Both the position numbers and the translations under genes were made by a program. The notes under the pieces were generated by a model. The model searched no databases. It was not told where the DNA came from and saw only the letters and a list, made by a program, of their open reading frames with translations. Positions 1 to 64,000 of a stretch of DNA of 64,000 nt are shown one piece after another; positions within the stretch are counted from its first letter, which is position 1; the number at the start of each line of letters is the position of its first letter. The stretch lies in IMG/VR virus record IMGVR_UViG_3300048502_000015, positions 64,001 to 128,000 of that record. One strand, given 5' to 3'. The stretch is from a virus. Lineage: Duplodnaviria; Caudoviricetes.

Positions 1-60
1 AACCTAGCTTGTTGGGTTGTCCTAAATTCATCATAGCAAACCATACCCAAAATACCGCCC

Positions 61-88
61 TTGACAAAATATTCTCGTGTGATATATC
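61..88 (+). promoter_or_regulatory. Candidate sigma70/sigmaA promoter upstream of the replication module
   Basis: TTGACA at 61-66 followed by TG-A-TATATC at 80-88. The -10 element is imperfect. Confidence 0.4.
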
Positions 89-263
89 GCGCGTGCGCGC
101 GTATGATTATTCTTAAATAAGAAGAAACTACCTACAAATACACGAATAACTATACTAATGAATTAACTAAAATGTGTTACAAAATAGTGCCTAAATATTG
201 GGCTAATATTTACGCTACGTGCGGGTATTATGGCAATCCAAAATGGTATGCTAAGATGTCAAT

Positions 264-569
264 ATGGGATTAGTTTCCAGACAAAAATGTTCCTCGTGGG
301 ATTTGTGGTTTGAAACCAAGGTTGATTCTCAGTCCAATCCGGACGAGAAATATGTAGTACTAATTCCTCTTCCAGATGATCCGGTTGAGGAATACATTTG
401 TGAGTGTCAAGGATATATCCATCGAGGTAAATGCCGCCATCAACAGATAGCCGCTGATTCGCTTTGTCGATGGGATGGAGAAACTCTTCAGACAGAAAAG
501 CAAATGCGTGATATGATATGTCCAAAGTGCGGCGATAAAACGATTTGGAGTACAGAGTGGATAAACTAG
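264..569 (+). CDS. SWIM-type zinc finger protein
   Basis: YICECQGYIHRGKCRH (CxC...CRH) plus a C-terminal CPKC. Confidence 0.65.
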   Translation: MGLVSRQKCSSWDLWFETKVDSQSNPDEKYVVLIPLPDDPVEEYICECQGYIHRGKCRHQQIAADSLCRWDGETLQTEKQMRDMICPKCGDKTIWSTEWIN

Positions 570-1174
570 AAGAAGTTTGTACCAAGTTAGGAAAGGCTCA
601 CAAAGCCCAAAAAGAAGAAAAAGACAATCTAGAGAATGGACGAAATGAATTTTTCACGTTGGCGACAGAAACTTTGGAGAAGACAACTCTGGCAAAAATG
701 GTTGTTGAATGGCCCGAAGGGGTGGACCCCTTGGAATATACCTCCCGGTACTATCCCGGATGGAGGGCAGTTAAGTTAGTCGATCACAAGGTTCAATTAG
801 AAGAAGATCCGGCCCTTAAGAAGTTTGTTTTTGTTAATCCGGTTGACGGTAAGGTATACCAGCGCAACGCTATTCAAGGTCAACCTCAACTTGATGACGA
901 ACTCCTTCGAGAGAAAGATCCGGACCTTTGGATCCGGATTACTGATGTTGAAAATCGTGCTTGGCTAGGTAATCTTCTTTACGAAATGAACGTAGAACCG
1001 GATGAGATTGATGAAATCCTAATTACTTACGATGCTCCACGGGTACTTAAACCAGCGGACGAACTTGATCCAGAAGACTTAGCTGCTATAACCGACTATT
1101 TGGTTCCATCCCCGATTACTCTTCGTCTTGAATCTCCTCGAAAGGCCACAGATGAAGAACTCCAAGAAAACTAA
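545..1174 (+). CDS. Hypothetical phage protein
   Basis: 209-aa ORF that abuts the next gene (TAA-ATG). Confidence 0.7.
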   Translation: MEYRVDKLEEVCTKLGKAHKAQKEEKDNLENGRNEFFTLATETLEKTTLAKMVVEWPEGVDPLEYTSRYYPGWRAVKLVDHKVQLEEDPALKKFVFVNPVDGKVYQRNAIQGQPQLDDELLREKDPDLWIRITDVENRAWLGNLLYEMNVEPDEIDEILITYDAPRVLKPADELDPEDLAAITDYLVPSPITLRLESPRKATDEELQEN

Positions 1175-1450
1175 ATGCGAACCACTACAGCCGAAAAATG
1201 GGGATTCAATTTTACCATCACCGACCTTGGTAAGTTTCTTGGAAAATCTCCTGTCACCTTACGAGGATGGGACAAAAGTGGATTTATCAATATCCCGCGA
1301 GAAGGAACAGACCGTAAGCTGGCATTACACGATATACGCGAAATTGCCATCGTTGCCAGAAAATCTCGACGTATATCTAACACTCGCTTTAACATAGTTA
1401 ATGCCGCCATCACTCTCTTAGAACTCATCGAACAGGAAAATTCAAAATGA
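1175..1450 (+). CDS. MerR/excisionase-like HTH DNA-binding protein
   Basis: FTITDLGKFLGKSPVTLRGWDKSG matches the MerR-type winged HTH pattern. Confidence 0.7.
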   Translation: MRTTTAEKWGFNFTITDLGKFLGKSPVTLRGWDKSGFINIPREGTDRKLALHDIREIAIVARKSRRISNTRFNIVNAAITLLELIEQENSK

Positions 1451-2055
1451 AGCTAGCAATCACCGGAGCACCAGGATCGGGAAAAACTCAGACGGCCAAG
1501 AGCATCGCTCGTCGCCTAACAAAGGTCGGAGAAAATGTCAAAGTAATCGACGGGTACGTTGAGCGACTCCAGTTAGAAACTGGTTTAGCATACGGTCATT
1601 TTGCTAGCTATCCACTGAACTTTCAAATCCTCTTTAATCGGCTAATGCTTGAACAGAAGTACCAGAACGAGGGTTTTAGTACGATCACTTGTGGGTCAAT
1701 CTATGAGACAACCCTCTATTGTGCTCTCCACGGAAATCGTTCTTGGGTAGGTTCCCCTGAGGATACCCGCGCCCATATTGAGGGTAAGATCACGATGGAA
1801 GCTATCAGTATGTTTGAAACCATGACAAGTGATTACTTGCATATTTTCAGACTACCCTACGATAGTAAAAGGCTTGCAGAAAAGGAAGACGGATGGGATA
1901 CCGTTATCGACCAAAAGCTTCCAGAAGTTCTTGAAGGATACTTTCGATATGCTACAGTTCTAGAAGGAACTCTAAAGGAAAGAACCGATTTTGCCATCAA
2001 CATCATTAACGCCATCCAGACTCAGACTCCCGAGGATGAACAACAGTCAGTTTGA
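1447..2055 (+). CDS. P-loop nucleotide kinase-like protein (AAA_28/dNMP kinase-like)
   Basis: N-terminal Walker A in MKLAITGAPGSGKT; ATGA overlap with the upstream gene. Confidence 0.65.
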   Translation: MKLAITGAPGSGKTQTAKSIARRLTKVGENVKVIDGYVERLQLETGLAYGHFASYPLNFQILFNRLMLEQKYQNEGFSTITCGSIYETTLYCALHGNRSWVGSPEDTRAHIEGKITMEAISMFETMTSDYLHIFRLPYDSKRLAEKEDGWDTVIDQKLPEVLEGYFRYATVLEGTLKERTDFAINIINAIQTQTPEDEQQSV

Positions 2056-2830
2056 CGAAGTTGAAACACTGATTGAACATTCTAAGTACTCCTCTCGGCA
2101 ATGCCCGACATGTGGCGTCTATTCTGAAGAGGCTGGACCCGGAGTTTACGAGTGGCCAGAAAGTACCTTTCGCCTTTGGGGAAAGGAATATCCCTGCGAC
2201 TGCGATTCTCAGATTACCTTAATGCGCCATTATCTTCTGGCCCATATGCCGGATGAGTATTGGCGGCTAAATGAGAAAGACTACTTCGGAGATCCAGAGG
2301 CTTGGAAAGAGACTCAGAAGTATCTCGATAACTGGGCCGGGATGAAGAATCATGGAATCGGCCTAGAGTTCTATTCTCCCCGTCAGGGAACTGGCAAGAC
2401 CTTCCTTGCAACCTATGTAGCACGCGAGCTAATTAAACGTGGCGAGCGAGTATACTTCATCACCTTCAGGAGCATCATCAGCCTTTATTCGAAGCCTTAC
2501 GAGGACCGCCAGATTGAGGAGAACCGTCTTCATAACGATACCGTTCTGGTACTTGATGAAGTGATTTCCCCGAACAGTCTAGCCCAGCAAAACCTCTTTG
2601 GAGACAAATTTGAAGAGCTTATTCGTGACCGCACTAACTATGGAAAGATTACAATTTTGACAACCAATTTGGTCCCAAATGAACTGGATGAGTACTATCC
2701 TCGTACATATTCGCTACTTAGTGCGAAACAAAAGCGGGTTAAGATCAACGGCGACGATGTTCGTAGAGAAGGAATGGGGCTAATCAATCTTGAATTAGCG
2801 GAGAATAACGAGTCGAGGCCGCTAAGCTAA
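2036..2830 (+). CDS. DnaC/IstB-like helicase loader ATPase
   Basis: CxxC/CxC zinc site, QGTGKT Walker A, VLVLDEV Walker B and TILTTNL; lies directly before DnaB. Start moved to ATG 2036. Confidence 0.85.
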   Translation: MNNSQFDEVETLIEHSKYSSRQCPTCGVYSEEAGPGVYEWPESTFRLWGKEYPCDCDSQITLMRHYLLAHMPDEYWRLNEKDYFGDPEAWKETQKYLDNWAGMKNHGIGLEFYSPRQGTGKTFLATYVARELIKRGERVYFITFRSIISLYSKPYEDRQIEENRLHNDTVLVLDEVISPNSLAQQNLFGDKFEELIRDRTNYGKITILTTNLVPNELDEYYPRTYSLLSAKQKRVKINGDDVRREGMGLINLELAENNESRPLS

Positions 2831-4062
2831 TGGCCGATATATTCATTCTCGATTTAGACGAAGAGTTCATGTCACACCTTGTCATTCAAGATTCTTGGTT
2901 GGTAATCCAATCCGAGTCAATCAGCTACGACCTTATTGAAGACCCCTTTGTTCAAAAGGTCTACGAGTACCAGCGAAACCATTTCCACAAAGAGGGAAAG
3001 ATTGCTACGGCGACCGTCCTAGCAGAAGAGTTTGATGTCGATTTTGTTGAGCCAGAAACGGCGATTCATGATCTTGTTGAGCGACTACAGGTTAGATACC
3101 TCAAGAATAAGGGACGAGATACCCTTAAAGAGGCCATCGAGATTCAGAAGGAAGATCCTCTTGCCGTTCCGGGATTCCTGGTTAGAAAAGGTCGAGAGCT
3201 AGTTGCCATCAGTTCTACAAAGGGCGAAACCTTTGGATCTGGAGACTTTGATCGATCAATGCTTCTCTATGACAAGAAGGTTAACGTTGGACCCGGAGCT
3301 AGCTTAGGATTTGATGAACTCAATGACCACTTTTATGGACAGAGAGGATTGACATTTCTAATAGCGCCCCCAAAGAACTACAAGAGTTGGATGATAATCA
3401 ATACCCAGATTGCCAACGTCATCGACGGGAAATTCCCGTACACCTATAGTCTAGAACTTCCTGCGGAAGAAACAGATATGCGGCTACGTTGTCTTATGGC
3501 CGACGTTCCCTGGTGGAGATACCTCAAGAACTCCTTGAAGCCTGAACAAAAGGAGAAAATGAGAGAGGCGTCTGAGTACCTTGATGACATCGGAGTTTAT
3601 CGAATTACCAAGCCGCCACAAGGCGAGCGGTCGATTGATCAACTTGTAGACCGTGCTGGCAATGCAGGAGCCGATTTGGTCCTTATCGACCAGCTTCAGT
3701 ATGTTGAGGTTGATGGAAAATCTCTTGGCGAGCTTAACAATACCGGAGCCTATTTCGGGGTTATCAATCGCGCCCGTAACCTGTCGGATGACATTCCAAT
3801 AATGATTGCCCATCAATTCAACCGGCAGGCGATGTTTGCCGATGAGATGCCAGATATTCGGTATGCAAAGGGATCTTCTGCAATTGAGGAGGCTGCTACT
3901 CTAGCTTTGGGTCTATGGGCAAACAAGGATATGCGCCGTTCAGGAATTCTTGAAATGGGAACCCTGATCTCCCGCAACTACATGTATGCCTCCTGGGAAC
4001 TTGAAGTTGAGTTAAGTCGAGGATGCAGTTTCAAAGTGATCGGTCGCAAAGAAGATGAGTGA
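2830..4062 (+). CDS. dnaB: DnaB-like replicative helicase
   Basis: Degenerate Walker A APPKNYKS, SLEL, LVLIDQLQ, HQFNR and SSAIEEAA motifs. Confidence 0.85.
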   Translation: MADIFILDLDEEFMSHLVIQDSWLVIQSESISYDLIEDPFVQKVYEYQRNHFHKEGKIATATVLAEEFDVDFVEPETAIHDLVERLQVRYLKNKGRDTLKEAIEIQKEDPLAVPGFLVRKGRELVAISSTKGETFGSGDFDRSMLLYDKKVNVGPGASLGFDELNDHFYGQRGLTFLIAPPKNYKSWMIINTQIANVIDGKFPYTYSLELPAEETDMRLRCLMADVPWWRYLKNSLKPEQKEKMREASEYLDDIGVYRITKPPQGERSIDQLVDRAGNAGADLVLIDQLQYVEVDGKSLGELNNTGAYFGVINRARNLSDDIPIMIAHQFNRQAMFADEMPDIRYAKGSSAIEEAATLALGLWANKDMRRSGILEMGTLISRNYMYASWELEVELSRGCSFKVIGRKEDE

Positions 4063-4261
4063 TGAACCGACGATAATTCCGTCTTGGTTATCTGATGAAG
4101 ACGAGATAGCTCCGTGTCCCTGCGGAGGACCAAGAATAGGTCCAATCGCCGTTATCAAAAGCGAGCGCGGACTAAAGACCGGCTACCACTATCCCGGTTG
4201 TCTCCAACTTCGTAGGGCACATGAAGAACTTGATGAAGAAGATACTATCGACTGGGAGTGA
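4055..4261 (+). CDS. Small hypothetical protein (Cys/His-containing)
   Basis: 68-aa ORF overlapping the dnaB stop. Confidence 0.55.
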   Translation: MSDEPTIIPSWLSDEDEIAPCPCGGPRIGPIAVIKSERGLKTGYHYPGCLQLRRAHEELDEEDTIDWE

Positions 4262-4273
4262 TATACTTAGCTA
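4259..4273 (+). promoter_or_regulatory. Extended -10 promoter giving a leaderless primase transcript
   Basis: TG-A-TATACT, 6 nt, then ATG 4274; the TGA is also the upstream stop codon. Confidence 0.7.
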
Positions 4274-5353
4274 ATGGCTAAGTTACGCTATTCCGAGTTT
4301 GTAGATGATATCGATGTAGACGCTTTTGAAGCGGCTATTGGTTTCGACGCGCAAAGTAACGATAAAGGTAACGATATCGGATTTTGTCCTGACTTTTGGG
4401 GCCTCCATAAGAACGGAGACACCACCGGAAAGTTTGCTATCCATCGGGACAAAAGGGTCTATAATTGCTGGGTATGCGGGGGAGGATCTCTCCTTGACCT
4501 AGCTATGCACGCCAATGATATGGACGTTGATGACGCCACCTACTGGCTTTATCAATTTGCCCACGGAGAACAGAAGACCGACTCCGAATTTACTGAATAT
4601 CTTCTTGAGATGCTCAAAGATGTTGAAAAGCGTGTTGCCACAATGCCTTATTTCAATGAGCGAGTTCTAGACCGCTTTAACGGTCCCCGAGACTGGTTCT
4701 ATGATCGGGGAATCTCGGATGAGGTTATCGAAGCTCATAAACTTGGAACCAGCCTACTATACCAGAAGACCGCTCCTCGAAAGAACGTCGGATCTGAAAA
4801 GGTCAAGATTGACGAAGACTACATTGGTCCAGTAGCCATCTTCCCTCATTACTGGCAGGGTAAACTTGTTGGTTGGCAGCATCGCTGGATCGATTTTCCC
4901 GATACTCCAAAGTGGCTTGGTAAATGGGTCAATACGACCGATTTTCCAAAATCTGAAACTCTCTACAACTTTGATAACGCTCAGAAGGCTAAGGAGCCGA
5001 TTGTGGTAACCGAATCAGTTGCCTCTGTGCTCTTCCTAGAGACATGCCAAATTCCTGCGGTGTCCACATTCGGCTCAGACGTTTCAGAAGCCCAATTGAG
5101 ATTATTGAGGCGTTTTCAGGCTGGCGTTTTGCTATGCCCGGATAACGACAAACCTGAGAGTGACAAAATGGGAGCCGGAGAGAAATGGGCAGGCACCATT
5201 ACCCGATACCTGGAGCGTCATATCCCAGTCAAGCAGCTTCCTCCAGTACCCCTTGGACAGGGAGCCGATTTAGGTGACTTTGCCTATACAGATCATCCCT
5301 ATGATGATCTTATGGCACATCTAGATTTGGCGTATGATAGCCTCTCTTTATAG
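4274..5353 (+). CDS. dnaG: DNA primase (zinc-binding domain plus TOPRIM)
   Basis: CPD...H...CWVC zinc finger, KSETLYN, VVTES and CPDND TOPRIM motifs. Confidence 0.9.
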   Translation: MAKLRYSEFVDDIDVDAFEAAIGFDAQSNDKGNDIGFCPDFWGLHKNGDTTGKFAIHRDKRVYNCWVCGGGSLLDLAMHANDMDVDDATYWLYQFAHGEQKTDSEFTEYLLEMLKDVEKRVATMPYFNERVLDRFNGPRDWFYDRGISDEVIEAHKLGTSLLYQKTAPRKNVGSEKVKIDEDYIGPVAIFPHYWQGKLVGWQHRWIDFPDTPKWLGKWVNTTDFPKSETLYNFDNAQKAKEPIVVTESVASVLFLETCQIPAVSTFGSDVSEAQLRLLRRFQAGVLLCPDNDKPESDKMGAGEKWAGTITRYLERHIPVKQLPPVPLGQGADLGDFAYTDHPYDDLMAHLDLAYDSLSL

Positions 5354-5357
5354 CCCA

Positions 5358-5377
5358 ATCGGGACCATAATAGGTGA
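5358..5377 (+). promoter_or_regulatory. Putative phage late promoter motif
   Basis: atC-gggacca-TAAT-aggt-GA; the final A is the first base of ATG 5377. Confidence 0.55.
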
Positions 5378-5529
5378 TGGCCTTCACAAAGTTAATGTCA
5401 ACTGAGTCTGTTGCGGTTCTAACCGACGAGGATGCTGCTCGTATCAATAATGCGATCAGTAAGCTTGGAAAGAGTTCTGCCGCAGAGCTTTCAGATGACG
5501 AACGTGAAGTAACATTGCAGTCGAAGTAA
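5377..5529 (+). CDS. Small 50-aa protein not in the ORF track
   Basis: MAFTKLMSTESVAVLTDEDAARINNAISKLGKSSAAELSDDEREVTLQSK; fills the primase-SSB gap and has its own promoter motif. Confidence 0.6.
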   Translation: MAFTKLMSTESVAVLTDEDAARINNAISKLGKSSAAELSDDEREVTLQSK

Positions 5530-5535
5530 ATTTCC

Positions 5536-5563
5536 TTGCGTAGGAAAACTCATCTGCTATGAT
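5536..5563 (+). promoter_or_regulatory. SigmaA-type promoter for the SSB/RNase H/dnaE operon
   Basis: TTGCGT, 16 nt, TATGAT with an extended TG; an ATCTG...CAGAT inverted repeat flanks the -10. Confidence 0.55.
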
Positions 5564-5615
5564 CAGATGAGAGGCTCAAAGTAGCCTGATAATAAATCGA
5601 ATTAGAGGTAATAAT

Positions 5616-6632
5616 ATGTCACCGTTAGAATTTAGACGTGGTAGAGAAGAGATTCAAAAGGTAGTTGAAGAGCGTAACTCTTCTGACGGAGGTAGCTTCA
5701 CTCCATTCCTTCCGAACATTTACTGGAAGGACGACAAGGAAGAGAAGTACCTGTTGTTTTTGAATGACATCGATTCTATTCCTAGACTCGATCTCATTAC
5801 TTTCATCCCTGACGGAAATCATGTCGCAAATGTAATTGCGCACACGGATCAGGTTTTTGGTGAAAGTTCAGATCCGTTCATCGACAAGTGGGATGCAACC
5901 GCTCGTGAAATGAACATTGCAATAGCCGTTGAGCTAGAGCCGAAGTTCGAATTGGTTGAGGGTCGTAAGCGTCCTCGTGGATTCGAAGTAGCCACTCGTG
6001 AATTTGATCGGAAGGTTCGAGATGAGGACGGAGAAGCTACAGATGAAACCGAAGAAGTTACGGTTCCAGTTGTCGGCGTAATTGTTCAGTCAACCACTAA
6101 CTTCTTTGCCCACATTGAGGCTTATGATGCTAGTGATGCTCCGATTCATTCTACTCCAATCCGAGTAAAGCGAATTGGTAAGGGCACGAACACCAGCTAT
6201 AACGTCGATGGGTTCCCGGATCAGAAGATTGATTTGACCAACCTTATCGAGTACATTCCTGGAATCTCGTACCTAGACAAGGACGAGATTGAGGCCATTG
6301 TAGAAGACTCGGAGAATCAGTCTCCAGAGGAAACCGCATTGGTAATCGGAAGCGTTCTGCTAGAGAAGCATCTACAGGAACTAGCTGATCAGGAGCGTTA
6401 TGAGCGACTGCTTGATAACGTTACCGAATCGTTGGACAAGTTCGGAAAGAACAAGAAGAAGGAAAAGAAGCCTGCTACTCGTTCAACCCGTCCTTCTCAG
6501 CGTCGTTCGGCAGAAGCAGAAGAGCCAAAGGAAGCTAAGGAAGAGGTAACCCAGGACTCCCCAGCGAAGTCTAAGCTTGAAGAAATTCGAGCAAAGGCCG
6601 AAGCAAAAAGGGCAGCTAAGGGTGACTCTTAA
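5616..6632 (+). CDS. Probable single-stranded DNA-binding protein (gp32-like)
   Basis: Lies between primase and polymerase; RVKRIGKGTNTSYNV OB-fold-like motif; charged C-terminal tail; RBS GAGG. Confidence 0.55.
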   Translation: MSPLEFRRGREEIQKVVEERNSSDGGSFTPFLPNIYWKDDKEEKYLLFLNDIDSIPRLDLITFIPDGNHVANVIAHTDQVFGESSDPFIDKWDATAREMNIAIAVELEPKFELVEGRKRPRGFEVATREFDRKVRDEDGEATDETEEVTVPVVGVIVQSTTNFFAHIEAYDASDAPIHSTPIRVKRIGKGTNTSYNVDGFPDQKIDLTNLIEYIPGISYLDKDEIEAIVEDSENQSPEETALVIGSVLLEKHLQELADQERYERLLDNVTESLDKFGKNKKKEKKPATRSTRPSQRRSAEAEEPKEAKEEVTQDSPAKSKLEEIRAKAEAKRAAKGDS

Positions 6633-7047
6633 AGGACCTGAAATTGGATTGTTTACTGATGGGTCCGCCTATCATGTAGACCAATCCGGTGGTTGGGCCT
6701 GGATTGCCTTCGACACTTTTGATGAAGAAGAATTCGACTTTGGTGGCGAATCAGAAACCACCAATAATCGAATGGAGTTAACTGCATGGATCGAGGGATT
6801 GAAGTCGTTATATCGATCTCTCGGTCCATGTGATGTGCTAGTATATTCTGATAGCCAGTATGTCGGCTTAGGAGCGATGGACCCCGGAAGAAAACGAAAG
6901 ATGAACGTTGATCTCTGGGAAGATCTTGATTCGGCAGTAGCTCGACACTCATACGTTGAATTCGTTTGGGTCAAGGGCCACGATGACAGTTATTACAACC
7001 ACTTTGTAGATGAATTAGCAGGAGAAGCACGAAAAGCATGTCAATAG
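6622..7047 (+). CDS. rnhA: Ribonuclease HI
   Basis: FTDGS, TTNNRMEL, YSDSQY, NVDLW and WVKGH...N..VDELA motifs; GTG start at 6622. Confidence 0.95.
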   Translation: MTLKGPEIGLFTDGSAYHVDQSGGWAWIAFDTFDEEEFDFGGESETTNNRMELTAWIEGLKSLYRSLGPCDVLVYSDSQYVGLGAMDPGRKRKMNVDLWEDLDSAVARHSYVEFVWVKGHDDSYYNHFVDELAGEARKACQ

Positions 7048-10000
7048 TCCCGTTGCACAATCATAGCCATTATTCTCAACTTGACGGTTTTTCAACCCCT
7101 GAGGAGATTGCCGAACGTTGTGTTCAAATCGGTTGCTCATGTTGTGGTCTAACGGACCACGGAGTTGTCACCGGACACTTGGATTTTTCGAAGCAGCTAA
7201 CTAAACGTGGCATCAAGCCAATATACGGCTGCGAATTATACCATGGCGTAGTTCCTCACAACAACATCGGTAAAGGCCGCGACCAAGCTCACCTGATAGC
7301 TTTGGCCATGACAGACGAAGGATTGAAGAACCTCTGGCGGCTAGTTAATGCTACTGCCTCTAGAGAGCGTTTTCATCAGGTTGGTAGGATTAACTGGGAA
7401 GACCTAGAAAAGTATCGAGAAGGGCTTGTTGTAACCTCTGCGTGCGCCTTAGGGTTGGTTCCTAAGAACGTAGTTCACGGAGATTATGATTACCTCAACC
7501 GCTACCTTGATATCTTTGGTGACAATTTCTACATTGAGATTCATACCTATCCTACTAACAAGGATTTCATTGACAAGGATAGCGATGAAGTGTCTAATAT
7601 GGGTATCATTAATGAGGCTCTCATTTCGGTTGCCCAGGAACGTGGGCTTCCAATGGTCTATGCTAATGATGCTCATTATGCCTTCCCTGAACAGTATCCT
7701 CAACACGACCTTTATCTAGCTCTTCAAACCGGCCAAACGGTTTTTACCCCGGTTGAAGATCGCAAACAATGGCACCCTCCCGGAGCCGTATCCATTATGG
7801 ATGAAGTCGGAGTACGTAATGCCCTCGACTATCTTCCCGACTATGTAATAGACGAAGCTCTTGCTAATAGTGTGGCTATTGGAGAACGAGCAAATGCGGG
7901 ACTACCTAAAACGGGTCGTCATCTTCCGGTTTTTGTTCCCGCCGATTGCCCATTCTTGGACGAGGAGCAGGCGACTAAAACGGCAGAAGAACTTTTTGTC
8001 GAATTGGTAGAACAGGGGCTTTATCATCGATATGGTGAGGAACCATCTTCTGAGGTTTGGGAACGTGCCGTATACGAGATGGAAACTTTGATCAAGGACA
8101 ACATTCATCATTACTTTTTGATGGGCTGGGACGAGATCAAATTTGCCGAGGGAGAAGGAATTGAAATCGGTCCCGGACGAGGTTCTTCTGCTGGTTCTAT
8201 CGTCGCCTACGCTCTTGGAATTACCGATGTTGATCCGCTCCACTATGGACTCATCTTTGAGCGATTTTGGAATTCAGGACGTACTGATGGCTTCCCAGAT
8301 ATCGATACTGACTTTGCTCGCTCTGGCCGACCTAAGATCCGCGAATACCTTATCGAGCGATGGGGAATTAACCGAGTTTGTTCGATTGGAACAGTTGGAC
8401 GAATGAAGCCCAAGGCTGTTGTGGATAAACTTCACAAGGGATGCGGGATATCCTATTCGGAGGCCGATGCTTTGAAGAAGATCCTCGATGGAACCCGAGA
8501 TCTTGAAATTCACGGTGCCGATCAGATTGGGTGGAATCCTGATATCGAGCCGGGTAAGGTAATTTACGTCAAAGAGGATGTTGGAGAGGCAATCGATCAA
8601 TGGATCGTGGCAGAACCTTCTAGACAAAAATTGCGCCAACTCTTCATCGACATGTGCGAACAGTGTTGTTCCCGAGTAGAGGGTTACGGGATTCACGCTT
8701 CTGGAATCGTTATCTCTGACATTGATTTGGCCGACTATGCTCCTGCGTATCTTCGAGGGGGAAAGGAAGAGGGAATCCCCGCCACAATGTTTCCAATGGC
8801 CGAGATCGAAAAGCTAGGACTCAATAAACTTGACGTTCTTGGTTTGGCAACTCTTGACACTCTTGATATTTGGAAGAAGCAGATGGCCAAACAAGGAGTA
8901 GATATTACATGGTCCGGATTGGATAAAGAGGATCATCCTCATGGAATGTGGAAGCTTCTCGCTGACGGAATCTGTGCCGGAATCTTCCAGGTCGAGCAGG
9001 GATATCCGAAGCAGCTATGCGAAAAGATGAAGCCAGAAACGGTTGAAGATTTGGCCGTTCTTGTGGCTCTAAACCGTCCTGGACCGATTGGCGAGAAGAT
9101 CCCCGAAAGTTACATTGCGCGCCGCCTTGGAAAGGAAGAGGTTACCTATCCTCATCCAATTCTTGAGGAAATTTTGAAACCAACCTACGGACTCTTCGTA
9201 TATCAGGAACAGGTCATTGCCTTTTATAACGCCATCGGCTATACCCTTCACGAAGCCGACGCCGTTCGAAAGATTTTGGGTAAGAAAAAGCCAGAAGAAC
9301 TTGCCGCCCTTTATGACGGGTCCGGAGAATGGGAAGGACGTAGTTATCCTTCAATGGCTCAGGTTGCCGGAATTCCAAGAGATCGAGCAGACGCTATTTG
9401 GAAGACTCTTGAACGATTTGCTTCTTACTCGTTTAATAAGTCTCATGCGGTTGCTTATGGCATCATTGCTTTCCGCACGGCCTTTGCCAAGTACTATGGA
9501 ACGGCGGAATTCTATGCATCCAACATTCAGATCGTAGAAGACAAGAAACGAAAGAAGATGCTTCCAAAGTATGTCTCGGAAGGCCGTCGCTACTTCAATA
9601 TTCAGACATTGCCTCCGGATATCATCCTGTCGGACGAAAAGACCTCTGTAATCGACGGAAACGTTTATCTGGGATTTTCTGATGTCAAGGGTGTCAAGAG
9701 TAGCGGATCGGTTATCGTCGCAATGCGTAAGGAAGGTAAGTATGACCTCTCTAGTCCAGAAACGTTTCTAAATCAGCTTGAAATTGCAAACAAAGAATTT
9801 GCAAAGGCAAAGAAAGAGGCCGCAGCGAACGGAACCCCTTGGGGAAAGGAAATTAAGTCTCCGAAGCAGCAGATTGATAAAGCCAAGATTCAGGCACTCC
9901 TAGATGTGGGTGCCTGGGGTCAGGATGACGTATCCTTGAAGGATATCCAGTTCTTTGAGTCAGAATTACTACACGTTACTCTTACCGATAATGTCGATGC

Positions 10001-10364
10001 TATTCTAGAACGACACAAGGAGGATATCCAGGACCTTGATAGTTATTCAGAAGCCCTAATTCCGTTTGCCGAAAAGGTAATTGACGACGAATACAGTCCA
10101 AGTGAATATTACTACAAAATCTGTGGTATAGTTACTGATATACGACCAACTGTGGTCAAAAAGACTGGTGCCCCAATGGGCATCGTGACAATAGAGTATG
10201 GAAATGATGAGCTTACCTTTGCAGTATTTTCTCACAAATGGGCACAAGACAAATTTTTGTTCAAACATGGAAATGTTGGAATATTCAGGATCAAGCATAC
10301 TGGTCCTACGGAAAAACGAGATCAAGAGGGATACTCTTTTGAAGAAGGTTGGTTATTGAAATAA
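7038..10364 (+). CDS. dnaE: DNA polymerase III alpha subunit
   Basis: PHP domain (HNHSHYSQLDG, TDHG, NDAHY), GPGRGSSAGS, PDIDTDF, YQEQV and SFNKSHAVAY, plus a C-terminal OB fold. Confidence 0.97.
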   Translation: MSIVPLHNHSHYSQLDGFSTPEEIAERCVQIGCSCCGLTDHGVVTGHLDFSKQLTKRGIKPIYGCELYHGVVPHNNIGKGRDQAHLIALAMTDEGLKNLWRLVNATASRERFHQVGRINWEDLEKYREGLVVTSACALGLVPKNVVHGDYDYLNRYLDIFGDNFYIEIHTYPTNKDFIDKDSDEVSNMGIINEALISVAQERGLPMVYANDAHYAFPEQYPQHDLYLALQTGQTVFTPVEDRKQWHPPGAVSIMDEVGVRNALDYLPDYVIDEALANSVAIGERANAGLPKTGRHLPVFVPADCPFLDEEQATKTAEELFVELVEQGLYHRYGEEPSSEVWERAVYEMETLIKDNIHHYFLMGWDEIKFAEGEGIEIGPGRGSSAGSIVAYALGITDVDPLHYGLIFERFWNSGRTDGFPDIDTDFARSGRPKIREYLIERWGINRVCSIGTVGRMKPKAVVDKLHKGCGISYSEADALKKILDGTRDLEIHGADQIGWNPDIEPGKVIYVKEDVGEAIDQWIVAEPSRQKLRQLFIDMCEQCCSRVEGYGIHASGIVISDIDLADYAPAYLRGGKEEGIPATMFPMAEIEKLGLNKLDVLGLATLDTLDIWKKQMAKQGVDITWSGLDKEDHPHGMWKLLADGICAGIFQVEQGYPKQLCEKMKPETVEDLAVLVALNRPGPIGEKIPESYIARRLGKEEVTYPHPILEEILKPTYGLFVYQEQVIAFYNAIGYTLHEADAVRKILGKKKPEELAALYDGSGEWEGRSYPSMAQVAGIPRDRADAIWKTLERFASYSFNKSHAVAYGIIAFRTAFAKYYGTAEFYASNIQIVEDKKRKKMLPKYVSEGRRYFNIQTLPPDIILSDEKTSVIDGNVYLGFSDVKGVKSSGSVIVAMRKEGKYDLSSPETFLNQLEIANKEFAKAKKEAAANGTPWGKEIKSPKQQIDKAKIQALLDVGAWGQDDVSLKDIQFFESELLHVTLTDNVDAILERHKEDIQDLDSYSEALIPFAEKVIDDEYSPSEYYYKICGIVTDIRPTVVKKTGAPMGIVTIEYGNDELTFAVFSHKWAQDKFLFKHGNVGIFRIKHTGPTEKRDQEGYSFEEGWLLK

Positions 10365-11437
10365 TGGCAGAAGCAGTTAACGCAAAACTTGAAAAGGCCG
10401 TGGCAGCAACGGTTACTAAATTTGGTCATAAGTCGGCAAGCCTTGGAAGCGAGAAGTATGAACTGAATGTTGTTCCTTCTCCTTCTATCATGCTCGACTA
10501 CATGCTTGGGATTGGAGGATTTCCATACGGTCACATGGTAGAGATTTTCGGCTCGAATGGGCTTGGAAAAACGAGTGCCCTTCTTTATGGAACCCTTGCT
10601 AATGTACAACGTCAGGGAAAGCTTCCGGCTCTTATCGCTATGGAGCCTACATTTGATGCTAAGTGGGCACAGAAGCTTCACGGATTAGATCCCGATCTTC
10701 TTTTGATCAATCGTCCAGACAATGCTGAAGAAGCAATGGAGATGCTTTACGATCTTGTCTTCGGCGGTCTTGTAGATTACATTGGGATTGATTCTGTAGG
10801 GGCCATGGGAACCAAATCAGAGGCCGAAGGTGGAGGAAAGAGGGCTTATGGTCCATCGGGCGTAATTACTAGCGGATTGAATGCCACGATTCCCCGACTA
10901 TATCGAAACAACATGGGATTGATGATTATCAACCAGCAACGTCAATCTGGAAGTTTCCAAGGAAATACGACCTTTGAATCTCCCGGTGGAGAAGGTCTGA
11001 AGCATCACGCTATGATTCGTATTCAGCTAAAGCCAGGGAAGGGTCGATATATGGCTAAAGTTGATGGAGAGAACATCATGGTCGGTCGTACCCTAAGCTG
11101 CACCTTCAAGAAGAACAAGCTGGCTATGGCTTCTAATAAGAAGGCCGATTTTGATTTCTTCCACATTGAATCTGCTGAATATGGTTTGGGCGTAGATCAC
11201 ACTAACGATATCCTCAACGTCGGTAAACTAACCGGAGTGATTACTGGAAACGGTTGGTATTATCACTCTACTTTCCCTACAGGAAAGATTAATGGAAAGC
11301 CAGCCATTGCCAAATTCCTCTCCGAAAATCCTCAAGCGCTAGAAGTCATTCGTCAAGAGGTTATGGAGAAGATGATCAATAAGGAACTTCAAGCTGCGGC
11401 AGAACAGGATGAAAGTGGCCAAGCGGGGGACGAATAA
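10364..11437 (+). CDS. recA: RecA-like recombinase
   Basis: EIFGSNGLGKT, IDSVGA, INQQR, PGGEGLKH and KKNK motifs. Confidence 0.93.
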   Translation: MAEAVNAKLEKAVAATVTKFGHKSASLGSEKYELNVVPSPSIMLDYMLGIGGFPYGHMVEIFGSNGLGKTSALLYGTLANVQRQGKLPALIAMEPTFDAKWAQKLHGLDPDLLLINRPDNAEEAMEMLYDLVFGGLVDYIGIDSVGAMGTKSEAEGGGKRAYGPSGVITSGLNATIPRLYRNNMGLMIINQQRQSGSFQGNTTFESPGGEGLKHHAMIRIQLKPGKGRYMAKVDGENIMVGRTLSCTFKKNKLAMASNKKADFDFFHIESAEYGLGVDHTNDILNVGKLTGVITGNGWYYHSTFPTGKINGKPAIAKFLSENPQALEVIRQEVMEKMINKELQAAAEQDESGQAGDE

Positions 11438-11783
11438 GGCTCGAAGCCTTGATCAAGAAAATCACTTGGCTAAACTTTTTGACGGGAAGCGATCCCCATC
11501 ATCTGGAGCAGCCAGTAATGACGCAGGCGACATAAGGTGCGAGAAAATCATGATAGAGGCCAAAGTAACAGGAACCCCAGCTAAGGTCAAACGACCAGCT
11601 TGGCTAAAACAATTTGAAAAAGTAGCGGAGGAAGCATGGCAAGAAGGACGGGAGCCAGTGATGGCTTTCCGTTTCTTTGATCCCGAAAGCATTCTGTCCG
11701 ATTCAGATGGTATCATAGATTTAACGGTTCGGATTTGTGCCGACGACGCTTTAAGAGAGAAAAATTATGTTGAAGTTCGATAG
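11409..11783 (+). CDS. Hjc-like PD-(D/E)XK Holliday junction resolvase
   Basis: E...SGA...GDI...IEAK pattern. Confidence 0.7.
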   Translation: MKVAKRGTNKARSLDQENHLAKLFDGKRSPSSGAASNDAGDIRCEKIMIEAKVTGTPAKVKRPAWLKQFEKVAEEAWQEGREPVMAFRFFDPESILSDSDGIIDLTVRICADDALREKNYVEVR

Positions 11784-12552
11784 CAGTAAGGTCATCAAAG
11801 ACTTAGGTAAGAAGTACAAGCTAGTTCCTTATCTCGATAAGGTGTGGACGACGTTTGATGAATCCTTTGAGTTCTCCTACGAACCAAAGATAACCGATTA
11901 CGGTTGGCATCCATCTGGTCACTGTACGCCCTCTATTTTGGAGCTATATGACTATGCTAAGCCGCTTTACTTGAAAGCAATTAGTGTAAAGTCCTTCTCG
12001 GGTCTTCCGCCCGCTTCTCCTTTACCGGCCAGCACTCGTAAGTCGTTTATCGTTGGCCATTATTGGCATCAGGTACTTCAGCATATAGTCTGTAACAAAC
12101 TTCATTGGTGCGGACCCGAAGATCTCGAACGTAAGGGAATTCGCGCTTGGGGAGATTTATCCGGGGACACTTTTCAACCATTTCATTTTGCTACTGGATC
12201 AGGAGATATCGTTCCTTGCGTCGCTCCTAATTGGACGGGCATCGTTGACATCAAGACAATGAGCGCCAACCAGTTCAAGCAAAATGGCATTCCGGCTTGG
12301 GCCGCAGACAAATACGAATGCCAAATGAACATCTACATGGACTTTTTTGATCAAGACAACGCTATAATCCTTGCCGTCAATAAGGATGGCCCCCATGACT
12401 TCAAGGAATTCATGTTTCAAAGGAATCAAGATTTGATAGATACCATTTACGGAAAATGGGAATTTGTCAGCCATTGCTTAGACATTGGCGAAGCCCCAAC
12501 CGAGGAAGATGATTTGTTATTTCCAATAATAACCAAGGGTCCGACAATCTAA
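11767..12552 (+). CDS. Cas4/RecB-like PD-(D/E)XK exonuclease
   Basis: HPSGHC, GHYWH, GSGD...IVDIKT and QMNIYM motifs. Confidence 0.75.
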   Translation: MLKFDSSKVIKDLGKKYKLVPYLDKVWTTFDESFEFSYEPKITDYGWHPSGHCTPSILELYDYAKPLYLKAISVKSFSGLPPASPLPASTRKSFIVGHYWHQVLQHIVCNKLHWCGPEDLERKGIRAWGDLSGDTFQPFHFATGSGDIVPCVAPNWTGIVDIKTMSANQFKQNGIPAWAADKYECQMNIYMDFFDQDNAIILAVNKDGPHDFKEFMFQRNQDLIDTIYGKWEFVSHCLDIGEAPTEEDDLLFPIITKGPTI

Positions 12553-13070
12553 GGGTCCTCTCCTTCGACCCAGGAGCCGAGAAAGCAGGCTGGGCTGTTA
12601 TTGATTCTGGCCCAACCTATGTTGCTTCCGGAATAGTCAAGTTCCCGCGCGGCAAAACTCCTTTTCAGAAGTATCGTCTACTCCTAGCTGAGTATTGGGT
12701 TGAATATGCCTACGATCTACTTCTAACCTATTTACCCGACCTTGTTGTTACCGAGACAGTTCCCTCGACCGGGGCTAACAACATGTCCCAGCTATATCTA
12801 GCTAACGTGATGGCTAGCACAGTTCATGCTGTTGGTTACTTTAACAGTAAATCGCTGACCGTAAAACAGGTTAGCGCTCGGTCTGTACAGTCTAAGATCG
12901 CCATTAGGGGACGATCCTCTAAGATCACTAAGGTAAATGTCCGAGATGGTGTTCTCAGCATTCTTCCTGAGTTAGCCCACAAGAAGCCCGAATGGATCAA
13001 GACCGGCATATCTGAGGAGAGCGATGCGCTCGCCATTGGGTTGTACGCCCACAAATTTCCTATCAAATAA
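12519..13070 (+). CDS. ruvC: RuvC-like Holliday junction resolvase; start non-canonical or uncertain
   Basis: The frame of 12783..13070 is open from 12513 and encodes RVLSFDPGAEKAGWAVID...PDLVVTE...EESDALAIG. No ATG, GTG or TTG precedes the first catalytic Asp. Confidence 0.75.
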   Translation: MSNNNQGSDNLRVLSFDPGAEKAGWAVIDSGPTYVASGIVKFPRGKTPFQKYRLLLAEYWVEYAYDLLLTYLPDLVVTETVPSTGANNMSQLYLANVMASTVHAVGYFNSKSLTVKQVSARSVQSKIAIRGRSSKITKVNVRDGVLSILPELAHKKPEWIKTGISEESDALAIGLYAHKFPIK

Positions 13071-13079
13071 TAGGCGAGA

Positions 13080-13115
13080 TTGCAATGTTAATTAACGTAT
13101 GTTACACTAATCTTA
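13080..13115 (+). promoter_or_regulatory. SigmaA promoter with a palindromic spacer; leaderless
   Basis: TTGCAA, 17 nt, TACACT (extended TG), then 7 nt to ATG 13116; GTTAATTAAC palindrome at 13087-13096. Confidence 0.75.
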
Positions 13116-13514
13116 ATGGAAGACAAAAATAAGCCAACGAAGGCTACCGAAATACCAGCGCATCTTATTTTAAGAGAAGTGCTTAGACACTATACTGAGT
13201 TCAAGGCATATGTGACATCTCATATGGATGACCACATTATTGAGCACAGTTACTACGTAGACGAGGAGGATGGAACAAAAAGGAAAGTTACAGTATCGAT
13301 ATCGTTTTGGGATCTTCAGGGAGCTTTAGCTGAACTTGCCCCAAGAAAAAGAGAAGCTGTTTTTTGGAATGTAATTATGGACTATAAGCAGAAGGATGCC
13401 GCAAGGATAATGGGCATTACGACCGTCAGTATAGGTCAGTATACCTCTGCCTCAATGGAACAGATTGCGGCCAAGCTTTTCAGTAGTGAACACCTAACCG
13501 AAGAAACTTTATGA
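13116..13514 (+). CDS. Sigma70 region-4-like HTH transcription factor
   Basis: ALAELAPRKREAVFW...KQKDAARIMGITTVSI matches the sigma region-4 HTH pattern. Confidence 0.75.
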   Translation: MEDKNKPTKATEIPAHLILREVLRHYTEFKAYVTSHMDDHIIEHSYYVDEEDGTKRKVTVSISFWDLQGALAELAPRKREAVFWNVIMDYKQKDAARIMGITTVSIGQYTSASMEQIAAKLFSSEHLTEETL

Positions 13515-14263
13515 CAGAAGATTTAGAAGAAGTAGAATTAGACGACGAGGATCTTGATGAAGACGAGGAAGCCGGATTTAACCCAGAAGGGGATTATTCT
13601 AAACTGGAACTTGAAGATTGGGCAAACCAACTATTGTTGGAGGATGTCAACCGAGAGTTATGTCCTCAATGTAAGGCTAACAATAGAGCCAACCCCAAAA
13701 AATTTCCGAACGAAATTCCTTATGGTTCGGAAACGGGGGTTATTGAAGCCATGCCCCAGTTCCATAAAAGCGGCGATCCAATTGTGGACGAGAATGAAAA
13801 CCAACTATATATCGACTATCCAGAATACGTCTGTGAACTAGGACACAAGTGGTATAAAGGAGAGGGTCCTCGAAGAGACTGGAAGGGGCCGAATCAGGTT
13901 CTTTCAAAGAGCCATTTGGAAAACCGGCAACGAAGAGAAATTCAAAGTTCCTTTGGAACGGCTGATCCCGCCTTTACCCTTAACAAGAATGGCCAACCGG
14001 GGATTTACAATCGTGTAGGCGAGGGTGGAAGAAAACAAAACACCGACGAACAGCGGAAGAAGAATGGAGCGTCCTTTTTTGGAAGCTCTAGTCCCGCCGA
14101 ATCCTGGGGATGGCGTCTTTCGGAACATCAAAAAGAGGAAAAGACCTCAGAAGTCAAATCAAGAATTCTTACTCCTGAAGAGCTAGCCGCCCTTCCGCGA
14201 GGACGAAACTCCTTATTCGGAGAAGAGAAGCGAGATCTACGACAGTTCGTGATGCCAAAATGA
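13511..14263 (+). CDS. Hypothetical protein with an acidic N-terminus and a possible zinc ribbon
   Basis: CPQC...CELGHKW; ATGA overlaps on both sides. Confidence 0.65.
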   Translation: MTEDLEEVELDDEDLDEDEEAGFNPEGDYSKLELEDWANQLLLEDVNRELCPQCKANNRANPKKFPNEIPYGSETGVIEAMPQFHKSGDPIVDENENQLYIDYPEYVCELGHKWYKGEGPRRDWKGPNQVLSKSHLENRQRREIQSSFGTADPAFTLNKNGQPGIYNRVGEGGRKQNTDEQRKKNGASFFGSSSPAESWGWRLSEHQKEEKTSEVKSRILTPEELAALPRGRNSLFGEEKRDLRQFVMPK

Positions 14264-15045
14264 ACGATCTAACCGTATCAGACGAAGAGCGAAAGAAGCG
14301 TCAAGAGATTCTGGAAAGTAAGGGACTTGAAGGCGTCAAAAAGAAATGGGAAAATGAAGATCGTGCTGCCCTTGAGTTAGCTCAGTCTCGTTATGCTCCC
14401 CCTATTTTTGTGGAACCAAGATGTGCTATTTGTGCCGGGGATTATGCTCAATGGCGAGTATGGATTGAACAGCAACTCTATAAAGGACGCGCCTATAGTG
14501 CTATCGCTAGGGCTATTCCTCCAGTGAATAATCGTCCCCTGGATCGTCGTACTGTAAGTACCCATTTAGACAAACATGTAAAGCTGGACGAAGCAATTGT
14601 TCGCGCAACTCTAAATGAAGAGGCAACCGTTATCGGCCAGAACTTCCAAGAGGGTGTCAAAGGAGCAATCACTGACCGAGGAATCGTCAAGGTTCTTATC
14701 CAAAAGGCTTATGAAGATGCGATGGCCGGGATTACAACGGTTGAACCCAAGGACCTCATCCAGCTAATCAAGCTTAGCCAGGAGTTTGAGTCCGGGAATA
14801 CCGACCTTCAATATCGAGAAGCCGAAAATGCTGTACGAATTTTCATGAATGCAATCAAAAATGTTATGCTTAGTGAAACGTTTTTTGATAAGGAAGTCGG
14901 TAACACCATCCTTGTAGCCATTCAAGATGAGGTTCGTGATCTCCGAACTAAAGACGAAATTGAAGCTTCTCTAGAAAGCCGTCTAGGACTACCTATCCCG
15001 GACGCAGAAGTAATTGATGACCCAACGATACCAAATACTGAATGA
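14260..15045 (+). CDS. Hypothetical zinc-finger/HTH protein (possibly terminase small subunit-like)
   Basis: CAIC...AYSAIARAI...HLDKH; the function is a weak inference. Confidence 0.55.
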   Translation: MNDLTVSDEERKKRQEILESKGLEGVKKKWENEDRAALELAQSRYAPPIFVEPRCAICAGDYAQWRVWIEQQLYKGRAYSAIARAIPPVNNRPLDRRTVSTHLDKHVKLDEAIVRATLNEEATVIGQNFQEGVKGAITDRGIVKVLIQKAYEDAMAGITTVEPKDLIQLIKLSQEFESGNTDLQYREAENAVRIFMNAIKNVMLSETFFDKEVGNTILVAIQDEVRDLRTKDEIEASLESRLGLPIPDAEVIDDPTIPNTE

Positions 15046-16960
15046 AGAACTCTCGGATCAATTAGCTAGCGCTGATCGAGCCGAACAAGCAAATTGGTTA
15101 ATTCTTGGTCCCAGTCCGGACTTTATCGGGCAATGGGAAGTAGATTCTCTGTGGCCGGATTACTTCTTCGATTTTGAAGACGTTATCGGTTCCTATCGTT
15201 CTATCTCTCCTTCGCGTTTAGACCAACTGTTTGATCGTGCTGAGGGAGCGGGTTACCACGTTGCCTTTGTAGAAGATCCGATTACCATTCTCGATGATTA
15301 TGCTCATCTTCAAGATCCCCCTCCGTTTTCCATTCATTCAACACTTGACAACACCATAAATGGGTTTCTCCCTTGGCAGATCATAGGGTTTAACAAGTTA
15401 ATCAAAAACGAGTCAATTGGGGCTGGCCTTTTTTGCTACGACACGGGTTCAGGAAAAACGTTGATGATAATTTGTGCCCTTTTGTGGCACAACGGATACA
15501 GCAAACACAACTATGATTTGGGCTTGATTGTCGTCAAGTCTAATAACAAGGTTGACACACAGCGAAAGCTCAAAAATCTTGCCGGAATTGAATCGATTAT
15601 CGTAGACGGAACTCCTACAAAGAGAATGGCTATCTATGATTCTGTTCTCGAAAAGATGAACAACTTTGAACCCGTAGTCGTCATTCTCAACTACGAAAAA
15701 TTCCGCGAAGATTACGACATGATCAAAAGTCTGGTTTCAGGCAAAAAGGTTTTGGCATTTTGGGACGAAGCTCCGACAAAATTGAGTAATCGAAATTCGG
15801 TGCTATACAAAAAGGTGAAGAAGTCAATTTATGACAATTTCCCCTCGAAGCCTCGACCATCCTGGATACGTCATTGGGAATTGACGGCAACCCCGATTCA
15901 AAATACCCCAATGGATCAGTATTCAGTAACGAGGTTGATCAACCCTCCTCTTCTCGGAACCGTATCAGAGTTTGAGGCCGAATATGTGACCTACAAGAAC
16001 CCCCTTTCCGGGAAACCTCAGACTTTCAAAAATCTCGATAAGCTTGAAGCGAAATTAGGCTACATGACTCACCGAGTATCAAGATCTGATCCGGAAGTGG
16101 CCAAGATGTTCCCGGCCATTGTTTATGATCCTATCACAATCGACTGGAACGATAAACACCGAAAGGTTTATGATCGCTTGACGGGAAAGGCTAAGGATCT
16201 TCTTGAATCGGAAGACTTTTCTGAAGACAACGTTCTATCAATCATCCAGGTCATGCAGATGATTTGTGATGCCCCAACGATGGTGCAACAATCGGCTTCT
16301 AATCGACAGGCGTTTGAAACCTCTCTAATTACTCCGTTTAACGAAGATGGACCAATCCCTAACTTTAGTGGACCAAAAGGCTCAGAGGTCGCGCTGAAGC
16401 TACTAGAGGGCATATCTGTAAACGAATTAACCAACGATGGCCATACCAAGATTGAAACATGGCGGGAAATCTTGATGGAGAAACATCCTGACGAGAAAAT
16501 CATTACCCATATGACCTGGGCCGGATATGGATTTCCTCCTTTGACTAAGAAATTAGACGAGTGGGGAATCTCCTATATTTGCTATGTCGGAACGGACAAG
16601 CAGAAACAGGAAGCTCTTGATTCTTTCCGAGATGACCCATCGATTCGCATATTTCTAACAGGAGATTCGGGAGCAGATGGAATCGATATTGCCCAAGCAA
16701 CTGTAGGAATCAACTACAACTATCCGTGGACTTGGGTTAAGGTCGAACAACGAGAGGGTAGACGTAATCGAGTGAACTCGTTAAACAAGACCATCTATAC
16801 TTACGATCTGATAATGGCCAACTCTATTGATGAACGCAAGAGAGAAATCATCGACCAAAAGCACGAATATCATGTTGCCCTATTTGAAGGACGTGCTGCC
16901 GATTTTGCCCAAAGCGCAAGGGTAGGGCGTGAAGAATTGCTGTACGTACTTTTTGGTTAA
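15017..16960 (+). CDS. SNF2-like SF2 helicase
   Basis: PWQ, DTGSGKT, NYEK, DEAP, LTATPIQN, GADGIDI and QREGRRNR motifs. Confidence 0.9.
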   Translation: MTQRYQILNEELSDQLASADRAEQANWLILGPSPDFIGQWEVDSLWPDYFFDFEDVIGSYRSISPSRLDQLFDRAEGAGYHVAFVEDPITILDDYAHLQDPPPFSIHSTLDNTINGFLPWQIIGFNKLIKNESIGAGLFCYDTGSGKTLMIICALLWHNGYSKHNYDLGLIVVKSNNKVDTQRKLKNLAGIESIIVDGTPTKRMAIYDSVLEKMNNFEPVVVILNYEKFREDYDMIKSLVSGKKVLAFWDEAPTKLSNRNSVLYKKVKKSIYDNFPSKPRPSWIRHWELTATPIQNTPMDQYSVTRLINPPLLGTVSEFEAEYVTYKNPLSGKPQTFKNLDKLEAKLGYMTHRVSRSDPEVAKMFPAIVYDPITIDWNDKHRKVYDRLTGKAKDLLESEDFSEDNVLSIIQVMQMICDAPTMVQQSASNRQAFETSLITPFNEDGPIPNFSGPKGSEVALKLLEGISVNELTNDGHTKIETWREILMEKHPDEKIITHMTWAGYGFPPLTKKLDEWGISYICYVGTDKQKQEALDSFRDDPSIRIFLTGDSGADGIDIAQATVGINYNYPWTWVKVEQREGRRNRVNSLNKTIYTYDLIMANSIDERKREIIDQKHEYHVALFEGRAADFAQSARVGREELLYVLFG

Positions 16961-17394
16961 GAAGAGCGTCGAATAGCAAATGGGGAACCAATTGCCGTAA
17001 TTCCTGCATAAAGGTTGAGTTGTTGTGAACGAGCTATCAGTTGACCCGAATTTGTAGTCACAGAAAGATTAACTTGAAGTCCGGGAATTACAAACTGATA
17101 AATGTGAGAAACGGTTTGTCCATAACCAATTACCCCATCACCAAAATCCCAACGATATTGTATTATTGTTACGCCAGGAGGGACGGTAAGTTTAGGAAGT
17201 CCTAGGCTAGCCGAATCTGTTGCATAAAAGGTAATCGCATTTCCTGTAGGCGTTTCAACACTTTGATATTGAGCGCCAGAAGGAGGATAAGAAACACCGT
17301 CCTCTACAAATGAAGGGAGAGCCGTAGAGGGTGTCCAACCAAAATTACAAATTACCGGAGCGGTATAAATGGGGATATCGTTAATTGTACTCAT
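16957..17394 (-). CDS. PKD-domain virion protein
   Basis: IIQYRWDFGDG...TVSHIY PKD signature. Confidence 0.75.
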   Translation of the reverse strand: MSTINDIPIYTAPVICNFGWTPSTALPSFVEDGVSYPPSGAQYQSVETPTGNAITFYATDSASLGLPKLTVPPGVTIIQYRWDFGDGVIGYGQTVSHIYQFVIPGLQVNLSVTTNSGQLIARSQQLNLYAGITAIGSPFAIRRSS

Positions 17395-20300
17395 TAGACG
17401 GTGACCACCGTTAAGGTTGAATTTCGTTGATTATAGGCATCGGTGACAGTAAGAGTAACGTTATAACTACCGTGGGCTGCATATGTATGTGGAGGAATTA
17501 GCTTACCGACATAGACTGTCCCATCACCAAGATTCCATTCGTATAGAATGATGTTTGCTGATCCCGCCGTTGAGGTATTTGTGAAGGTCCCAATAAACGA
17601 TCCTCCAACTGCGCTAAACGATGCGGTCGGCCCGGTTATCCCGCTTAGAGCATCCTCTGGCCAAATCAATCTTCCTAATTGTGCATATTGAGGGATGAAG
17701 TTGGGGGCACCCATGATAGAAGCTGCCTGGGTTAATGCCTTGGCTCTTATTTGGAACTGGGTTCCCCAGATAGGGAATTGTGCTCCGTATTGGTCGGAGT
17801 TAATCAATTCACGAAAATCAGTCCACGGAGCATAGTTGGACGACCAGGAATCGCTTGATACTGAACGACCGCTCCATAGAACCGCTCGTTCAAAAGCCGA
17901 TACACCATCAACCCAGAATGTTCCGTTAATGGCTTCTGGTTGATAAACGAATAGTTGGTAATTTCCTGCTTGTGTTAATCCAAATGGTGGGTCAAGAACG
18001 ATATGCTGCCATTGATCTGGAACGATTTGGGGCATTGGCAACGTTAACGAGAATCCATCTTGAGAGACAAGTTGGACGGAAATCGTTCCACCTTGATTTA
18101 GTAAACTACTCGGATACCACAAGTCAAAGACAATTCCAGCCTGAGTTAAATCGGTATAAGGTAGAACATTAGAAATAAATCCTTGATTCACGAGTGTTCC
18201 ATAAACCTGTATCTTGTAGCTTTCGGATGTTGTTGTTCGAGTAGAGTCTCTACTAATGGATGAGCCGGTAACCCCTCCAACTACATTGTCCGGACCTGCT
18301 CCAAAGGCCGTCCACAACTCGGTATTAGGGGTTGAGTTAGCATAAACCTGTCCACCTGAAACTGGAGTAAAACTGTTCAACGGGGTTGAAATGTATTCTG
18401 CAAAACATGCACTTCTTTGACGGATATTGGCAATCGAGGCCGTTCCGTCCGTAACGTTAGATGCTGACCTAACGCTTCCTGCCATTCGAGGAAACGTAAA
18501 TTCATCGTTAATGGCCGTGGAATCCAAAACGGCGACGGGATTAATGGACATATCGCTATTAAGCGGATAGATATATGCATGGGCTGTTGTGCCCTTTACT
18601 GAACAAATAAGGATATAGTAGGTGTTATTTGTCAAAGAATATCCTGTAAAGTTGTACGGAGTTATTAGAGCATTACCAATGGTAAGTGATTGAGTTGCTC
18701 CCCAACTCAGGGTAAAGGCAACCCAGTTATTACTTGGAACATTTGAAGTAAGGGGTTGAGGTAGTCCGTTTAATTCGGCCTGAATGAAGTAATCTAGATC
18801 AAGTTGATTAGTGAAGGTTTCGGTGTCATTTTCTCGCATAAATACGTTAACCGTATTTGTACTTGCTTGGGACCCGGTGTAGAATACAACCTGCATCTCA
18901 ACATCAATAGGCGTTGGGGTTGCACTTAGAGGGAGTACTTCGGTATTCATGTTTCCGTAGGAATCCAAAACCCAATCGTTAAGAACGGCATTGACGGAAT
19001 CGCCACCTGTCTCGATGTATTGAGCGGTGTCTCCCGTTATTGCATAATTATTACGCATAAAGGCTATCGAATTAACCCCCGCGAAATATGCCTTGTTGTT
19101 ATCAAAATTAGCCGTCAATTCTCGATAAAAATGACGACAAGTAAGGTAGAAGAACATGACAGGCATCGACTGTTCGAAAACGATCTGTTCTCGACTAAGA
19201 GATGATACGTCTGAATAATCGACATTTGGTGAAACGACCCCTGATTCAACCGGATAATTGATCGCGGAACCCGAAGTGGCCCTCTGTACAACAGATCCTA
19301 ATAGAGTTGTTGGATCAGCCAGATTTCCAGGAGGCTGGGTATAGGTGTTCATTACCAAATTGATCTTTTGCAAGGTGGTTGGGTCCACCTGATCAGATGC
19401 GTCATTTAAGGTAGAAAAGAAGTTGTTGATCTGAGGAATATTCGAAGACGACGCTGGAGCAGCCGGTTGCTGACCGATATCATCAAGATAGTAGTTGTAG
19501 GCGAAGTCAAGGGCGTCGTAAGAAACGTTTACTTGACTTGCAATAAATGACGGCAACTCCATTTGTCCGATGAAGAAATCAGCTACCCATTTAGGGTACT
19601 TTTTGTAAGCTACAGGGATTGGGAAGTTACCTGGATTATACGATTGTGGCTGAAGATCCGAGAATTCGATCTTGACATATTTGGCCACCATCGGTGTCGG
19701 TAGATAGTATTCCTGGGCTACTGTTGTAACGTAGGTTTGAGGAACATGGGTCCACAACTTTTGTTCCCATTCCGTTTCGGTTAAAGGAGACAAACCCTCG
19801 GATGTATTGTTTGTGTCATCTGTTGAGTAGTAAATGTTGAACCCAACATTTGGGGTAATTGGGTCTACAAAAACCGAATCGATAACTGTCGTGTCATCCT
19901 GAATTGCCGATTCAACCAGTTCAACAGAACTTGACTGACCCTTTTGTGTAACCCATTCCCAACCAATTTGGTCGCCATCTCCGTAAGGAAGATATCCCGT
20001 TCCAAGAGTTACTTGAATAGTGTCTAAATAGAAGTCAACTGTCTTGGTTGATCCCGAAGTATTGGTGGCTACAATTGAGATTGTGGCTAGGGTTGCACCA
20101 ACCGGAGGAGTAGCCGTTTGTTGATAGGCTGTAAGTCCCGTCGCAGTTATCGTATTTGTAGAGGAGCCTAAGAAGGTTGCTCCGCTATACCAGTTAATCA
20201 GAAACTCTATTCCCGTACTCGTGGGAACTGTTAGGGCATTAAGCTCACAAGACAAGTATAGATTCAACATTGGATTGATCGGAATTCCACTAGATGGAGA

Positions 20301-21230
20301 AACGATTCCTGCTGTGGCCCCAGTTGGTAAACTAGCCGTTAGCCTTAACGAATTATTGCCCAAAAAGGACCAACTGTTTTCTACCGCTTTGGTAGAGAGG
20401 GTTCCTCCTCCAGAAGTTGTAGAAGCCCACCAAGCGGGAGCCGCTGTGATATTGTCATATTCGAAACTAGGGTTTCCGATGTAGTTTATCTGCCCATAAC
20501 TAGCAACCTCAGCCACGGGCCTAACATCAAAGTATATGCTCTTGACTCCAAACTGGGATGGACATGGATCGCTCATCCAGTGACCTGTATTGTCTCCCAC
20601 TATACCCGTTGTGTCGGTACTGGCGGCACCGTTACCAAGAACTACCGAACGATAGTTGTTGCCAAGAAAATCGACTCCGTTATCTGCTGTTAGGCCAAGA
20701 ATTCTGAAGCAGAACGAAAGGTTATTTCCGGCATTAGTAAGAGCCACCATAGAGGAGTTGTATGCCTCTAAAGGAGTGATAGGATTTGGTTGCGAATACC
20801 AAATGGCGGTTACATCTGCTTGACCGAGAACCCCAAATCGAAGGAGATTGTTACTCCCTATAACCATTGAGCTATCAACGGGGATCGTCGTCGGAAATAG
20901 AACGTCATACCAGATTTGACTTCCATCGGCGTGACTTCCTACGGTTGTTCCTGTTGCAAGATTACTCCATCCTGATCCCGTGATATACTGGTCAACCGTC
21001 CATTCTAGAGAAGCTGCGGCAGCCATTCCAGTAGTGACTGAAACAAGAAGCTGAAATCCTGATAGATCAGGATAATTCAATTCTCCCGAATTTGTTCCTC
21101 GCTCATAATTTGATGGCAATTGAAAGGTTTGATAAAACCAGCTACTCGAAATAGTCTCATATGCCCCTGAAGCAGGAGTTTGATTCTGATCAATGATAAC
21201 GCCAGAATAGTTTTGTGCCAAAGTAGCCAT
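17394..21230 (-). CDS. Large baseplate/tail fibre protein with carbohydrate-binding-like and PKD domains
   Basis: NYIGNPSFE CBM-like repeat start; C-terminal YEWNLGDG...HTYAAHGSYNVTLTVTD; located in the baseplate operon. Confidence 0.7.
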   Translation of the reverse strand: MATLAQNYSGVIIDQNQTPASGAYETISSSWFYQTFQLPSNYERGTNSGELNYPDLSGFQLLVSVTTGMAAAASLEWTVDQYITGSGWSNLATGTTVGSHADGSQIWYDVLFPTTIPVDSSMVIGSNNLLRFGVLGQADVTAIWYSQPNPITPLEAYNSSMVALTNAGNNLSFCFRILGLTADNGVDFLGNNYRSVVLGNGAASTDTTGIVGDNTGHWMSDPCPSQFGVKSIYFDVRPVAEVASYGQINYIGNPSFEYDNITAAPAWWASTTSGGGTLSTKAVENSWSFLGNNSLRLTASLPTGATAGIVSPSSGIPINPMLNLYLSCELNALTVPTSTGIEFLINWYSGATFLGSSTNTITATGLTAYQQTATPPVGATLATISIVATNTSGSTKTVDFYLDTIQVTLGTGYLPYGDGDQIGWEWVTQKGQSSSVELVESAIQDDTTVIDSVFVDPITPNVGFNIYYSTDDTNNTSEGLSPLTETEWEQKLWTHVPQTYVTTVAQEYYLPTPMVAKYVKIEFSDLQPQSYNPGNFPIPVAYKKYPKWVADFFIGQMELPSFIASQVNVSYDALDFAYNYYLDDIGQQPAAPASSSNIPQINNFFSTLNDASDQVDPTTLQKINLVMNTYTQPPGNLADPTTLLGSVVQRATSGSAINYPVESGVVSPNVDYSDVSSLSREQIVFEQSMPVMFFYLTCRHFYRELTANFDNNKAYFAGVNSIAFMRNNYAITGDTAQYIETGGDSVNAVLNDWVLDSYGNMNTEVLPLSATPTPIDVEMQVVFYTGSQASTNTVNVFMRENDTETFTNQLDLDYFIQAELNGLPQPLTSNVPSNNWVAFTLSWGATQSLTIGNALITPYNFTGYSLTNNTYYILICSVKGTTAHAYIYPLNSDMSINPVAVLDSTAINDEFTFPRMAGSVRSASNVTDGTASIANIRQRSACFAEYISTPLNSFTPVSGGQVYANSTPNTELWTAFGAGPDNVVGGVTGSSISRDSTRTTTSESYKIQVYGTLVNQGFISNVLPYTDLTQAGIVFDLWYPSSLLNQGGTISVQLVSQDGFSLTLPMPQIVPDQWQHIVLDPPFGLTQAGNYQLFVYQPEAINGTFWVDGVSAFERAVLWSGRSVSSDSWSSNYAPWTDFRELINSDQYGAQFPIWGTQFQIRAKALTQAASIMGAPNFIPQYAQLGRLIWPEDALSGITGPTASFSAVGGSFIGTFTNTSTAGSANIILYEWNLGDGTVYVGKLIPPHTYAAHGSYNVTLTVTDAYNQRNSTLTVVTV

Positions 21231-21236
21231 CAAACT

Positions 21237-23237
21237 TTAAGCTACGTTTCTACCTACGCGAAGGTTTTGAACCTCGATGCTATATGGCAATAGATTACCG
21301 AATCCGTCTGTAAAGGGGGAGTTGTTTGCGGTTACTTTGGTAAAGCCAACCCTTAGGTATCTAGTAAAAATCTGGTTACCTAATGAATTTGAAAAGTAGA
21401 TCGCTACAGTTGTCCATGGATTAGTATTGGTTGCCGAGTAAGAGAGACTCGTGGTTGATATTGCTGTCGCGTTTGGAACCAAAGTAATCGGATAGAACAG
21501 ACGAGCAGGAGATTGGTCAAGTAGGTCATATTCTACCGAAATTGTGTACGGCTTATTGCTTGCTTCAAAATACAGGAGGTTTACGGCTTGAACAGTTCCT
21601 AAATCGATTTCTAGATAATCCGTACCCGATGCTCGTTCTAGAGAAGACCAAAATGAAGATTGAACTGGTTGGGGAACCCCTGGCAATCCTTGGTAATCAA
21701 CGGGGTAGATTCCGTTAATCATCATCTCGTTTGATCCCGTAACAGAGGTAATCGTTAGAGGTTCGGCTTGGGCCGCTATTGATTGGGTAGCAAAAAATTG
21801 TGCTGAAGGATTAGTATAGGGAGAGAGGAACGGATAGAGTGCGGTTTGAAGATTAGAGAATCCGCCTACATGAATATCGTTATCGAGAGCGGGCCACTGG
21901 GGAGAACCACCACCGGAAGTAGGGGATAGCGTGGTCCCATACAGGCTGTCAAGCAATGCATTTTCGGTATATGCGATAACGTTGGAGATGTTGTGAAAGC
22001 CCTGATAGCTTCCATTAATGTCTCCTTCGGCTCGCGGAGCTTCGTGTTCAACTCCCTTTTGAATCCAATGGGTCGAATCTAGAGTTGGCCACGGTACTGC
22101 TCGATTTCCGGTGACATATCTAACGACCCCTGTAAGAGTAGATTCTGAGAGGATTGCGTTCGCTGGTTGGCGTAAGGTTGATCCTTGCCCGCTTCCCAAG
22201 GTGACAATCGAGGTTACGGGCTGAATATCAGAAAGGGCGTCGTACATGTAGAAAGTATTTTGAGGACTCAAAATCACGTTTTCTCCATCGGCTGAAGTTC
22301 CTACTTGACTAACCTCTACGATTGCCACGGGGATAGCTCCTGTGATGGTTGTTGTCAAAGATGAAGTAATCTGAAGATCGGGAACATCCTGATTAGCCAA
22401 GGCTCCTGTGAATGCGACCTGGACGGGTTGATCCGGAAGGGGTCCGCCAGTGACGATGATGTTATTTCCAACCGAAGGAATTGCCTCCAAAGCCGTTTGA
22501 ATTACGTCGTAGGTTGTGTTATAGGCCAAGGAAGAGGTAGTGTTGTTATTTCCAACGGGGAAAGTGATGGTAAAGGTTCCTCCCTGAACGTTGGAGAAGC
22601 TAATCGTTTGAATTTCGCTTTGGGAAATGTTCTGGTTAGGAACAATGATAACCTCTTCGGTAGATTGGGTAATCCCCATTGGCTGTAGCCCTAAGCGATT
22701 GTCGGAAAAATGATCGTATAGGGCTTTGTAGTTCTCGATAACCTCAACCGGATATCCTAGTCCTGATTTTGCCGCCAATTCCATCCCCTGAACTGTCCCT
22801 CCTGCTCTAACGGCATGAAGGAAATCAATCACCCGGTTACGAAACGATGCATCTTGCTGATCAATAAGGGATTGTTCCGCTGATGTCAAGAGGCCGCTTT
22901 GATCAAGATCATTTTGTTCCTCAATCAATGGAACGAACTGCAAGGGGTTTGCATAAAGGCCACTTAGCTGACTCGTATTTAATCCTGCTGCCTCTACCGA
23001 TAGACGAGCAACAAGGTAGTTGTATTGAATTGATCCTACTCCGGATGGACCAAGAAGGGCATACAAAAGGGTGACTAGATTTGAATCGATTGCCTTGTTG
23101 TAAAGTGAGTCTGGGAATCGATCCAGATAACTGATCGGATTTTGAGGACCCCCTAACGGTTCGATGAAAAATGACTGGTTTACCGTAGCGGTAAAATCAG
23201 GGGTTATGGTCGTAGTAGTAACATCAGGAGTAGACAT
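21237..23237 (-). CDS. Baseplate wedge protein (P2 gpI-like) with a C-terminal discoidin-like domain
   Basis: Follows baseplate J; DASFRNRV...GGTVQGMELAAK; WSSLER...YLEIDLG. Confidence 0.65.
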   Translation of the reverse strand: MSTPDVTTTTITPDFTATVNQSFFIEPLGGPQNPISYLDRFPDSLYNKAIDSNLVTLLYALLGPSGVGSIQYNYLVARLSVEAAGLNTSQLSGLYANPLQFVPLIEEQNDLDQSGLLTSAEQSLIDQQDASFRNRVIDFLHAVRAGGTVQGMELAAKSGLGYPVEVIENYKALYDHFSDNRLGLQPMGITQSTEEVIIVPNQNISQSEIQTISFSNVQGGTFTITFPVGNNNTTSSLAYNTTYDVIQTALEAIPSVGNNIIVTGGPLPDQPVQVAFTGALANQDVPDLQITSSLTTTITGAIPVAIVEVSQVGTSADGENVILSPQNTFYMYDALSDIQPVTSIVTLGSGQGSTLRQPANAILSESTLTGVVRYVTGNRAVPWPTLDSTHWIQKGVEHEAPRAEGDINGSYQGFHNISNVIAYTENALLDSLYGTTLSPTSGGGSPQWPALDNDIHVGGFSNLQTALYPFLSPYTNPSAQFFATQSIAAQAEPLTITSVTGSNEMMINGIYPVDYQGLPGVPQPVQSSFWSSLERASGTDYLEIDLGTVQAVNLLYFEASNKPYTISVEYDLLDQSPARLFYPITLVPNATAISTTSLSYSATNTNPWTTVAIYFSNSLGNQIFTRYLRVGFTKVTANNSPFTDGFGNLLPYSIEVQNLRVGRNVA

Positions 23238-25949
23238 CTAGACCAAAGGCCCAATCCAAGTTTGTTGTGCTCGTGGACGGATAATTAGTCCAGGAAGAGT
23301 ATCTGTGCTGAGGGCATTCGGAGTTAATTGGGGAAGCTCGTTGTCTCGAAGGAAGAAATCGTAATTGTTAAGGTATTGACAAGGGTTGGCTGGTGTGTTT
23401 GTAATTGGCGTTGGGTAGGTTATTGTTGGGGTGACATATTCTCGTCCAAAACAGGTTTGTGTACCTGATCCCGCCGAACTGGTATTAATCGGTGAACCCC
23501 CGCTAGTCAAAGAAACTTCAAAGGTATTTGTTGTGGCAGCTACAACAAAGTATTCCGTATTTGCCGTTAGACCTGTTGGAAGTGTGTTGGTCGTAGCAAA
23601 CGAAACCGTATTACCATTAACAAGGCCATGATTGTTAAGTGTGACTACCGCTGGGGAAGCGTTTGAAATTGTGCAAGTTGGTGGTGCCCAAGTGACTTGA
23701 TATGTTGTAACTGGGTTAGCTACATTTGTGGTGACGGTATTTGTCGCAATTACCGTTGCTGCTCCGACTCCCGGAATAAGTCCGTTAATAGCCGTTTGAA
23801 GATTAGATGCGCTAAGGGTTGAAATGGTTATAGTCGATGTTGAATATGCCCCGTAGGTCAATACAAACGTACCGCTAGTTGGTTGTCCCATAACGTAGAT
23901 ATTTTGAACTTCTGGTGATTGACCAATAGCTCCTCCTGCTGCCGTTGATCGACCCGTGGTAACTCGATCACTAAAGATTCCTACTAACGGCGTTCCATTG
24001 ATATTGGTTTCGAAAACACGGGTAACGGCGGGAGGAGTTGCCGTTGTTGGAATGTCTACGGTCCATCGAACGTTATCTACCCCTGGGACTCCATGGACTA
24101 CCTGAAGAAGGTCAGAAAGCTGGATAACCGAACCAAAGTATTGACCTGAGAAATATGACTGAAGTGCGGCCTGTATAGCCGAGTTAACTGTAGTTGGGGT
24201 TGATCCACTTGAATACATGATGGATATATCAAGCTTGAAATATCGAATTGTTGAATTATGTGCAAGAACGCTTGTTGTGACTTGACTTGCGGCTTCTAAA
24301 GCAGCCTGAAGATCAACAACGTTTTGATCATATTCGTAGTTGTCAACCTCAACGGGAGTAATCGTTTCCGTTGCCCAATCAGTAATGTGATTTCCTGTTC
24401 CCAGATATGGTTGGGTCGGGTCCCCCGAAAATAACGTAGGGCCATTCCAAGTGGCCGAAGGATTAGGGTCCTCTGGGGCTTGTCCACGGACATCCATGCT
24501 CCATTCGATTCCATCTCGTGCCTGAACGGTTCCCCCAAGTGGCGAAATATCGTGAACCAACCAATAGTGAACCCCGATGTAGTAAAATTGTCCACCAATT
24601 GAGATTTGGTTTGGAAGTTCGGTAAGGGGACTATAGTACAGCGGAGTGATGACATTTCCTGCATGAGGACGTTTTGATGGAAGTCCATCTCGTCTGAAGT
24701 TTTCTAGGTAGAACATGTTTGCCGGGTTGTCAAAGACACCCGCCGTATTAGAGCCTGCGCTCGCCGGAGGAGTAAAGATAGTCGATGCTAGAGTAGGGTT
24801 AGAGCCATCAACGAAAACATCAACACAGTTGGTAACGTTGTGAACTAGACTGTTACGAGATTCAGAGGATAGGTAAAAGTATTCGACCAAGACAATATCG
24901 CTAGGATTGATCGCCTGAACCGTATCATTAGTCCCCGTATATACGTTGATGAAAGTAAAGTTTGGTTGATTTAGAACATAGGGTTCAATGTTTGCGTTTA
25001 GCTGATTGAAACGGTAAGTATCGCCTACGTTTAGGGCGGGCCAATTGAAGTTGAAGTCAATCCCTGGACGATAGAAGTAGTTTCCTATTCCAGAGTTGCT
25101 GTCGGTAATGAAAACGGGATTTGAAGCATAGACATATTGGGCATAAGGGATGGTTGAAAGAGCCGTCGTATATTGTCCTGCTGAACCGTTTCCTGACTGT
25201 CCACCAATTGTTGTAGAGTCATCTCCGCTTGGAACCTGAATATACTCTTGGTATTGGGAAATTGGCCCAATGACATTTGCCTTTGTACTAAAGGCGGTTG
25301 ATACCGCTAGAGCTAGGAATTGGTCTTGGGTTCCCGCGAGGTTTCTGAAGACCGTATTTTGGAATCGGACTTTAAGGCTGTTGTCATCCTCTTGGTCCGT
25401 TCCGCCAGTAATTGGATTAGGGTTAGTAACAGATGTAATTCCGCTGATGAGGTTTCCCGTGCTCGGCGTTAGATTTGTAAGAGTATTGATCGCCGCATTT
25501 CCAAGCGACCCTGGGTTAACGGCTGCCACGGGGACCGGGCTGGTAGATGTCGTTCCGTTTGTAAGAACTGCGGCTGCCGTAGTAGAATAGGTGGCAAAAA
25601 CTCCCTGGGAGTTTGCGTTGCTAGAAGTGATAATGGTCCCCTGAGGGATGTTGATATCTACACTAGGAGCCGCTCCACAAGAAAAGACAACATATCCCGT
25701 AGCAAATGTCCCTCCGACCCTAGAAAAACCAAAAAGCCCAACAAAGCTGTCAAGGTTACTTCCGAACTTCGAGTTAATGTCAAGCGCTCCTGATAGCCCC
25801 GTAAGGTCTATCTGGGTCAGTGAAAGGGCCGATGCAACCGTATCTATGATTTTTCGTTCTGGACTTCCAACCTCTGCACTAACCGAAGGATCAAGCAACC
25901 GAAGTTGCTGAACCATCTGGAGGCTAAAGTCGTCTGCTGTATTAACCAT
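23238..25949 (-). CDS. Baseplate J-like wedge protein
   Basis: LDSFVGLFGFSR, ATGYVVF, PGSLGN and VTNPNPITGGTDQEDDNSLKVR motifs. Confidence 0.9.
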   Translation of the reverse strand: MVNTADDFSLQMVQQLRLLDPSVSAEVGSPERKIIDTVASALSLTQIDLTGLSGALDINSKFGSNLDSFVGLFGFSRVGGTFATGYVVFSCGAAPSVDINIPQGTIITSSNANSQGVFATYSTTAAAVLTNGTTSTSPVPVAAVNPGSLGNAAINTLTNLTPSTGNLISGITSVTNPNPITGGTDQEDDNSLKVRFQNTVFRNLAGTQDQFLALAVSTAFSTKANVIGPISQYQEYIQVPSGDDSTTIGGQSGNGSAGQYTTALSTIPYAQYVYASNPVFITDSNSGIGNYFYRPGIDFNFNWPALNVGDTYRFNQLNANIEPYVLNQPNFTFINVYTGTNDTVQAINPSDIVLVEYFYLSSESRNSLVHNVTNCVDVFVDGSNPTLASTIFTPPASAGSNTAGVFDNPANMFYLENFRRDGLPSKRPHAGNVITPLYYSPLTELPNQISIGGQFYYIGVHYWLVHDISPLGGTVQARDGIEWSMDVRGQAPEDPNPSATWNGPTLFSGDPTQPYLGTGNHITDWATETITPVEVDNYEYDQNVVDLQAALEAASQVTTSVLAHNSTIRYFKLDISIMYSSGSTPTTVNSAIQAALQSYFSGQYFGSVIQLSDLLQVVHGVPGVDNVRWTVDIPTTATPPAVTRVFETNINGTPLVGIFSDRVTTGRSTAAGGAIGQSPEVQNIYVMGQPTSGTFVLTYGAYSTSTITISTLSASNLQTAINGLIPGVGAATVIATNTVTTNVANPVTTYQVTWAPPTCTISNASPAVVTLNNHGLVNGNTVSFATTNTLPTGLTANTEYFVVAATTNTFEVSLTSGGSPINTSSAGSGTQTCFGREYVTPTITYPTPITNTPANPCQYLNNYDFFLRDNELPQLTPNALSTDTLPGLIIRPRAQQTWIGPLV

Positions 25950-26408
25950 TTAGTTACCTACTGTTACGGCGGTAGCTATTGTTCCGGCACCAGTTCTAAG
26001 AGTAACTCCTACCAGCATTTGATCTTGAGATTCTTGAATGCTGATATTCTCGACCTGAATTAACGTTTCTCCAGGAGTGATAGTTGGTTTTCCGTAAGTT
26101 GAGGCGTCAGAATTGTTTCGGGCAATTTGACTCTTTTGATAATCTGAGCACACGCGAGAAACCTCTGATTGAACAAAGGTCGCCGCCTGATCGTTGTTTT
26201 GTTCACCAATAACCCCAGGTTGATAAACACCGTTTTGGATTCCCCCATCAATGAGCGAACCAAAAGTTGGATGGGCATCGTCTGTCCCCATGGGTTCCAA
26301 AAGATCACAAGTTAGATCTTGAACGAGTTTCGCGCCATCGGTAACGGTAGCCAGAGAGGTTCCGTTAAGAACTAGATCTCCATTGGCTATTTGTAAACTC
26401 CATGACAT
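25950..26408 (-). CDS. gp25-like baseplate wedge subunit
   Basis: GDLVL...KLVQDL...HPTFGSLI; precedes baseplate J. Confidence 0.8.
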   Translation of the reverse strand: MSWSLQIANGDLVLNGTSLATVTDGAKLVQDLTCDLLEPMGTDDAHPTFGSLIDGGIQNGVYQPGVIGEQNNDQAATFVQSEVSRVCSDYQKSQIARNNSDASTYGKPTITPGETLIQVENISIQESQDQMLVGVTLRTGAGTIATAVTVGN

Positions 26409-26409
26409 A

Positions 26410-26429
26410 TCAATGATTACTCAACCGTT
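26410..26429 (-). promoter_or_regulatory. Putative late promoter
   Basis: aaC-ggttgag-TAAT-catt-GA-tATG. Confidence 0.65.
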
Positions 26430-26443
26430 TTGGGATATTAGGT

Positions 26444-26833
26444 CTACGGAGCAACCGGGACAAAGGTTCGTGTCGTGGCATCCCAACCAATTAGATATCC
26501 ATCAGGGAATGTACTAACATCTACGGTGACAAATTGATTACCAGAAGAATCAATCGTTTCGGTGGCATTGATTTGGGCCTGCCCTGGTTCCATTTCAGAT
26601 AGGGGGGCATCAGAACTAGAATCTTGATAAAGACTGTCCAAGAGCCAAGTTCCATTCTCTTGTCGGACCATCCAGTGTTCTCCGACGACTGGCCAACGGA
26701 AAAGAACGGGAACAATATCGACCAAAACCTGGACGACTCCTCCAGCGGTTGTTACCTGGACCGTTCCTGTCGCTGGATCTGAAGCAGCGATAATTCCGCC
26801 ATACGTAACGGTTGATGTTGATGATCTTGCCAT
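26444..26833 (-). CDS. Baseplate spike-like (gpV OB-fold) protein
   Basis: Lies between the hub and gp25; DPATGTVQV...WPVVGEHWMV. Confidence 0.55.
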   Translation of the reverse strand: MARSSTSTVTYGGIIAASDPATGTVQVTTAGGVVQVLVDIVPVLFRWPVVGEHWMVRQENGTWLLDSLYQDSSSDAPLSEMEPGQAQINATETIDSSGNQFVTVDVSTFPDGYLIGWDATTRTFVPVAP

Positions 26834-29613
26834 TAGTTACTGAACGTCATTGCTTTATGTTGTTTGGTAGGTTTTGCTGTTGCTCGAATCGGCTCCACTA
26901 ATGCCGCTACCATATTAGGAGGAAGATCGGGATTAGAATATCCTTCCATTATTGCTGGAGCAGAGAGGGTAGCAACGGTTGTAAATCCTCCCTCATAATC
27001 CCAAGTATGAGTCACGTCTTCGATGTACATTTGAATCCCGTGATTAGGGAAACCGACCTTCCCTCCCGGATACAATTCGGGCATAAAGGTGAATTCAAAC
27101 GGGGAGATAAATTGTCTACTCCAGGCAAGACAAAATAGCTGATATGCCATTAACATTTCAAACAGCGGACTACGAACCATTGGATAATCCTGTACAAATG
27201 GCCTTGCCCCATATCGCTTGTAAAAGTCAACGGCTTCGGATTTTTCCATCAGGTTAATGAAGCTGTTATCTCCTCCGTTATTGGCCTTAACAATCTGATC
27301 TCCTGATGTCCCACTAACAAAAGCGTTGAAGATCGTTACCGTTCCGGCAGAGAATATCTCGTTGATCATTTGATTATTGGCAGGCCATGTCGTATTTCCA
27401 ATTGCAAAAACATCGGTGGCTAGATATGCATCGGTAAGTCTAATATCCCCATCCAGAAGCTCAATATCATCAATCAACCAATACGGATTGTGATGGCCAA
27501 ATTCTCCGAAATAGTCAGGGTAGAATGCATAGAAATCTCCATTAGGAAGAGACATGAAGTTTCGAAGCGAAGCTTGGGTCATCTGCTGAACAAACGGAAG
27601 AAGATTTTGATCCTGTAGAAGCCCTCGATGCTGTTGTCCAAGCATGATGGCCTCGGTTGTATCTTCAAGGGTCGGAACCTCAAGTTGTGATACAAACGCG
27701 GTTGCCAACGATGTGCTCATAATGCTGCTAGACCCATCTGCATTTAGTCCCGATGCATCCGGTACAGATGTGTTTCCCGCATACGTCGATGTATGTTTAG
27801 TATTCAGCGCCGCTGGAAGAATATGGTAGGTTTGGAAATTAGCCAAGTAACTACTTGGAGGAGCATCCGGCAACCATCCTACTCCGGCTCCATTTACTGG
27901 CGAACTTCCGTCGTCAGATGTTCCCCAATAACGTCCATTGATTTGCATAAATGTATGATCGTTAGGAACCGTGGGGTTTATGAATACGTTTACTCCTGTA
28001 GATCCCAAGAATGGTCCGGGGGCAGCAAACGAGGCAATAGCTGAAGCCAAAGTTTCTGTGCCCTGGGGACTTGTAAGGATACCTGCGGCCCCTAATACAG
28101 CGCTCACAGCACCAGAACAATCAAATCCAACAACCTTAGGACCAGTAGAAACTACTCCCCCACTTTCCCCCGGAGCACCCAAAGTAGGAACGCCCAGTTG
28201 TCCGTGTCCACCACCCCAAGAATATGGATAATTTTGCTTGTCGATGTCATTTGCAGCAGATTCGATATCATCAAGACGAGTTGCTTGAGATGCTGCCGAT
28301 TTGTTGGTTTTCTTATCCGTGAATCCTCGCTGAGAGGTTAGGTTATCTGTTGTCGGAAGACTTGCGTTACCAAAAATCCCCGTATTGGAGTTAACGTTAG
28401 ATTGAGAGTTTCCTTTCGACACTTTAACCGTTGAAGAGGCGCTACCATATTGGGTTAGATAGGATTTGGCATTGGCTAAAGCGGTTGACCAATAGGTGAC
28501 ATATCTTTGGTTGTGACCCTGTTGGATAGATTGAACGACCCCTTGGGTTGTTTCGGCCCATAGTTGTAGGTTATTGGCAAGCGAAGGATTTTTCTGTAGC
28601 TGATAAACCGCTGCATTGCAGAAAAGTCCTGTAGCGATTCCAAGATCGTATGTATCCGCTTGCGTGGGAACTTCTGAGGAATCTGGATAAGGAGGTTCAG
28701 TAATGCTCATCTGGAACAAACCATAGTAAGAGGTTCCTGGCGTGTGCATATTTGTTCCGTAGTTAGACTCAATATCCATTGTGGCTAGAGGCAATTCGGC
28801 AGGAATTCCGGCCTTATCAGCAATCGCCTTTACCTGAGGAACAATTTGGTCAATTCCGTTTACCTGTCCGGTTGATTGTGCCGTAACAGTGTTTCCTCCC
28901 CCAGATCCCTGTGCCCCTCCAATGACATCGTTCATGAAGGCAGTAAATTCTTCTTGGGTCGAAGCTTCTTCTTTTTGGAAACTTCTCATCAAGTGGGCCA
29001 TCAAAGCAGCCACTCCATTTGGTCCGCTTGGAATTGGCTCGATGTAAACTCGTGAGTCATTCCATTCACCGATGTCCGTCATCACGGCATAAAGAAGCTT
29101 GCTGATAGAAGCGTCGTTGAGGATTACCTTTGACAAATCGGCGCTGTCATTTGTAGCCCCGCTTCCTGCCGCATACGGGCTAATGATGCTTCCCGAACCA
29201 GAGTTGAACCAGCCATATTTCTCAAAGAACTTGATGACATATGGAAGGGATGGGTCGAAGAACGTATAGAGAAGTTTCTTCAACGTACAAGAGGCGTTTA
29301 ATTGGATTGTCCCCGGATACATCTGATAGTACGGAGTGTCATCAAGAAATCCCGTGAACACTCGAACCGGCTGATTAGCTAATCGTTGGAGAAAGATCGT
29401 AATAGGATCTTGGGGATGGAAAGCCTGACCGATTCCCGGCTTGGTGAAGATCTTATTTGGGTTACGTAAGGTAACTTCAGCCGTTGAAACCTGTCCCACT
29501 AATCGATTGACTTGGCCCGCCGTGACGTAGTTAGATACATCGATGATTTCACCACTTTGGTTCTTGATGAATGTCCAACACTTCGGACTATAGATCAGAC
29601 GTTGGATACCCAT
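26833..29613 (-). CDS. Baseplate hub protein with internal lytic-transglycosylase-like and NlpC/P60 domains
   Basis: Hub-like termini (RVFTGFLD; MPELYPG...MYIEDVTHTWD); DIESNYG...GLFQM; PYSWGGGH...GFDCSG...HTFM. Confidence 0.8.
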   Translation of the reverse strand: MGIQRLIYSPKCWTFIKNQSGEIIDVSNYVTAGQVNRLVGQVSTAEVTLRNPNKIFTKPGIGQAFHPQDPITIFLQRLANQPVRVFTGFLDDTPYYQMYPGTIQLNASCTLKKLLYTFFDPSLPYVIKFFEKYGWFNSGSGSIISPYAAGSGATNDSADLSKVILNDASISKLLYAVMTDIGEWNDSRVYIEPIPSGPNGVAALMAHLMRSFQKEEASTQEEFTAFMNDVIGGAQGSGGGNTVTAQSTGQVNGIDQIVPQVKAIADKAGIPAELPLATMDIESNYGTNMHTPGTSYYGLFQMSITEPPYPDSSEVPTQADTYDLGIATGLFCNAAVYQLQKNPSLANNLQLWAETTQGVVQSIQQGHNQRYVTYWSTALANAKSYLTQYGSASSTVKVSKGNSQSNVNSNTGIFGNASLPTTDNLTSQRGFTDKKTNKSAASQATRLDDIESAANDIDKQNYPYSWGGGHGQLGVPTLGAPGESGGVVSTGPKVVGFDCSGAVSAVLGAAGILTSPQGTETLASAIASFAAPGPFLGSTGVNVFINPTVPNDHTFMQINGRYWGTSDDGSSPVNGAGVGWLPDAPPSSYLANFQTYHILPAALNTKHTSTYAGNTSVPDASGLNADGSSSIMSTSLATAFVSQLEVPTLEDTTEAIMLGQQHRGLLQDQNLLPFVQQMTQASLRNFMSLPNGDFYAFYPDYFGEFGHHNPYWLIDDIELLDGDIRLTDAYLATDVFAIGNTTWPANNQMINEIFSAGTVTIFNAFVSGTSGDQIVKANNGGDNSFINLMEKSEAVDFYKRYGARPFVQDYPMVRSPLFEMLMAYQLFCLAWSRQFISPFEFTFMPELYPGGKVGFPNHGIQMYIEDVTHTWDYEGGFTTVATLSAPAIMEGYSNPDLPPNMVAALVEPIRATAKPTKQHKAMTFSN

Positions 29614-30386
29614 TAGAAGGAAAACCCATTAGGACCGAAAGGATCAAGTGACGGAAGATTAGAGGTTCCCGTTGTTACTTGCTTTGTATCTGACGTAACA
29701 ACTGGGGCAACCCCGAGTTGGGCCTGCATGATATCCGACCAAGTTTGAAGTTCATTTGCGGTTACTGTGTCTTCGGAGTAGATTCCTGATATCATGTCAT
29801 CTACAACAAAGCTAAAGGTAAAGACCGGAGAGTAAACAAATTTCTCATGAGCACGAGCTATTGAGCCAATGTGACCTTTAGCCACAACGGGTCTACGCGG
29901 ACCCTTAACGGTTTGTTGTCCATTTTTGTTTACGTGAATTTTCTTCTTGAATTTCCAAGTATCCCCTTTAACCAAAAGTTGGGTTAGACGACCAGAATGA
30001 TGAAGGGACTTATGTTGAGACTGATGAATGAATTCGCACAGGACCCCATATTCCACTTGGTCAAGACAAACTCCCGTTATGGTAAATGACGGCTGGACGA
30101 AATTCTTTGGATAGAAATCCTGTTTGTATCGAGACTGAGCAGTTGATCCGCCAAGGGCGATGTCGATTTCTACATCGGTGACGAAAAAGTTGAAGAAGTA
30201 TTTTCCGTCGTGGAGTTGGCCATTGGTTCTTTTTAGAGCCTTTTGTTTACGGGCTTGGCCAAGTGTATTTACAACATCATAGCCTTGGTCAACCGTGACT
30301 TTCCCTCCCCAATTAGTAAGAGAAGAATTTGCTAATGTAGGAGAAAAGGCGGTGCCGCCCGTATACATTGAAGGTGTTGTGGCCAT
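29613..30386 (-). CDS. Tail/baseplate protein (tube initiator-like)
   Basis: Lies between the tape measure and hub genes; late promoter motif at its start. Confidence 0.55.
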   Translation of the reverse strand: MATTPSMYTGGTAFSPTLANSSLTNWGGKVTVDQGYDVVNTLGQARKQKALKRTNGQLHDGKYFFNFFVTDVEIDIALGGSTAQSRYKQDFYPKNFVQPSFTITGVCLDQVEYGVLCEFIHQSQHKSLHHSGRLTQLLVKGDTWKFKKKIHVNKNGQQTVKGPRRPVVAKGHIGSIARAHEKFVYSPVFTFSFVVDDMISGIYSEDTVTANELQTWSDIMQAQLGVAPVVTSDTKQVTTGTSNLPSLDPFGPNGFSF

Positions 30387-30405
30387 CGCTTATTATGGCT
30401 TGGTT
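30386..30405 (-). promoter_or_regulatory. Putative late promoter; leaderless
   Basis: aaC-caagcca-TAAT-aagc-GA(TG). Confidence 0.65.
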
Positions 30406-30410
30406 TACTA

Positions 30411-31190
30411 CTATGACTTCTTTTTCTTCTTGGGAGCCGCTACTTGCTTTTGACCCTGGGATTTTCCGCCGTAATCTCCAAATGACGGAGAAGAGCCAAT
30501 TCCGTCCCAGACAGATGAGAAGTCCCCCTTCATGTATGAAGGGATAATGCTGTTGAAATAGTTCTCAGATTTTGAAATCTGCTGAAGAGAAGTTTGGGTA
30601 TTGGAAGCAACGTATGTTTGAAACGGATTGGTATTTGGATTTCCTGAATTCGGGCTTATGAGACTAGAGATAGAGAAAATTCCACTTCCGATGTCAGCCG
30701 GATTATCATCATCCCCGGTAGACGAGGAAACTTGGGCGGCAATTAGATCCTTAATCGCCTCAACATCCCCAGAGTCATCAACGACGTGCGCCACAATTCC
30801 CCATTGGGGAGCTATGATTTCTAGACCATAAGCAAATCCGGGGGCTGATTTTGGTTGAATCTTGAAAGACCAATTTCGAGGAAGATAATGGAGGGTCATG
30901 GGGTTTTGATCATAGAATGTTCCTCCGGGGGTGTTTCCTCCGTGCCCCTGACTTGCGATTGTCATGTACTGAGCAAAGAAGGCATAGATATTTTCCATTT
31001 CCCTTTGACTACTTAGTTCTCCCTCGATTGTAAGATCGTCAATAAAGACACTAAGGATTTGGACAACCTCCCCTTTGTATGTCGGGAAAGTAACCGTATT
31101 AAGGTTGTATGCCCACTGAATTGAGTCGGGATTTACACTTACGATAAGTGTCCCGACTTGAGGATGAGTGAAGGAAAGATTAGAGGCCAT
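30411..31190 (-). CDS. Tail tube initiator/baseplate-tube junction protein
   Basis: VNPDSIQWAY...TYKGEVVQ...LTIEG; directly follows the tape measure gene. Confidence 0.55.
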   Translation of the reverse strand: MASNLSFTHPQVGTLIVSVNPDSIQWAYNLNTVTFPTYKGEVVQILSVFIDDLTIEGELSSQREMENIYAFFAQYMTIASQGHGGNTPGGTFYDQNPMTLHYLPRNWSFKIQPKSAPGFAYGLEIIAPQWGIVAHVVDDSGDVEAIKDLIAAQVSSSTGDDDNPADIGSGIFSISSLISPNSGNPNTNPFQTYVASNTQTSLQQISKSENYFNSIIPSYMKGDFSSVWDGIGSSPSFGDYGGKSQGQKQVAAPKKKKKS

Positions 31191-33149
31191 TTAGTGAACC
31201 GGGGTAGAGTAGTCTAACATCGGGTCAGCCGCATGATTAGAAGTTAGCTCTCCTCCAGCGTGCATAGTAAGCGTTGTGGCGTTTGTATTCTGTTTGAACC
31301 ACTTAGCAGCCGCTCCAGTAAATTGGATGCCAACCTTCTGCTGGTTGTTATAGATCTGCTGTTTTCCGACCTTTCGAAGGGCTGCATTAAGATCATTTGC
31401 TCTCTCGTGAAGGGGATCTTTGGAATAGGCAGCCAAATCTTTTGCGCTGACCCCTGCTTTTCTTGCTTCGTTAGAAATCTTAGCCCAACTTACCCAACTG
31501 TCTCCTCCCTCTGAATCTGGCTTTCCGCTATTAAGAAGCTCCATTTCGTGCCCGGTAAGGGTCGCTCCATGAGCTTCCATTTTCTTCATCTCGTTTTGCC
31601 ATCCTTCTTGGGAATTCAATAGTGATGAAGCCCTTGATGCCGCAGTAATCCTTCCTTGATTTCTCCAAAGTCGCTCAGCAATTGCAGGACTCTGGCCAAC
31701 CAATTGAGCCGCCTGAGCTATCTGACGTTCTCTCCCGGTTTGGACCATGACTCGAACCCCATCGATCATTCGATATGTCGGGGTATCAAGACCACTGGTA
31801 GAATTCATAGCCAACTTGAGAACCCCCAACATTCCCGCCGTCTGTGTTCCTGTATCGGCGGTAGCAAGTCCAGACGGCATGATTCCATACTGAGACATCA
31901 TGTATCCTTGATAAAGGGGGTTAGAATATTCTTCTCCGAGGATCTGAGGATCTAGTCCCGTGATTGTTGAGAATTGGGTCCCTGTAGCAGCCGCCTGTCC
32001 TTGAGTAGAACCAAATTCTTCTGCCGTTTGCATGAAGGCAAGAAGTGATTCGGCTGCTTGGTTAATTGGTTCTCTTGTCTCAATAGCAATTTGTCCAAAG
32101 TTCTTTAGAGAATCTGATAACTGTTGAATTGAGGTATCGCCGTTACGAGTGGCATTAGCAAATTGAGAAGCGATCTCGGGACTCATTCCTTGTTGTACAA
32201 GGGGGACAGAAAGATTCTGAGAAAGATTGTCTAGGGCGTTTCCGCTGAAACCTTGTTCTCCTAAACTGTCGATGATTTGTTTAGCGGCTTCCCCGCTAAT
32301 TCCAGCATTTGTTCTAAGAATCATCTCTTGAGCAAATGCTTGGGAACCTTGGGTAGAAGCCGCCGTACCTAATCCAGGAATAAGGGATAGTGGGTTTCTA
32401 AATCCTAAAACTGTACTTGGTCCTACGCTACTTCCCGTTGGGTTATAACCAAGATTGGCTCCGAAGGAATGAAACGATTCCCCTTGTCCAAGAACCCCTT
32501 TAACCCCCGAACTAATAAGGTGGAGTGTAGCCGCGTTCTGGTATCCTCTTTGAAGAAGACCTGCTGCTGCGGCACCAACCCTTCCTATTGTACTTGGGGC
32601 AGCACTCATGTCTCCTTGATTATAGGCGTCAATATCGGCTTGATTATACCCTCCGAAACTAGCTACTCTGGTTGCCAAGTCTCGGGCATACTGTAACTTA
32701 TCGTTTAGCTGCCAATCACCGAACTGAGGAATCTTGATTCCTTCGGAAAGCCCCTCGTTATACTGGCCCAAATTCACATTTGGAATAGGACTGGGCTGTA
32801 GTTTGTATTGAGCTTCGGTCATTCCCGGAGGAATAGAAGCGTTTGCACCGCTACCACCCAAAATAGCTGAAGCAAATCCTCTTAGACCACCCCTACCCCC
32901 GACACTTTCCAAAGCCTGTTCGGGAGCCACGGTTTTCATATTCGCTTGTTGATTATTTGAATCCACAAGTTGATCTTGAAGCCGATTTGCGGAATCGGGG
33001 TTAGCTACATTTGCGTAATAGCTATTGAGTTGCTTAAGCTGGGCCACCAGTTGTTCGGTAGCGTTATAGAGATGCTTCTGAATGTTAACGGCGGGAGTAC
33101 TAGATCCCTGAGTAGGATCGCCGCCCGTATTAGAGGAAGATGTGGACAT
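31191..33149 (-). CDS. Tape measure protein
   Basis: About 650 aa, Ala/Gly/Gln-rich and helical; follows the tail assembly chaperones. Confidence 0.7.
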   Translation of the reverse strand: MSTSSSNTGGDPTQGSSTPAVNIQKHLYNATEQLVAQLKQLNSYYANVANPDSANRLQDQLVDSNNQQANMKTVAPEQALESVGGRGGLRGFASAILGGSGANASIPPGMTEAQYKLQPSPIPNVNLGQYNEGLSEGIKIPQFGDWQLNDKLQYARDLATRVASFGGYNQADIDAYNQGDMSAAPSTIGRVGAAAAGLLQRGYQNAATLHLISSGVKGVLGQGESFHSFGANLGYNPTGSSVGPSTVLGFRNPLSLIPGLGTAASTQGSQAFAQEMILRTNAGISGEAAKQIIDSLGEQGFSGNALDNLSQNLSVPLVQQGMSPEIASQFANATRNGDTSIQQLSDSLKNFGQIAIETREPINQAAESLLAFMQTAEEFGSTQGQAAATGTQFSTITGLDPQILGEEYSNPLYQGYMMSQYGIMPSGLATADTGTQTAGMLGVLKLAMNSTSGLDTPTYRMIDGVRVMVQTGRERQIAQAAQLVGQSPAIAERLWRNQGRITAASRASSLLNSQEGWQNEMKKMEAHGATLTGHEMELLNSGKPDSEGGDSWVSWAKISNEARKAGVSAKDLAAYSKDPLHERANDLNAALRKVGKQQIYNNQQKVGIQFTGAAAKWFKQNTNATTLTMHAGGELTSNHAADPMLDYSTPVH

Positions 33150-33168
33150 CAATAATTATTGCTTAGCT
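33149..33168 (-). promoter_or_regulatory. Putative late promoter; leaderless
   Basis: agC-taagcaa-TAAT-tatt-GA(TG). Confidence 0.6.
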
Positions 33169-33183
33169 TTTTCCTACAAGGTG

Positions 33184-33199
33184 TGATATAATTGGTAAT
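33184..33199 (+). promoter_or_regulatory. Extended -10 leaderless promoter
   Basis: TG-A-TATAAT, 7 nt, then ATG 33200. Confidence 0.7.
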
Positions 33200-33448
33200 A
33201 TGGATGATTACTACAGTGAATATCCTCACGTATCAACCAATACGTATCCGGGTGATCCAAATCTATTCAATCCGCTTAAGATTTTCTTCTTTTGGGGGCT
33301 TTTGGTACACGTAATCCCATTGATTGGCCTATATTTCATTTGGTTAATGATTATAGGACATGTTGTAGCCGTAATCGGATTGATAGCAACGGCATTCGTC
33401 TGGGTTATGGCATTTCGTTGGGCCTTGAGAGTCGGCAAGACCCTTTAA
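33200..33448 (+). CDS. Small membrane protein (moron-like, opposite strand)
   Basis: 82 aa with two hydrophobic segments and its own promoter. Confidence 0.7.
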   Translation: MDDYYSEYPHVSTNTYPGDPNLFNPLKIFFFWGLLVHVIPLIGLYFIWLMIIGHVVAVIGLIATAFVWVMAFRWALRVGKTL

Positions 33449-33805
33449 CCCCAGGCGTTCTCTTCCTCTAGCATCTTAAGGAAGTTTTCAAAATCCTCGG
33501 GGCTATTCTGATCAATGAAGCGAATGTCGTGTTGATCGTCTAGTCTAAACTTCTCCGGATTCAACATACGTTCCCAAACTTCGGGATTGGTGTGGCCCAT
33601 TTCTGCCAGAATCTTGGCAGTATACTCGGCGTTACTTAGCTCTACCTTTGCCTCTTCTTCCTTCCAGAGAAGGAAGTTAAGCATTTCAGTTTGAGCTAAG
33701 TTGAGATCGGGATATCCCCAGAAGTCTCTTCGTTGGAAAAATCCCTGTCGGTCAAGTTGTCGGCAGAGGTAGTAGATAGGGTCCGCCCCTTCTCGTAAAA
33801 ATCCC
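33445..33805 (-). CDS. Tail assembly chaperone -1 frameshift extension (gpGT-like)
   Basis: The -1 frame is open from the GGGATTTTT site at 33805-33797 into ORF 33445..33684 (LREGADPIYYLCRQLDRQGFFQRRDFWGYPDLNLAQTEMLNF...). Confidence 0.75.
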
Positions 33806-34247
33806 GCAACGCACCAATAGCACCAAAAGATTCCTTTTCAAGTTTAACCCATTCGCTAAAGAGATATTCAAGGGTCAACTGGTTCCAGCCGGTTCTTCCA
33901 CCGTTATTTGCGTCTTGTTCTCCGGTTACATAACGAAGGCGAACTCTAACAAATTCTTCAAGATTTGGTCCAGCCGGAGGAAGAAACGCCGAATCTCCGT
34001 CAATGGAAACCAGAGCCATTCCTACATGAGCGTTGTTGTATACGTCACGAGCAGCAAGGGTGTCCTGCCAAGGAGCAATGACCTTAGCAATCTCGGCCTT
34101 TTCCATTGGCTTTAGGGTTCTTAGCACAAAAGAGTGGCCACAAAACTTTACTTCCTTCTGAAGATTCCCCAACCAAATTAGGCCCAACACGGCCTCTTTA
34201 TGTTCTGCTGGAAACTTATCCCAGGGATCTGAACTAACTTCTGCCAT
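33696..34247 (-). CDS. Tail assembly chaperone (gpG-like)
   Basis: Lies between the tail tube and tape measure genes; HSFVLRTL motif; slippery sites near the 3' end. Confidence 0.8.
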   Translation of the reverse strand: MAEVSSDPWDKFPAEHKEAVLGLIWLGNLQKEVKFCGHSFVLRTLKPMEKAEIAKVIAPWQDTLAARDVYNNAHVGMALVSIDGDSAFLPPAGPNLEEFVRVRLRYVTGEQDANNGGRTGWNQLTLEYLFSEWVKLEKESFGAIGALRDFYEKGRTLSTTSADNLTDRDFSNEETSGDIPIST

Positions 34248-34273
34248 ATACGCCTTTCTCCCTTACGGGAACT

Positions 34274-34921
34274 TTAACTTGAAACGTTATCGCGTAGATT
34301 GAACGCGATGTTTTGAGCGCCGTTACGAGTCATGTAACGATAACTGATTGTAATCTGCTTGATAACCTCAAGCGTTGAAACTTGGATTTGTTCGCCGTCG
34401 ATAACGTTGGTGATAACGCAACCATGATATTCTTCTGTGTAAGGGGTTGTTTGTGCGGCTGTATTTCCCCCGATAGCAAGCGGACGGATAATCTTAACGA
34501 CCTGAAGTTTATCGGGAGTCATTTGTGCCTGACGGATGAAGATTTCAACAATGTCAGTGGCACCCGTGAAAGGACCCGTACCAAAGCCCCCTGTGAAGCC
34601 GTTTCCAGGGTCCGCAAATGGATTAGAAGGAGATGAACCCGTAATGCTCGCTCCTAGTGCATCCCAAATTTTAGAGGCTGTTCCACCGCTTCCAAATAGT
34701 TCGAAGATATTGAGAGTGATTTGTCCTGCTCCTGCTGCTACAGGAGTGATGATCTCGATTGGATACGGTTCATCCATCGGCTGAATTACTGACATTCCTT
34801 GGCCAACGGGCTGAGGGGATTGATGGGCAACCTGCTGACAAAAGGCAATCGGTTGACCACCAAAGGTGAACGTAGTTAATACGCCTCCTGTTCGAACTCT
34901 TGATTGTGGTGCAGTTGCCAT
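34274..34921 (-). CDS. Tail tube protein
   Basis: Directly after the sheath; YHGCVIT...DGEQI...KQITISY. Confidence 0.75.
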   Translation of the reverse strand: MATAPQSRVRTGGVLTTFTFGGQPIAFCQQVAHQSPQPVGQGMSVIQPMDEPYPIEIITPVAAGAGQITLNIFELFGSGGTASKIWDALGASITGSSPSNPFADPGNGFTGGFGTGPFTGATDIVEIFIRQAQMTPDKLQVVKIIRPLAIGGNTAAQTTPYTEEYHGCVITNVIDGEQIQVSTLEVIKQITISYRYMTRNGAQNIAFNLRDNVSS

Positions 34922-34940
34922 CGCTAATTATATTCCGTAG
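34921..34940 (-). promoter_or_regulatory. Putative late promoter; leaderless
   Basis: taC-ggaata-TAAT-tagc-GA(TG). Confidence 0.6.
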
Positions 34941-34944
34941 TTGG

Positions 34945-36471
34945 TTATGAAGTTGTCGTAGAATCAGATGTCGTTACGACACTGTTTGTAAGATCTAGCG
35001 AGAAGGTCACGTTTACATACTTGACCGTGAATGCAGGTCGGTAAGAGAATGTTGCCGTAATGACGGTTGGGTTAAGCGAAATCAAAGAACATACAGGAAC
35101 GCTGTACGAGATAAGAGATCCAGCCTGCTGTAGCTGAGACAATACTCCGGAGATTGCTGAACGAACCACGTATGGAGAGTTGGAGTCTGCGATGATCTGT
35201 CCAATAATTTGATTCTCAAGGGTAGCCTTAACAGATTCAATCATCTGGAACTTGGCTCGAACAACCGAAAGACTTGATCGCGCTGCTCCCGTTGAATCCA
35301 TTGTTAGGTCATCTCGACAACGAACGGTCTGGGAGTTCGTAAGTTGCTCCATAACCATAAGTCCGTCACCGGCATCAGTGTTCTTATCACTTAGCTGGCG
35401 ATAATCAAGAACCGCACTAAATCCAGAAATAGTTTGTCTACATAGGGAGGCCGATACTGGTCGGGCAGCTAAAGCTCCAGCAACAGCGGCAGCCATGTAC
35501 TGTCCACCAACGGCTAGTCCATTTTGATTTGAAGAAGGAAGAGGGACCTGGAAGTTCGAGGTATTGATCATGACATTTTGCTGATTAAGGGCACCGGCAT
35601 ATCGACTCTCTAGGGTCGAAGCATGAGATCGAATAGTAGCCATTTGTGCTACCGAATTAGAGGAGCTACTATCTTCCCCGAAAATCCCGAAAATGAACTG
35701 TTCCTGACCGTTCATAAAGGTTTCGTGATCTTGGACAGCTTCAAAAACAGAAAGTTGGACTGAATCGGTAACGCTAGTCCATGACTGACCGATGATTGGA
35801 ACAATGATGTCGATGTTGTTGTAGTTTCTAAGAACGTAAAGGGTATCCGCCCAAGTCGATGCTGTAGCAATTTGGGTAGCATTTGGCTGCCCCTGTGCCG
35901 TAGTAGGGTTACCAGGAGTAGCTCGAACGAAAAGTGGCTGGCAGATAACTGATCCTGCGCCATTCTGGAAGGCGTTAAGTGCAGCGAAACTCATTGGGGA
36001 GCTAATTGCTGTACCAGCGGTGTTGAATGCTGGTCCATAAAGAGACTGGACGGCTCCAAGACTATTAAGCATAACTGCGTTGAAGTAACCCAACGGGATA
36101 TATGTGTAGGTTACGTAGAGAAGAACCCCACCAGAATAAGGAATCGTTCCTCCTGATCCGGTAGCGACGGCTGTAATGGTTCCCGTACCAGTGTTAACCG
36201 TATAATCTGTAGTCAACGCATATCCCGCCGACGTAGGATTCAAAACGTTTGTGACCGAAGTTACGGCGACAAGGGTAGCTCCCGGATTTGCAACTAGAGT
36301 AGGAAGTGTGTTAGCGGTTGTACCGGAAACAAGGATTTGATCAGTGGCCGTTTGAAATCCCTGAACGGGGGCAACTATACAGACATTTGAACTAGGAGAA
36401 ATCTGCGGAGCAGTACCAGCATAAATAATCTGTTCTACTACTGACGCTCCTGGGGCAATGTATAGTGACAT
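34945..36471 (-). CDS. Contractile tail sheath protein
   Basis: N-terminal YIAPGASVVE, AFQNGA, AAAVAG and C-terminal SYRPAFTVKYVNVTF. Confidence 0.9.
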   Translation of the reverse strand: MSLYIAPGASVVEQIIYAGTAPQISPSSNVCIVAPVQGFQTATDQILVSGTTANTLPTLVANPGATLVAVTSVTNVLNPTSAGYALTTDYTVNTGTGTITAVATGSGGTIPYSGGVLLYVTYTYIPLGYFNAVMLNSLGAVQSLYGPAFNTAGTAISSPMSFAALNAFQNGAGSVICQPLFVRATPGNPTTAQGQPNATQIATASTWADTLYVLRNYNNIDIIVPIIGQSWTSVTDSVQLSVFEAVQDHETFMNGQEQFIFGIFGEDSSSSNSVAQMATIRSHASTLESRYAGALNQQNVMINTSNFQVPLPSSNQNGLAVGGQYMAAAVAGALAARPVSASLCRQTISGFSAVLDYRQLSDKNTDAGDGLMVMEQLTNSQTVRCRDDLTMDSTGAARSSLSVVRAKFQMIESVKATLENQIIGQIIADSNSPYVVRSAISGVLSQLQQAGSLISYSVPVCSLISLNPTVITATFSYRPAFTVKYVNVTFSLDLTNSVVTTSDSTTTS

Positions 36472-36493
36472 TCAAGTTCCTAAAGTAAATCTT

Positions 36494-36513
36494 TCATTCA
36501 TTATCTCGTTGTT
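36494..36513 (-). promoter_or_regulatory. Putative late promoter for the sheath gene
   Basis: aaC-aacgaga-TAAT-gaat-GA, then a short leader with an AGGA RBS. Confidence 0.6.
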
Positions 36514-36550
36514 CAGATAAGGAAGATAGGACTCAGATTGCTATTTGTCC

Positions 36551-37297
36551 TTAGGAGGGAGCATCAATCTTCATGTAATCGTCACTTGGGATAACGCCAC
36601 CAGGAAACGTCGATGGATCGGTATCTTCTGGATCATCCGGGTCCCACACATACAAATCGACTTCATCGACAAATCCAGGAGTATTCGGCGTGTTCGGCGT
36701 GTTGCTGTAGAATTCGCCCATTACTGGAATTCGATAAGAGGTTTGATACACCAATACGTCTTCTGGCATCCAGGGAGCGATCTGTTGCATTTCTCCAAAT
36801 CCTGCCGGGACATTTTGATTGAGAACTACGTAATGCCACTCGCCATAAAAGGCATCTGAGTTTGAATCATACATTCGATTCCAGAAAGCGGCTCCTCCAG
36901 GGGTGGCATCAAACATCGCAATAACCTCGATAAAGGCGTCGGCTACGGTGTCTCGATCTAGGCTTGATAAACCAAAGATCTCAAATTCAACATCACCTTT
37001 GTACCAACGATGGTAGTATTGAGTAACAGCGGTAACTTCTCCGTCCACAATGGTTGGAAGATACTCAACGTGGCCAACCCCAATATTTGAGATGTCTCGT
37101 TCGTAGAATTTGACGATAACTACAGGAAAATCTTCGATACTATGAGGATAATCTACACTAACAAAGGTAGAGGCCACCGTAGGATCGGGATGACCATTGA
37201 AAGCATCTCTAAGAGATTGGACTACAATACGCTTTAGAAACGTTTTGTAGCTTAGGGTCGCCATTGGGCGGATTGGAATGGCTGGGGTATTAGTCAT
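36551..37297 (-). CDS. Tail terminator/completion protein
   Basis: Lies before the sheath; DYP...FPVVIV...EFEIFGLSSLDRD. Confidence 0.65.
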   Translation of the reverse strand: MTNTPAIPIRPMATLSYKTFLKRIVVQSLRDAFNGHPDPTVASTFVSVDYPHSIEDFPVVIVKFYERDISNIGVGHVEYLPTIVDGEVTAVTQYYHRWYKGDVEFEIFGLSSLDRDTVADAFIEVIAMFDATPGGAAFWNRMYDSNSDAFYGEWHYVVLNQNVPAGFGEMQQIAPWMPEDVLVYQTSYRIPVMGEFYSNTPNTPNTPGFVDEVDLYVWDPDDPEDTDPSTFPGGVIPSDDYMKIDAPS

Positions 37298-37305
37298 CTA
37301 GCGAT

Positions 37306-38064
37306 CTACCTATTGGTTTCTACCCCATATATAGTGGTATCGTTTTCTCGAACACGATTGGCTTCACAGTATTGTCCCACCCAAAGTCGATCTCCTCCTG
37401 CCGGGGGAAGAGAAAACTCTCGAATTCCATATCGGTCGGCCCCTCGCATTGAGATCGGCTGGACTTGCTTTAGCTGAAAACGTTCATAGGTGCCTACCAC
37501 GTTTTCCCAAGGATCAAGCTGACAAACAATCATGAGATCGTTGTCTCCCGCCAATGGATACCATGGAAGTTGTACTCGTGCCTGTTGGGTACGAAATAGG
37601 TTTCCTTGAACGGTTAGCTTCCAAACGTCTTCGGCCACATCTGGGAGAATTGCGTAAACTAGATATCCGGGTCCATATCCCCGATATTTTGGGGCATTGA
37701 CATATCCCATCCCCGGACTCGTTGGTTGATCAACGACTAGGCTTCCCGTAGGGCTAATCCATTCGGTAGGGCTTGTTTCAACGGACGCAAAGCCAACCCC
37801 ATTGGTAATTGCGTCGTTGTAAAATGTTTGTCCATAAACGGGATCTTGGTTAGCCCCATCAATTGCATACCCGTTAGCCACATCTTCGGCATTGTACATG
37901 TGCTTAATGATGACCGGAACGCCCATTCTTCGCATGGTTTCCATTGTTGATCGACGCCGTGAACGAACGTCAAATGGAATCACTGGATCGCCGTAATATC
38001 GGATAGCGTTAACTGGTCCGCTGTCGGGAATGATGGGACCGGCATCGACAGAATACAGAGACAT
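37306..38064 (-). CDS. Neck/head-closure protein
   Basis: Position between the adaptor and the terminator. Confidence 0.55.
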   Translation of the reverse strand: MSLYSVDAGPIIPDSGPVNAIRYYGDPVIPFDVRSRRRSTMETMRRMGVPVIIKHMYNAEDVANGYAIDGANQDPVYGQTFYNDAITNGVGFASVETSPTEWISPTGSLVVDQPTSPGMGYVNAPKYRGYGPGYLVYAILPDVAEDVWKLTVQGNLFRTQQARVQLPWYPLAGDNDLMIVCQLDPWENVVGTYERFQLKQVQPISMRGADRYGIREFSLPPAGGDRLWVGQYCEANRVRENDTTIYGVETNR

Positions 38065-38919
38065 TTAGTAGCCTATTCGACTAATGTTTCGAGTCCCATA
38101 AGAAGTACCAAAAGCCCCTCGGTTTGCTGCCTTAGAAGCCACGAGCAATCTACTATGACCCAACTGAAGAAGCTGGCGCTTGTAGAGTCTAACCATCTGA
38201 ATGTACTCTTGATACTCGGCATCGTAGTATGCTTTCCAAGTCTGGGAATAACGAGTACGATCTTCATAAACTACTTGTGCTCCGGCTGGAACTGGTTGTT
38301 CAATGTATGAACGGATTAGGTGCATGACCGTTCTAACGAGAAGTCCCTTTACGAGAATCGGAAGAATTGGGTTTGGGCTTCCATCTTGGTTTGGGGTAGT
38401 GAAGTCAGCAATAACCGCGTCAGTCGGAGGCATCTGAACATTGAAGTCCAAAATTGCTTCTGGAATAAAGGCCGCGATCTTGGTTTGGTCAAAGTGACCC
38501 CTCGTTTTGTCTCTGAGCCACGGTCCTCCATAAAGGGAGTCGAAACAATCTTCAATTCTTAGCCATACCTGATCCACAACGGTTTGACTTGGACTTTCTC
38601 CAACAATCGCAAATGGATCGGTAACGGTGAAGTTAAGAATGGATGAACGGATCTCTCCGCTAGTCAAAGTAAAGGTTGCGACGGCCTTATATGGACCAAC
38701 TTCCTGGGTATTACCAAATCGAAGAAATCCTTGTCCCAGGTCGTTGATTGATCCGTATTGAGTAGTGCTTGATCCATCTGGAAGTTGGACGGTATAGCTA
38801 ACCGTCACAATATCGTTTGGGTCAACGGGAAGTTCGTTTACTTGGCGAAGTCCAGCACAAAGTTCGGCTGTATCCCCTTGGTTTATTTGGCCAATATAAT
38901 TGCTTACGGCAATAGACAT
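38065..38919 (-). CDS. Head-tail adaptor/neck protein with an N-terminal Ig-like domain
   Basis: First gene of the neck-tail operon; beta-rich N-terminal and helical C-terminal halves. Confidence 0.55.
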   Translation of the reverse strand: MSIAVSNYIGQINQGDTAELCAGLRQVNELPVDPNDIVTVSYTVQLPDGSSTTQYGSINDLGQGFLRFGNTQEVGPYKAVATFTLTSGEIRSSILNFTVTDPFAIVGESPSQTVVDQVWLRIEDCFDSLYGGPWLRDKTRGHFDQTKIAAFIPEAILDFNVQMPPTDAVIADFTTPNQDGSPNPILPILVKGLLVRTVMHLIRSYIEQPVPAGAQVVYEDRTRYSQTWKAYYDAEYQEYIQMVRLYKRQLLQLGHSRLLVASKAANRGAFGTSYGTRNISRIGY

Positions 38920-38920
38920 G

Positions 38921-38954
38921 TCATCTATTACTCGGCGTTTTCGTGTGCTATACT
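38921..38954. promoter_or_regulatory. Divergent promoters: late motif (minus) and extended -10 (plus)
   Basis: Minus: aaC-gccgag-TAAT-agat-GA. Plus: TG-C-TATACT at 38946-38954. Confidence 0.65.
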
Positions 38955-38980
38955 GGTTTTAATTCAACAAAGGAAAATGT

Positions 38981-39463
38981 ATGGCTTATAGAGAAGTTTT
39001 GATTTACGACATTAACGGAGCCTTCTTAGGTTCGGGAATTAAGAGGGACGGGGCTATCAAGCTTCAGACACAGAACATCTGGACCGAAGACGAGGGAGAA
39101 GCTTTGGAGAAGCAATTGGCTCTTCTAAACGAGAATCAGGCTGTCAAGGGTGCTTGGCCGGATGCCAGAGATCCCGACGTTGTGACTCTTCTAAACAACC
39201 CAAATTTCATGCCGATTGAAACGGGACCGATGGAAGTTGTTGACGAGGATGCAAGCTATCTGGTCTTTAAGCAAGTTCCTGCCGTTGATGAGTTCGGCGT
39301 AGAACTGGTTCCTGAGCAACTTGTTGATGGCGAAGACTACGATAAGGATGCTTCGGTTATTGTTCACAAGACGATTATCGCTCCACTTCGTCAGTCCGAT
39401 GTCGGTCAACGGGTAAATGCGGCTTGCGAACAGATTGCTAAGCAACGGTCAGGTGTGGTATAA
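38981..39463 (+). CDS. Hypothetical protein
   Basis: 160 aa; AAGGA RBS. Confidence 0.7.
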   Translation: MAYREVLIYDINGAFLGSGIKRDGAIKLQTQNIWTEDEGEALEKQLALLNENQAVKGAWPDARDPDVVTLLNNPNFMPIETGPMEVVDEDASYLVFKQVPAVDEFGVELVPEQLVDGEDYDKDASVIVHKTIIAPLRQSDVGQRVNAACEQIAKQRSGVV

Positions 39464-39470
39464 TACATCT

Positions 39471-40220
39471 GTGATTTCCACAACTGATAAGCCCTGTCTA
39501 GTCATTCCTGATGTGCATGGGCATCATGATCGCCTGAATTCCCTGCTTCTTCAAGAAGGAATTATCGACGCTAAAGACAAGCGGATTAACCACGATGTAG
39601 AGGTTATTCAGCTTGGCGATCTTGGTCATTTCGGTGCCGACCACAACACCGGAGATCGCCTCAACTACATGGCGGTTAATCTAGACAACTGGATTGATCA
39701 CGTTCTTTGGGGAAATCACGACTATGCCGTGATGGATTCGCGTAGCCTGTTTGGAGGATATTGTCGTCCAGAGGATATGCTTATAAAGACGATGAATGAT
39801 CTTATTGACCGCGAAGTTATCAAGTACGCATTTGCGGCTCATGGATTCCTAATGACTCATGCCGGTCTTCATGCTAAATTCAAACATCAGAATGTGGCCG
39901 ACGATATCAAGGAAGATCCGGTAAAGTTTGCCGAATGGATCAACAAGGAACAGGACGATGAAAATTGGCTTGCCACTGTGATTGCCGTTGGATCATCTCG
40001 TGGTGGTCGTAGTCCTGCCGGAGGAATCCTTTGGCGAGATGCTAACGAAAGTCTTTATGACGGATTTCGTCAAGTCTTTGGTCATACATCAAAGGATAAG
40101 GTTAGAAAGTACCAAACCCCAAACGGGTATTCCTACTGTATTGATACCGGAAACCAGTTTAACGGAGAACTTAAGGGAATCTGGCTTCCAGAAGAAAGGA
40201 TTGTAGGCGTTAAGATATGA
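39471..40220 (+). CDS. Calcineurin-like metallophosphoesterase
   Basis: DVHG, GDL, GNHD, THAG and QVFGHT motifs; leaderless GTG 6 nt after TG-G-TATAAT. Confidence 0.9.
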   Translation: MISTTDKPCLVIPDVHGHHDRLNSLLLQEGIIDAKDKRINHDVEVIQLGDLGHFGADHNTGDRLNYMAVNLDNWIDHVLWGNHDYAVMDSRSLFGGYCRPEDMLIKTMNDLIDREVIKYAFAAHGFLMTHAGLHAKFKHQNVADDIKEDPVKFAEWINKEQDDENWLATVIAVGSSRGGRSPAGGILWRDANESLYDGFRQVFGHTSKDKVRKYQTPNGYSYCIDTGNQFNGELKGIWLPEERIVGVKI

Positions 40221-40348
40221 GTTATTCAGAACGACAAGGCGATCTATTTGCTGCCACGGATCTCGACGGAATTGCTCACGGAGTAAATTGCCATGGACAA
40301 ATGGGCGCAGGAATTGCCAAAATCATTCGAGAGAAATATCCCGAATGA
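40217..40348 (+). pseudogene. Truncated macrodomain (Poa1p/DarG-like) remnant, 43 aa
   Basis: MSYSERQGDLFAATDLDGIAHGVNCHGQMGAGIAKIIREKYPE* is a macrodomain N-terminus only. Confidence 0.75.
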
Positions 40349-41022
40349 AGGTAGTGGCGACAGCAGACACTCACGGAGAGCTTCCTTGGATTCAGGAATG
40401 CGATCTAGCCATTTTTGCTGGGGATGTTTGCCCTATCAACGATCATGATGTGTTCTACCAATACAGATGGCTTAAAGACACTTGGATTCCTTATCTAAGA
40501 AAACTTCCGGCCAAGGATGTTGTTTGGATCTTTGGCAACCACGACTTTATTGGGGACAATATGAGGGTAGAAGAGCCAAAGATCTTTCAAGATCTTAGTT
40601 TTCTCTGGGATCAGGAAAAGGATTCCCATATCCACTTTCTCAACAATACGTCAGTAACCATCGACGGTTTTCACATCTTTGGTTATCCCTACGTCGGAGG
40701 ACTTTCTGGATGGGCATTCAACCGTGAACCAGAAGAATTGGAAGAAATGGCTTCGTTGATCCCTCCTTGTGATATACTTGTGACTCATGCTCCACCATTT
40801 GGATCAGGAGACAAAGCACAATACAAATATCACGTCGGAGATCGCTATCTTGCCGAAAATCTAGAACGGATATCCCCAAAGGTTGTTATCTGCGGGCATA
40901 TTCATGAAGCATACGGAGTTTACAAGAGCGCTTATGTCGAGCACGGAATTCATTCTGTGTCATATCTAAACGAACGTTATGAACATAAATTGCATCGGCA
41001 CCCAACTTTGATCAACCTATAA
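40345..41022 (+). CDS. Metallophosphoesterase (MPPED/Icc-like)
   Basis: ADTHG, AGDV, GNHD, THAPP and CGHIHE motifs; ATG 40345. Confidence 0.9.
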   Translation: MKVVATADTHGELPWIQECDLAIFAGDVCPINDHDVFYQYRWLKDTWIPYLRKLPAKDVVWIFGNHDFIGDNMRVEEPKIFQDLSFLWDQEKDSHIHFLNNTSVTIDGFHIFGYPYVGGLSGWAFNREPEELEEMASLIPPCDILVTHAPPFGSGDKAQYKYHVGDRYLAENLERISPKVVICGHIHEAYGVYKSAYVEHGIHSVSYLNERYEHKLHRHPTLINL

Positions 41023-41210
41023 TGGCCACCCTAATCTATATCCATAGTTTCTCTTTTGACAAATATTTTCTCCATCTGATATTTGATGGAGCAGCGGACG
41101 CAGGCGGCTGGTACAGCTATCAGTTCTGCCGCCATCGTTGGCACAGAGTTGCCGTGGCAGTCGGGTTCGCCTTGATTACCACACTCGGTCTTGTTATGAT
41201 TGTTGGATAA
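41022..41210 (+). CDS. Small membrane protein
   Basis: C-terminal hydrophobic helix; TAATG coupling to the upstream gene. Confidence 0.5.
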   Translation: MATLIYIHSFSFDKYFLHLIFDGAADAGGWYSYQFCRHRWHRVAVAVGFALITTLGLVMIVG

Positions 41211-41236
41211 GTAAAGGAACAAACAAAGGACAGTTA

Positions 41237-41683
41237 ATGAATGATGATTACGCAGGTATCGGCGGAATTCTAGCCGGATTCGTAGCATTTCTTGTAGGAC
41301 TTGCTCTAACCATTGTTTTGGTTTTCGGAGTGATTGCATTTGCCAATAACTTTGGTCGAACTCAATCAAGAGATAACGCTGGTAACCAAGTCAAGATCAC
41401 GCATATCCTAATCAATCGGGCTGCACAGCAAGCCAGGATTAATTATGCGCAGATTGCAGCTACAAAGGCTGAAGCTGATAAGCGCGTTGTTGAAGCTCGC
41501 GGTATCGCAGAGGCCCAGCACATTATCGCTGGGAGTCTCACGCCCGCCTACCTTCAGTACGAGGCGATTCAGTCACAGCAAGCAATTGCCACATCAGGGC
41601 AAAATAACACCGTTATTTATGTCCCATCTGGAGTCGATGGAGTACCCGTACAACAGGTACAACAGGTTCCTACAGGTAAGTAG
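41237..41683 (+). CDS. Membrane-anchored prohibitin/SPFH coiled-coil-like protein
   Basis: N-terminal TM segment; AEADKRVVEARGIAEAQHIIAGSLTPAYLQYEAI...VIYVP; AAGGA RBS. Confidence 0.65.
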   Translation: MNDDYAGIGGILAGFVAFLVGLALTIVLVFGVIAFANNFGRTQSRDNAGNQVKITHILINRAAQQARINYAQIAATKAEADKRVVEARGIAEAQHIIAGSLTPAYLQYEAIQSQQAIATSGQNNTVIYVPSGVDGVPVQQVQQVPTGK

Positions 41684-41684
41684 A

Positions 41685-41718
41685 CAAAAGAAACCCGGTC
41701 AAAAGCCGGGTTTCTTTG
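41685..41718. terminator. Bidirectional intrinsic terminator
   Basis: AAAGAAACCCGG-tcaaaag-CCGGGTTTCTTT between convergent genes. Confidence 0.85.
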
Positions 41719-41738
41719 CTACTCTAGCGAATGACCAG

Positions 41739-42194
41739 TTATAGAGAAGCTTCTACTTCCTTGACGATTTCTTCAACGTCAGCTTCAAGATCCTTCTCGA
41801 CTACGGCAACTACCTTCTCGACTACCTCTTCAACTTCTTTCTCAACGTCAGTCTCTACGTCCTTGACAGGAGTTTCAACTACGCCTTCAACGTCCTTGAG
41901 GGCAGCTTCAGCGTCAGCTTCGACCTGAGAAATCAGAGATTCCTTAGGGGCTACAGGACCCGGAGCAACCGGCTGGTCCCCAATGGCCGCGACAACTGGC
42001 GGTCGAAGACTCTCCTGGTTATCAGGGTGAACAAGCGGAGTGCCTGCCGTGCGTGCATGAATAGCGGCAATGTTAGCCTTATCGGTTAGCTCCTTGTACT
42101 CAGCGACAATCTTAGCTACCGCTGTTGCTTCGTCTACCTTTGCTTCAGCATAAGCCTTTTCTGCCTCTGCTTTAAATTCATCCCATTCAGACAT
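41739..42194 (-). CDS. Acidic Glu/Val-rich hypothetical protein
   Basis: 151 aa; AAGGA RBS; VE-rich C-terminus. Confidence 0.7.
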   Translation of the reverse strand: MSEWDEFKAEAEKAYAEAKVDEATAVAKIVAEYKELTDKANIAAIHARTAGTPLVHPDNQESLRPPVVAAIGDQPVAPGPVAPKESLISQVEADAEAALKDVEGVVETPVKDVETDVEKEVEEVVEKVVAVVEKDLEADVEEIVKEVEASL

Positions 42195-42228
42195 ATTCTT
42201 GTTCCTTGTTAAATTTGGTTATCAATCT

Positions 42229-42669
42229 TTATTTGACGGTTGTTGCAGAAAATCTGTGTTCGTGGTTCTCTTTGTTCTTCGTTCTAGCTCCACGGCCACG
42301 GAATTTAACCCCATTTTCTTCCAATACGATCACATCGTACTCGGGATAAGGGTATTCCCGATCTATAAGGTAAGAAACCACGGCAATCGGTGTTTGCTCG
42401 TACCTTTTTCTTTGCTTCTTTTGTTCTTTAACGATATCCGAAAGGTTCTTACCCTTCTTGTCAGTGGATAACACAATACTGGCATCATATTCTCGCCATT
42501 TACGATCATCGAAAGGTATGGGCAAATTTGTTGGTTGGTGCAAACCCTTCTGGAATCGGGAATACTTCAACCAGCGAAAACCAAACTCAGTCGATAGACG
42601 AAAGAAGATGCGGTCGTAAAGGGGTAAGCCCTTCAATATCCACGGACGGCTATGAATAACTTTGCTCAT
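42229..42669 (-). CDS. Hypothetical protein
   Basis: 146 aa; coupled to the upstream ORF. Confidence 0.55.
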   Translation of the reverse strand: MSKVIHSRPWILKGLPLYDRIFFRLSTEFGFRWLKYSRFQKGLHQPTNLPIPFDDRKWREYDASIVLSTDKKGKNLSDIVKEQKKQRKRYEQTPIAVVSYLIDREYPYPEYDVIVLEENGVKFRGRGARTKNKENHEHRFSATTVK

Positions 42670-43475
42670 TATGGCCTCGTGGTTGATCTCGTTGTCTTAT
42701 TGTTCTTTGAACGTGATTCAATAGGGATACCAATTGGTGGTGTTCCCTTAATTATTTCCTTGATTCTCTTCTGGAGTTGTCGTTGTTCTCGATAGCTAAG
42801 CGTAACTCCACGAGGGACCTTGATGGTAATCTCCTTCAACGGCTTACGTAAAGTCTCAAGCTCCTTCAGGAATTCTTTACTTGAAGTCGTTCGAGGACTA
42901 CTGAGATACTTGACTGCTAAATCAGTATTAACATACTCTTTGATTGGTAGCCGCTCCCTATTCCAAATCTTATCTGATTCTGCTTGTGCCCCTCGTTGTG
43001 CTATCACCAAATCGGATAGGACTGGACCAGGAGTGATTGGTTCCAAAGAACCACTTTTGCCGCTAACATAAGTAACTTTAGGAGGAGGTCCCGGTGTCTG
43101 GGAGAATTCAAACCCCTTAGGAGGATAAGTTGAAGAAGGATAGCCCAAAACTTCTTCTCCTCTTGCGATTTCCATCTGTTTCTTTGTTTCGGCTTGCTTT
43201 TCCTTTTCTTGTTCTAGAATTTCATCCGAAGGGCCGGTTCGTATAACCTCAAGATGGCCTTTTTTGGTGGCGACTATCTCGTAGCGATCCTCTCCGAGAG
43301 AAAAGGTAACGGAATCCTGAACCTTCGTGGTTATTGTCTCCAATTCGTATCCAGAACGAGGTTCTTTAGAAACAAAATCAAAAAGCCCCTCTGCCTCATA
43401 GGATGCCGAATTTATAGACTTACGTGAGAATTCTTCAATTCCCCTTTTTTCATCATCAACTTTCTTGTTATCCAT
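42669..43475 (-). CDS. Hypothetical protein
   Basis: 268-aa ORF in the minus-strand cluster. Confidence 0.65.
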   Translation of the reverse strand: MDNKKVDDEKRGIEEFSRKSINSASYEAEGLFDFVSKEPRSGYELETITTKVQDSVTFSLGEDRYEIVATKKGHLEVIRTGPSDEILEQEKEKQAETKKQMEIARGEEVLGYPSSTYPPKGFEFSQTPGPPPKVTYVSGKSGSLEPITPGPVLSDLVIAQRGAQAESDKIWNRERLPIKEYVNTDLAVKYLSSPRTTSSKEFLKELETLRKPLKEITIKVPRGVTLSYREQRQLQKRIKEIIKGTPPIGIPIESRSKNNKTTRSTTRP

Positions 43476-43477
43476 GA

Positions 43478-44335
43478 TTAACTCTTTTGAGTAGGATTAA
43501 CGACTACAGAAAGTCCTCCAATGCCAGCTTCAATTCCTCCTGCGCCTCTACGTCGGGCGATATCGTCGGTAATCTTAGCTCGTGCATTCGGATCATTCGG
43601 ATTAAATCCATCCGAGATGATTGCCGGATTTCCCCCGGTCGGAACAAACCCCGAAACCGTTCGAGAAAGTCCTCCGTCAGCCCGTGCGACCTGCTTATCG
43701 CTGTATTGACCCTGAAGAACTCCTGGATCAAGGGTAGCTACGGTAACACCTTGACTATTGAACTCGGCTTCAACTTTGATCGATCCCGGACTATACTTTT
43801 CGCCCTTTTCGTTCCGAAGAATATCGAATGGTGTATGGACTCGGTTTTCGACATTGTTAACCTGATTCTCAATGATCTTATTAGCCACGCTAGCCGAAAT
43901 GACCTCGATGATTCCGGTACTAAGGTTTCGCTTGAGAATCGGATCTTCCAAATCTTCCTTAGTTAGGGGATGAAGATCTCCTGGCTTACCACGAGGCTTC
44001 AATTCGATTCGACGCTTCTCTGTCTGTCGATCTAGACGAAGAGAGAACGGAGCCGGATAAAGATTGCGGACATACCACGGTCCCTTCTTATCGATTGCTT
44101 CAAGTTCCTTTGCAGCAGCCTTCTGTGCCTTCTCAATATCGGCACGACGCTGTTCCTCTTCCTTGATCCAAAGTTCAACGTCAGCGGAAATCTCTGAAGG
44201 AATAGGGAGTCCTGCGCTCTTGAGAGCCGCATAAGCTTGATACTTCGCCTGACGCTGATCGTCAGTAAGTTCAATTATTGCTTCTGGCTCCGGTTTTGGA
44301 GCACGGGTACGAGGGGTTGTCTTGGTGGTTGCCAT
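43478..44335 (-). CDS. Hypothetical protein, probably late or virion-associated
   Basis: 285 aa; AAGGA RBS; variant late motif TAAA-aggt-GA upstream at 44397-44388. Confidence 0.7.
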   Translation of the reverse strand: MATTKTTPRTRAPKPEPEAIIELTDDQRQAKYQAYAALKSAGLPIPSEISADVELWIKEEEQRRADIEKAQKAAAKELEAIDKKGPWYVRNLYPAPFSLRLDRQTEKRRIELKPRGKPGDLHPLTKEDLEDPILKRNLSTGIIEVISASVANKIIENQVNNVENRVHTPFDILRNEKGEKYSPGSIKVEAEFNSQGVTVATLDPGVLQGQYSDKQVARADGGLSRTVSGFVPTGGNPAIISDGFNPNDPNARAKITDDIARRRGAGGIEAGIGGLSVVVNPTQKS

Positions 44336-44424
44336 TTGGCGATCCTTTGGTCTATATGTTTACTAATCTGAACGACGAACTACTTACTCACCTTTTATAT
44401 GGCCAACGCATTCAATTTTGATGC

Positions 44425-44444
44425 ATCCCGGAGGTAACAGGTGA
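44425..44444 (+). promoter_or_regulatory. Putative late promoter for the lysis cassette
   Basis: atC-ccggagg-TAAC-aggt-GA. Confidence 0.5.
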
Positions 44445-44462
44445 AAACTACCAGGAGAATAA

Positions 44463-44582
44463 ATGCTTTTATTCCTAATCTTAATCATCCTACTCTTCAT
44501 TGTTCTAGGAGTCACCGTTAGCCACTTTCTTTGGATCGTGGTTGTCGTTATCATCATTCTACTTCTATTCAGAGCGTTGTAA
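44463..44582 (+). CDS. 39-aa highly hydrophobic protein (holin candidate)
   Basis: MLLFLILIILLFIVLGVTVSHFLWIVVVVIIILLLFRAL; AGGAG RBS; TAATG coupling to the peptidase. Confidence 0.6.
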   Translation: MLLFLILIILLFIVLGVTVSHFLWIVVVVIIILLLFRAL

Positions 44583-45388
44583 TGACCCAACCTATCTACT
44601 CTTTAGGAAAGAAGAAGGCTAGATTTGTAGAGTCGGATAAATTCTTTGCTACATATCGGAACCCAACTTCCGCTGGAACCTTGGATATCCCATCCGTCTT
44701 TGGTCATGGAAATACTTTCACTGACTGGGGAATGAACGGAAATGACCTTTGGGGAGATTGTGTTTGGGCCGGTGGAGGACACGAAACCGAACTAATCAAC
44801 AATCTTGCCGATGGCGGAAAGGTTGGTGTAGAACCGATTGTAATTACAGCCGACAACTCTTTGTCGGATTATGCTGCTTCAACCGGATTCAACATCAACG
44901 CCGGTCCTTCAGGAAACAACCCAACCGATCAAGGAACCGATGTTCACGACGCCCTTAACTATCGTCAGACCACGGGGCTTGTAGACTCTGTTGGAAATCG
45001 TCATAAGATTGCAGCTTATGTTGCTCTAGAAGTTGGAAACTATCAGCATCTTCTTGAGGCTGCTTGGATTTTCGACTTTGTTGGGATCGGAATCAACTTC
45101 CCAGAATCAGCTATGACCCAGTTCAACAACGGTCAACCATGGTCGGTTGTCCCTGGAGCTACAATCTCGGGCGGGCATTATATCCCGATTGTTGGCGTTC
45201 CTACTCCGGGAATGTTGGCTATTGTGACATGGGGAAAGAGACAACTCATGACCGAAGGTTTCTTCAAGAAGTACTGCGACGAGGCTTACGCCATGATCAC
45301 TTTGGATAGCCTTAATAGCAAGACTAATGAGAACTATGGTGGATTCAACTGGACACAACTTCAGGCGGATCTCAAGATTGTAAGCTAA
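44582..45388 (+). CDS. Papain-like cysteine peptidase (endolysin candidate)
   Basis: GND.WGDCVWA (catalytic Cys), GGHYIPIVG (His) and VTWG motifs. Confidence 0.65.
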   Translation: MTQPIYSLGKKKARFVESDKFFATYRNPTSAGTLDIPSVFGHGNTFTDWGMNGNDLWGDCVWAGGGHETELINNLADGGKVGVEPIVITADNSLSDYAASTGFNINAGPSGNNPTDQGTDVHDALNYRQTTGLVDSVGNRHKIAAYVALEVGNYQHLLEAAWIFDFVGIGINFPESAMTQFNNGQPWSVVPGATISGGHYIPIVGVPTPGMLAIVTWGKRQLMTEGFFKKYCDEAYAMITLDSLNSKTNENYGGFNWTQLQADLKIVS

Positions 45389-45392
45389 CATC

Positions 45393-45490
45393 TGCTATAC
45401 TTCCCTTAGATAAGTAATAACAGAGGACCGTCCCTAAAAAGATGGTCCTTTTTGTTTTATAAAACGACAATAAGGACGGATGATTTTATT
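45393..45490 (+). promoter_or_regulatory. Promoter(s) and a structured leader with mutually exclusive hairpins
   Basis: TG-C-TATACT at 45393-45401; GTAAT-aaca-GA at 45414-45424; hairpin 45424-45449 with a T-tract; alternative stem GTCCTT/AAGGAC. Confidence 0.55.
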
Positions 45491-45850
45491 CGTATTCTAT
45501 TTACAAAAACGCTTCTAACGACGTTATTAGCCACATTTTCATTTCATGGGCATCACCATAAGCCGCATCATCATAAGATCAGTTATGGACCCCCGGTTGT
45601 ATTGGATACAACCTCGTACTGCCAAGGGAGTATTACTTCTTCTGGCATTCACCCCTATCTAGGGGAAGTGGCAAATAACATTTGGCCTCTCGGAACAAAA
45701 GTAAAGGTTTGGCCTCCGGTTTATGGCCTAACTCACTTTGTTATCGAAGACCATATCGGTTGGGGAAGTCAGATGGATTTCTACAACCCCTCTTGCGGCG
45801 CTGCGATTCAGTATGGTCGTAGAACCGAATCTGTGAGAGTTGCCAAGTAG
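45452..45850 (+). CDS. Secreted 3D (Asp-Asp-Asp) domain cell-wall protein; start uncertain (TTG 45452 or ATT 45488)
   Basis: TSYC...TSSG...PLGTKV...EDHIG...MDFY...AIQYGRR; signal-like N-terminus and His-rich linker. Confidence 0.75.
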   Translation: MFYKTTIRTDDFIRILFTKTLLTTLLATFSFHGHHHKPHHHKISYGPPVVLDTTSYCQGSITSSGIHPYLGEVANNIWPLGTKVKVWPPVYGLTHFVIEDHIGWGSQMDFYNPSCGAAIQYGRRTESVRVAK

Positions 45851-45852
45851 TC

Positions 45853-45927
45853 TGCTATACTAGGATTGTATTAGTTCCTAAGGGCAGCAGGAGGGGTGCG
45901 CATTCCTTAAACGCACAATTTCTTTTT
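45853..45927 (+). ncRNA. Candidate small non-coding RNA
   Basis: TG-C-TATACT promoter, no usable ORF, and a GTGCG/CGCAC hairpin followed by a T-rich tract. Confidence 0.3.
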
Positions 45928-45960
45928 GATTATAGTCTTTCTTTATGCTATAATACACCT
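45926..45960 (+). promoter_or_regulatory. Strong sigmaA promoter; leaderless
   Basis: TTGATT, 17 nt, TATAAT with an extended TG, then 6 nt to ATG 45961. Confidence 0.8.
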
Positions 45961-47385
45961 ATGAGCAACTTCCTCCCCACTCCAGAGCAGCAGGCAGCCC
46001 TCGACGCATTTGCTACAGGCGAGAACATGGTCATTCAGGCCGGTGCAGGAACCGGCAAGACCTCAACGCTTCGCCTTCTGGCAGAGTCCACAAGTAAATC
46101 AGGACTATACTTGGCCTACAACAAGGCAATCCAGCTTGATGCTGCTAAGGATTTCCCGGAGTCCTGCCAATGCAAGACGGCTCACTCGCTTGCCTACGGT
46201 GGTGTCATTCGGATGCCGAACGGTAAGTCCCTTCTGAACCGCCTCCGTGCTCCTCGCGTCACTTCCAAGCAGGCCGTTTCGATCCTTGGAATTCCCTCTG
46301 GCGGATTTCAGATCAGCAACGATCAGAACCTTGCCGCTTGGATCATCGCTCGCGCAGCGATGGATACGGTCAAGAACTTCTGCAACAGCGCCGACACCGA
46401 GGTTGACAAGAAGCACGTTGCTAAGATCGACGGGGTTGAGGATCACGCTTCTCTCGCCTCCTACGTGGCTCCGTTTGCTGCTAAGGCTTGGGCCGACCTG
46501 AACAACAAGGACGGCCAGCTTAAGTTCGACCACGATCACTACCTCAAGATCTGGGCGCTGTCTAACCCCAAGCTGAACGCCGATTACATCCTCTTTGATG
46601 AGGCTCAGGATGCCAACCCGGTCATCGTCGGAATCCTGAAGAACCAGGATGCCCAGCTTGTAGCGGTTGGCGATGAGGCTCAGGCCATCTACGGCTGGAG
46701 AGGCGCAGTTGACGCGATGCACGCCTTCGACGCTAAGCACCGTGTAACGCTCTCTCAGAGCTTCCGCTTCGGTCCTGCGGTTGCTGAGCAGGCCAACAAG
46801 TACCTTGACCTTCTTGACGCTCCGCTGCGTCTGAGCGGCTTCGATAAGGTCAACTCAACGGTCGAGATCCTTTCGGACCCCGATGCAATCCTCTGCCGCA
46901 CGAATGCAGCGGTTTTCGAGTACGCAATGAACTTCCAGGCCGATGGCAAGAAGGTTGCAATCGTCGGAGGGGCAACCGAGATCAAGAACTTTGCTTTCGG
47001 CGCTCTTGCTCTGATGAAGGGCGAGACTACTAGCCACCCCGACCTGTCGGCTTTCGCTAACTGGGCCGAGGTTAACGAGTACGTCGGCAGCGACGAGGGC
47101 AAGGATCTCAAGGTCATGGTCAACATGGTCAACATGTACGGGGTCGGCGCAATCCTCGACGTTTGCAACAACTCTGTTGACGAGTCCTCAGCCGATCTAA
47201 TTGTTTCTACCGCCCACAAGAGCAAGGGCCGGGAATGGAATAAGGTTCGAATTGGACGGGACTTCAAGGCTCCTGAGAGCGGTGTTCCGAGCCGTCAGGA
47301 TCTTATGTTGCTATATGTCTCTGTAACCCGTGCCAAGATCGTCCTTGACGCCTCTGCACTCTCCTGGGTAGATGATCTCTCATGA
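45961..47385 (+). CDS. UvrD/Rep-like SF1 helicase
   Basis: AGAGTGKT, LAYN, TAHSLA, DEAQD, VGDEAQAIYGWRGA, SFRFG, STAHKSKGRE and YVSVTRA motifs. Confidence 0.93.
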   Translation: MSNFLPTPEQQAALDAFATGENMVIQAGAGTGKTSTLRLLAESTSKSGLYLAYNKAIQLDAAKDFPESCQCKTAHSLAYGGVIRMPNGKSLLNRLRAPRVTSKQAVSILGIPSGGFQISNDQNLAAWIIARAAMDTVKNFCNSADTEVDKKHVAKIDGVEDHASLASYVAPFAAKAWADLNNKDGQLKFDHDHYLKIWALSNPKLNADYILFDEAQDANPVIVGILKNQDAQLVAVGDEAQAIYGWRGAVDAMHAFDAKHRVTLSQSFRFGPAVAEQANKYLDLLDAPLRLSGFDKVNSTVEILSDPDAILCRTNAAVFEYAMNFQADGKKVAIVGGATEIKNFAFGALALMKGETTSHPDLSAFANWAEVNEYVGSDEGKDLKVMVNMVNMYGVGAILDVCNNSVDESSADLIVSTAHKSKGREWNKVRIGRDFKAPESGVPSRQDLMLLYVSVTRAKIVLDASALSWVDDLS

Positions 47386-47564
47386 TCGAAAATCCCTTTG
47401 AGTTGCCTCCATATCCGTGTCCTCGATGTAAAGAGGTTCATGATCCAGTGGTGGAGTGTGAAATCAAATACCCGCAGCCATGCATCGGATGCGGAAAATT
47501 TGTAGGAAAGAAGTCCCGTTATTATAATCAATGCGCCGATTGCGCCGATGACTGGAGCTACTAA
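47382..47564 (+). CDS. Small Cys-rich zinc-binding protein
   Basis: CPRC, CIGC and CADC motifs. Confidence 0.55.
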   Translation: MIENPFELPPYPCPRCKEVHDPVVECEIKYPQPCIGCGKFVGKKSRYYNQCADCADDWSY

Positions 47565-47565
47565 G

Positions 47566-47886
47566 ATGAGCTACGCCCGAGCACAAGCTGAATACGACCG
47601 CCAGGGACCACCGGAACCCGATGGCTACCATGATGCTAATGGGGAGCCAATTGACAAGGGAGACAGGGTGCGGATTGCCGGTCCTCATAAGATCCCCTCG
47701 CCGGAATCGTCAGGAGTAATCCTCTCAATCAGTGACCCAGATGGCGATGTTGATGATGAGGGTCGTTCGGTCTATTATCCGCCGCGAGTAACCGTTCTGT
47801 TTGATATTGGGGATGAGGATTACTTCCTTGGATATCATGTTTACGGCGACGATGGCTTCACGTTCGAAGATCTGGTGAAACTGTAA
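47566..47886 (+). CDS. Hypothetical protein (SH3/KOW-like)
   Basis: DANGEPIDKGDRVRI motif. Confidence 0.6.
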   Translation: MSYARAQAEYDRQGPPEPDGYHDANGEPIDKGDRVRIAGPHKIPSPESSGVILSISDPDGDVDDEGRSVYYPPRVTVLFDIGDEDYFLGYHVYGDDGFTFEDLVKL

Positions 47887-48344
47887 TGGGTAAAATCCGC
47901 CGTATTCGTTACGGGCCATATCATAAGGTGTTAAACGAGAATCCTTATCGAGATCAATCTAAAGATCCGCAGTACGATCATCGGAACGTTACGGTAATCA
48001 ATACCTACGAGGAAGCCTTTATTCGCCAGCTTAGTAGGGATGGCATAGGATGGAATCCAGGCGGGGCATACCAGCTATGTATCCCGTTTCCTAATCTAGA
48101 AACAGGGTCGATGATCGATGTTGACGGAGATCGAGCCATCATTCGAGTTGAAATGGTAGGAGCTTCTGTGAATCTTTTCTATCACGACAGTCCAAGTTAT
48201 AAGGGGTTTGTTTCAAAAGAAAATCTAGTCCGCGAAGAAGAATATCGCAAAGGAAATATCTTCTCAGCCTACGATAAAGATCAAAATCTCGATTATGAAT
48301 TTGTCTTAGAAGAATGGTTCGTGTTAACGCAGGACGAAACCTGA
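47886..48344 (+). CDS. Hypothetical protein
   Basis: 152 aa; TAATG coupling. Confidence 0.6.
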   Translation: MGKIRRIRYGPYHKVLNENPYRDQSKDPQYDHRNVTVINTYEEAFIRQLSRDGIGWNPGGAYQLCIPFPNLETGSMIDVDGDRAIIRVEMVGASVNLFYHDSPSYKGFVSKENLVREEEYRKGNIFSAYDKDQNLDYEFVLEEWFVLTQDET

Positions 48345-48356
48345 TATACTATAGAT

Positions 48357-49514
48357 ATGAATATTAAGCCAATGAAGGCCCAAGCCGTTGATGTTCTTCC
48401 TGATGGTCCGTACATCATGGAGCCGAAATTTGATGGCTGGCGAGCACTTGCAGTCTCGACTCAAGCTGGCGTCATCCTCTACACGAATACCGGCAAGACC
48501 ATCGATTCGGTTCCCTATATCAACGACGCTCTGAAGAACCTTCCTGTCGGGACCATTGTAGACGGCGAGATTGTCGATCTTGCTGGCGATACCCAGTGGA
48601 ATCGGACGCAGACGATTTGTTCTCGTTATGCCGCTCATGTTCCTACCGCTTCTGATCCGGCTCTGAGCTATGTCCTTTTTGACATTCTGGCTCTTGGAAT
48701 GGTGGACTACAAGAACGAGCGTTTGGGTTTCCGGAAGTCACGTTTGGACGACCTATTTCGTCTTCTTTCTCTTGGCGGCGTCATTGGACAGGTTCCGACC
48801 TGGGATGTCTCGCAAGATGTCCTCGACCACCTTGTTATTGTTAAGGGGTTCGAAGGCGTTGTTTGCAAGCACCTTGATTCTAAGTACGTCCCCGGTTCTC
48901 GCAATCGTGGCTGGGTCAAGATCAAGCCTTACAAGGAGATCGACGTTCTTTGCACCGGAACTTTCCCGGCAAAAGAGGGAAGCAAGTACGACGGCAACGC
49001 CGTTGGCGGAATCACCTTCCGAGTTGTCCATGAAGATGGAACGGTCTACGAGGATGGACAGGCTGCCGGGATGGACGACTTCCTTCGAACGGACCTTTAC
49101 GACCATCCCGAGAAGTATGTCGGGCGCGTTGTTGAGATCAAGCATTGGGGAATTGGCAAGGATGGAGCGTTGCGTCATCCTAACTTCTACCGATTTCGTG
49201 ATGTGGCCGATAAGGGTCCTGCGGAGCTTCCTCAACCATCCGATGTCCCGCATGTTATGATGGCAGTTGGAATCTTGTCTGGGCGGGACGTTATCAAGAT
49301 CGAGAAGCCAAAGAAGGTTGCTCCGGTCCTTGGAAGCGGTCCTTCAGGTCGTATGAGGAACTATAAGGCAATGGGAGATCCTAAGCTGCTGATTGCCCTT
49401 GCCGAGCTTCGTGCAGGCGTAGGAGACTCTTACGACAGGGCCTTGAGCGGTTCAGGAGATCCTGCTGCCGATCTAAAAGTTGCCGAAGCTGAAGCTGCCG
49501 CCCGTGGATTGTGA
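48357..49514 (+). CDS. ATP-dependent DNA ligase
   Basis: EPKFDGWR (motif I), DGEI, FDIL, EGVVCK, WVKIKP and LRHPNF; leaderless after TG-A-TATACT. Confidence 0.93.
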   Translation: MNIKPMKAQAVDVLPDGPYIMEPKFDGWRALAVSTQAGVILYTNTGKTIDSVPYINDALKNLPVGTIVDGEIVDLAGDTQWNRTQTICSRYAAHVPTASDPALSYVLFDILALGMVDYKNERLGFRKSRLDDLFRLLSLGGVIGQVPTWDVSQDVLDHLVIVKGFEGVVCKHLDSKYVPGSRNRGWVKIKPYKEIDVLCTGTFPAKEGSKYDGNAVGGITFRVVHEDGTVYEDGQAAGMDDFLRTDLYDHPEKYVGRVVEIKHWGIGKDGALRHPNFYRFRDVADKGPAELPQPSDVPHVMMAVGILSGRDVIKIEKPKKVAPVLGSGPSGRMRNYKAMGDPKLLIALAELRAGVGDSYDRALSGSGDPAADLKVAEAEAAARGL

Positions 49515-49526
49515 TATACTTAAGCT

Positions 49527-50111
49527 ATGACAAATCAACCACTACTTGGCCGTTGTAAGGAATGCGATTACGCTCTCTTTGCTACCGACGAGGATCTCGT
49601 TCAAGCTGAGAGCTTCCGCGATATCAAGCAAACCGGAGTTGTTTATCGGATGCTGCTTCCGCTGGAGGCTTTCTTTGCCCGTTGTCCTCAACGGCATAAG
49701 GTCTTTGTTCTCAACCGCATCAAGGGAACCTACTCCAAGGACCACAAGTGCGATGCTCGTTGTCTGAATGCAAAGGGCCACGATTGTACTTGTTCTTGCG
49801 GCGGGGCTAATCATGGACGCGGACATACAGCCGTCCATGTGGCTACCGAAAAGGTCCAGCTACTTGTTGGCGAAGTCGGAAAGACCATCCGTGGAACAGC
49901 TAAGGTCGCCAGCAAGCGCGATATCACAGATGCCACTCTCTACACCTTTGTAAATCCCGCTGGGACCGTTACCATCAAGTGGTTCGCTCCTTCTTACGCC
50001 AATCCGGATTACGCGATTGGCCAGGAAGTGAACTTCCGCGCTCGTGTAAAGAAGCACGAGGACAACGAATACGGTAAGGCGACCATCGTGACATACCTGG
50101 AGGAAGTATAA
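49527..50111 (+). CDS. Cys-rich zinc-binding protein with a C-terminal OB fold
   Basis: CDARC...CTCSCGGANHG; FRARVKKH...TIVT; leaderless after TG-A-TATACT. Confidence 0.7.
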   Translation: MTNQPLLGRCKECDYALFATDEDLVQAESFRDIKQTGVVYRMLLPLEAFFARCPQRHKVFVLNRIKGTYSKDHKCDARCLNAKGHDCTCSCGGANHGRGHTAVHVATEKVQLLVGEVGKTIRGTAKVASKRDITDATLYTFVNPAGTVTIKWFAPSYANPDYAIGQEVNFRARVKKHEDNEYGKATIVTYLEEV

Positions 50112-50992
50112 TGATTCGAAGAATAGCTTTTATATCAATCTCGTGGGTAGCCACTTTTCTCGGACTATTAACGGTTCATTATATTGTCGCTGCTCTTGGA
50201 TTATTTTTCCTACTTAGTGGGTTTTATTCGTGGGATAATTATGCGATAAATCGTACTTTGGGAACAACTAAGAAGCGGCGATCCAAAGTAGACTACAACT
50301 ACCTATATGAGCTTGAGGAGGCCAACGGGTTTACTCATCTATACGACAGAAAGGGTAATCAGATTCAGGAGCCGGTTCCTCTGTCAGATACAGTCTTGAA
50401 AAAGATCGAGGCTAACAAAATGAGAACGCAAGATTTTCTTAAGGATCAAACTCCTCACGAAAGAAGACTGGTCGCACAGAGAAAGTTGGAAGAACTTGAA
50501 GACAACTATAAGGCTCAAAGGATTCTTATGGAAAGTATCGAGAAATATGAGGATTCAATTGCGCGGGGCCTTGCCGCTAACACTCAGTTCTTTCTAAACC
50601 GAGATAAGACATGTCATATCTGCGGAGGAAATCTTCGGACAATATATAGGGTTTCGGAACTTCCTGGAGCAGCTACATATACCAGTTGCTATCTATGTGG
50701 ATCTCATTTTAAGAATGGCCGTAAGGTGGGACAAGAGGGATCTCCTGTTAGGATTAGCGAAACCCATTACGACAATGTTCTAAACGGCTTGTCGCCCGAT
50801 GGTACTCGCCGCGAGGGAAATCCGCTGCCAAAACTTACACGGCAACAAAAGGATGAATCTATGCTCAAAACTCTTCATGAGAAGAACCGTCAAGCCTGGA
50901 GCAAAGAAGGTCTATATGTGGGCGAAAGCCATTACGACTACGACAACGATGGACGCCTTATATGGCGCGAGTCGATGGTAAGGAAGGATTAA
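50111..50992 (+). CDS. Membrane-anchored hypothetical protein with a zinc ribbon
   Basis: N-terminal TM segments; CHIC...CYLC. Confidence 0.65.
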   Translation: MIRRIAFISISWVATFLGLLTVHYIVAALGLFFLLSGFYSWDNYAINRTLGTTKKRRSKVDYNYLYELEEANGFTHLYDRKGNQIQEPVPLSDTVLKKIEANKMRTQDFLKDQTPHERRLVAQRKLEELEDNYKAQRILMESIEKYEDSIARGLAANTQFFLNRDKTCHICGGNLRTIYRVSELPGAATYTSCYLCGSHFKNGRKVGQEGSPVRISETHYDNVLNGLSPDGTRREGNPLPKLTRQQKDESMLKTLHEKNRQAWSKEGLYVGESHYDYDNDGRLIWRESMVRKD

Positions 50993-50993
50993 A

Positions 50994-51260
50994 ATGTCTA
51001 ATACAATTGTAATCAAAATTGCCCTCCACGGATTCAATGCCGACAACATCGAGTACATTATGAATGGACCGGGTTGGGAGGGCTTTACCGAAAGAGAAAA
51101 GATTGCCGGAGTTCTAGGATTGATTGATTCTACTGGACCGGCCCTGGTACTTGCTCCCGCAGGGACTCAAGATGATTTCAAGTCAACGGCGTTTGACGGA
51201 ACCATTCTTGATTTGAGAATTGAAAATCGACCAGAATTGGATGAAGAAGATGACGACTGA
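50994..51260 (+). CDS. Hypothetical protein
   Basis: 88 aa; AAGGA RBS. Confidence 0.65.
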   Translation: MSNTIVIKIALHGFNADNIEYIMNGPGWEGFTEREKIAGVLGLIDSTGPALVLAPAGTQDDFKSTAFDGTILDLRIENRPELDEEDDD

Positions 51261-51705
51261 TAGCCGACCAGAAACCCTAAAGCATATTGTAAAGGTCATG
51301 AACCTCCTCGAAGAGGTAGTGGACGAACTTCATTTGCGTGCAAAGTACCACGACAAGTCAAAGCTTGCCTCTCCCGAGGTAGAAGTCTTTGACGAATTCA
51401 CTGATAGGCTTGCGGATAGTGAATACGGCAGCGATGAGTACAATGCTAATCTGGAGGCGATGAAGCCTGCTCTGGACCACCACTATGTCGCCAATCGTCA
51501 TCATCCTCAGCATTGGATAAACGGTATCCGAGGTATGAGTCTAATCGATCTAATCGAAATGCTAGCCGATTGGAAAGCGGCTACTCTTAGAAACAAGAAC
51601 GGCAATCTTGCAGAATCCATTATCCAGAATGCTGAACGATTTGAATACGACGATCACATGGTTAATCTGCTTCTTGAAACCGCCCGAGACATGGGTTGGT
51701 TGTGA
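51250..51705 (+). CDS. HD-like domain protein (DUF5662-like)
   Basis: H...HDKSK...HHYVANRHHPQHW...DLIEMLADW. Confidence 0.75.
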   Translation: MTTDSRPETLKHIVKVMNLLEEVVDELHLRAKYHDKSKLASPEVEVFDEFTDRLADSEYGSDEYNANLEAMKPALDHHYVANRHHPQHWINGIRGMSLIDLIEMLADWKAATLRNKNGNLAESIIQNAERFEYDDHMVNLLLETARDMGWL

Positions 51706-52340
51706 TAATCAACTTACTTAACCACGTACTGTTTGTCTTTGGGACCGATCAAGTAACGTCGGCAGAGATCCTTGGGTTCATTACAGGAATCGCTTGCGTC
51801 TATTTGGTTGTCAAGGAGAACGTCCATAACTTCTGGATCGGCATTCTCAATGCCGCGTTCTTCTTGATCCTTTTCTTGAACGCTCGACTTTATGCCGATA
51901 GTGGCCTTCAAGTGATGTTTATCGTTCTCAACGCCATTGGCTGGTGGGCTTGGCTCAAAGCCGGTCCTAACAAGACTCCGTTGAAGATCAGCAACGGTCG
52001 CAAATGGGAATTGCCAGTGATCGGGATATTGGTTATCGGAATTACCGCGATCCTCTATCCGATTCTGCTTCATATCCACGATATCGCTCCCTGGTGGGAT
52101 GCCGTTACTACGGGACTCTCTGTAGGCGCTCAGTTGCTCCTTAATTGGAAGAGAATTGAGAACTGGTATATCTGGATTGCCGCAGACCTGATTTATATTC
52201 CACTGTACTTTTACAAGAACCTGTACTTAACGGGAATCGTCTATATCGGCTTCATTACTCTTTCTTGTATTGGACTTGTCGGATGGATGGCCCGAAAGAG
52301 AATTCAGAATGCCAACTTGCCAGTGTACGAATCAATCTGA
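51702..52340 (+). CDS. pnuC: Nicotinamide riboside transporter PnuC
   Basis: Multi-TM; EILGFITG, LYAD..LQ, GWWAW, WDAVTT.LSV.AQ.LL..KRIENW..WI..D. Confidence 0.93.
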   Translation: MIINLLNHVLFVFGTDQVTSAEILGFITGIACVYLVVKENVHNFWIGILNAAFFLILFLNARLYADSGLQVMFIVLNAIGWWAWLKAGPNKTPLKISNGRKWELPVIGILVIGITAILYPILLHIHDIAPWWDAVTTGLSVGAQLLLNWKRIENWYIWIAADLIYIPLYFYKNLYLTGIVYIGFITLSCIGLVGWMARKRIQNANLPVYESI

Positions 52341-52356
52341 TAGACTAAGGAGAGAT

Positions 52357-52695
52357 ATGAGTTACAGCGATAAAGAATTTCTAGAAGCAGTTAGGGACCG
52401 CCTCCTTGAAAAGGGCTGGCATTCTGGTAGGTTAGGGGGTCCTGATGGACCCAACTGCCTCGTCGGAGCAGCGATCTGGACCGATCCTCCAGAAGGGATT
52501 AAAGATGGTTGCTCAGAGGACCCGGGAGTTTACTTTGTGGTTAATGGAGAAGATTTCGTAGCAAAAGATGACAAGAATAGTAAAAGACTAGCTAGGCTTC
52601 TTGGTAGGAATTCCGTTTGGGATCTTATTTGGGCGCAGGATACTTGGGGCCAACATCGGGTAATAGCAACTCTGAATGAGGCCATAAATGCCTGA
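52357..52695 (+). CDS. Phage protein (DUF6197-like)
   Basis: GWHSG...CLVGA motif; AAGGAG RBS. Confidence 0.6.
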   Translation: MSYSDKEFLEAVRDRLLEKGWHSGRLGGPDGPNCLVGAAIWTDPPEGIKDGCSEDPGVYFVVNGEDFVAKDDKNSKRLARLLGRNSVWDLIWAQDTWGQHRVIATLNEAINA

Positions 52696-53548
52696 TATAG
52701 ACCTAGTAATCACATGGCCTAAGACTCGCCCTCTGTACTCCTATTTGAGAGAATTGTCGAAGGCCCAGGATGCTGGCGAGCTAATCAACTATAGAATTGC
52801 GCGGCCTCCTAGTGACGAATGGCGTTTGCAACTTGCCTATAGAAGTGCTCGTTGCTTTATAGTCCATGACGGGTTCATTCAAGGCTATAACCGGATTAGA
52901 GGGATTGAAGAAAAGGGAGAAAACGAGGTAACCGATCCGATTACCGGAGCATTCTGGCCTTCTGGTTGGTACATCGTTCGAGAACCAGAATGGCATCCTA
53001 TTGAGCCGATCCCGATGAAGGGATTCCGTGGCTGGCGTTACTTTGATACTCTGGAACCAGAGAAGCCCGTAGAAAGATGGACGGCAGAAGACTACGCCAA
53101 ATACTACGAGAACCCGGAGAAAATTGACTATCCGTGGATTCCAGATCAAGCAGAGATTGCCGATCCGTGGAATCCTTCGGATGAAGAGATTCAGGAGGTT
53201 ATTGACATTTTCGATAAATCCTTTCTCGGGATTGAACTAGAATCAGAACGGCTTGTTGACTGGAATCCAATTTTTGAGGAGCCAACTAGGGTCAAAAAGT
53301 ATAGGAAGAAGCCGGTTGTCATTGAGGCGCTTCTTTTAGATCACCTTACGCCGCTTGAGGATCTTCTAGATTTTCTCGGAGATACTCCATTCGAATTCGA
53401 TGATGCTGGAATCGACATCCCTACTCTCGAAGGGATCATTCACGCAAGTCCCGGAGACTACATAATTAAGGGAATCCAAAATGAGTTTTATCCCTGTAAG
53501 CCGGATATTTTCCATCAGACCTATGAGTTGGTAGAAGATGTCAGTTAG
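52688..53548 (+). CDS. Fusion of a PUA/ASCH-like domain and a PGDYG-type phage domain
   Basis: PIPMKGFRGWRYF; KYRKKPVVIEA...IPTLEG...PGDYIIKG...EFYPCKPDIF. Confidence 0.6.
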   Translation: MPDIDLVITWPKTRPLYSYLRELSKAQDAGELINYRIARPPSDEWRLQLAYRSARCFIVHDGFIQGYNRIRGIEEKGENEVTDPITGAFWPSGWYIVREPEWHPIEPIPMKGFRGWRYFDTLEPEKPVERWTAEDYAKYYENPEKIDYPWIPDQAEIADPWNPSDEEIQEVIDIFDKSFLGIELESERLVDWNPIFEEPTRVKKYRKKPVVIEALLLDHLTPLEDLLDFLGDTPFEFDDAGIDIPTLEGIIHASPGDYIIKGIQNEFYPCKPDIFHQTYELVEDVS

Positions 53549-53708
53549 TATGCAAAACAAAAGAGGAGAATGGGTTCCCGCCGTTCCTCTACCGTTTTTC
53601 TACTTTCGCAAGAAGTGTTCTTGCGGCCAGAAATTCTGGACATTAGATGGATATTACGGCCACTATGCCTGGACACACATTCTGCTAGGAGAAGAAGATG
53701 TTTCATAG
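53538..53708 (+). CDS. Small C2H2-like zinc finger protein not in the ORF track
   Basis: MSVSMQNKRGEWVPAVPLPFFYFRKKCSCGQKFWTLDGYYGHYAWTH...; fills the gap. Confidence 0.55.
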   Translation: MSVSMQNKRGEWVPAVPLPFFYFRKKCSCGQKFWTLDGYYGHYAWTHILLGEEDVS

Positions 53709-53886
53709 ACATAAGTGGACCGTTCTAAAAGTACAGCACGGAACACGCGCTTGGATTAGAACACGAGATAATTCAAAGACCGGACAATCTGAAGAATGGA
53801 CACGATCATATTTAAGATGTGAATGTTCTAAAACTAAAGTAAAGGATCAACCGGGCCGCTGGACCCTAGAGGAACTTCAAGGATGA
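53698..53886 (+). CDS. Small hypothetical protein
   Basis: HRHKW...CEC pattern; AGGAG upstream. Confidence 0.55.
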   Translation: MFHRHKWTVLKVQHGTRAWIRTRDNSKTGQSEEWTRSYLRCECSKTKVKDQPGRWTLEELQG

Positions 53887-54947
53887 AACACGGACTTGTC
53901 ATAGGAAAGTTCTACCCGCCTCATGCGGGCCATCATTTTGTGATCGATAAAGCCGTTTCAGAATGTGATTTCGTAACGGTAATCTGTCTCTATTCCGTGA
54001 CAGAGGGAATCGATCCAAGTTTGCGTTTCCAGTGGCTCTGTAACCGCCATCCTGATGAATCCAAGGTCTACATTATGACGGCCCAGGACGAATTCCCGGT
54101 AGATTATGATAGCCCAGAGGCATGGGATAATCATGTTGGAATCATGAAGAAATACCTTCAGGAGAGCGTCATCGGAGATCCCGATCCAATTACTGACGTG
54201 TATGGATCGGAGGAATACATTCCGGAATTGGCTCGCCGTTTTGATGCTATTCCTCATGTGGTTGATCTAGAACGGAAGTTCTTTCCTGTCTCGGCTTCTG
54301 CTGTCCGAGAAGATCCTGGAGCCAACTGGCAGTTTCTAGAGCCAGATGTACGCGCTTGGATTGCTAAGCAACGAAAGGTCGTCTGCATCGGGGCCGAATC
54401 TTCCGGGACAACTACTCTTGCTAAGGATCTTGCCAAAGATTTTGGGACAGCTTTCGTTCCCGAATATGGCCGAATCTATTCGGAGGGCCTTGGACAGGAT
54501 CATGTATGGACAAACGAAGAGTTCTTCCATATCTTCGAAATGCAGAAGAAAATGGAGGATCAGATTGCTCGACAGGTTTCTTCGCCGCTTCTTATTTGCG
54601 ATACCGATTGGTTCGCAACTCAAATTTGGCAGCAATATCTTGTCAATCCTACTAGCGACGAGTTCTGGGATAAAGGACTGCCACAATCTCCTTCAGGTGA
54701 TTTTCCGGAGCTTTATATCCTGACGGATCTTTGTCCTTGGGAAGATGACGGAACCCGCGTTGGGGAAAGTTTCCGAGAAAGGATGCAATACGATTTTCGA
54801 TTCTGGCTAGAACACGAAGAGAACCCGATTCCCCATATCTTTGTAACCGGGGATAGATATGATCGTCTATATAAAGCCAATGCTGCCATAGTCGAACAAG
54901 TACTCCTCAAGCCTTTTGATTGGCCGCTTCCCTTGGAGGAGAAATGA
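53883..54947 (+). CDS. nadR: NadR-like bifunctional NMN adenylyltransferase / nicotinamide riboside kinase
   Basis: GKFYPPHAGH (HxGH), VSASAVR, GAESSGTTTLA, PEYGR, LICDTD and WEDDGTR; no N-terminal HTH. Confidence 0.92.
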   Translation: MKHGLVIGKFYPPHAGHHFVIDKAVSECDFVTVICLYSVTEGIDPSLRFQWLCNRHPDESKVYIMTAQDEFPVDYDSPEAWDNHVGIMKKYLQESVIGDPDPITDVYGSEEYIPELARRFDAIPHVVDLERKFFPVSASAVREDPGANWQFLEPDVRAWIAKQRKVVCIGAESSGTTTLAKDLAKDFGTAFVPEYGRIYSEGLGQDHVWTNEEFFHIFEMQKKMEDQIARQVSSPLLICDTDWFATQIWQQYLVNPTSDEFWDKGLPQSPSGDFPELYILTDLCPWEDDGTRVGESFRERMQYDFRFWLEHEENPIPHIFVTGDRYDRLYKANAAIVEQVLLKPFDWPLPLEEK

Positions 54948-55144
54948 ATCTAGTCTACTTTGGGGACGGCCCTCTATATCGAAAGACTCAAACCTATCCT
55001 GATCCTGCACCGAGACTAATTGTGACTATGCGTAGAAAGGACCTTCCGATTATGATCAACTACGATGGCCACTACGATCCCTTTTATGATTACGAAGAAA
55101 TCTTTTACGAGCGCGTAGGATATCTATACAAGGTCAAGAAATGA
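54944..55144 (+). CDS. Small hypothetical protein
   Basis: GGAGG RBS; ATGA overlaps. Confidence 0.55.
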   Translation: MNLVYFGDGPLYRKTQTYPDPAPRLIVTMRRKDLPIMINYDGHYDPFYDYEEIFYERVGYLYKVKK

Positions 55145-55545
55145 GTAAGCCGTATATCCACGCGAAGTCCTCGGCCAAAAAATGGGGAGGAGTCCCAGAA
55201 GACTATCTTGAGATTCACGATCTGATGGATAGTTCTAAAGCCGTCTTCCCCGATAATCGGCATCGAGCTTTGACTCATAACAACTGGTTTATCTTCATTG
55301 TCGAAAAGATCTACGGCCACAATATCACTAATTCATCTGATAGACTGGTAAGTGTTAGGGATATTGTGGAGCAGCATATCCTTGAAGATTTTGGAGGAAA
55401 GTTCATTCCGACTCCGCAAGATTACTTAGAAAACATGGAGTTCGTCCCGTGGATGAATAATGCCATTGAAGGCGCTCCCCCAAGTCACAGAAAACTACAG
55501 GCAAAATCACAAACAATAAGAAGGGTGGCGTTTACACTTGACTAG
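55141..55545 (+). CDS. DUF6915-like phage protein
   Basis: PYIHAKSSAKKWGG..EDY..IH..MDSSK...RHRALTH...EQHILEDFG. Confidence 0.7.
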   Translation: MSKPYIHAKSSAKKWGGVPEDYLEIHDLMDSSKAVFPDNRHRALTHNNWFIFIVEKIYGHNITNSSDRLVSVRDIVEQHILEDFGGKFIPTPQDYLENMEFVPWMNNAIEGAPPSHRKLQAKSQTIRRVAFTLD

Positions 55546-55984
55546 CTCAGACAAAATAGAAGCATTGAAGACTCGCATCGCAGGATTGCAGGAACAGCTT
55601 CGAACAGAATCAAAAAGCGCTTTTACGGAAGGCTCAAAGGATTTCTTCGAGCGGTATCCGAATCTAGACTCGTTCGGATGGACCCAATATACTCCGTACT
55701 TTAATGACGGAGAGCCTTGTGAGTTCCAGGTCCGTGCTGATAACGATTGGGACTTGCGCATCAACGGGGAACGTCCTGGGGAAAGCGATCAATGGGAGTA
55801 TATCCCCGGCACATACGAGAAAACCCATATTGCCCATCCTGAGCTACACGATGTGGCAGATGAATTGAGCGAATTCATTTACGCAATTCCAGAAGAGGCC
55901 ATGAAGTCAATGTTTGATGACCACGTAACGGTTACGGTTCATCGTTCAGGAGAAGTCGAAACAGAATACTATGAGCACGAGTAA
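55538..55984 (+). CDS. Conserved-looking phage protein (partner of the DUF6915-like gene)
   Basis: WTQYTPYFNDGEPCEF motif. Confidence 0.65.
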   Translation: MTSSDKIEALKTRIAGLQEQLRTESKSAFTEGSKDFFERYPNLDSFGWTQYTPYFNDGEPCEFQVRADNDWDLRINGERPGESDQWEYIPGTYEKTHIAHPELHDVADELSEFIYAIPEEAMKSMFDDHVTVTVHRSGEVETEYYEHE

Positions 55985-56105
55985 TCCCGACAATCCCGAT
56001 GATTGGCCATCTTGGGAAGAACTAGATCTTCATGTCGATCGCGTTCAGCAAATTCCTTGGGCTAATCAAGAACAACGGGATGGGACTGTACTCGCATAGA
56101 CGGCC

Positions 56106-56141
56106 TTGACAGAAGGATAAATCGGTTCTATAATAGTTGGG
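56106..56141 (+). promoter_or_regulatory. Perfect consensus sigma70/sigmaA promoter; leaderless
   Basis: TTGACA (56106-11), 17 nt, TATAAT (56129-34), then 7 nt to ATG 56142. Confidence 0.88.
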
Positions 56142-57380
56142 ATGCATTTTTGCGCATATCATAACGAGGATCATCCGGTTGACCGTTTTCTGATAAAGAA
56201 AAACGGAAAGCTGGATTCCTGGTGCCACGAAGGACGGAAAGAATACAATCGGGAATATTCTAAGAAGTCCTATGCCCCGATTAAAGAAGAAGTGGCCGAA
56301 AAAATTGGGGCCAGAGAAAATCGGACAGAACAGGTTTGCACAATTTGCTCTGTCAATAAATCAATTGAAGATTTCCGATTCCGATATGACCGCCCTGATA
56401 AACGGGAGTCAAGGTGCATTCCCTGTCTTAAGATCATTAGGCGTAGCGAACAACAAATTGACTCTCTAAAGCACGCCGATAAAAGAGGAATTACAAGACG
56501 TAAATGGCAAGCTGCTCATCCGAGATACAACGAACAATCTAGTCGTACTCGTCGGGCACGAATGAAGGTCGTAAGGCGAGAAAGATACACTAGAAAACAG
56601 GTTAGAGAACGGGATAACGGTTTATGCTGGTTCTGTAATCTCCCGGTTGATCCTAGTCTGAAGTGGCCAGATCCTCTTTCAGAAGTCGTTCATCACCATC
56701 ATCCGATTTCTAAGAAGGGACCAGACTGTTTAGAAAATGTAGCGTTGGCTCATAATGAGTGTAACGGACATCATCATGCCAAATATGAATCTCCATTCCT
56801 GAATTGGTCGGTAATCTCTATCGACAATGCGTTAGCGAGAAAGACGGCTGTAGAGAATCACTATCTCCATCGAGCGCCAAACGTTTCATTCGGATTTGGT
56901 CTTTACTCTCCCGAGAACAAACTCCAGGGGATCGTGACATTTGGATCACCGTCGTCAAATCGCATAACTAAATCGGTGTGTCCGAATAACGATTGTAAAG
57001 TCATTGAACTTAATCGTCTTTGGATAGACGACACTACTCCATTTGGAGCCGCCTCTTGGCTTGTGTCTCGCGCCCTAAAAGAGTTGCCGCCGATGATCAT
57101 CGTATCCTATGCCGACACAGATATCGTTGATTCTAGAAACGAGAGAAATCACGATGGATCAATCTATCGTGCTCTTTCGTTTGACTACGCTGGGCAATCT
57201 AAGGCCAAAACTGAATATCGAATGCCCGGAGGGACAAGAAACGTTGGGAAAATTACTCCTGGATCAGTCAAAAGCAAAATTTCATCTAAGAAACGTTTTT
57301 GGACTGTTACGGGAAATAAACGAGAAAAGCGTATCCTGAGGGATATCTGCAACTGGAATTCTCTTCCATATGAGCAATAA
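56142..57380 (+). CDS. Zinc finger-HNH endonuclease fused to a Mom-family (GNAT-fold) DNA modification domain
   Basis: RDNGLCWFC...HHHHPISKKG...ENVALAHNECN (HNH), followed by ENHYLHR, GIVTFG.P, IELNRLW, VSYAD and HDGSIYRA.SFDYAG (Mom-like). Confidence 0.8.
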   Translation: MHFCAYHNEDHPVDRFLIKKNGKLDSWCHEGRKEYNREYSKKSYAPIKEEVAEKIGARENRTEQVCTICSVNKSIEDFRFRYDRPDKRESRCIPCLKIIRRSEQQIDSLKHADKRGITRRKWQAAHPRYNEQSSRTRRARMKVVRRERYTRKQVRERDNGLCWFCNLPVDPSLKWPDPLSEVVHHHHPISKKGPDCLENVALAHNECNGHHHAKYESPFLNWSVISIDNALARKTAVENHYLHRAPNVSFGFGLYSPENKLQGIVTFGSPSSNRITKSVCPNNDCKVIELNRLWIDDTTPFGAASWLVSRALKELPPMIIVSYADTDIVDSRNERNHDGSIYRALSFDYAGQSKAKTEYRMPGGTRNVGKITPGSVKSKISSKKRFWTVTGNKREKRILRDICNWNSLPYEQ

Positions 57381-57406
57381 AAAGGCCCGCTTTTGGCGGG
57401 CCTTTT
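57378..57406. terminator. Bidirectional intrinsic terminator
   Basis: AAAAGGCCCGC-ttttg-GCGGGCCTTTT between the HNH-Mom and capsid genes. Confidence 0.88.
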
Positions 57407-57428
57407 AGGTTTACTATCGAATCGAGTT

Positions 57429-58520
57429 CTAAAGAACCCAAGTTCCAGGTGATCCGTTTCCAAGACCGGAGATATCCAATTTTGAAGGAGCGGCTGTTGA
57501 GTCTGCTTTCAAAATTCTAGAGATTCCTCTAGGATTTAGAATTAACATTCCTACGAGCTCGTCCAGGACCCAACCCTTGTAAAACTGCTCTACCTGATGA
57601 TTCTCTTCAACATCAAGAGAGTACATGACAGGGAAGACGCCGATGAATTCAGGTTCAGCCGTTAGGAAGATTTCTCCTTGAGGCACGATGATTGATCGCT
57701 GGATCTGGAATTCACCGAAGGAAGTGATTCTTCCGCCTGCGAAAACTTCGTCCTTGAATCGGAATCCAGTTACGTTAAGGTCCCATGTGTAAAGGTCGCG
57801 GATATCTGCCGGATGAGCAAGAACTCTACGAGCCTCTAGCTGGTTGATTTCAATCTGCGTTACCGCGTTGTAGAAATCAGCCGGTTCTAGTGGGTTACCT
57901 GCACCAAGGAGCACAGTATGCTCGTTTGGAGCCGATGCTGGACCAGAAGCGATTCCTGTTGCAAGTCCACCCGTTGGGGCAAGACCGACAACTCCGTTGG
58001 AGATCGCTGTTCCAAGACCTGTTACCGCCTGCTCAAGAAGAAGGATCAAACGAGCATCCTCCTGCTTCTGAATAGCCTGACGGGTTTCGTCCTGGGCATA
58101 TTCAACCGCGTTAACTCTCAAGAAGTAAAGGTCTTCCTTTCGGATTCTTGGGAATGAGGCAATTCTGAACAACTGAGGGAAAGCTTGCTTTCCTTCGAAC
58201 GGAGTAATCTTTACTTCCGCATCGGTTGAGTTAAGAACATAAGCCGTTCCAAGGTCGTCCAAGATGTCGTAAGGCATAAGTGGTCCGCGTTCCAATGTAT
58301 CTTCTACAAGAACGTTTCGCACGATTCCTTCATAACGAAGACGAATCTGAATAGGACCGATCATTCCTTGACCAATTCTCTGAAGGGCATTACCCTTGTC
58401 TGCAAGAATAGCTTCTAGACGGCCTACCTTTTGCTTTCGAGAAAGCTTAGGAAGATCCTTTAGCTTATTTTCATAGTCGGCTGACGCTACAGCCTGACGT
58501 GAGTATAATTCATAAGACAT
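57429..58520 (-). CDS. Major capsid protein (HK97 fold, Bxz1/E3-like)
   Basis: GQGMIGPIQIRLRYEGIVRNVLVED...YDILDDLG...ITPFEGK...FRIASFPRIRKEDL recalls cluster C mycobacteriophage major capsid proteins. Confidence 0.88.
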   Translation of the reverse strand: MSYELYSRQAVASADYENKLKDLPKLSRKQKVGRLEAILADKGNALQRIGQGMIGPIQIRLRYEGIVRNVLVEDTLERGPLMPYDILDDLGTAYVLNSTDAEVKITPFEGKQAFPQLFRIASFPRIRKEDLYFLRVNAVEYAQDETRQAIQKQEDARLILLLEQAVTGLGTAISNGVVGLAPTGGLATGIASGPASAPNEHTVLLGAGNPLEPADFYNAVTQIEINQLEARRVLAHPADIRDLYTWDLNVTGFRFKDEVFAGGRITSFGEFQIQRSIIVPQGEIFLTAEPEFIGVFPVMYSLDVEENHQVEQFYKGWVLDELVGMLILNPRGISRILKADSTAAPSKLDISGLGNGSPGTWVL

Positions 58521-58533
58521 TAGAAGTTATTCC

Positions 58534-59118
58534 TTATATCGTTAGGTTGATGGTTAGCTGGGCTGAACTTGGTCGGCTAACAATCCAACCTACGGAGATT
58601 GCTCCACCGCCTGGGTTAGTAATACCAAGTCGTCCATCTGTTTGTGCGTATAGATATACGTTTGTTCCTGGACCTGCTGCTGCGATTGCTGCGGCAACTC
58701 CTGTATCGTTCCAAGCTGGGGCAAGAAGCTGGATTAGAGAATCCGGGCCTCTCCAAGCCTGTACTTCATTGATCTGGGTTAGCTGGCCGAATGTGCCACC
58801 TAGCCATGAACCAAGAAGTCCGAAAGGCTGCTGTGCTGCTGCTGCTCCTGTTGCTACAACAACGTTTTCGTTGGTGCTCTTAATGAGAACCGTTCCGGGG
58901 ACGATAGATCCCTGAAGTGTGAATACGTTTGCTGAACGAGCAATCGGAGTAGTATCAGTAGACTGCGGAATACGGAAGTTTCCACTTGAGTCTCTGAAAG
59001 ATGTCTGGTCAAGGTAGCACGCATAAGGAGTAGCCTGTGTTTGACCATAGAGTACTCTTAATAGGCGCTTTTGAGCCGTGATGTTGATGTTTGAAGCATC
59101 ACCGTAAATTGTCTGCAT
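58534..59118 (-). CDS. Capsid decoration/minor capsid protein
   Basis: Between the scaffold and major capsid genes; IVPGTVL...PFGLLG. Confidence 0.65.
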   Translation of the reverse strand: MQTIYGDASNINITAQKRLLRVLYGQTQATPYACYLDQTSFRDSSGNFRIPQSTDTTPIARSANVFTLQGSIVPGTVLIKSTNENVVVATGAAAAQQPFGLLGSWLGGTFGQLTQINEVQAWRGPDSLIQLLAPAWNDTGVAAAIAAAGPGTNVYLYAQTDGRLGITNPGGGAISVGWIVSRPSSAQLTINLTI

Positions 59119-59171
59119 TAGTTTCCTATTGTTCCTTTTAGATTTATAGGTAAGCGCCTTGCGCTAGTCCA

Positions 59172-59191
59172 TCACACATTTCATAGACGGA
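59172..59191 (-). promoter_or_regulatory. Variant late promoter for the capsid genes
   Basis: tcC-gtctatg-AAAT-gtgt-GA, followed by an AGCGC-aag-GCGCT leader hairpin. Confidence 0.45.
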
Positions 59192-59212
59192 CCTAGTACA
59201 AATTAAAGTACT

Positions 59213-61819
59213 CTACCTTGTAAACAGCGCCGAATCGATCACTGAGTTGTCAACTGGCTGGTTTTCCTGGCTATCGACTCCAGCCGTAATATGGTCAAAT
59301 CCACGAGATGCTGCTGTAGACTTACCAAATAACGACGGTAGACGGGAAACTCCTCCTGCGCTAGCAGTACGAGATGCCTGTTGTCTTAGGCTTGCGGTTT
59401 TAACCTTGGCCAAAGTATTTGTTTGGGCTTCTAGAGCCTCTGGGCTTTCGCCTTCCAATTCTGCAATACGATCATACTTCTGATCCTTAGGGATAAGTCC
59501 CATTTCAACTTCGGTATCAGCAAGCTTAATTGCATTGATGAAGTGTGCAGTAACTCCGTCACTCTTGGTAACTTCCTTGGTGACCGGATCTTGCTGCTTG
59601 TAAATCTTGTTTCCATCGGTTCCCGACCATGTGGTTGTCGGACCAGAATTGTTTGATGGGCTATTGACGGCCTGAAGAACGTCTACACGATCTCCTGCCT
59701 TTCCGATTGGATCAGATGGCTGAGTACCCTGGTTGGCGCTTCCTGGCTTAATGTCCTGAAGATCTCCAACGCCGTCCTCATAAGCAACCTTGGACTTAAC
59801 ACCCTCGTTTGATGCAGGGAATGGCTCTGAGGTTACTGGGCTAGTAACTCCCTTTTGAGTTCCATCAGAATCTCCGAAAGTAGAGGTAGGTCCGCTATCT
59901 TCCTGATTCTTGGTTGTATCAAATCCTGCGTTATCGGTCTTGGTAGAAGGAATTTCTTCCGTCTTGTCTGCCTCAACGTCTGAGACTCCAGTTGTTCCGA
60001 TTCCGGTTACATCGATCTGTGCATCGGCCTTTGAAGCCGCTGCGTTATCTGCTTGGTCTACTCCACCGACGCCTATGACATCAACTCGCGTAGTTGGCGA
60101 AGCGTCGTCTGGTGACGGTCCCTGAGCGTTTCGTTGACTCATATTTTCTCCTTGTGCCTTGGCAATTAAGTGTCGGGCGGTAAGCATTGCTGCTGTGACC
60201 GGAGTGGATTGATCACTCGTCACAGTCTCTTTAGATGGTTCGTTTGAAACAGGCTTGGACACAACCTGTACAGGAATTTCGCGCTGATTAATTCTTCCCG
60301 CTACCTTTTGATGCACATATGGTGTCCAATTCATTTCACCTTTTACATTAGCGGTAGGCTGTCCTTTTGTAGCCTGCTCGTTCTGGATCATGCTTCCCGG
60401 CTTCTTTGGTTGACTATCAGGATCGGCCTGTTCTCCCGGAGGCGGACCATTTTCATCACTAGGAATGGTTACCTCATCTCCGGCTTCCATTTCCTCATCA
60501 ATTTTCTTTGCCTTGTCTAGATCCGGGTTGTCAAATCCCTTAGGAGGCTTAACATATCCACAAACATCGCAGGTTTCTCCCTGAACATCTGAGCCACAAA
60601 TCGGGCAGATACTTTCTTGTCGCAAAGTATCTACTTCTTGAGGAGCGGTTGTCTCCATAGATTGAGGAAGTGGGTTTTCAGCTTGCTTTCTAGCAGCCGT
60701 TTTAGTCTTCATTTCGTCTTCAAAAGTTCCTTGATGTACGGGACCTAATAATCCTAGCTGTATAGATTTATCTAGACGAGGAATAACTTCGTGTTCATCA
60801 ATGTTATTTGGAATTGTCGCTCCGTCATCTCCACGATTAGGGACTGTAAGAAAACCCTGTCCTTGACAGGTTGGGCATGATGGTCCAAGTGGATTTTCAT
60901 GACCGTTACATGTAGGGCAAGCTATAGAATTCGAAATTTCGTTATTAGAAATATCCCTTTCTGGAATTTGATAATCGTATTCACCATGAGGAAAATGAAC
61001 GTTTTCGTCCCCTTCCTTCTGAATAGAAGAAATGATTTCCTTAGTCAAAGCCGTTTCATCGGCAGGCTCGAATACTCCTGATAGCTCAAAGAACTGGCAT
61101 CCGAAACAATTTTCGTAGCTCTTCTTTGATGTACGATGGCCGTCTGCCGTCTTAAGGTCATGAGTAGCCCCCTTAGACTGGACATGGAAACAATATTCCT
61201 CTGGCGAAGAAGCGATATTTCCACAATGAGAACATTTGGATCGTTCTACATTTGCTCCCATTGAGAATCCGTCGATTTCTCCATCCTTAACCGCCTTGGC
61301 AAACTTAGGAAATGACTTGGCATCGATTTCTAGAAGAAGCTCGATATGAGTCGGCGGAAGATGTTCGGGGTCAACATCAGATGATGAATAGTACGGATCA
61401 AGGGAGGCCGTTTTGGAATCAACTGGCTCAACGATAAGCTTGGCGTCAACAATGACTCCACGAGCACGCTTAGGATCAGAGTTATGATGGTCTACAAAGA
61501 TCGGCTTGCCGATAAATGTAGCGAAACCATACTTCTTGTCTCCGTCCTTAGCCTCAACTGTAAATCCGGTTGAAGACTGCTTCTGGTGTCGTTCGAAGAT
61601 CTCCTTGGAACCGGCAAGTTCAATCGATGGCCATCCGTCATGGTTCTTGTTAACCCTAGAGCTAATGGCTCTTACGCGGGCATAGAGATACTTCTGCCCC
61701 GTTCGATAGTTCTTGTATTCCCCGACCTTATCGAGCGAAGCCGTCTTAAGTCGGGTAGAACTTCCCTTTATTTCAAGGACACTAGATGATTCGATTGATC
61801 CGTGCTTTGTTAATGCCAT
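59213..61819 (-). CDS. Prohead protease/scaffold polyprotein
   Basis: NKNHDGW, TFIGKPIFVDH, RARGVIVD, GFSMG...CSHCG, FFELSGV.EPAD protease core; zinc ribbons; long acidic scaffold tail. Confidence 0.8.
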   Translation of the reverse strand: MALTKHGSIESSSVLEIKGSSTRLKTASLDKVGEYKNYRTGQKYLYARVRAISSRVNKNHDGWPSIELAGSKEIFERHQKQSSTGFTVEAKDGDKKYGFATFIGKPIFVDHHNSDPKRARGVIVDAKLIVEPVDSKTASLDPYYSSSDVDPEHLPPTHIELLLEIDAKSFPKFAKAVKDGEIDGFSMGANVERSKCSHCGNIASSPEEYCFHVQSKGATHDLKTADGHRTSKKSYENCFGCQFFELSGVFEPADETALTKEIISSIQKEGDENVHFPHGEYDYQIPERDISNNEISNSIACPTCNGHENPLGPSCPTCQGQGFLTVPNRGDDGATIPNNIDEHEVIPRLDKSIQLGLLGPVHQGTFEDEMKTKTAARKQAENPLPQSMETTAPQEVDTLRQESICPICGSDVQGETCDVCGYVKPPKGFDNPDLDKAKKIDEEMEAGDEVTIPSDENGPPPGEQADPDSQPKKPGSMIQNEQATKGQPTANVKGEMNWTPYVHQKVAGRINQREIPVQVVSKPVSNEPSKETVTSDQSTPVTAAMLTARHLIAKAQGENMSQRNAQGPSPDDASPTTRVDVIGVGGVDQADNAAASKADAQIDVTGIGTTGVSDVEADKTEEIPSTKTDNAGFDTTKNQEDSGPTSTFGDSDGTQKGVTSPVTSEPFPASNEGVKSKVAYEDGVGDLQDIKPGSANQGTQPSDPIGKAGDRVDVLQAVNSPSNNSGPTTTWSGTDGNKIYKQQDPVTKEVTKSDGVTAHFINAIKLADTEVEMGLIPKDQKYDRIAELEGESPEALEAQTNTLAKVKTASLRQQASRTASAGGVSRLPSLFGKSTAASRGFDHITAGVDSQENQPVDNSVIDSALFTR

Positions 61820-61838
61820 CGTTCATTACACAACCGAA
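61819..61838 (-). promoter_or_regulatory. Putative late promoter; leaderless
   Basis: ttC-ggttgtg-TAAT-gaac-GA(TG). Confidence 0.65.
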
Positions 61839-61851
61839 TGTGCTATACTTA

Positions 61852-62046
61852 CTACTCTTCGTCGCCAAAGACTAAATCAATGATCAATTTCTCGGCATCA
61901 TAAGAGAGAGATTTAAGAGTGGCAATAGCCCCGCGTTCCTGCTTTTCTGGCAAGCCAACGGCTTCAATAAACCCAGCCAAACGGCCACGCATACGATTCA
62001 TTTCTTTGCGGATCTTTTCTTCAACTATCTTATCTTCTTCGTACAT
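61852..62046 (-). CDS. Small hypothetical protein
   Basis: GAGGA RBS before ATG 62046. Confidence 0.55.
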   Translation of the reverse strand: MYEEDKIVEEKIRKEMNRMRGRLAGFIEAVGLPEKQERGAIATLKSLSYDAEKLIIDLVFGDEE

Positions 62047-62101
62047 GTCTGATTCCTCGCTGGAGCGAGCATCTTTTCTTACGCTATTGGCCATGTGCGG
62101 T

Positions 62102-62908
62102 CTAGTAGATCGAAAGGGATGCGGTAATTCGAGCTTCGTTATCTTCTCCACGAATTTCTCGAATTTGCTTTACCTTGAATCCAGCTTCGGCAGCCAAACT
62201 ACGAAGTTCAGCCTGAGCCTCATCCATTGAGTTAGTTCCAAGAGGCTCATTAACTCTGAATGAAGCAACCTTTCCGGCGATATGAGCAAACGGATTAGTT
62301 GAAGCAAATGCCGGAGCACCTAGAGGAGTTCCACCGCCAGGAGTATCTCCCGGATGAAGAGGATGCTTAGTATCGCCCGGAGGAGGACCGCTTGGCGGAC
62401 CAGGAGGGCCTGCATCAGGACCAGGAGGCGGTGGACCGTCATCGCCAGGGACAGGACTATCGGCTGGATTTCCGCCGGGAAGCTGGACACCAAGAGCTAG
62501 ACATAGAGCCTGAAGCATTTGATGGACTTCAGTAATCTCCTTGTGCTCTCCACCCTTGTCGCCCTTTTCCTTCTTAGGCTTATCTTCGCCTGAGTCGTCA
62601 CCTTCGTCGGAACCGTCATCAGGAGATGGAGGACCATCAGTTTCGGGAGCTTCGTCGGACGGATCAGAATCCGGAGGACCATCACTAGGAGGCGGTCCAG
62701 CCTCTTCCTCGCCGCCTGCTGGAGGGAATGGCGCAGCAACCGCGATAGACGCAACCCAGCGACCCTCAACATCTTCAACGTTGAAATCAACATTACCAGT
62801 TTTAGGGAAATCGGGATGTTGCTTCAAGCCTTCAATAGCTTGAGAACGAGTGTACTTCGAGGTATAAGGGCCAGGGATTAGATAACTTGTAACTTTGGTT
62901 TGAGCCAT
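62102..62908 (-). CDS. Pro/Asp-rich late protein (probably head-associated)
   Basis: Low-complexity linker; late motif atC-acgaaag-TAAT-acac-GA at 62929-62910. Confidence 0.7.
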   Translation of the reverse strand: MAQTKVTSYLIPGPYTSKYTRSQAIEGLKQHPDFPKTGNVDFNVEDVEGRWVASIAVAAPFPPAGGEEEAGPPPSDGPPDSDPSDEAPETDGPPSPDDGSDEGDDSGEDKPKKEKGDKGGEHKEITEVHQMLQALCLALGVQLPGGNPADSPVPGDDGPPPPGPDAGPPGPPSGPPPGDTKHPLHPGDTPGGGTPLGAPAFASTNPFAHIAGKVASFRVNEPLGTNSMDEAQAELRSLAAEAGFKVKQIREIRGEDNEARITASLSIY

Positions 62909-62955
62909 ATCGTGTATTACTTTCGTGATTTGGTAGTTTTGATAGTGTTAGGTCT

Positions 62956-63177
62956 TTAAGTTCCGACTTGACCACTACCAGGAAGGTTGATGATCTTAGG
63001 ACCAACTGCCCCTGTTCGACTATAACGGTCGGTTTCTGGGGTTCGTCCTGATCGCTCTTCGCTTAAGGTATAATGACGCTGCTGTACTGGGGCTTTGCCG
63101 TGGCAAATTCCACATTCTGCAAATGGAATTCCTACTCTGCCGCAAACGCCGCATTCGGTTTCTTCTTGTTCTGACAT
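62956..63177 (-). CDS. Small zinc-ribbon protein
   Basis: CGVC...CGIC; AAGGA RBS. Confidence 0.6.
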   Translation of the reverse strand: MSEQEETECGVCGRVGIPFAECGICHGKAPVQQRHYTLSEERSGRTPETDRYSRTGAVGPKIINLPGSGQVGT

Positions 63178-63196
63178 TACTTTCCTTACTTGTTGT

Positions 63197-64000
63197 TTAT
63201 AAACCGAAGACTAAATGTGCTTCGGGGGCGTTTTCGCCATTAGCTTTTCCGGTACTATCCCACTTGGTTTCGTAGTGGGTGTGGCTCAAGTCCAAAAGGT
63301 CTGAGTTACGAGCCAATCCTTGTTCGTCAATTAAAGCTCTCTGTTCTGCTGGAGAATGCTTTCTTCCAGACGTTCTGAGAAATTCTTCTGCGTTTTGCTT
63401 ATTCTGTCTCAAGCGTTCGCTGATTTCTGCAAGACGAGGATCTTTGGCTGCGATATCAGAAATGTTTCTGGAAGAAGTTCCCGAAGCTCTCATTTGAGAG
63501 GCCCGATCCATCCCGGCCCAGAAATCATCCTGACCGTTACTTTCGTTTAGCCAACTTAGGTCAATACTTGACTGGTGCCCGTAATCTTCGATTGGGGTTT
63601 CCCAAACTTTCTCGCATCTATAGCAAGTGTGCATTTCTCGTGTTTCGGAGGCATATCGGTGTTCGATATCATGGCTTGAACATTTTGGACAAACATCAGA
63701 ATCAAACTCGTATTGGCCTACAGAAGATATTGCCGTCTGACTCGGATAGCTATTTTCTACCTCATCGGTTGTCTGACTTGCTGGACCAACTTGAGACTGG
63801 CCCGGAGTTGTTGGAGGCGGCTGTTGATCTTGTTGTTCGTTCTGAGTCGGAATAAACGTAATTGAATCCATCTTAGCCCGCTGTTGAGTAAGCTTGATGT
63901 CGGGGGAGTTATCGCCCTGTTCATTACTAAACTGGCCAACAAGCTTTAATCCGACTTCATTTGGATGGATGAATACGACCTTAACGATATCCGGAATCTC
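63197..64000 (-). CDS. Head-region protein, 5'-truncated by the window edge
   Basis: The frame of 63197..63871 stays open to position 64000; CPKC...CYRC. Confidence 0.7.
   Translation of the reverse strand, partial: EIPDIVKVVFIHPNEVGLKLVGQFSNEQGDNSPDIKLTQQRAKMDSITFIPTQNEQQDQQPPPTTPGQSQVGPASQTTDEVENSYPSQTAISSVGQYEFDSDVCPKCSSHDIEHRYASETREMHTCYRCEKVWETPIEDYGHQSSIDLSWLNESNGQDDFWAGMDRASQMRASGTSSRNISDIAAKDPRLAEISERLRQNKQNAEEFLRTSGRKHSPAEQRALIDEQGLARNSDLLDLSHTHYETKWDSTGKANGENAPEAHLVFGL

Follow-up and report, generated by a model that had tools for sequence, protein, structure and literature searches.

A zinc-ribbon HNH nuclease fused to a Mom-family domain beside the capsid gene: a candidate homing-type or competitive cassette in an uncultured phage lineage of ~160 kb

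What could a phage do with a single gene that joins a DNA-cutting domain to a DNA-modifying domain, and what brings such a gene to the border of the capsid gene? This question is raised by a 412-aa open reading frame in a 64,000-nt stretch of phage DNA (the window), which is part of a predicted phage genome of 160,424 bp belonging to an uncultured lineage of ~160 kb. An initial sequence-only reading of the locus described two zinc-finger-like repeats and an HNH nuclease core followed in frame by a domain related to Mom, the DNA modifier of phage Mu, and proposed three roles for the protein: (a) a restriction-modification-like enzyme that cuts foreign DNA and protects its own, (b) a homing endonuclease that immunizes its own site by modification and (c) a nuclease module repurposed to target the modifier. 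We have used profile searches, predicted structures and comparison of related genomes to weigh these proposals. The features on which the argument rests are collected in Table 1.

Table 1. Features of the HNH-Mom locus, in window coordinates
Feature	Position	Strand	Evidence and remarks
Putative sigma-70-type promoter, TTGACA-17 nt-TATAAT	56106..56134	+	12/12 consensus match
Fusion protein (P0001): two zinc ribbons, HNH, Mom	56142..57380	+	ORF, Pfam, PHROGs, homologs; AF2 pLDDT 85.8
Pair of zinc-ribbon-like repeats, with a long helix after each (residues 1-125)	56142..56516	+	Conserved Cys; model
HNH (His-Me finger) core, HNN variant, CCHC zinc site (residues 126-220)	56517..56801	+	Invariant residues; Pfam; PDB profile
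Mom-family GNAT domain (residues 221-412)	56802..57380	+	Pfam, PDB profile, Foldseek, VIA-align
GC-rich hairpin GGCCCGC-TTTTG-GCGGGCC with an A-run on one side and a T-run on the other	57384..57402		Predicted bidirectional terminator, common to the capsid gene
Major capsid protein gene	57429..58520	-	phrog_2522 at 3e-93; convergent with the HNH-Mom gene

Architecture and conservation of the fused protein

The uninterrupted 412-aa frame is present as described, and its translation contains all of the motifs that had been attributed to the Mom half (NHYLHR, ELNRLW, SYAD and HDGSIYRALSFDYAG). Matches to PHROGs divide along the chain, with the Mom-like phrog_1384 at 1.6e-29 and endonuclease VII and HNH families over residues 59-232. 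A search for further full-length fusions, as the sequence-only reading had advised, recovered about 30 homologs at 39-64% identity that carry both halves on independent metagenomic contigs. In all, the architecture recurs on more than 30 such contigs from several sources, with no stop codon between the nuclease and Mom halves; the interruption between domains against which the same reading had cautioned is therefore absent from the window and its relatives alike. As so many independent homologs keep both halves, the fusion is, judged from these sequences, genuine and apparently intact. That it could instead be a chimeric assembly or a decaying pseudogene is effectively refuted, as no supporting point was found for it and as residue conservation in both halves indicates purifying selection in addition to the recurrence of the architecture itself. 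The gene has an unremarkable composition (43.8% GC versus 46.8% for the genome) without a clear foreign signature, and no paralogues of any of its three modules were found in the 160,424-bp genome. A megablast of window positions 50000-64000 against 50,697 phage records gave zero matches, and tblastn with the full protein or with an EndoVII-Mom relative gave Mom-only or nuclease-only matches, with no cultured phage covering at least 80% of either query. The protein also has no match among the PADLOC defence models.

Both N-terminal repeats are borne out as zinc-ribbon-like. The first (C4/H7...C28) is conserved across homologs, and in the second (C66/C69...C92/C95) C66 and C92 are invariant among 22 homologs with C69 and C95 at least 90% conserved. 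In the AF2 model this module forms beta-hairpins followed by helices, and it is presumed to be the DNA-binding and targeting part of the protein. The HNH core that follows is recognized by Pfam close to its cut-off (PF01844, E 1.2e-4, 22.5 bits versus 21.4, residues 182-214), by several HNH-type PHROGs with scores down to 1e-15 and, when the family profile is compared with the PDB, by the "HNH endonuclease" 4h9d (E 2e-4) and also by McrA (6ghc). Seven residues (C162, C165, H185, P188, H204, C207 and N208) never vary across the family, and conservation of N199 reaches at least 90%, so that the HMM match is accompanied by a catalytic triad (H185/N199/N208) and a set of zinc ligands (C162/C165/H204/C207). 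The occurrence of HH where DH is usual, which had been flagged as a possible defect, is harmless given that H185 is invariant and that N199 and N208 are conserved across the family. Furthermore, homologs that are only 39-64% identical show little or no variation at the catalytic and zinc-ligand positions of the nuclease, and for this reason reading (c), in which the HNH and zinc-finger part serves for targeting only, is disfavoured.

A broader form of the same idea treats the N-terminal half as an accessory of the modifier, a module whose binding or nicking of DNA would bring Mom to particular sequences or open the duplex for base flipping, and which would take no part in attack or mobility. 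Such an arrangement would fit the short (~10 residues), conserved linker (SPF..W) between N208 and V224, and also the replacement of W48, a dimer residue of Mu Mom, by A230, as the N-terminal half might then stand in for dimer-based DNA binding. The closest solved HNH structure by sequence, 4h9d, belongs moreover to a zinc-ribbon HNH group described as including nicking enzymes (Xu and Gupta 2013, PMC3592412). However, a pure binding module would be free to lose H185, N199 and N208, all of which are conserved, and W48 is absent from stand-alone relatives as well, so that the fusion is not alone in lacking it. The same zinc-ribbon module is also found, at 50-55% identity, at the head of free-standing HNH proteins of ~200 aa (P0093, P0101 and the locus L077), which indicates that this chassis occurs alone as an ordinary free-standing nuclease. 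We thus consider a purely accessory role improbable.

The assignment of the C-terminal half to the Mom/GNAT group, which had been proposed from motifs, is upheld. Pfam places Mom (PF25680) over residues 222-359 well above its cut-off (E 7.5e-24, 85 bits versus 27.1), the profile finds Mu Mom (8bv8) in the PDB at E 1.5e-12, Foldseek retrieves the same structure at E 2e-11 and VIA-align ranks 8bv8_B best (Z 18.5, rmsd 2.9 A, 177 aligned residues, model residues 215-412), with other GNATs at Z about 12. The C-terminal 190 aa share with Mu Mom the fold and six active-site residues, in which H240, Y241, R292, S305, D325 and Y342 correspond to H58, Y59, R111, S124, D149 and Y159 of Mu, with R111 and S124 known to be essential there. 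These six residues are conserved in 40-41 of the 42 members of the clade.

The resemblance to Mu Mom has its bounds, as identity is only 32% over 146 residues. The essential R151, the dimer residue W48 and W181 are unconserved in the fusion, their positions being taken by D327, A230 and a gap, respectively, and position 154 holds an invariant His and not Arg. Since R151, W48 and W181 are likewise unconserved in 99 other Mom-like domains, they mark the subgroup of Mu itself and not the Pfam Mom family, and the departures from Mu Mom are common to stand-alone metagenomic and mycobacteriophage-type relatives. Activity of Mu Mom requires an HTH-like insertion (residues 175-209). When a counterpart was sought in the fusion, the AF2 model showed extra strands and a helix at residues 356-402, and the structural alignment, taken at the level of the overall fold, spanned chain residues 20-241. 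In a tree of Mom domains, a single clade (99% support) unites those of ZnR-HNH-, HTH-HNH- and EndoVII-fused proteins and takes in 37 of the 40 rows with an N-terminal fusion. In the homolog P0018 the HNH is intact, but of the six conserved Mom residues four (H, Y, R and Y) have been lost. The genome encodes 34 tRNAs, two of which are tRNA-Gly, an observation that is not specific evidence for a Mom donor.

The capsid flank and its variable slot

The tail-to-tail arrangement with the capsid gene that the sequence-only reading described is present, as is the perfect TTGACA-17-TATAAT promoter sequence. Between the -10 element and the ATG lie 7 nt, a spacing from which a leaderless mRNA is expected, and the putative promoter is the sole 12/12 match in the whole 160,424-bp genome. 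At homologous loci, -10-like hexamers end 6-8 nt before the start in L022, L008, L077, L041 and L006 and are absent at that spacing in L003 and L026. We also considered whether a leaderless promoter is special to the cassette and rejected this idea, because a -10-like hexamer lies 6-8 nt before the start in 9 of the genome's 141 long ORFs, mostly as an extended -10 of the TGnTATACT type. The perfect -35 is consequently the only unusual promoter feature of the HNH-Mom gene. At the other end of the gene, the terminator that had been assigned to it turns out not to be its own. On either strand the folding energy of the hairpin is -19 to -21 kcal/mol, and an equivalent GC-rich hairpin with a T-run lies 3' of the capsid gene in all 14 of the relatives inspected, including those that lack HNH-Mom; DNA homology to the Mom-less L012 even continues through the hairpin. 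Since the equivalent element follows the capsid gene in relatives without HNH-Mom, we assign the hairpin to the capsid gene, with use from both sides.

The capsid gene is the best-conserved gene of its neighbourhood, being 67-94% identical in 78 of 80 related loci, with 27-87% for the neighbouring cement and 868-aa genes; such local conservation fits what is expected of a homing target. Homology between genomes stops ~10-50 nt past the capsid stop codon, and where it ends about 10 nt past this codon it resumes ~3 kb later. The slot 3' of the capsid gene is, by these alignments, hypervariable, and the capsid gene forms its conserved left border and is a candidate landing or target region. Other loci carry different nucleases in the slot. 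For example, that of L077 encodes a 199-aa protein with the same zinc-ribbon module and no Mom, that of L023 encodes an HNH_3 protein and that of L041 joins the same type of zinc-ribbon HNH to a different C-terminal domain. The latter appears to be GNAT-fold from its predicted fold and motif order; a profile-profile comparison of this domain with the family alignment was not significant.

The distribution of the fusion is sporadic. In three complete relatives with 84-92% capsid protein identity (G001, which has terminal repeats, G002 and G003) no Mom domain was found anywhere, and the zinc-ribbon HNH half has no homolog in G001 or G003. Among 80 loci with a related capsid gene, HNH-Mom was found only in L022, L026, L027, L029 and L068, with many of the loci too short to reach the slot. 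The place of the gene is not fixed either. It lies 3' of the capsid gene in convergent orientation in the window and L003, and co-directionally in L006 and L008; in L009 it lies elsewhere in the head module, between the cement gene and an intein-bearing large head gene. Similarity among the fused proteins also departs from that of the head genes. L022, nearest to the window by its head genes (capsid 86%), has the most divergent nuclease-Mom protein (38%), and a protein at 50% is found in the distant L008 (capsid 55%); the capsid proteins of L009 and L022 are 91% identical, yet the two loci have different nuclease types at different sites. Judged from its distribution, its varied placement and this incongruence, the HNH-Mom gene is accessory, mobile and horizontally exchanged.

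With regard to reading (b), then, the sporadic occurrence, the varied position and orientation, the incongruent phylogeny and a slot in which HNH genes are swapped all speak for a homing-type element, but two signatures are missing. A clean insertion or deletion between conserved flanks was not found, as only the left, capsid-side border is sharp and, on the right, 0.8-3 kb of sequence varies from genome to genome. Co-conversion in the neighbouring gene was likewise not seen; variation in the C-terminal tip of the capsid protein tracks capsid lineage and not the presence of HNH-Mom.

The same location could be read as that of a packaging-associated HNH protein like HK97 gp74, which assists terminase, with Mom fused to it by chance. 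The gene does adjoin head genes, and cos sites and terminase genes often have zinc-ribbon HNH enzymes in their vicinity (PMC3592412). However, the gene is missing from complete close relatives and is therefore not essential for packaging, its neighbour is the capsid gene and not a terminase gene, and its place and orientation vary. This alternative is disfavoured and we hold it to be very improbable.

Candidate mechanisms and known systems

We prefer, with a probability of about one half, to explain the gene as a nuclease cassette of homing or competitive type that carries a self-protecting modifier as a fused domain, in a phage lineage of ~160 kb. According to this explanation, the gene would be transcribed from its own strong sigma-70-type promoter into a leaderless mRNA, and the zinc-ribbon/HNH half would bind and then cut or nick DNA at a presumed target. 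In its behaviour the nuclease would match a free-standing endonuclease of the homing or competition type, lodged 3' of the highly conserved capsid gene. Adenines in double-stranded DNA would be the substrate of the Mom half, for which the analogy with Mu Mom and the conserved residues and fold suggest Gly-tRNA(Gly)-dependent N6-carbamoylmethylation. The mark may then shield the carrier genome from host restriction and probably also from its own nuclease, making the cassette both selfish and useful. That the same HNH chassis pairs with two apparently different GNAT domains argues that nuclease and modifier are functionally coupled. Self-protection by Mom nevertheless does not appear to be obligatory for every chassis, because P0018 keeps its HNH with lost Mom residues and L077 has a nuclease without a modifier.

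SegG and MobE are free-standing homing endonucleases of T4-like phages, and we know of no free-standing homing endonuclease with a DNA-modifying domain in the same chain. Type IIG/IIL restriction-modification enzymes such as MmeI do cut and mark DNA with one polypeptide, in their case by SAM-dependent methylation and a PD-(D/E)xK nuclease in the service of cellular defence; the protein described here is phage-borne and would instead combine an aminoacyl-tRNA-dependent GNAT with an HNH nuclease. The cassette resembles SegG and MobE, and the competitive phage endonucleases (Birkholz et al. 2024, PMC11620839), in its sporadic occurrence, its position at the border of a highly conserved, essential gene, its own promoter and its incongruent phylogeny. 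The zinc-ribbon HNH phage endonucleases typified by 4h9d likewise have one or more N-terminal zinc ribbons followed by a CxxC-type HNH core, but they lack a modifier domain and lie beside cos sites and terminase genes (Xu and Gupta 2013, PMC3592412), whereas the gene here is dispensable and fused to Mom. Mu Mom itself is stand-alone, late and Com-controlled; here a consensus promoter precedes a gene in which Mom is joined to a nuclease.

The closest precedent is a computational prediction of Mom-endoDNase fusions in jumbo phages (Iyer et al. 2021, Viruses 13:63, PMC7824862), in which momylation was proposed to protect phage DNA as the nuclease attacks host or superinfecting DNA. Those fusions also place nuclease and Mom in one polypeptide; they have a restriction-endonuclease (PD-(D/E)xK) fold and occur in phages of >200 kb, in contrast to the zinc-ribbon HNH/endonuclease VII type and the 160-kb phage described here. 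Reading (a), a restriction-modification-like cut-and-protect enzyme, retains some probability, but its novelty had been overstated given this published prediction. What is new here is the accessory and mobile nature of the HNH-Mom gene, with a capsid-flank location and homing-like mobility that are not part of the earlier report (PMC7824862).

In its pure form, reading (a) involves no homing, with Mom marking all phage DNA and HNH degrading unmodified DNA of the host or of superinfecting phages. The domain logic predicted in print (PMC7824862) favours this alternative, as do the conservation of both active sites, a consensus sigma-70 promoter that suggests strong expression by host polymerase and the recurrence of two different GNAT domains on one nuclease chassis. 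It leaves unexplained, however, why the gene is constantly in or next to the head module with varying place and orientation and why modifier-less HNH genes occupy the same slot, and P0018, with its lost Mom residues and retained HNH, also counts against it. In addition, a post-replicative Mom would modify host DNA too, as Mu Mom modifies plasmids in vivo (PMC13219725). Overall, we consider this alternative unlikely, although well ahead of an accessory role. The action of Mu Mom in trans on all DNA of the cell also weighs against the homing-type or competitive cassette that we prefer, as it raises a problem of discrimination between self and target.

A more elaborate proposal is that of a self-immunizing phage gene drive, in which HNH would cut the capsid flank or other sites of competitors, Mom would mark the carrier's own sites by means of a charged tRNA and the chassis would swap at least two GNAT modifiers, giving an aminoacyl-tRNA-dependent, non-methyl, single-chain analogue of restriction-modification in phage-versus-phage conflict. 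We offer this fuller scheme tentatively, as a conjecture with odds well short of even.

Implications for phage conflict

In this phage lineage, the DNA immediately 3' of the capsid gene is a hot spot for selfish nuclease genes. The chemistry of Mom has only recently been worked out, with Mom defined as an adenine N6-carbamoylmethyl transferase that takes glycine from Gly-tRNA(Gly) and rearranges it on the base (Silva et al. 2026, PMC13219725), and no experimentally tested nuclease-Mom fusion was found in the literature searched. The family thus offers a compact, single-gene test case of 412 aa that comes with natural controls in L077 (no Mom), L041 (another GNAT-fold domain) and P0018 (a decayed Mom site), and it may also be a source of new enzymes that nick or cut at specific sequences and whose activity is sensitive to hypermodified adenine. 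If nuclease and modifier are a true cut-and-protect pair, then they would constitute a phage-borne analogue of restriction-modification that uses a bulky, non-methyl adenine mark and that apparently spreads in a homing-like manner.

The nuclease-Mom protein and its homologs

The nuclease-Mom gene, from a 160,424-bp IMG/VR record that CheckV rates complete and of which the window spans bases 64001-128000, encodes zinc-finger-like repeats, an HNH nuclease and a Mom domain in one frame, as the sequence-only reading had proposed and as Pfam, PHROGs and an alignment of 22 full-length homologs confirm. In the nuclease half, Pfam HNH (PF01844) is matched at residues 182-214 with a score barely over the cut-off, and residues 59-232 match endonuclease VII / HNH families in PHROGs. 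The alignment, from which residue conservation in this half was read, defines two zinc-ribbon-like repeats (repeat 1, C4-x2-H7...C28; repeat 2, C66-x2-C69...C92-x2-C95, invariant or nearly so) and a complete HNH active site of the HNN form, with zinc ligands C162, C165, H204 and C207, an invariant general base (H185), N199 conserved in at least 90% and an invariant N208. An earlier doubt about cutting, raised by HH where DH is usual, is of no consequence because the second histidine is the conserved one. A short conserved linker joins the HNH to the Mom domain.

The Mom half matches Pfam Mom (PF25680) at residues 222-359 (85 bits versus a cut-off of 27.1) and a Mom-like PHROG family (1.6e-29), and a profile of the family retrieves 8bv8, the crystal structure of Mu Mom, at E 1.5e-12. 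This structure is also the top match of an AlphaFold2 model of the protein (pLDDT 85.8), both by Foldseek (E 2e-11), which bears out the Mom/GNAT fold expected of this half, and by VIA-align (Z 18.5, rmsd 2.9 A, 177 residues; generic GNATs give Z about 12). Mu Mom is reported to move glycine from Gly-tRNA(Gly) onto N6 of dsDNA adenine, with subsequent on-base rearrangement, and its important residues are R111, S124, R151, H58, Y59, D149, Y159, W48 and W181 (Silva et al. 2026, PMC13219725). H240, Y241, R292, S305, D325 and Y342 correspond to Mu H58, Y59, R111, S124, D149 and Y159 and are near-universal across 141 Mom-like domains. R151, W48 and W181 are features of the Mu subgroup alone, and a single one of these domains lacks His at position 154. 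On this residue pattern the C-terminal domain is classed as a bona fide Mom-family member, belonging to a large subfamily distinct from Mu's; by analogy with Mu Mom it would use the same donor and make the same product.

A search of 5.8 billion proteins yielded about 30 full-length homologs, 39-64% identical and found on independent contigs from several sources, and it is the number of such contigs that excludes an artefactual fusion. The same search found HTH repeats in place of the N-terminal module in two proteins (P0013, P0025) and a nuclease scoring as Endonuclease_7 in two others (P0038, P0071). In a Mom-domain tree the nuclease-fused domains form one clade with 99% support that holds 37 of the 40 N-terminally fused rows. 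The fusion is thus real and old. The zinc-ribbon module additionally heads free-standing HNH proteins of ~200 aa (50% identical across residues 1-115). One homolog, P0018 (433 aa, 13.7-kb ENA contig), has intact HNH residues and has lost four Mom-site residues (DV for HY, S for R, F for Y), and looks like a natural "Mom-dead" variant.

Distribution and the capsid-flank slot

The 80 loci fetched each encode a protein related to the adjacent major capsid protein, 78 of them at 67-94% identity. Almost all that are long enough share the same head-module gene order (868-aa gene, cement gene, capsid gene). The nuclease-Mom gene occurs only in L022 and L026/27/29/68 among these 80 loci, many of which are too short to include the slot 3' of the capsid gene. 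Three complete relatives with capsid proteins 84-92% identical contain no Mom domain anywhere, and in two of them the nuclease half has no homolog either. Among relatives further removed, the gene always lies within or beside the head module in varying place and orientation: convergent with the capsid gene in L003, as in the window, downstream and co-directional in L006 and L008, and, in L009, flanked by the cement gene and a large head gene that bears an intein.

Similarity of the nuclease-Mom protein does not track that of the head genes. For example, L022 has the closest head module (capsid 86%) yet the most divergent nuclease-Mom protein (38%), while L008 is distant (capsid 55%, cement 26%) yet its nuclease-Mom protein is 50% identical; L009 and L022 have capsid proteins 91% identical and differ in nuclease type and site. 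The gene is accessory and mobile, and its dispensability excludes a role as terminase helper.

DNA homology between genomes ends about 10-50 nt past the capsid stop codon and, in the L029 lineage, resumes only about 3 kb further on. Slot content varies between genomes, and in many cases it is another HNH gene. No neighbouring gene comes close to the capsid gene in conservation, and such strongly conserved genes are the sort of site favoured by free-standing homing endonucleases. Neither a co-conversion trace in the capsid tip nor a clean indel of the nuclease-Mom gene between genomes was found. In several relatives, Hint/intein domains are present in the product (1104-1407 aa) of the large head gene that lies upstream of the cement gene, and an insertion-like break of about 1 kb interrupts the homolog of this gene in L010. 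The head module is a hot spot for selfish elements in general.

One slot occupant, P0212, joins the zinc-ribbon-HNH chassis to another C-terminal domain (residues 300-462; phrog_24928) with no Pfam match and a Mom-like motif order (HYSR, FRNE, SS, TFVD, PG..F..AGF). Its model has a GNAT fold (pLDDT 85.6), with Foldseek matches to GNATs at E about 4e-4 and to 8bv8 at E 1.9e-3. This second GNAT domain recurs in P0145, P0096 and P0213-P0216, is N-terminal in some proteins and is fused in P0215 to a Dam-type methyltransferase (PF02086). The domain is a candidate for a further family of DNA-modifying GNATs. An EndoVII-Mom protein (P0038) and a chassis-second GNAT protein (P0213) apparently share a 110,292-bp phage contig, as judged solely from that length being the longest contig of both, so one genome may carry several nuclease-GNAT cassettes.

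Features of the window, the phage genome and relative loci (L, fetched relative locus; window coordinates unless marked)
Feature	Coordinates	Strand	Description
Nuclease-Mom ORF	56142-57380	+	single open frame, 412 codons
Large head gene	59213-61819	-	868-aa version without Hint/intein domains
Intein-bearing large head genes	L003:11765-15418, L006:2709-6023, L009:8439-12662		Hint/intein domains
L041 slot	L041:1062-2450	-	P0212, 462 aa, same chassis, different C-terminal 160 residues
L077 slot			199-aa protein, same zinc-ribbon module (55% identical), different HNH core, no Mom
L023 slot			HNH_3 protein
L012, L028, L030 slots			~220-aa proteins with weak hits to PHROGs annotated as HNH
L044 slot			methyltransferase
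Extended -10, TG(a/c)TATA(C/A)T	4250-4276, 45935-45963, 48335-48359, 49505-49529	+	recurrent; ends 6 nt before ATG, no -35
NadR-like gene and DUF6915 gene	53883-54947 and 55141-55545	+	just upstream of nuclease-Mom gene
NAMPT and NUDIX genes	L006:13148-15500		near nuclease-Mom region of a relative
tRNA/tmRNA block	genome 43751-57430		outside window, upstream of window base 1
tmRNA	genome 55385-55783		phage-encoded, tag AGDSLLALV (ARAGORN)

Transcription signals and other genome features

The claimed perfect TTGACA-17-TATAAT sequence stands, as a predicted leaderless promoter: it is the sole perfect match in the 160-kb genome (chance expectation about 0.06 over both strands and three spacer lengths), and its -10 ends 7 nt before the ATG. 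Similar -10 elements lie 6-8 nt before the start in five other homologous loci, and L003/L026 differ in that the gene overlaps an upstream ORF's stop. A leaderless-type start is not unique to this gene, as a -10-like hexamer lies 6-8 nt ahead of the start codon in 9 of 141 long ORFs (at least 5/6 matches; about 1.3 expected). Such starts elsewhere in the genome mostly have an extended -10, TGnTATACT, and no -35; the recurrence of this element suggests a phage promoter class giving leaderless mRNAs. The terminator previously credited to the nuclease-Mom gene belongs to the capsid gene, the hairpin being present in all relatives examined, with or without nuclease-Mom.

ARAGORN reports 35 genes genome-wide, and the tRNA block includes two tRNA-Gly (tcc, gcc). 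The NadR-like gene product is a nicotinamide-nucleotide adenylyltransferase (phrog_3462, AAA_28), and gene content suggests that auxiliary genes for NAD salvage are carried by this phage lineage.

A dispensable nuclease-modifier cassette

Taken together, the results show that the two-enzyme fusion is intact and behaves as a dispensable cassette, passed horizontally between genomes, at a hot spot for HNH genes beside the capsid gene. Two experimental studies of Mom mention no fusions. Mom-endoDNase fusions were earlier predicted to be cut-and-protect enzymes (Iyer et al. 2021, PMC7824862); the HNH type of nuclease, the mobility at the capsid flank and the second GNAT partner extend that category and do not create a new one. 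Because two different GNAT domains recur on one chassis, comparison of these proteins argues for functional coupling of nuclease and modifier. Obligatory coupling is disfavoured, since P0018 keeps its HNH without the four Mom residues and chassis-only genes exist. The nuclease would act as a homing-type or competitive enzyme, and the fused Mom domain would mark DNA and so shield the carrier against restriction by the host and, probably, against its own nuclease.
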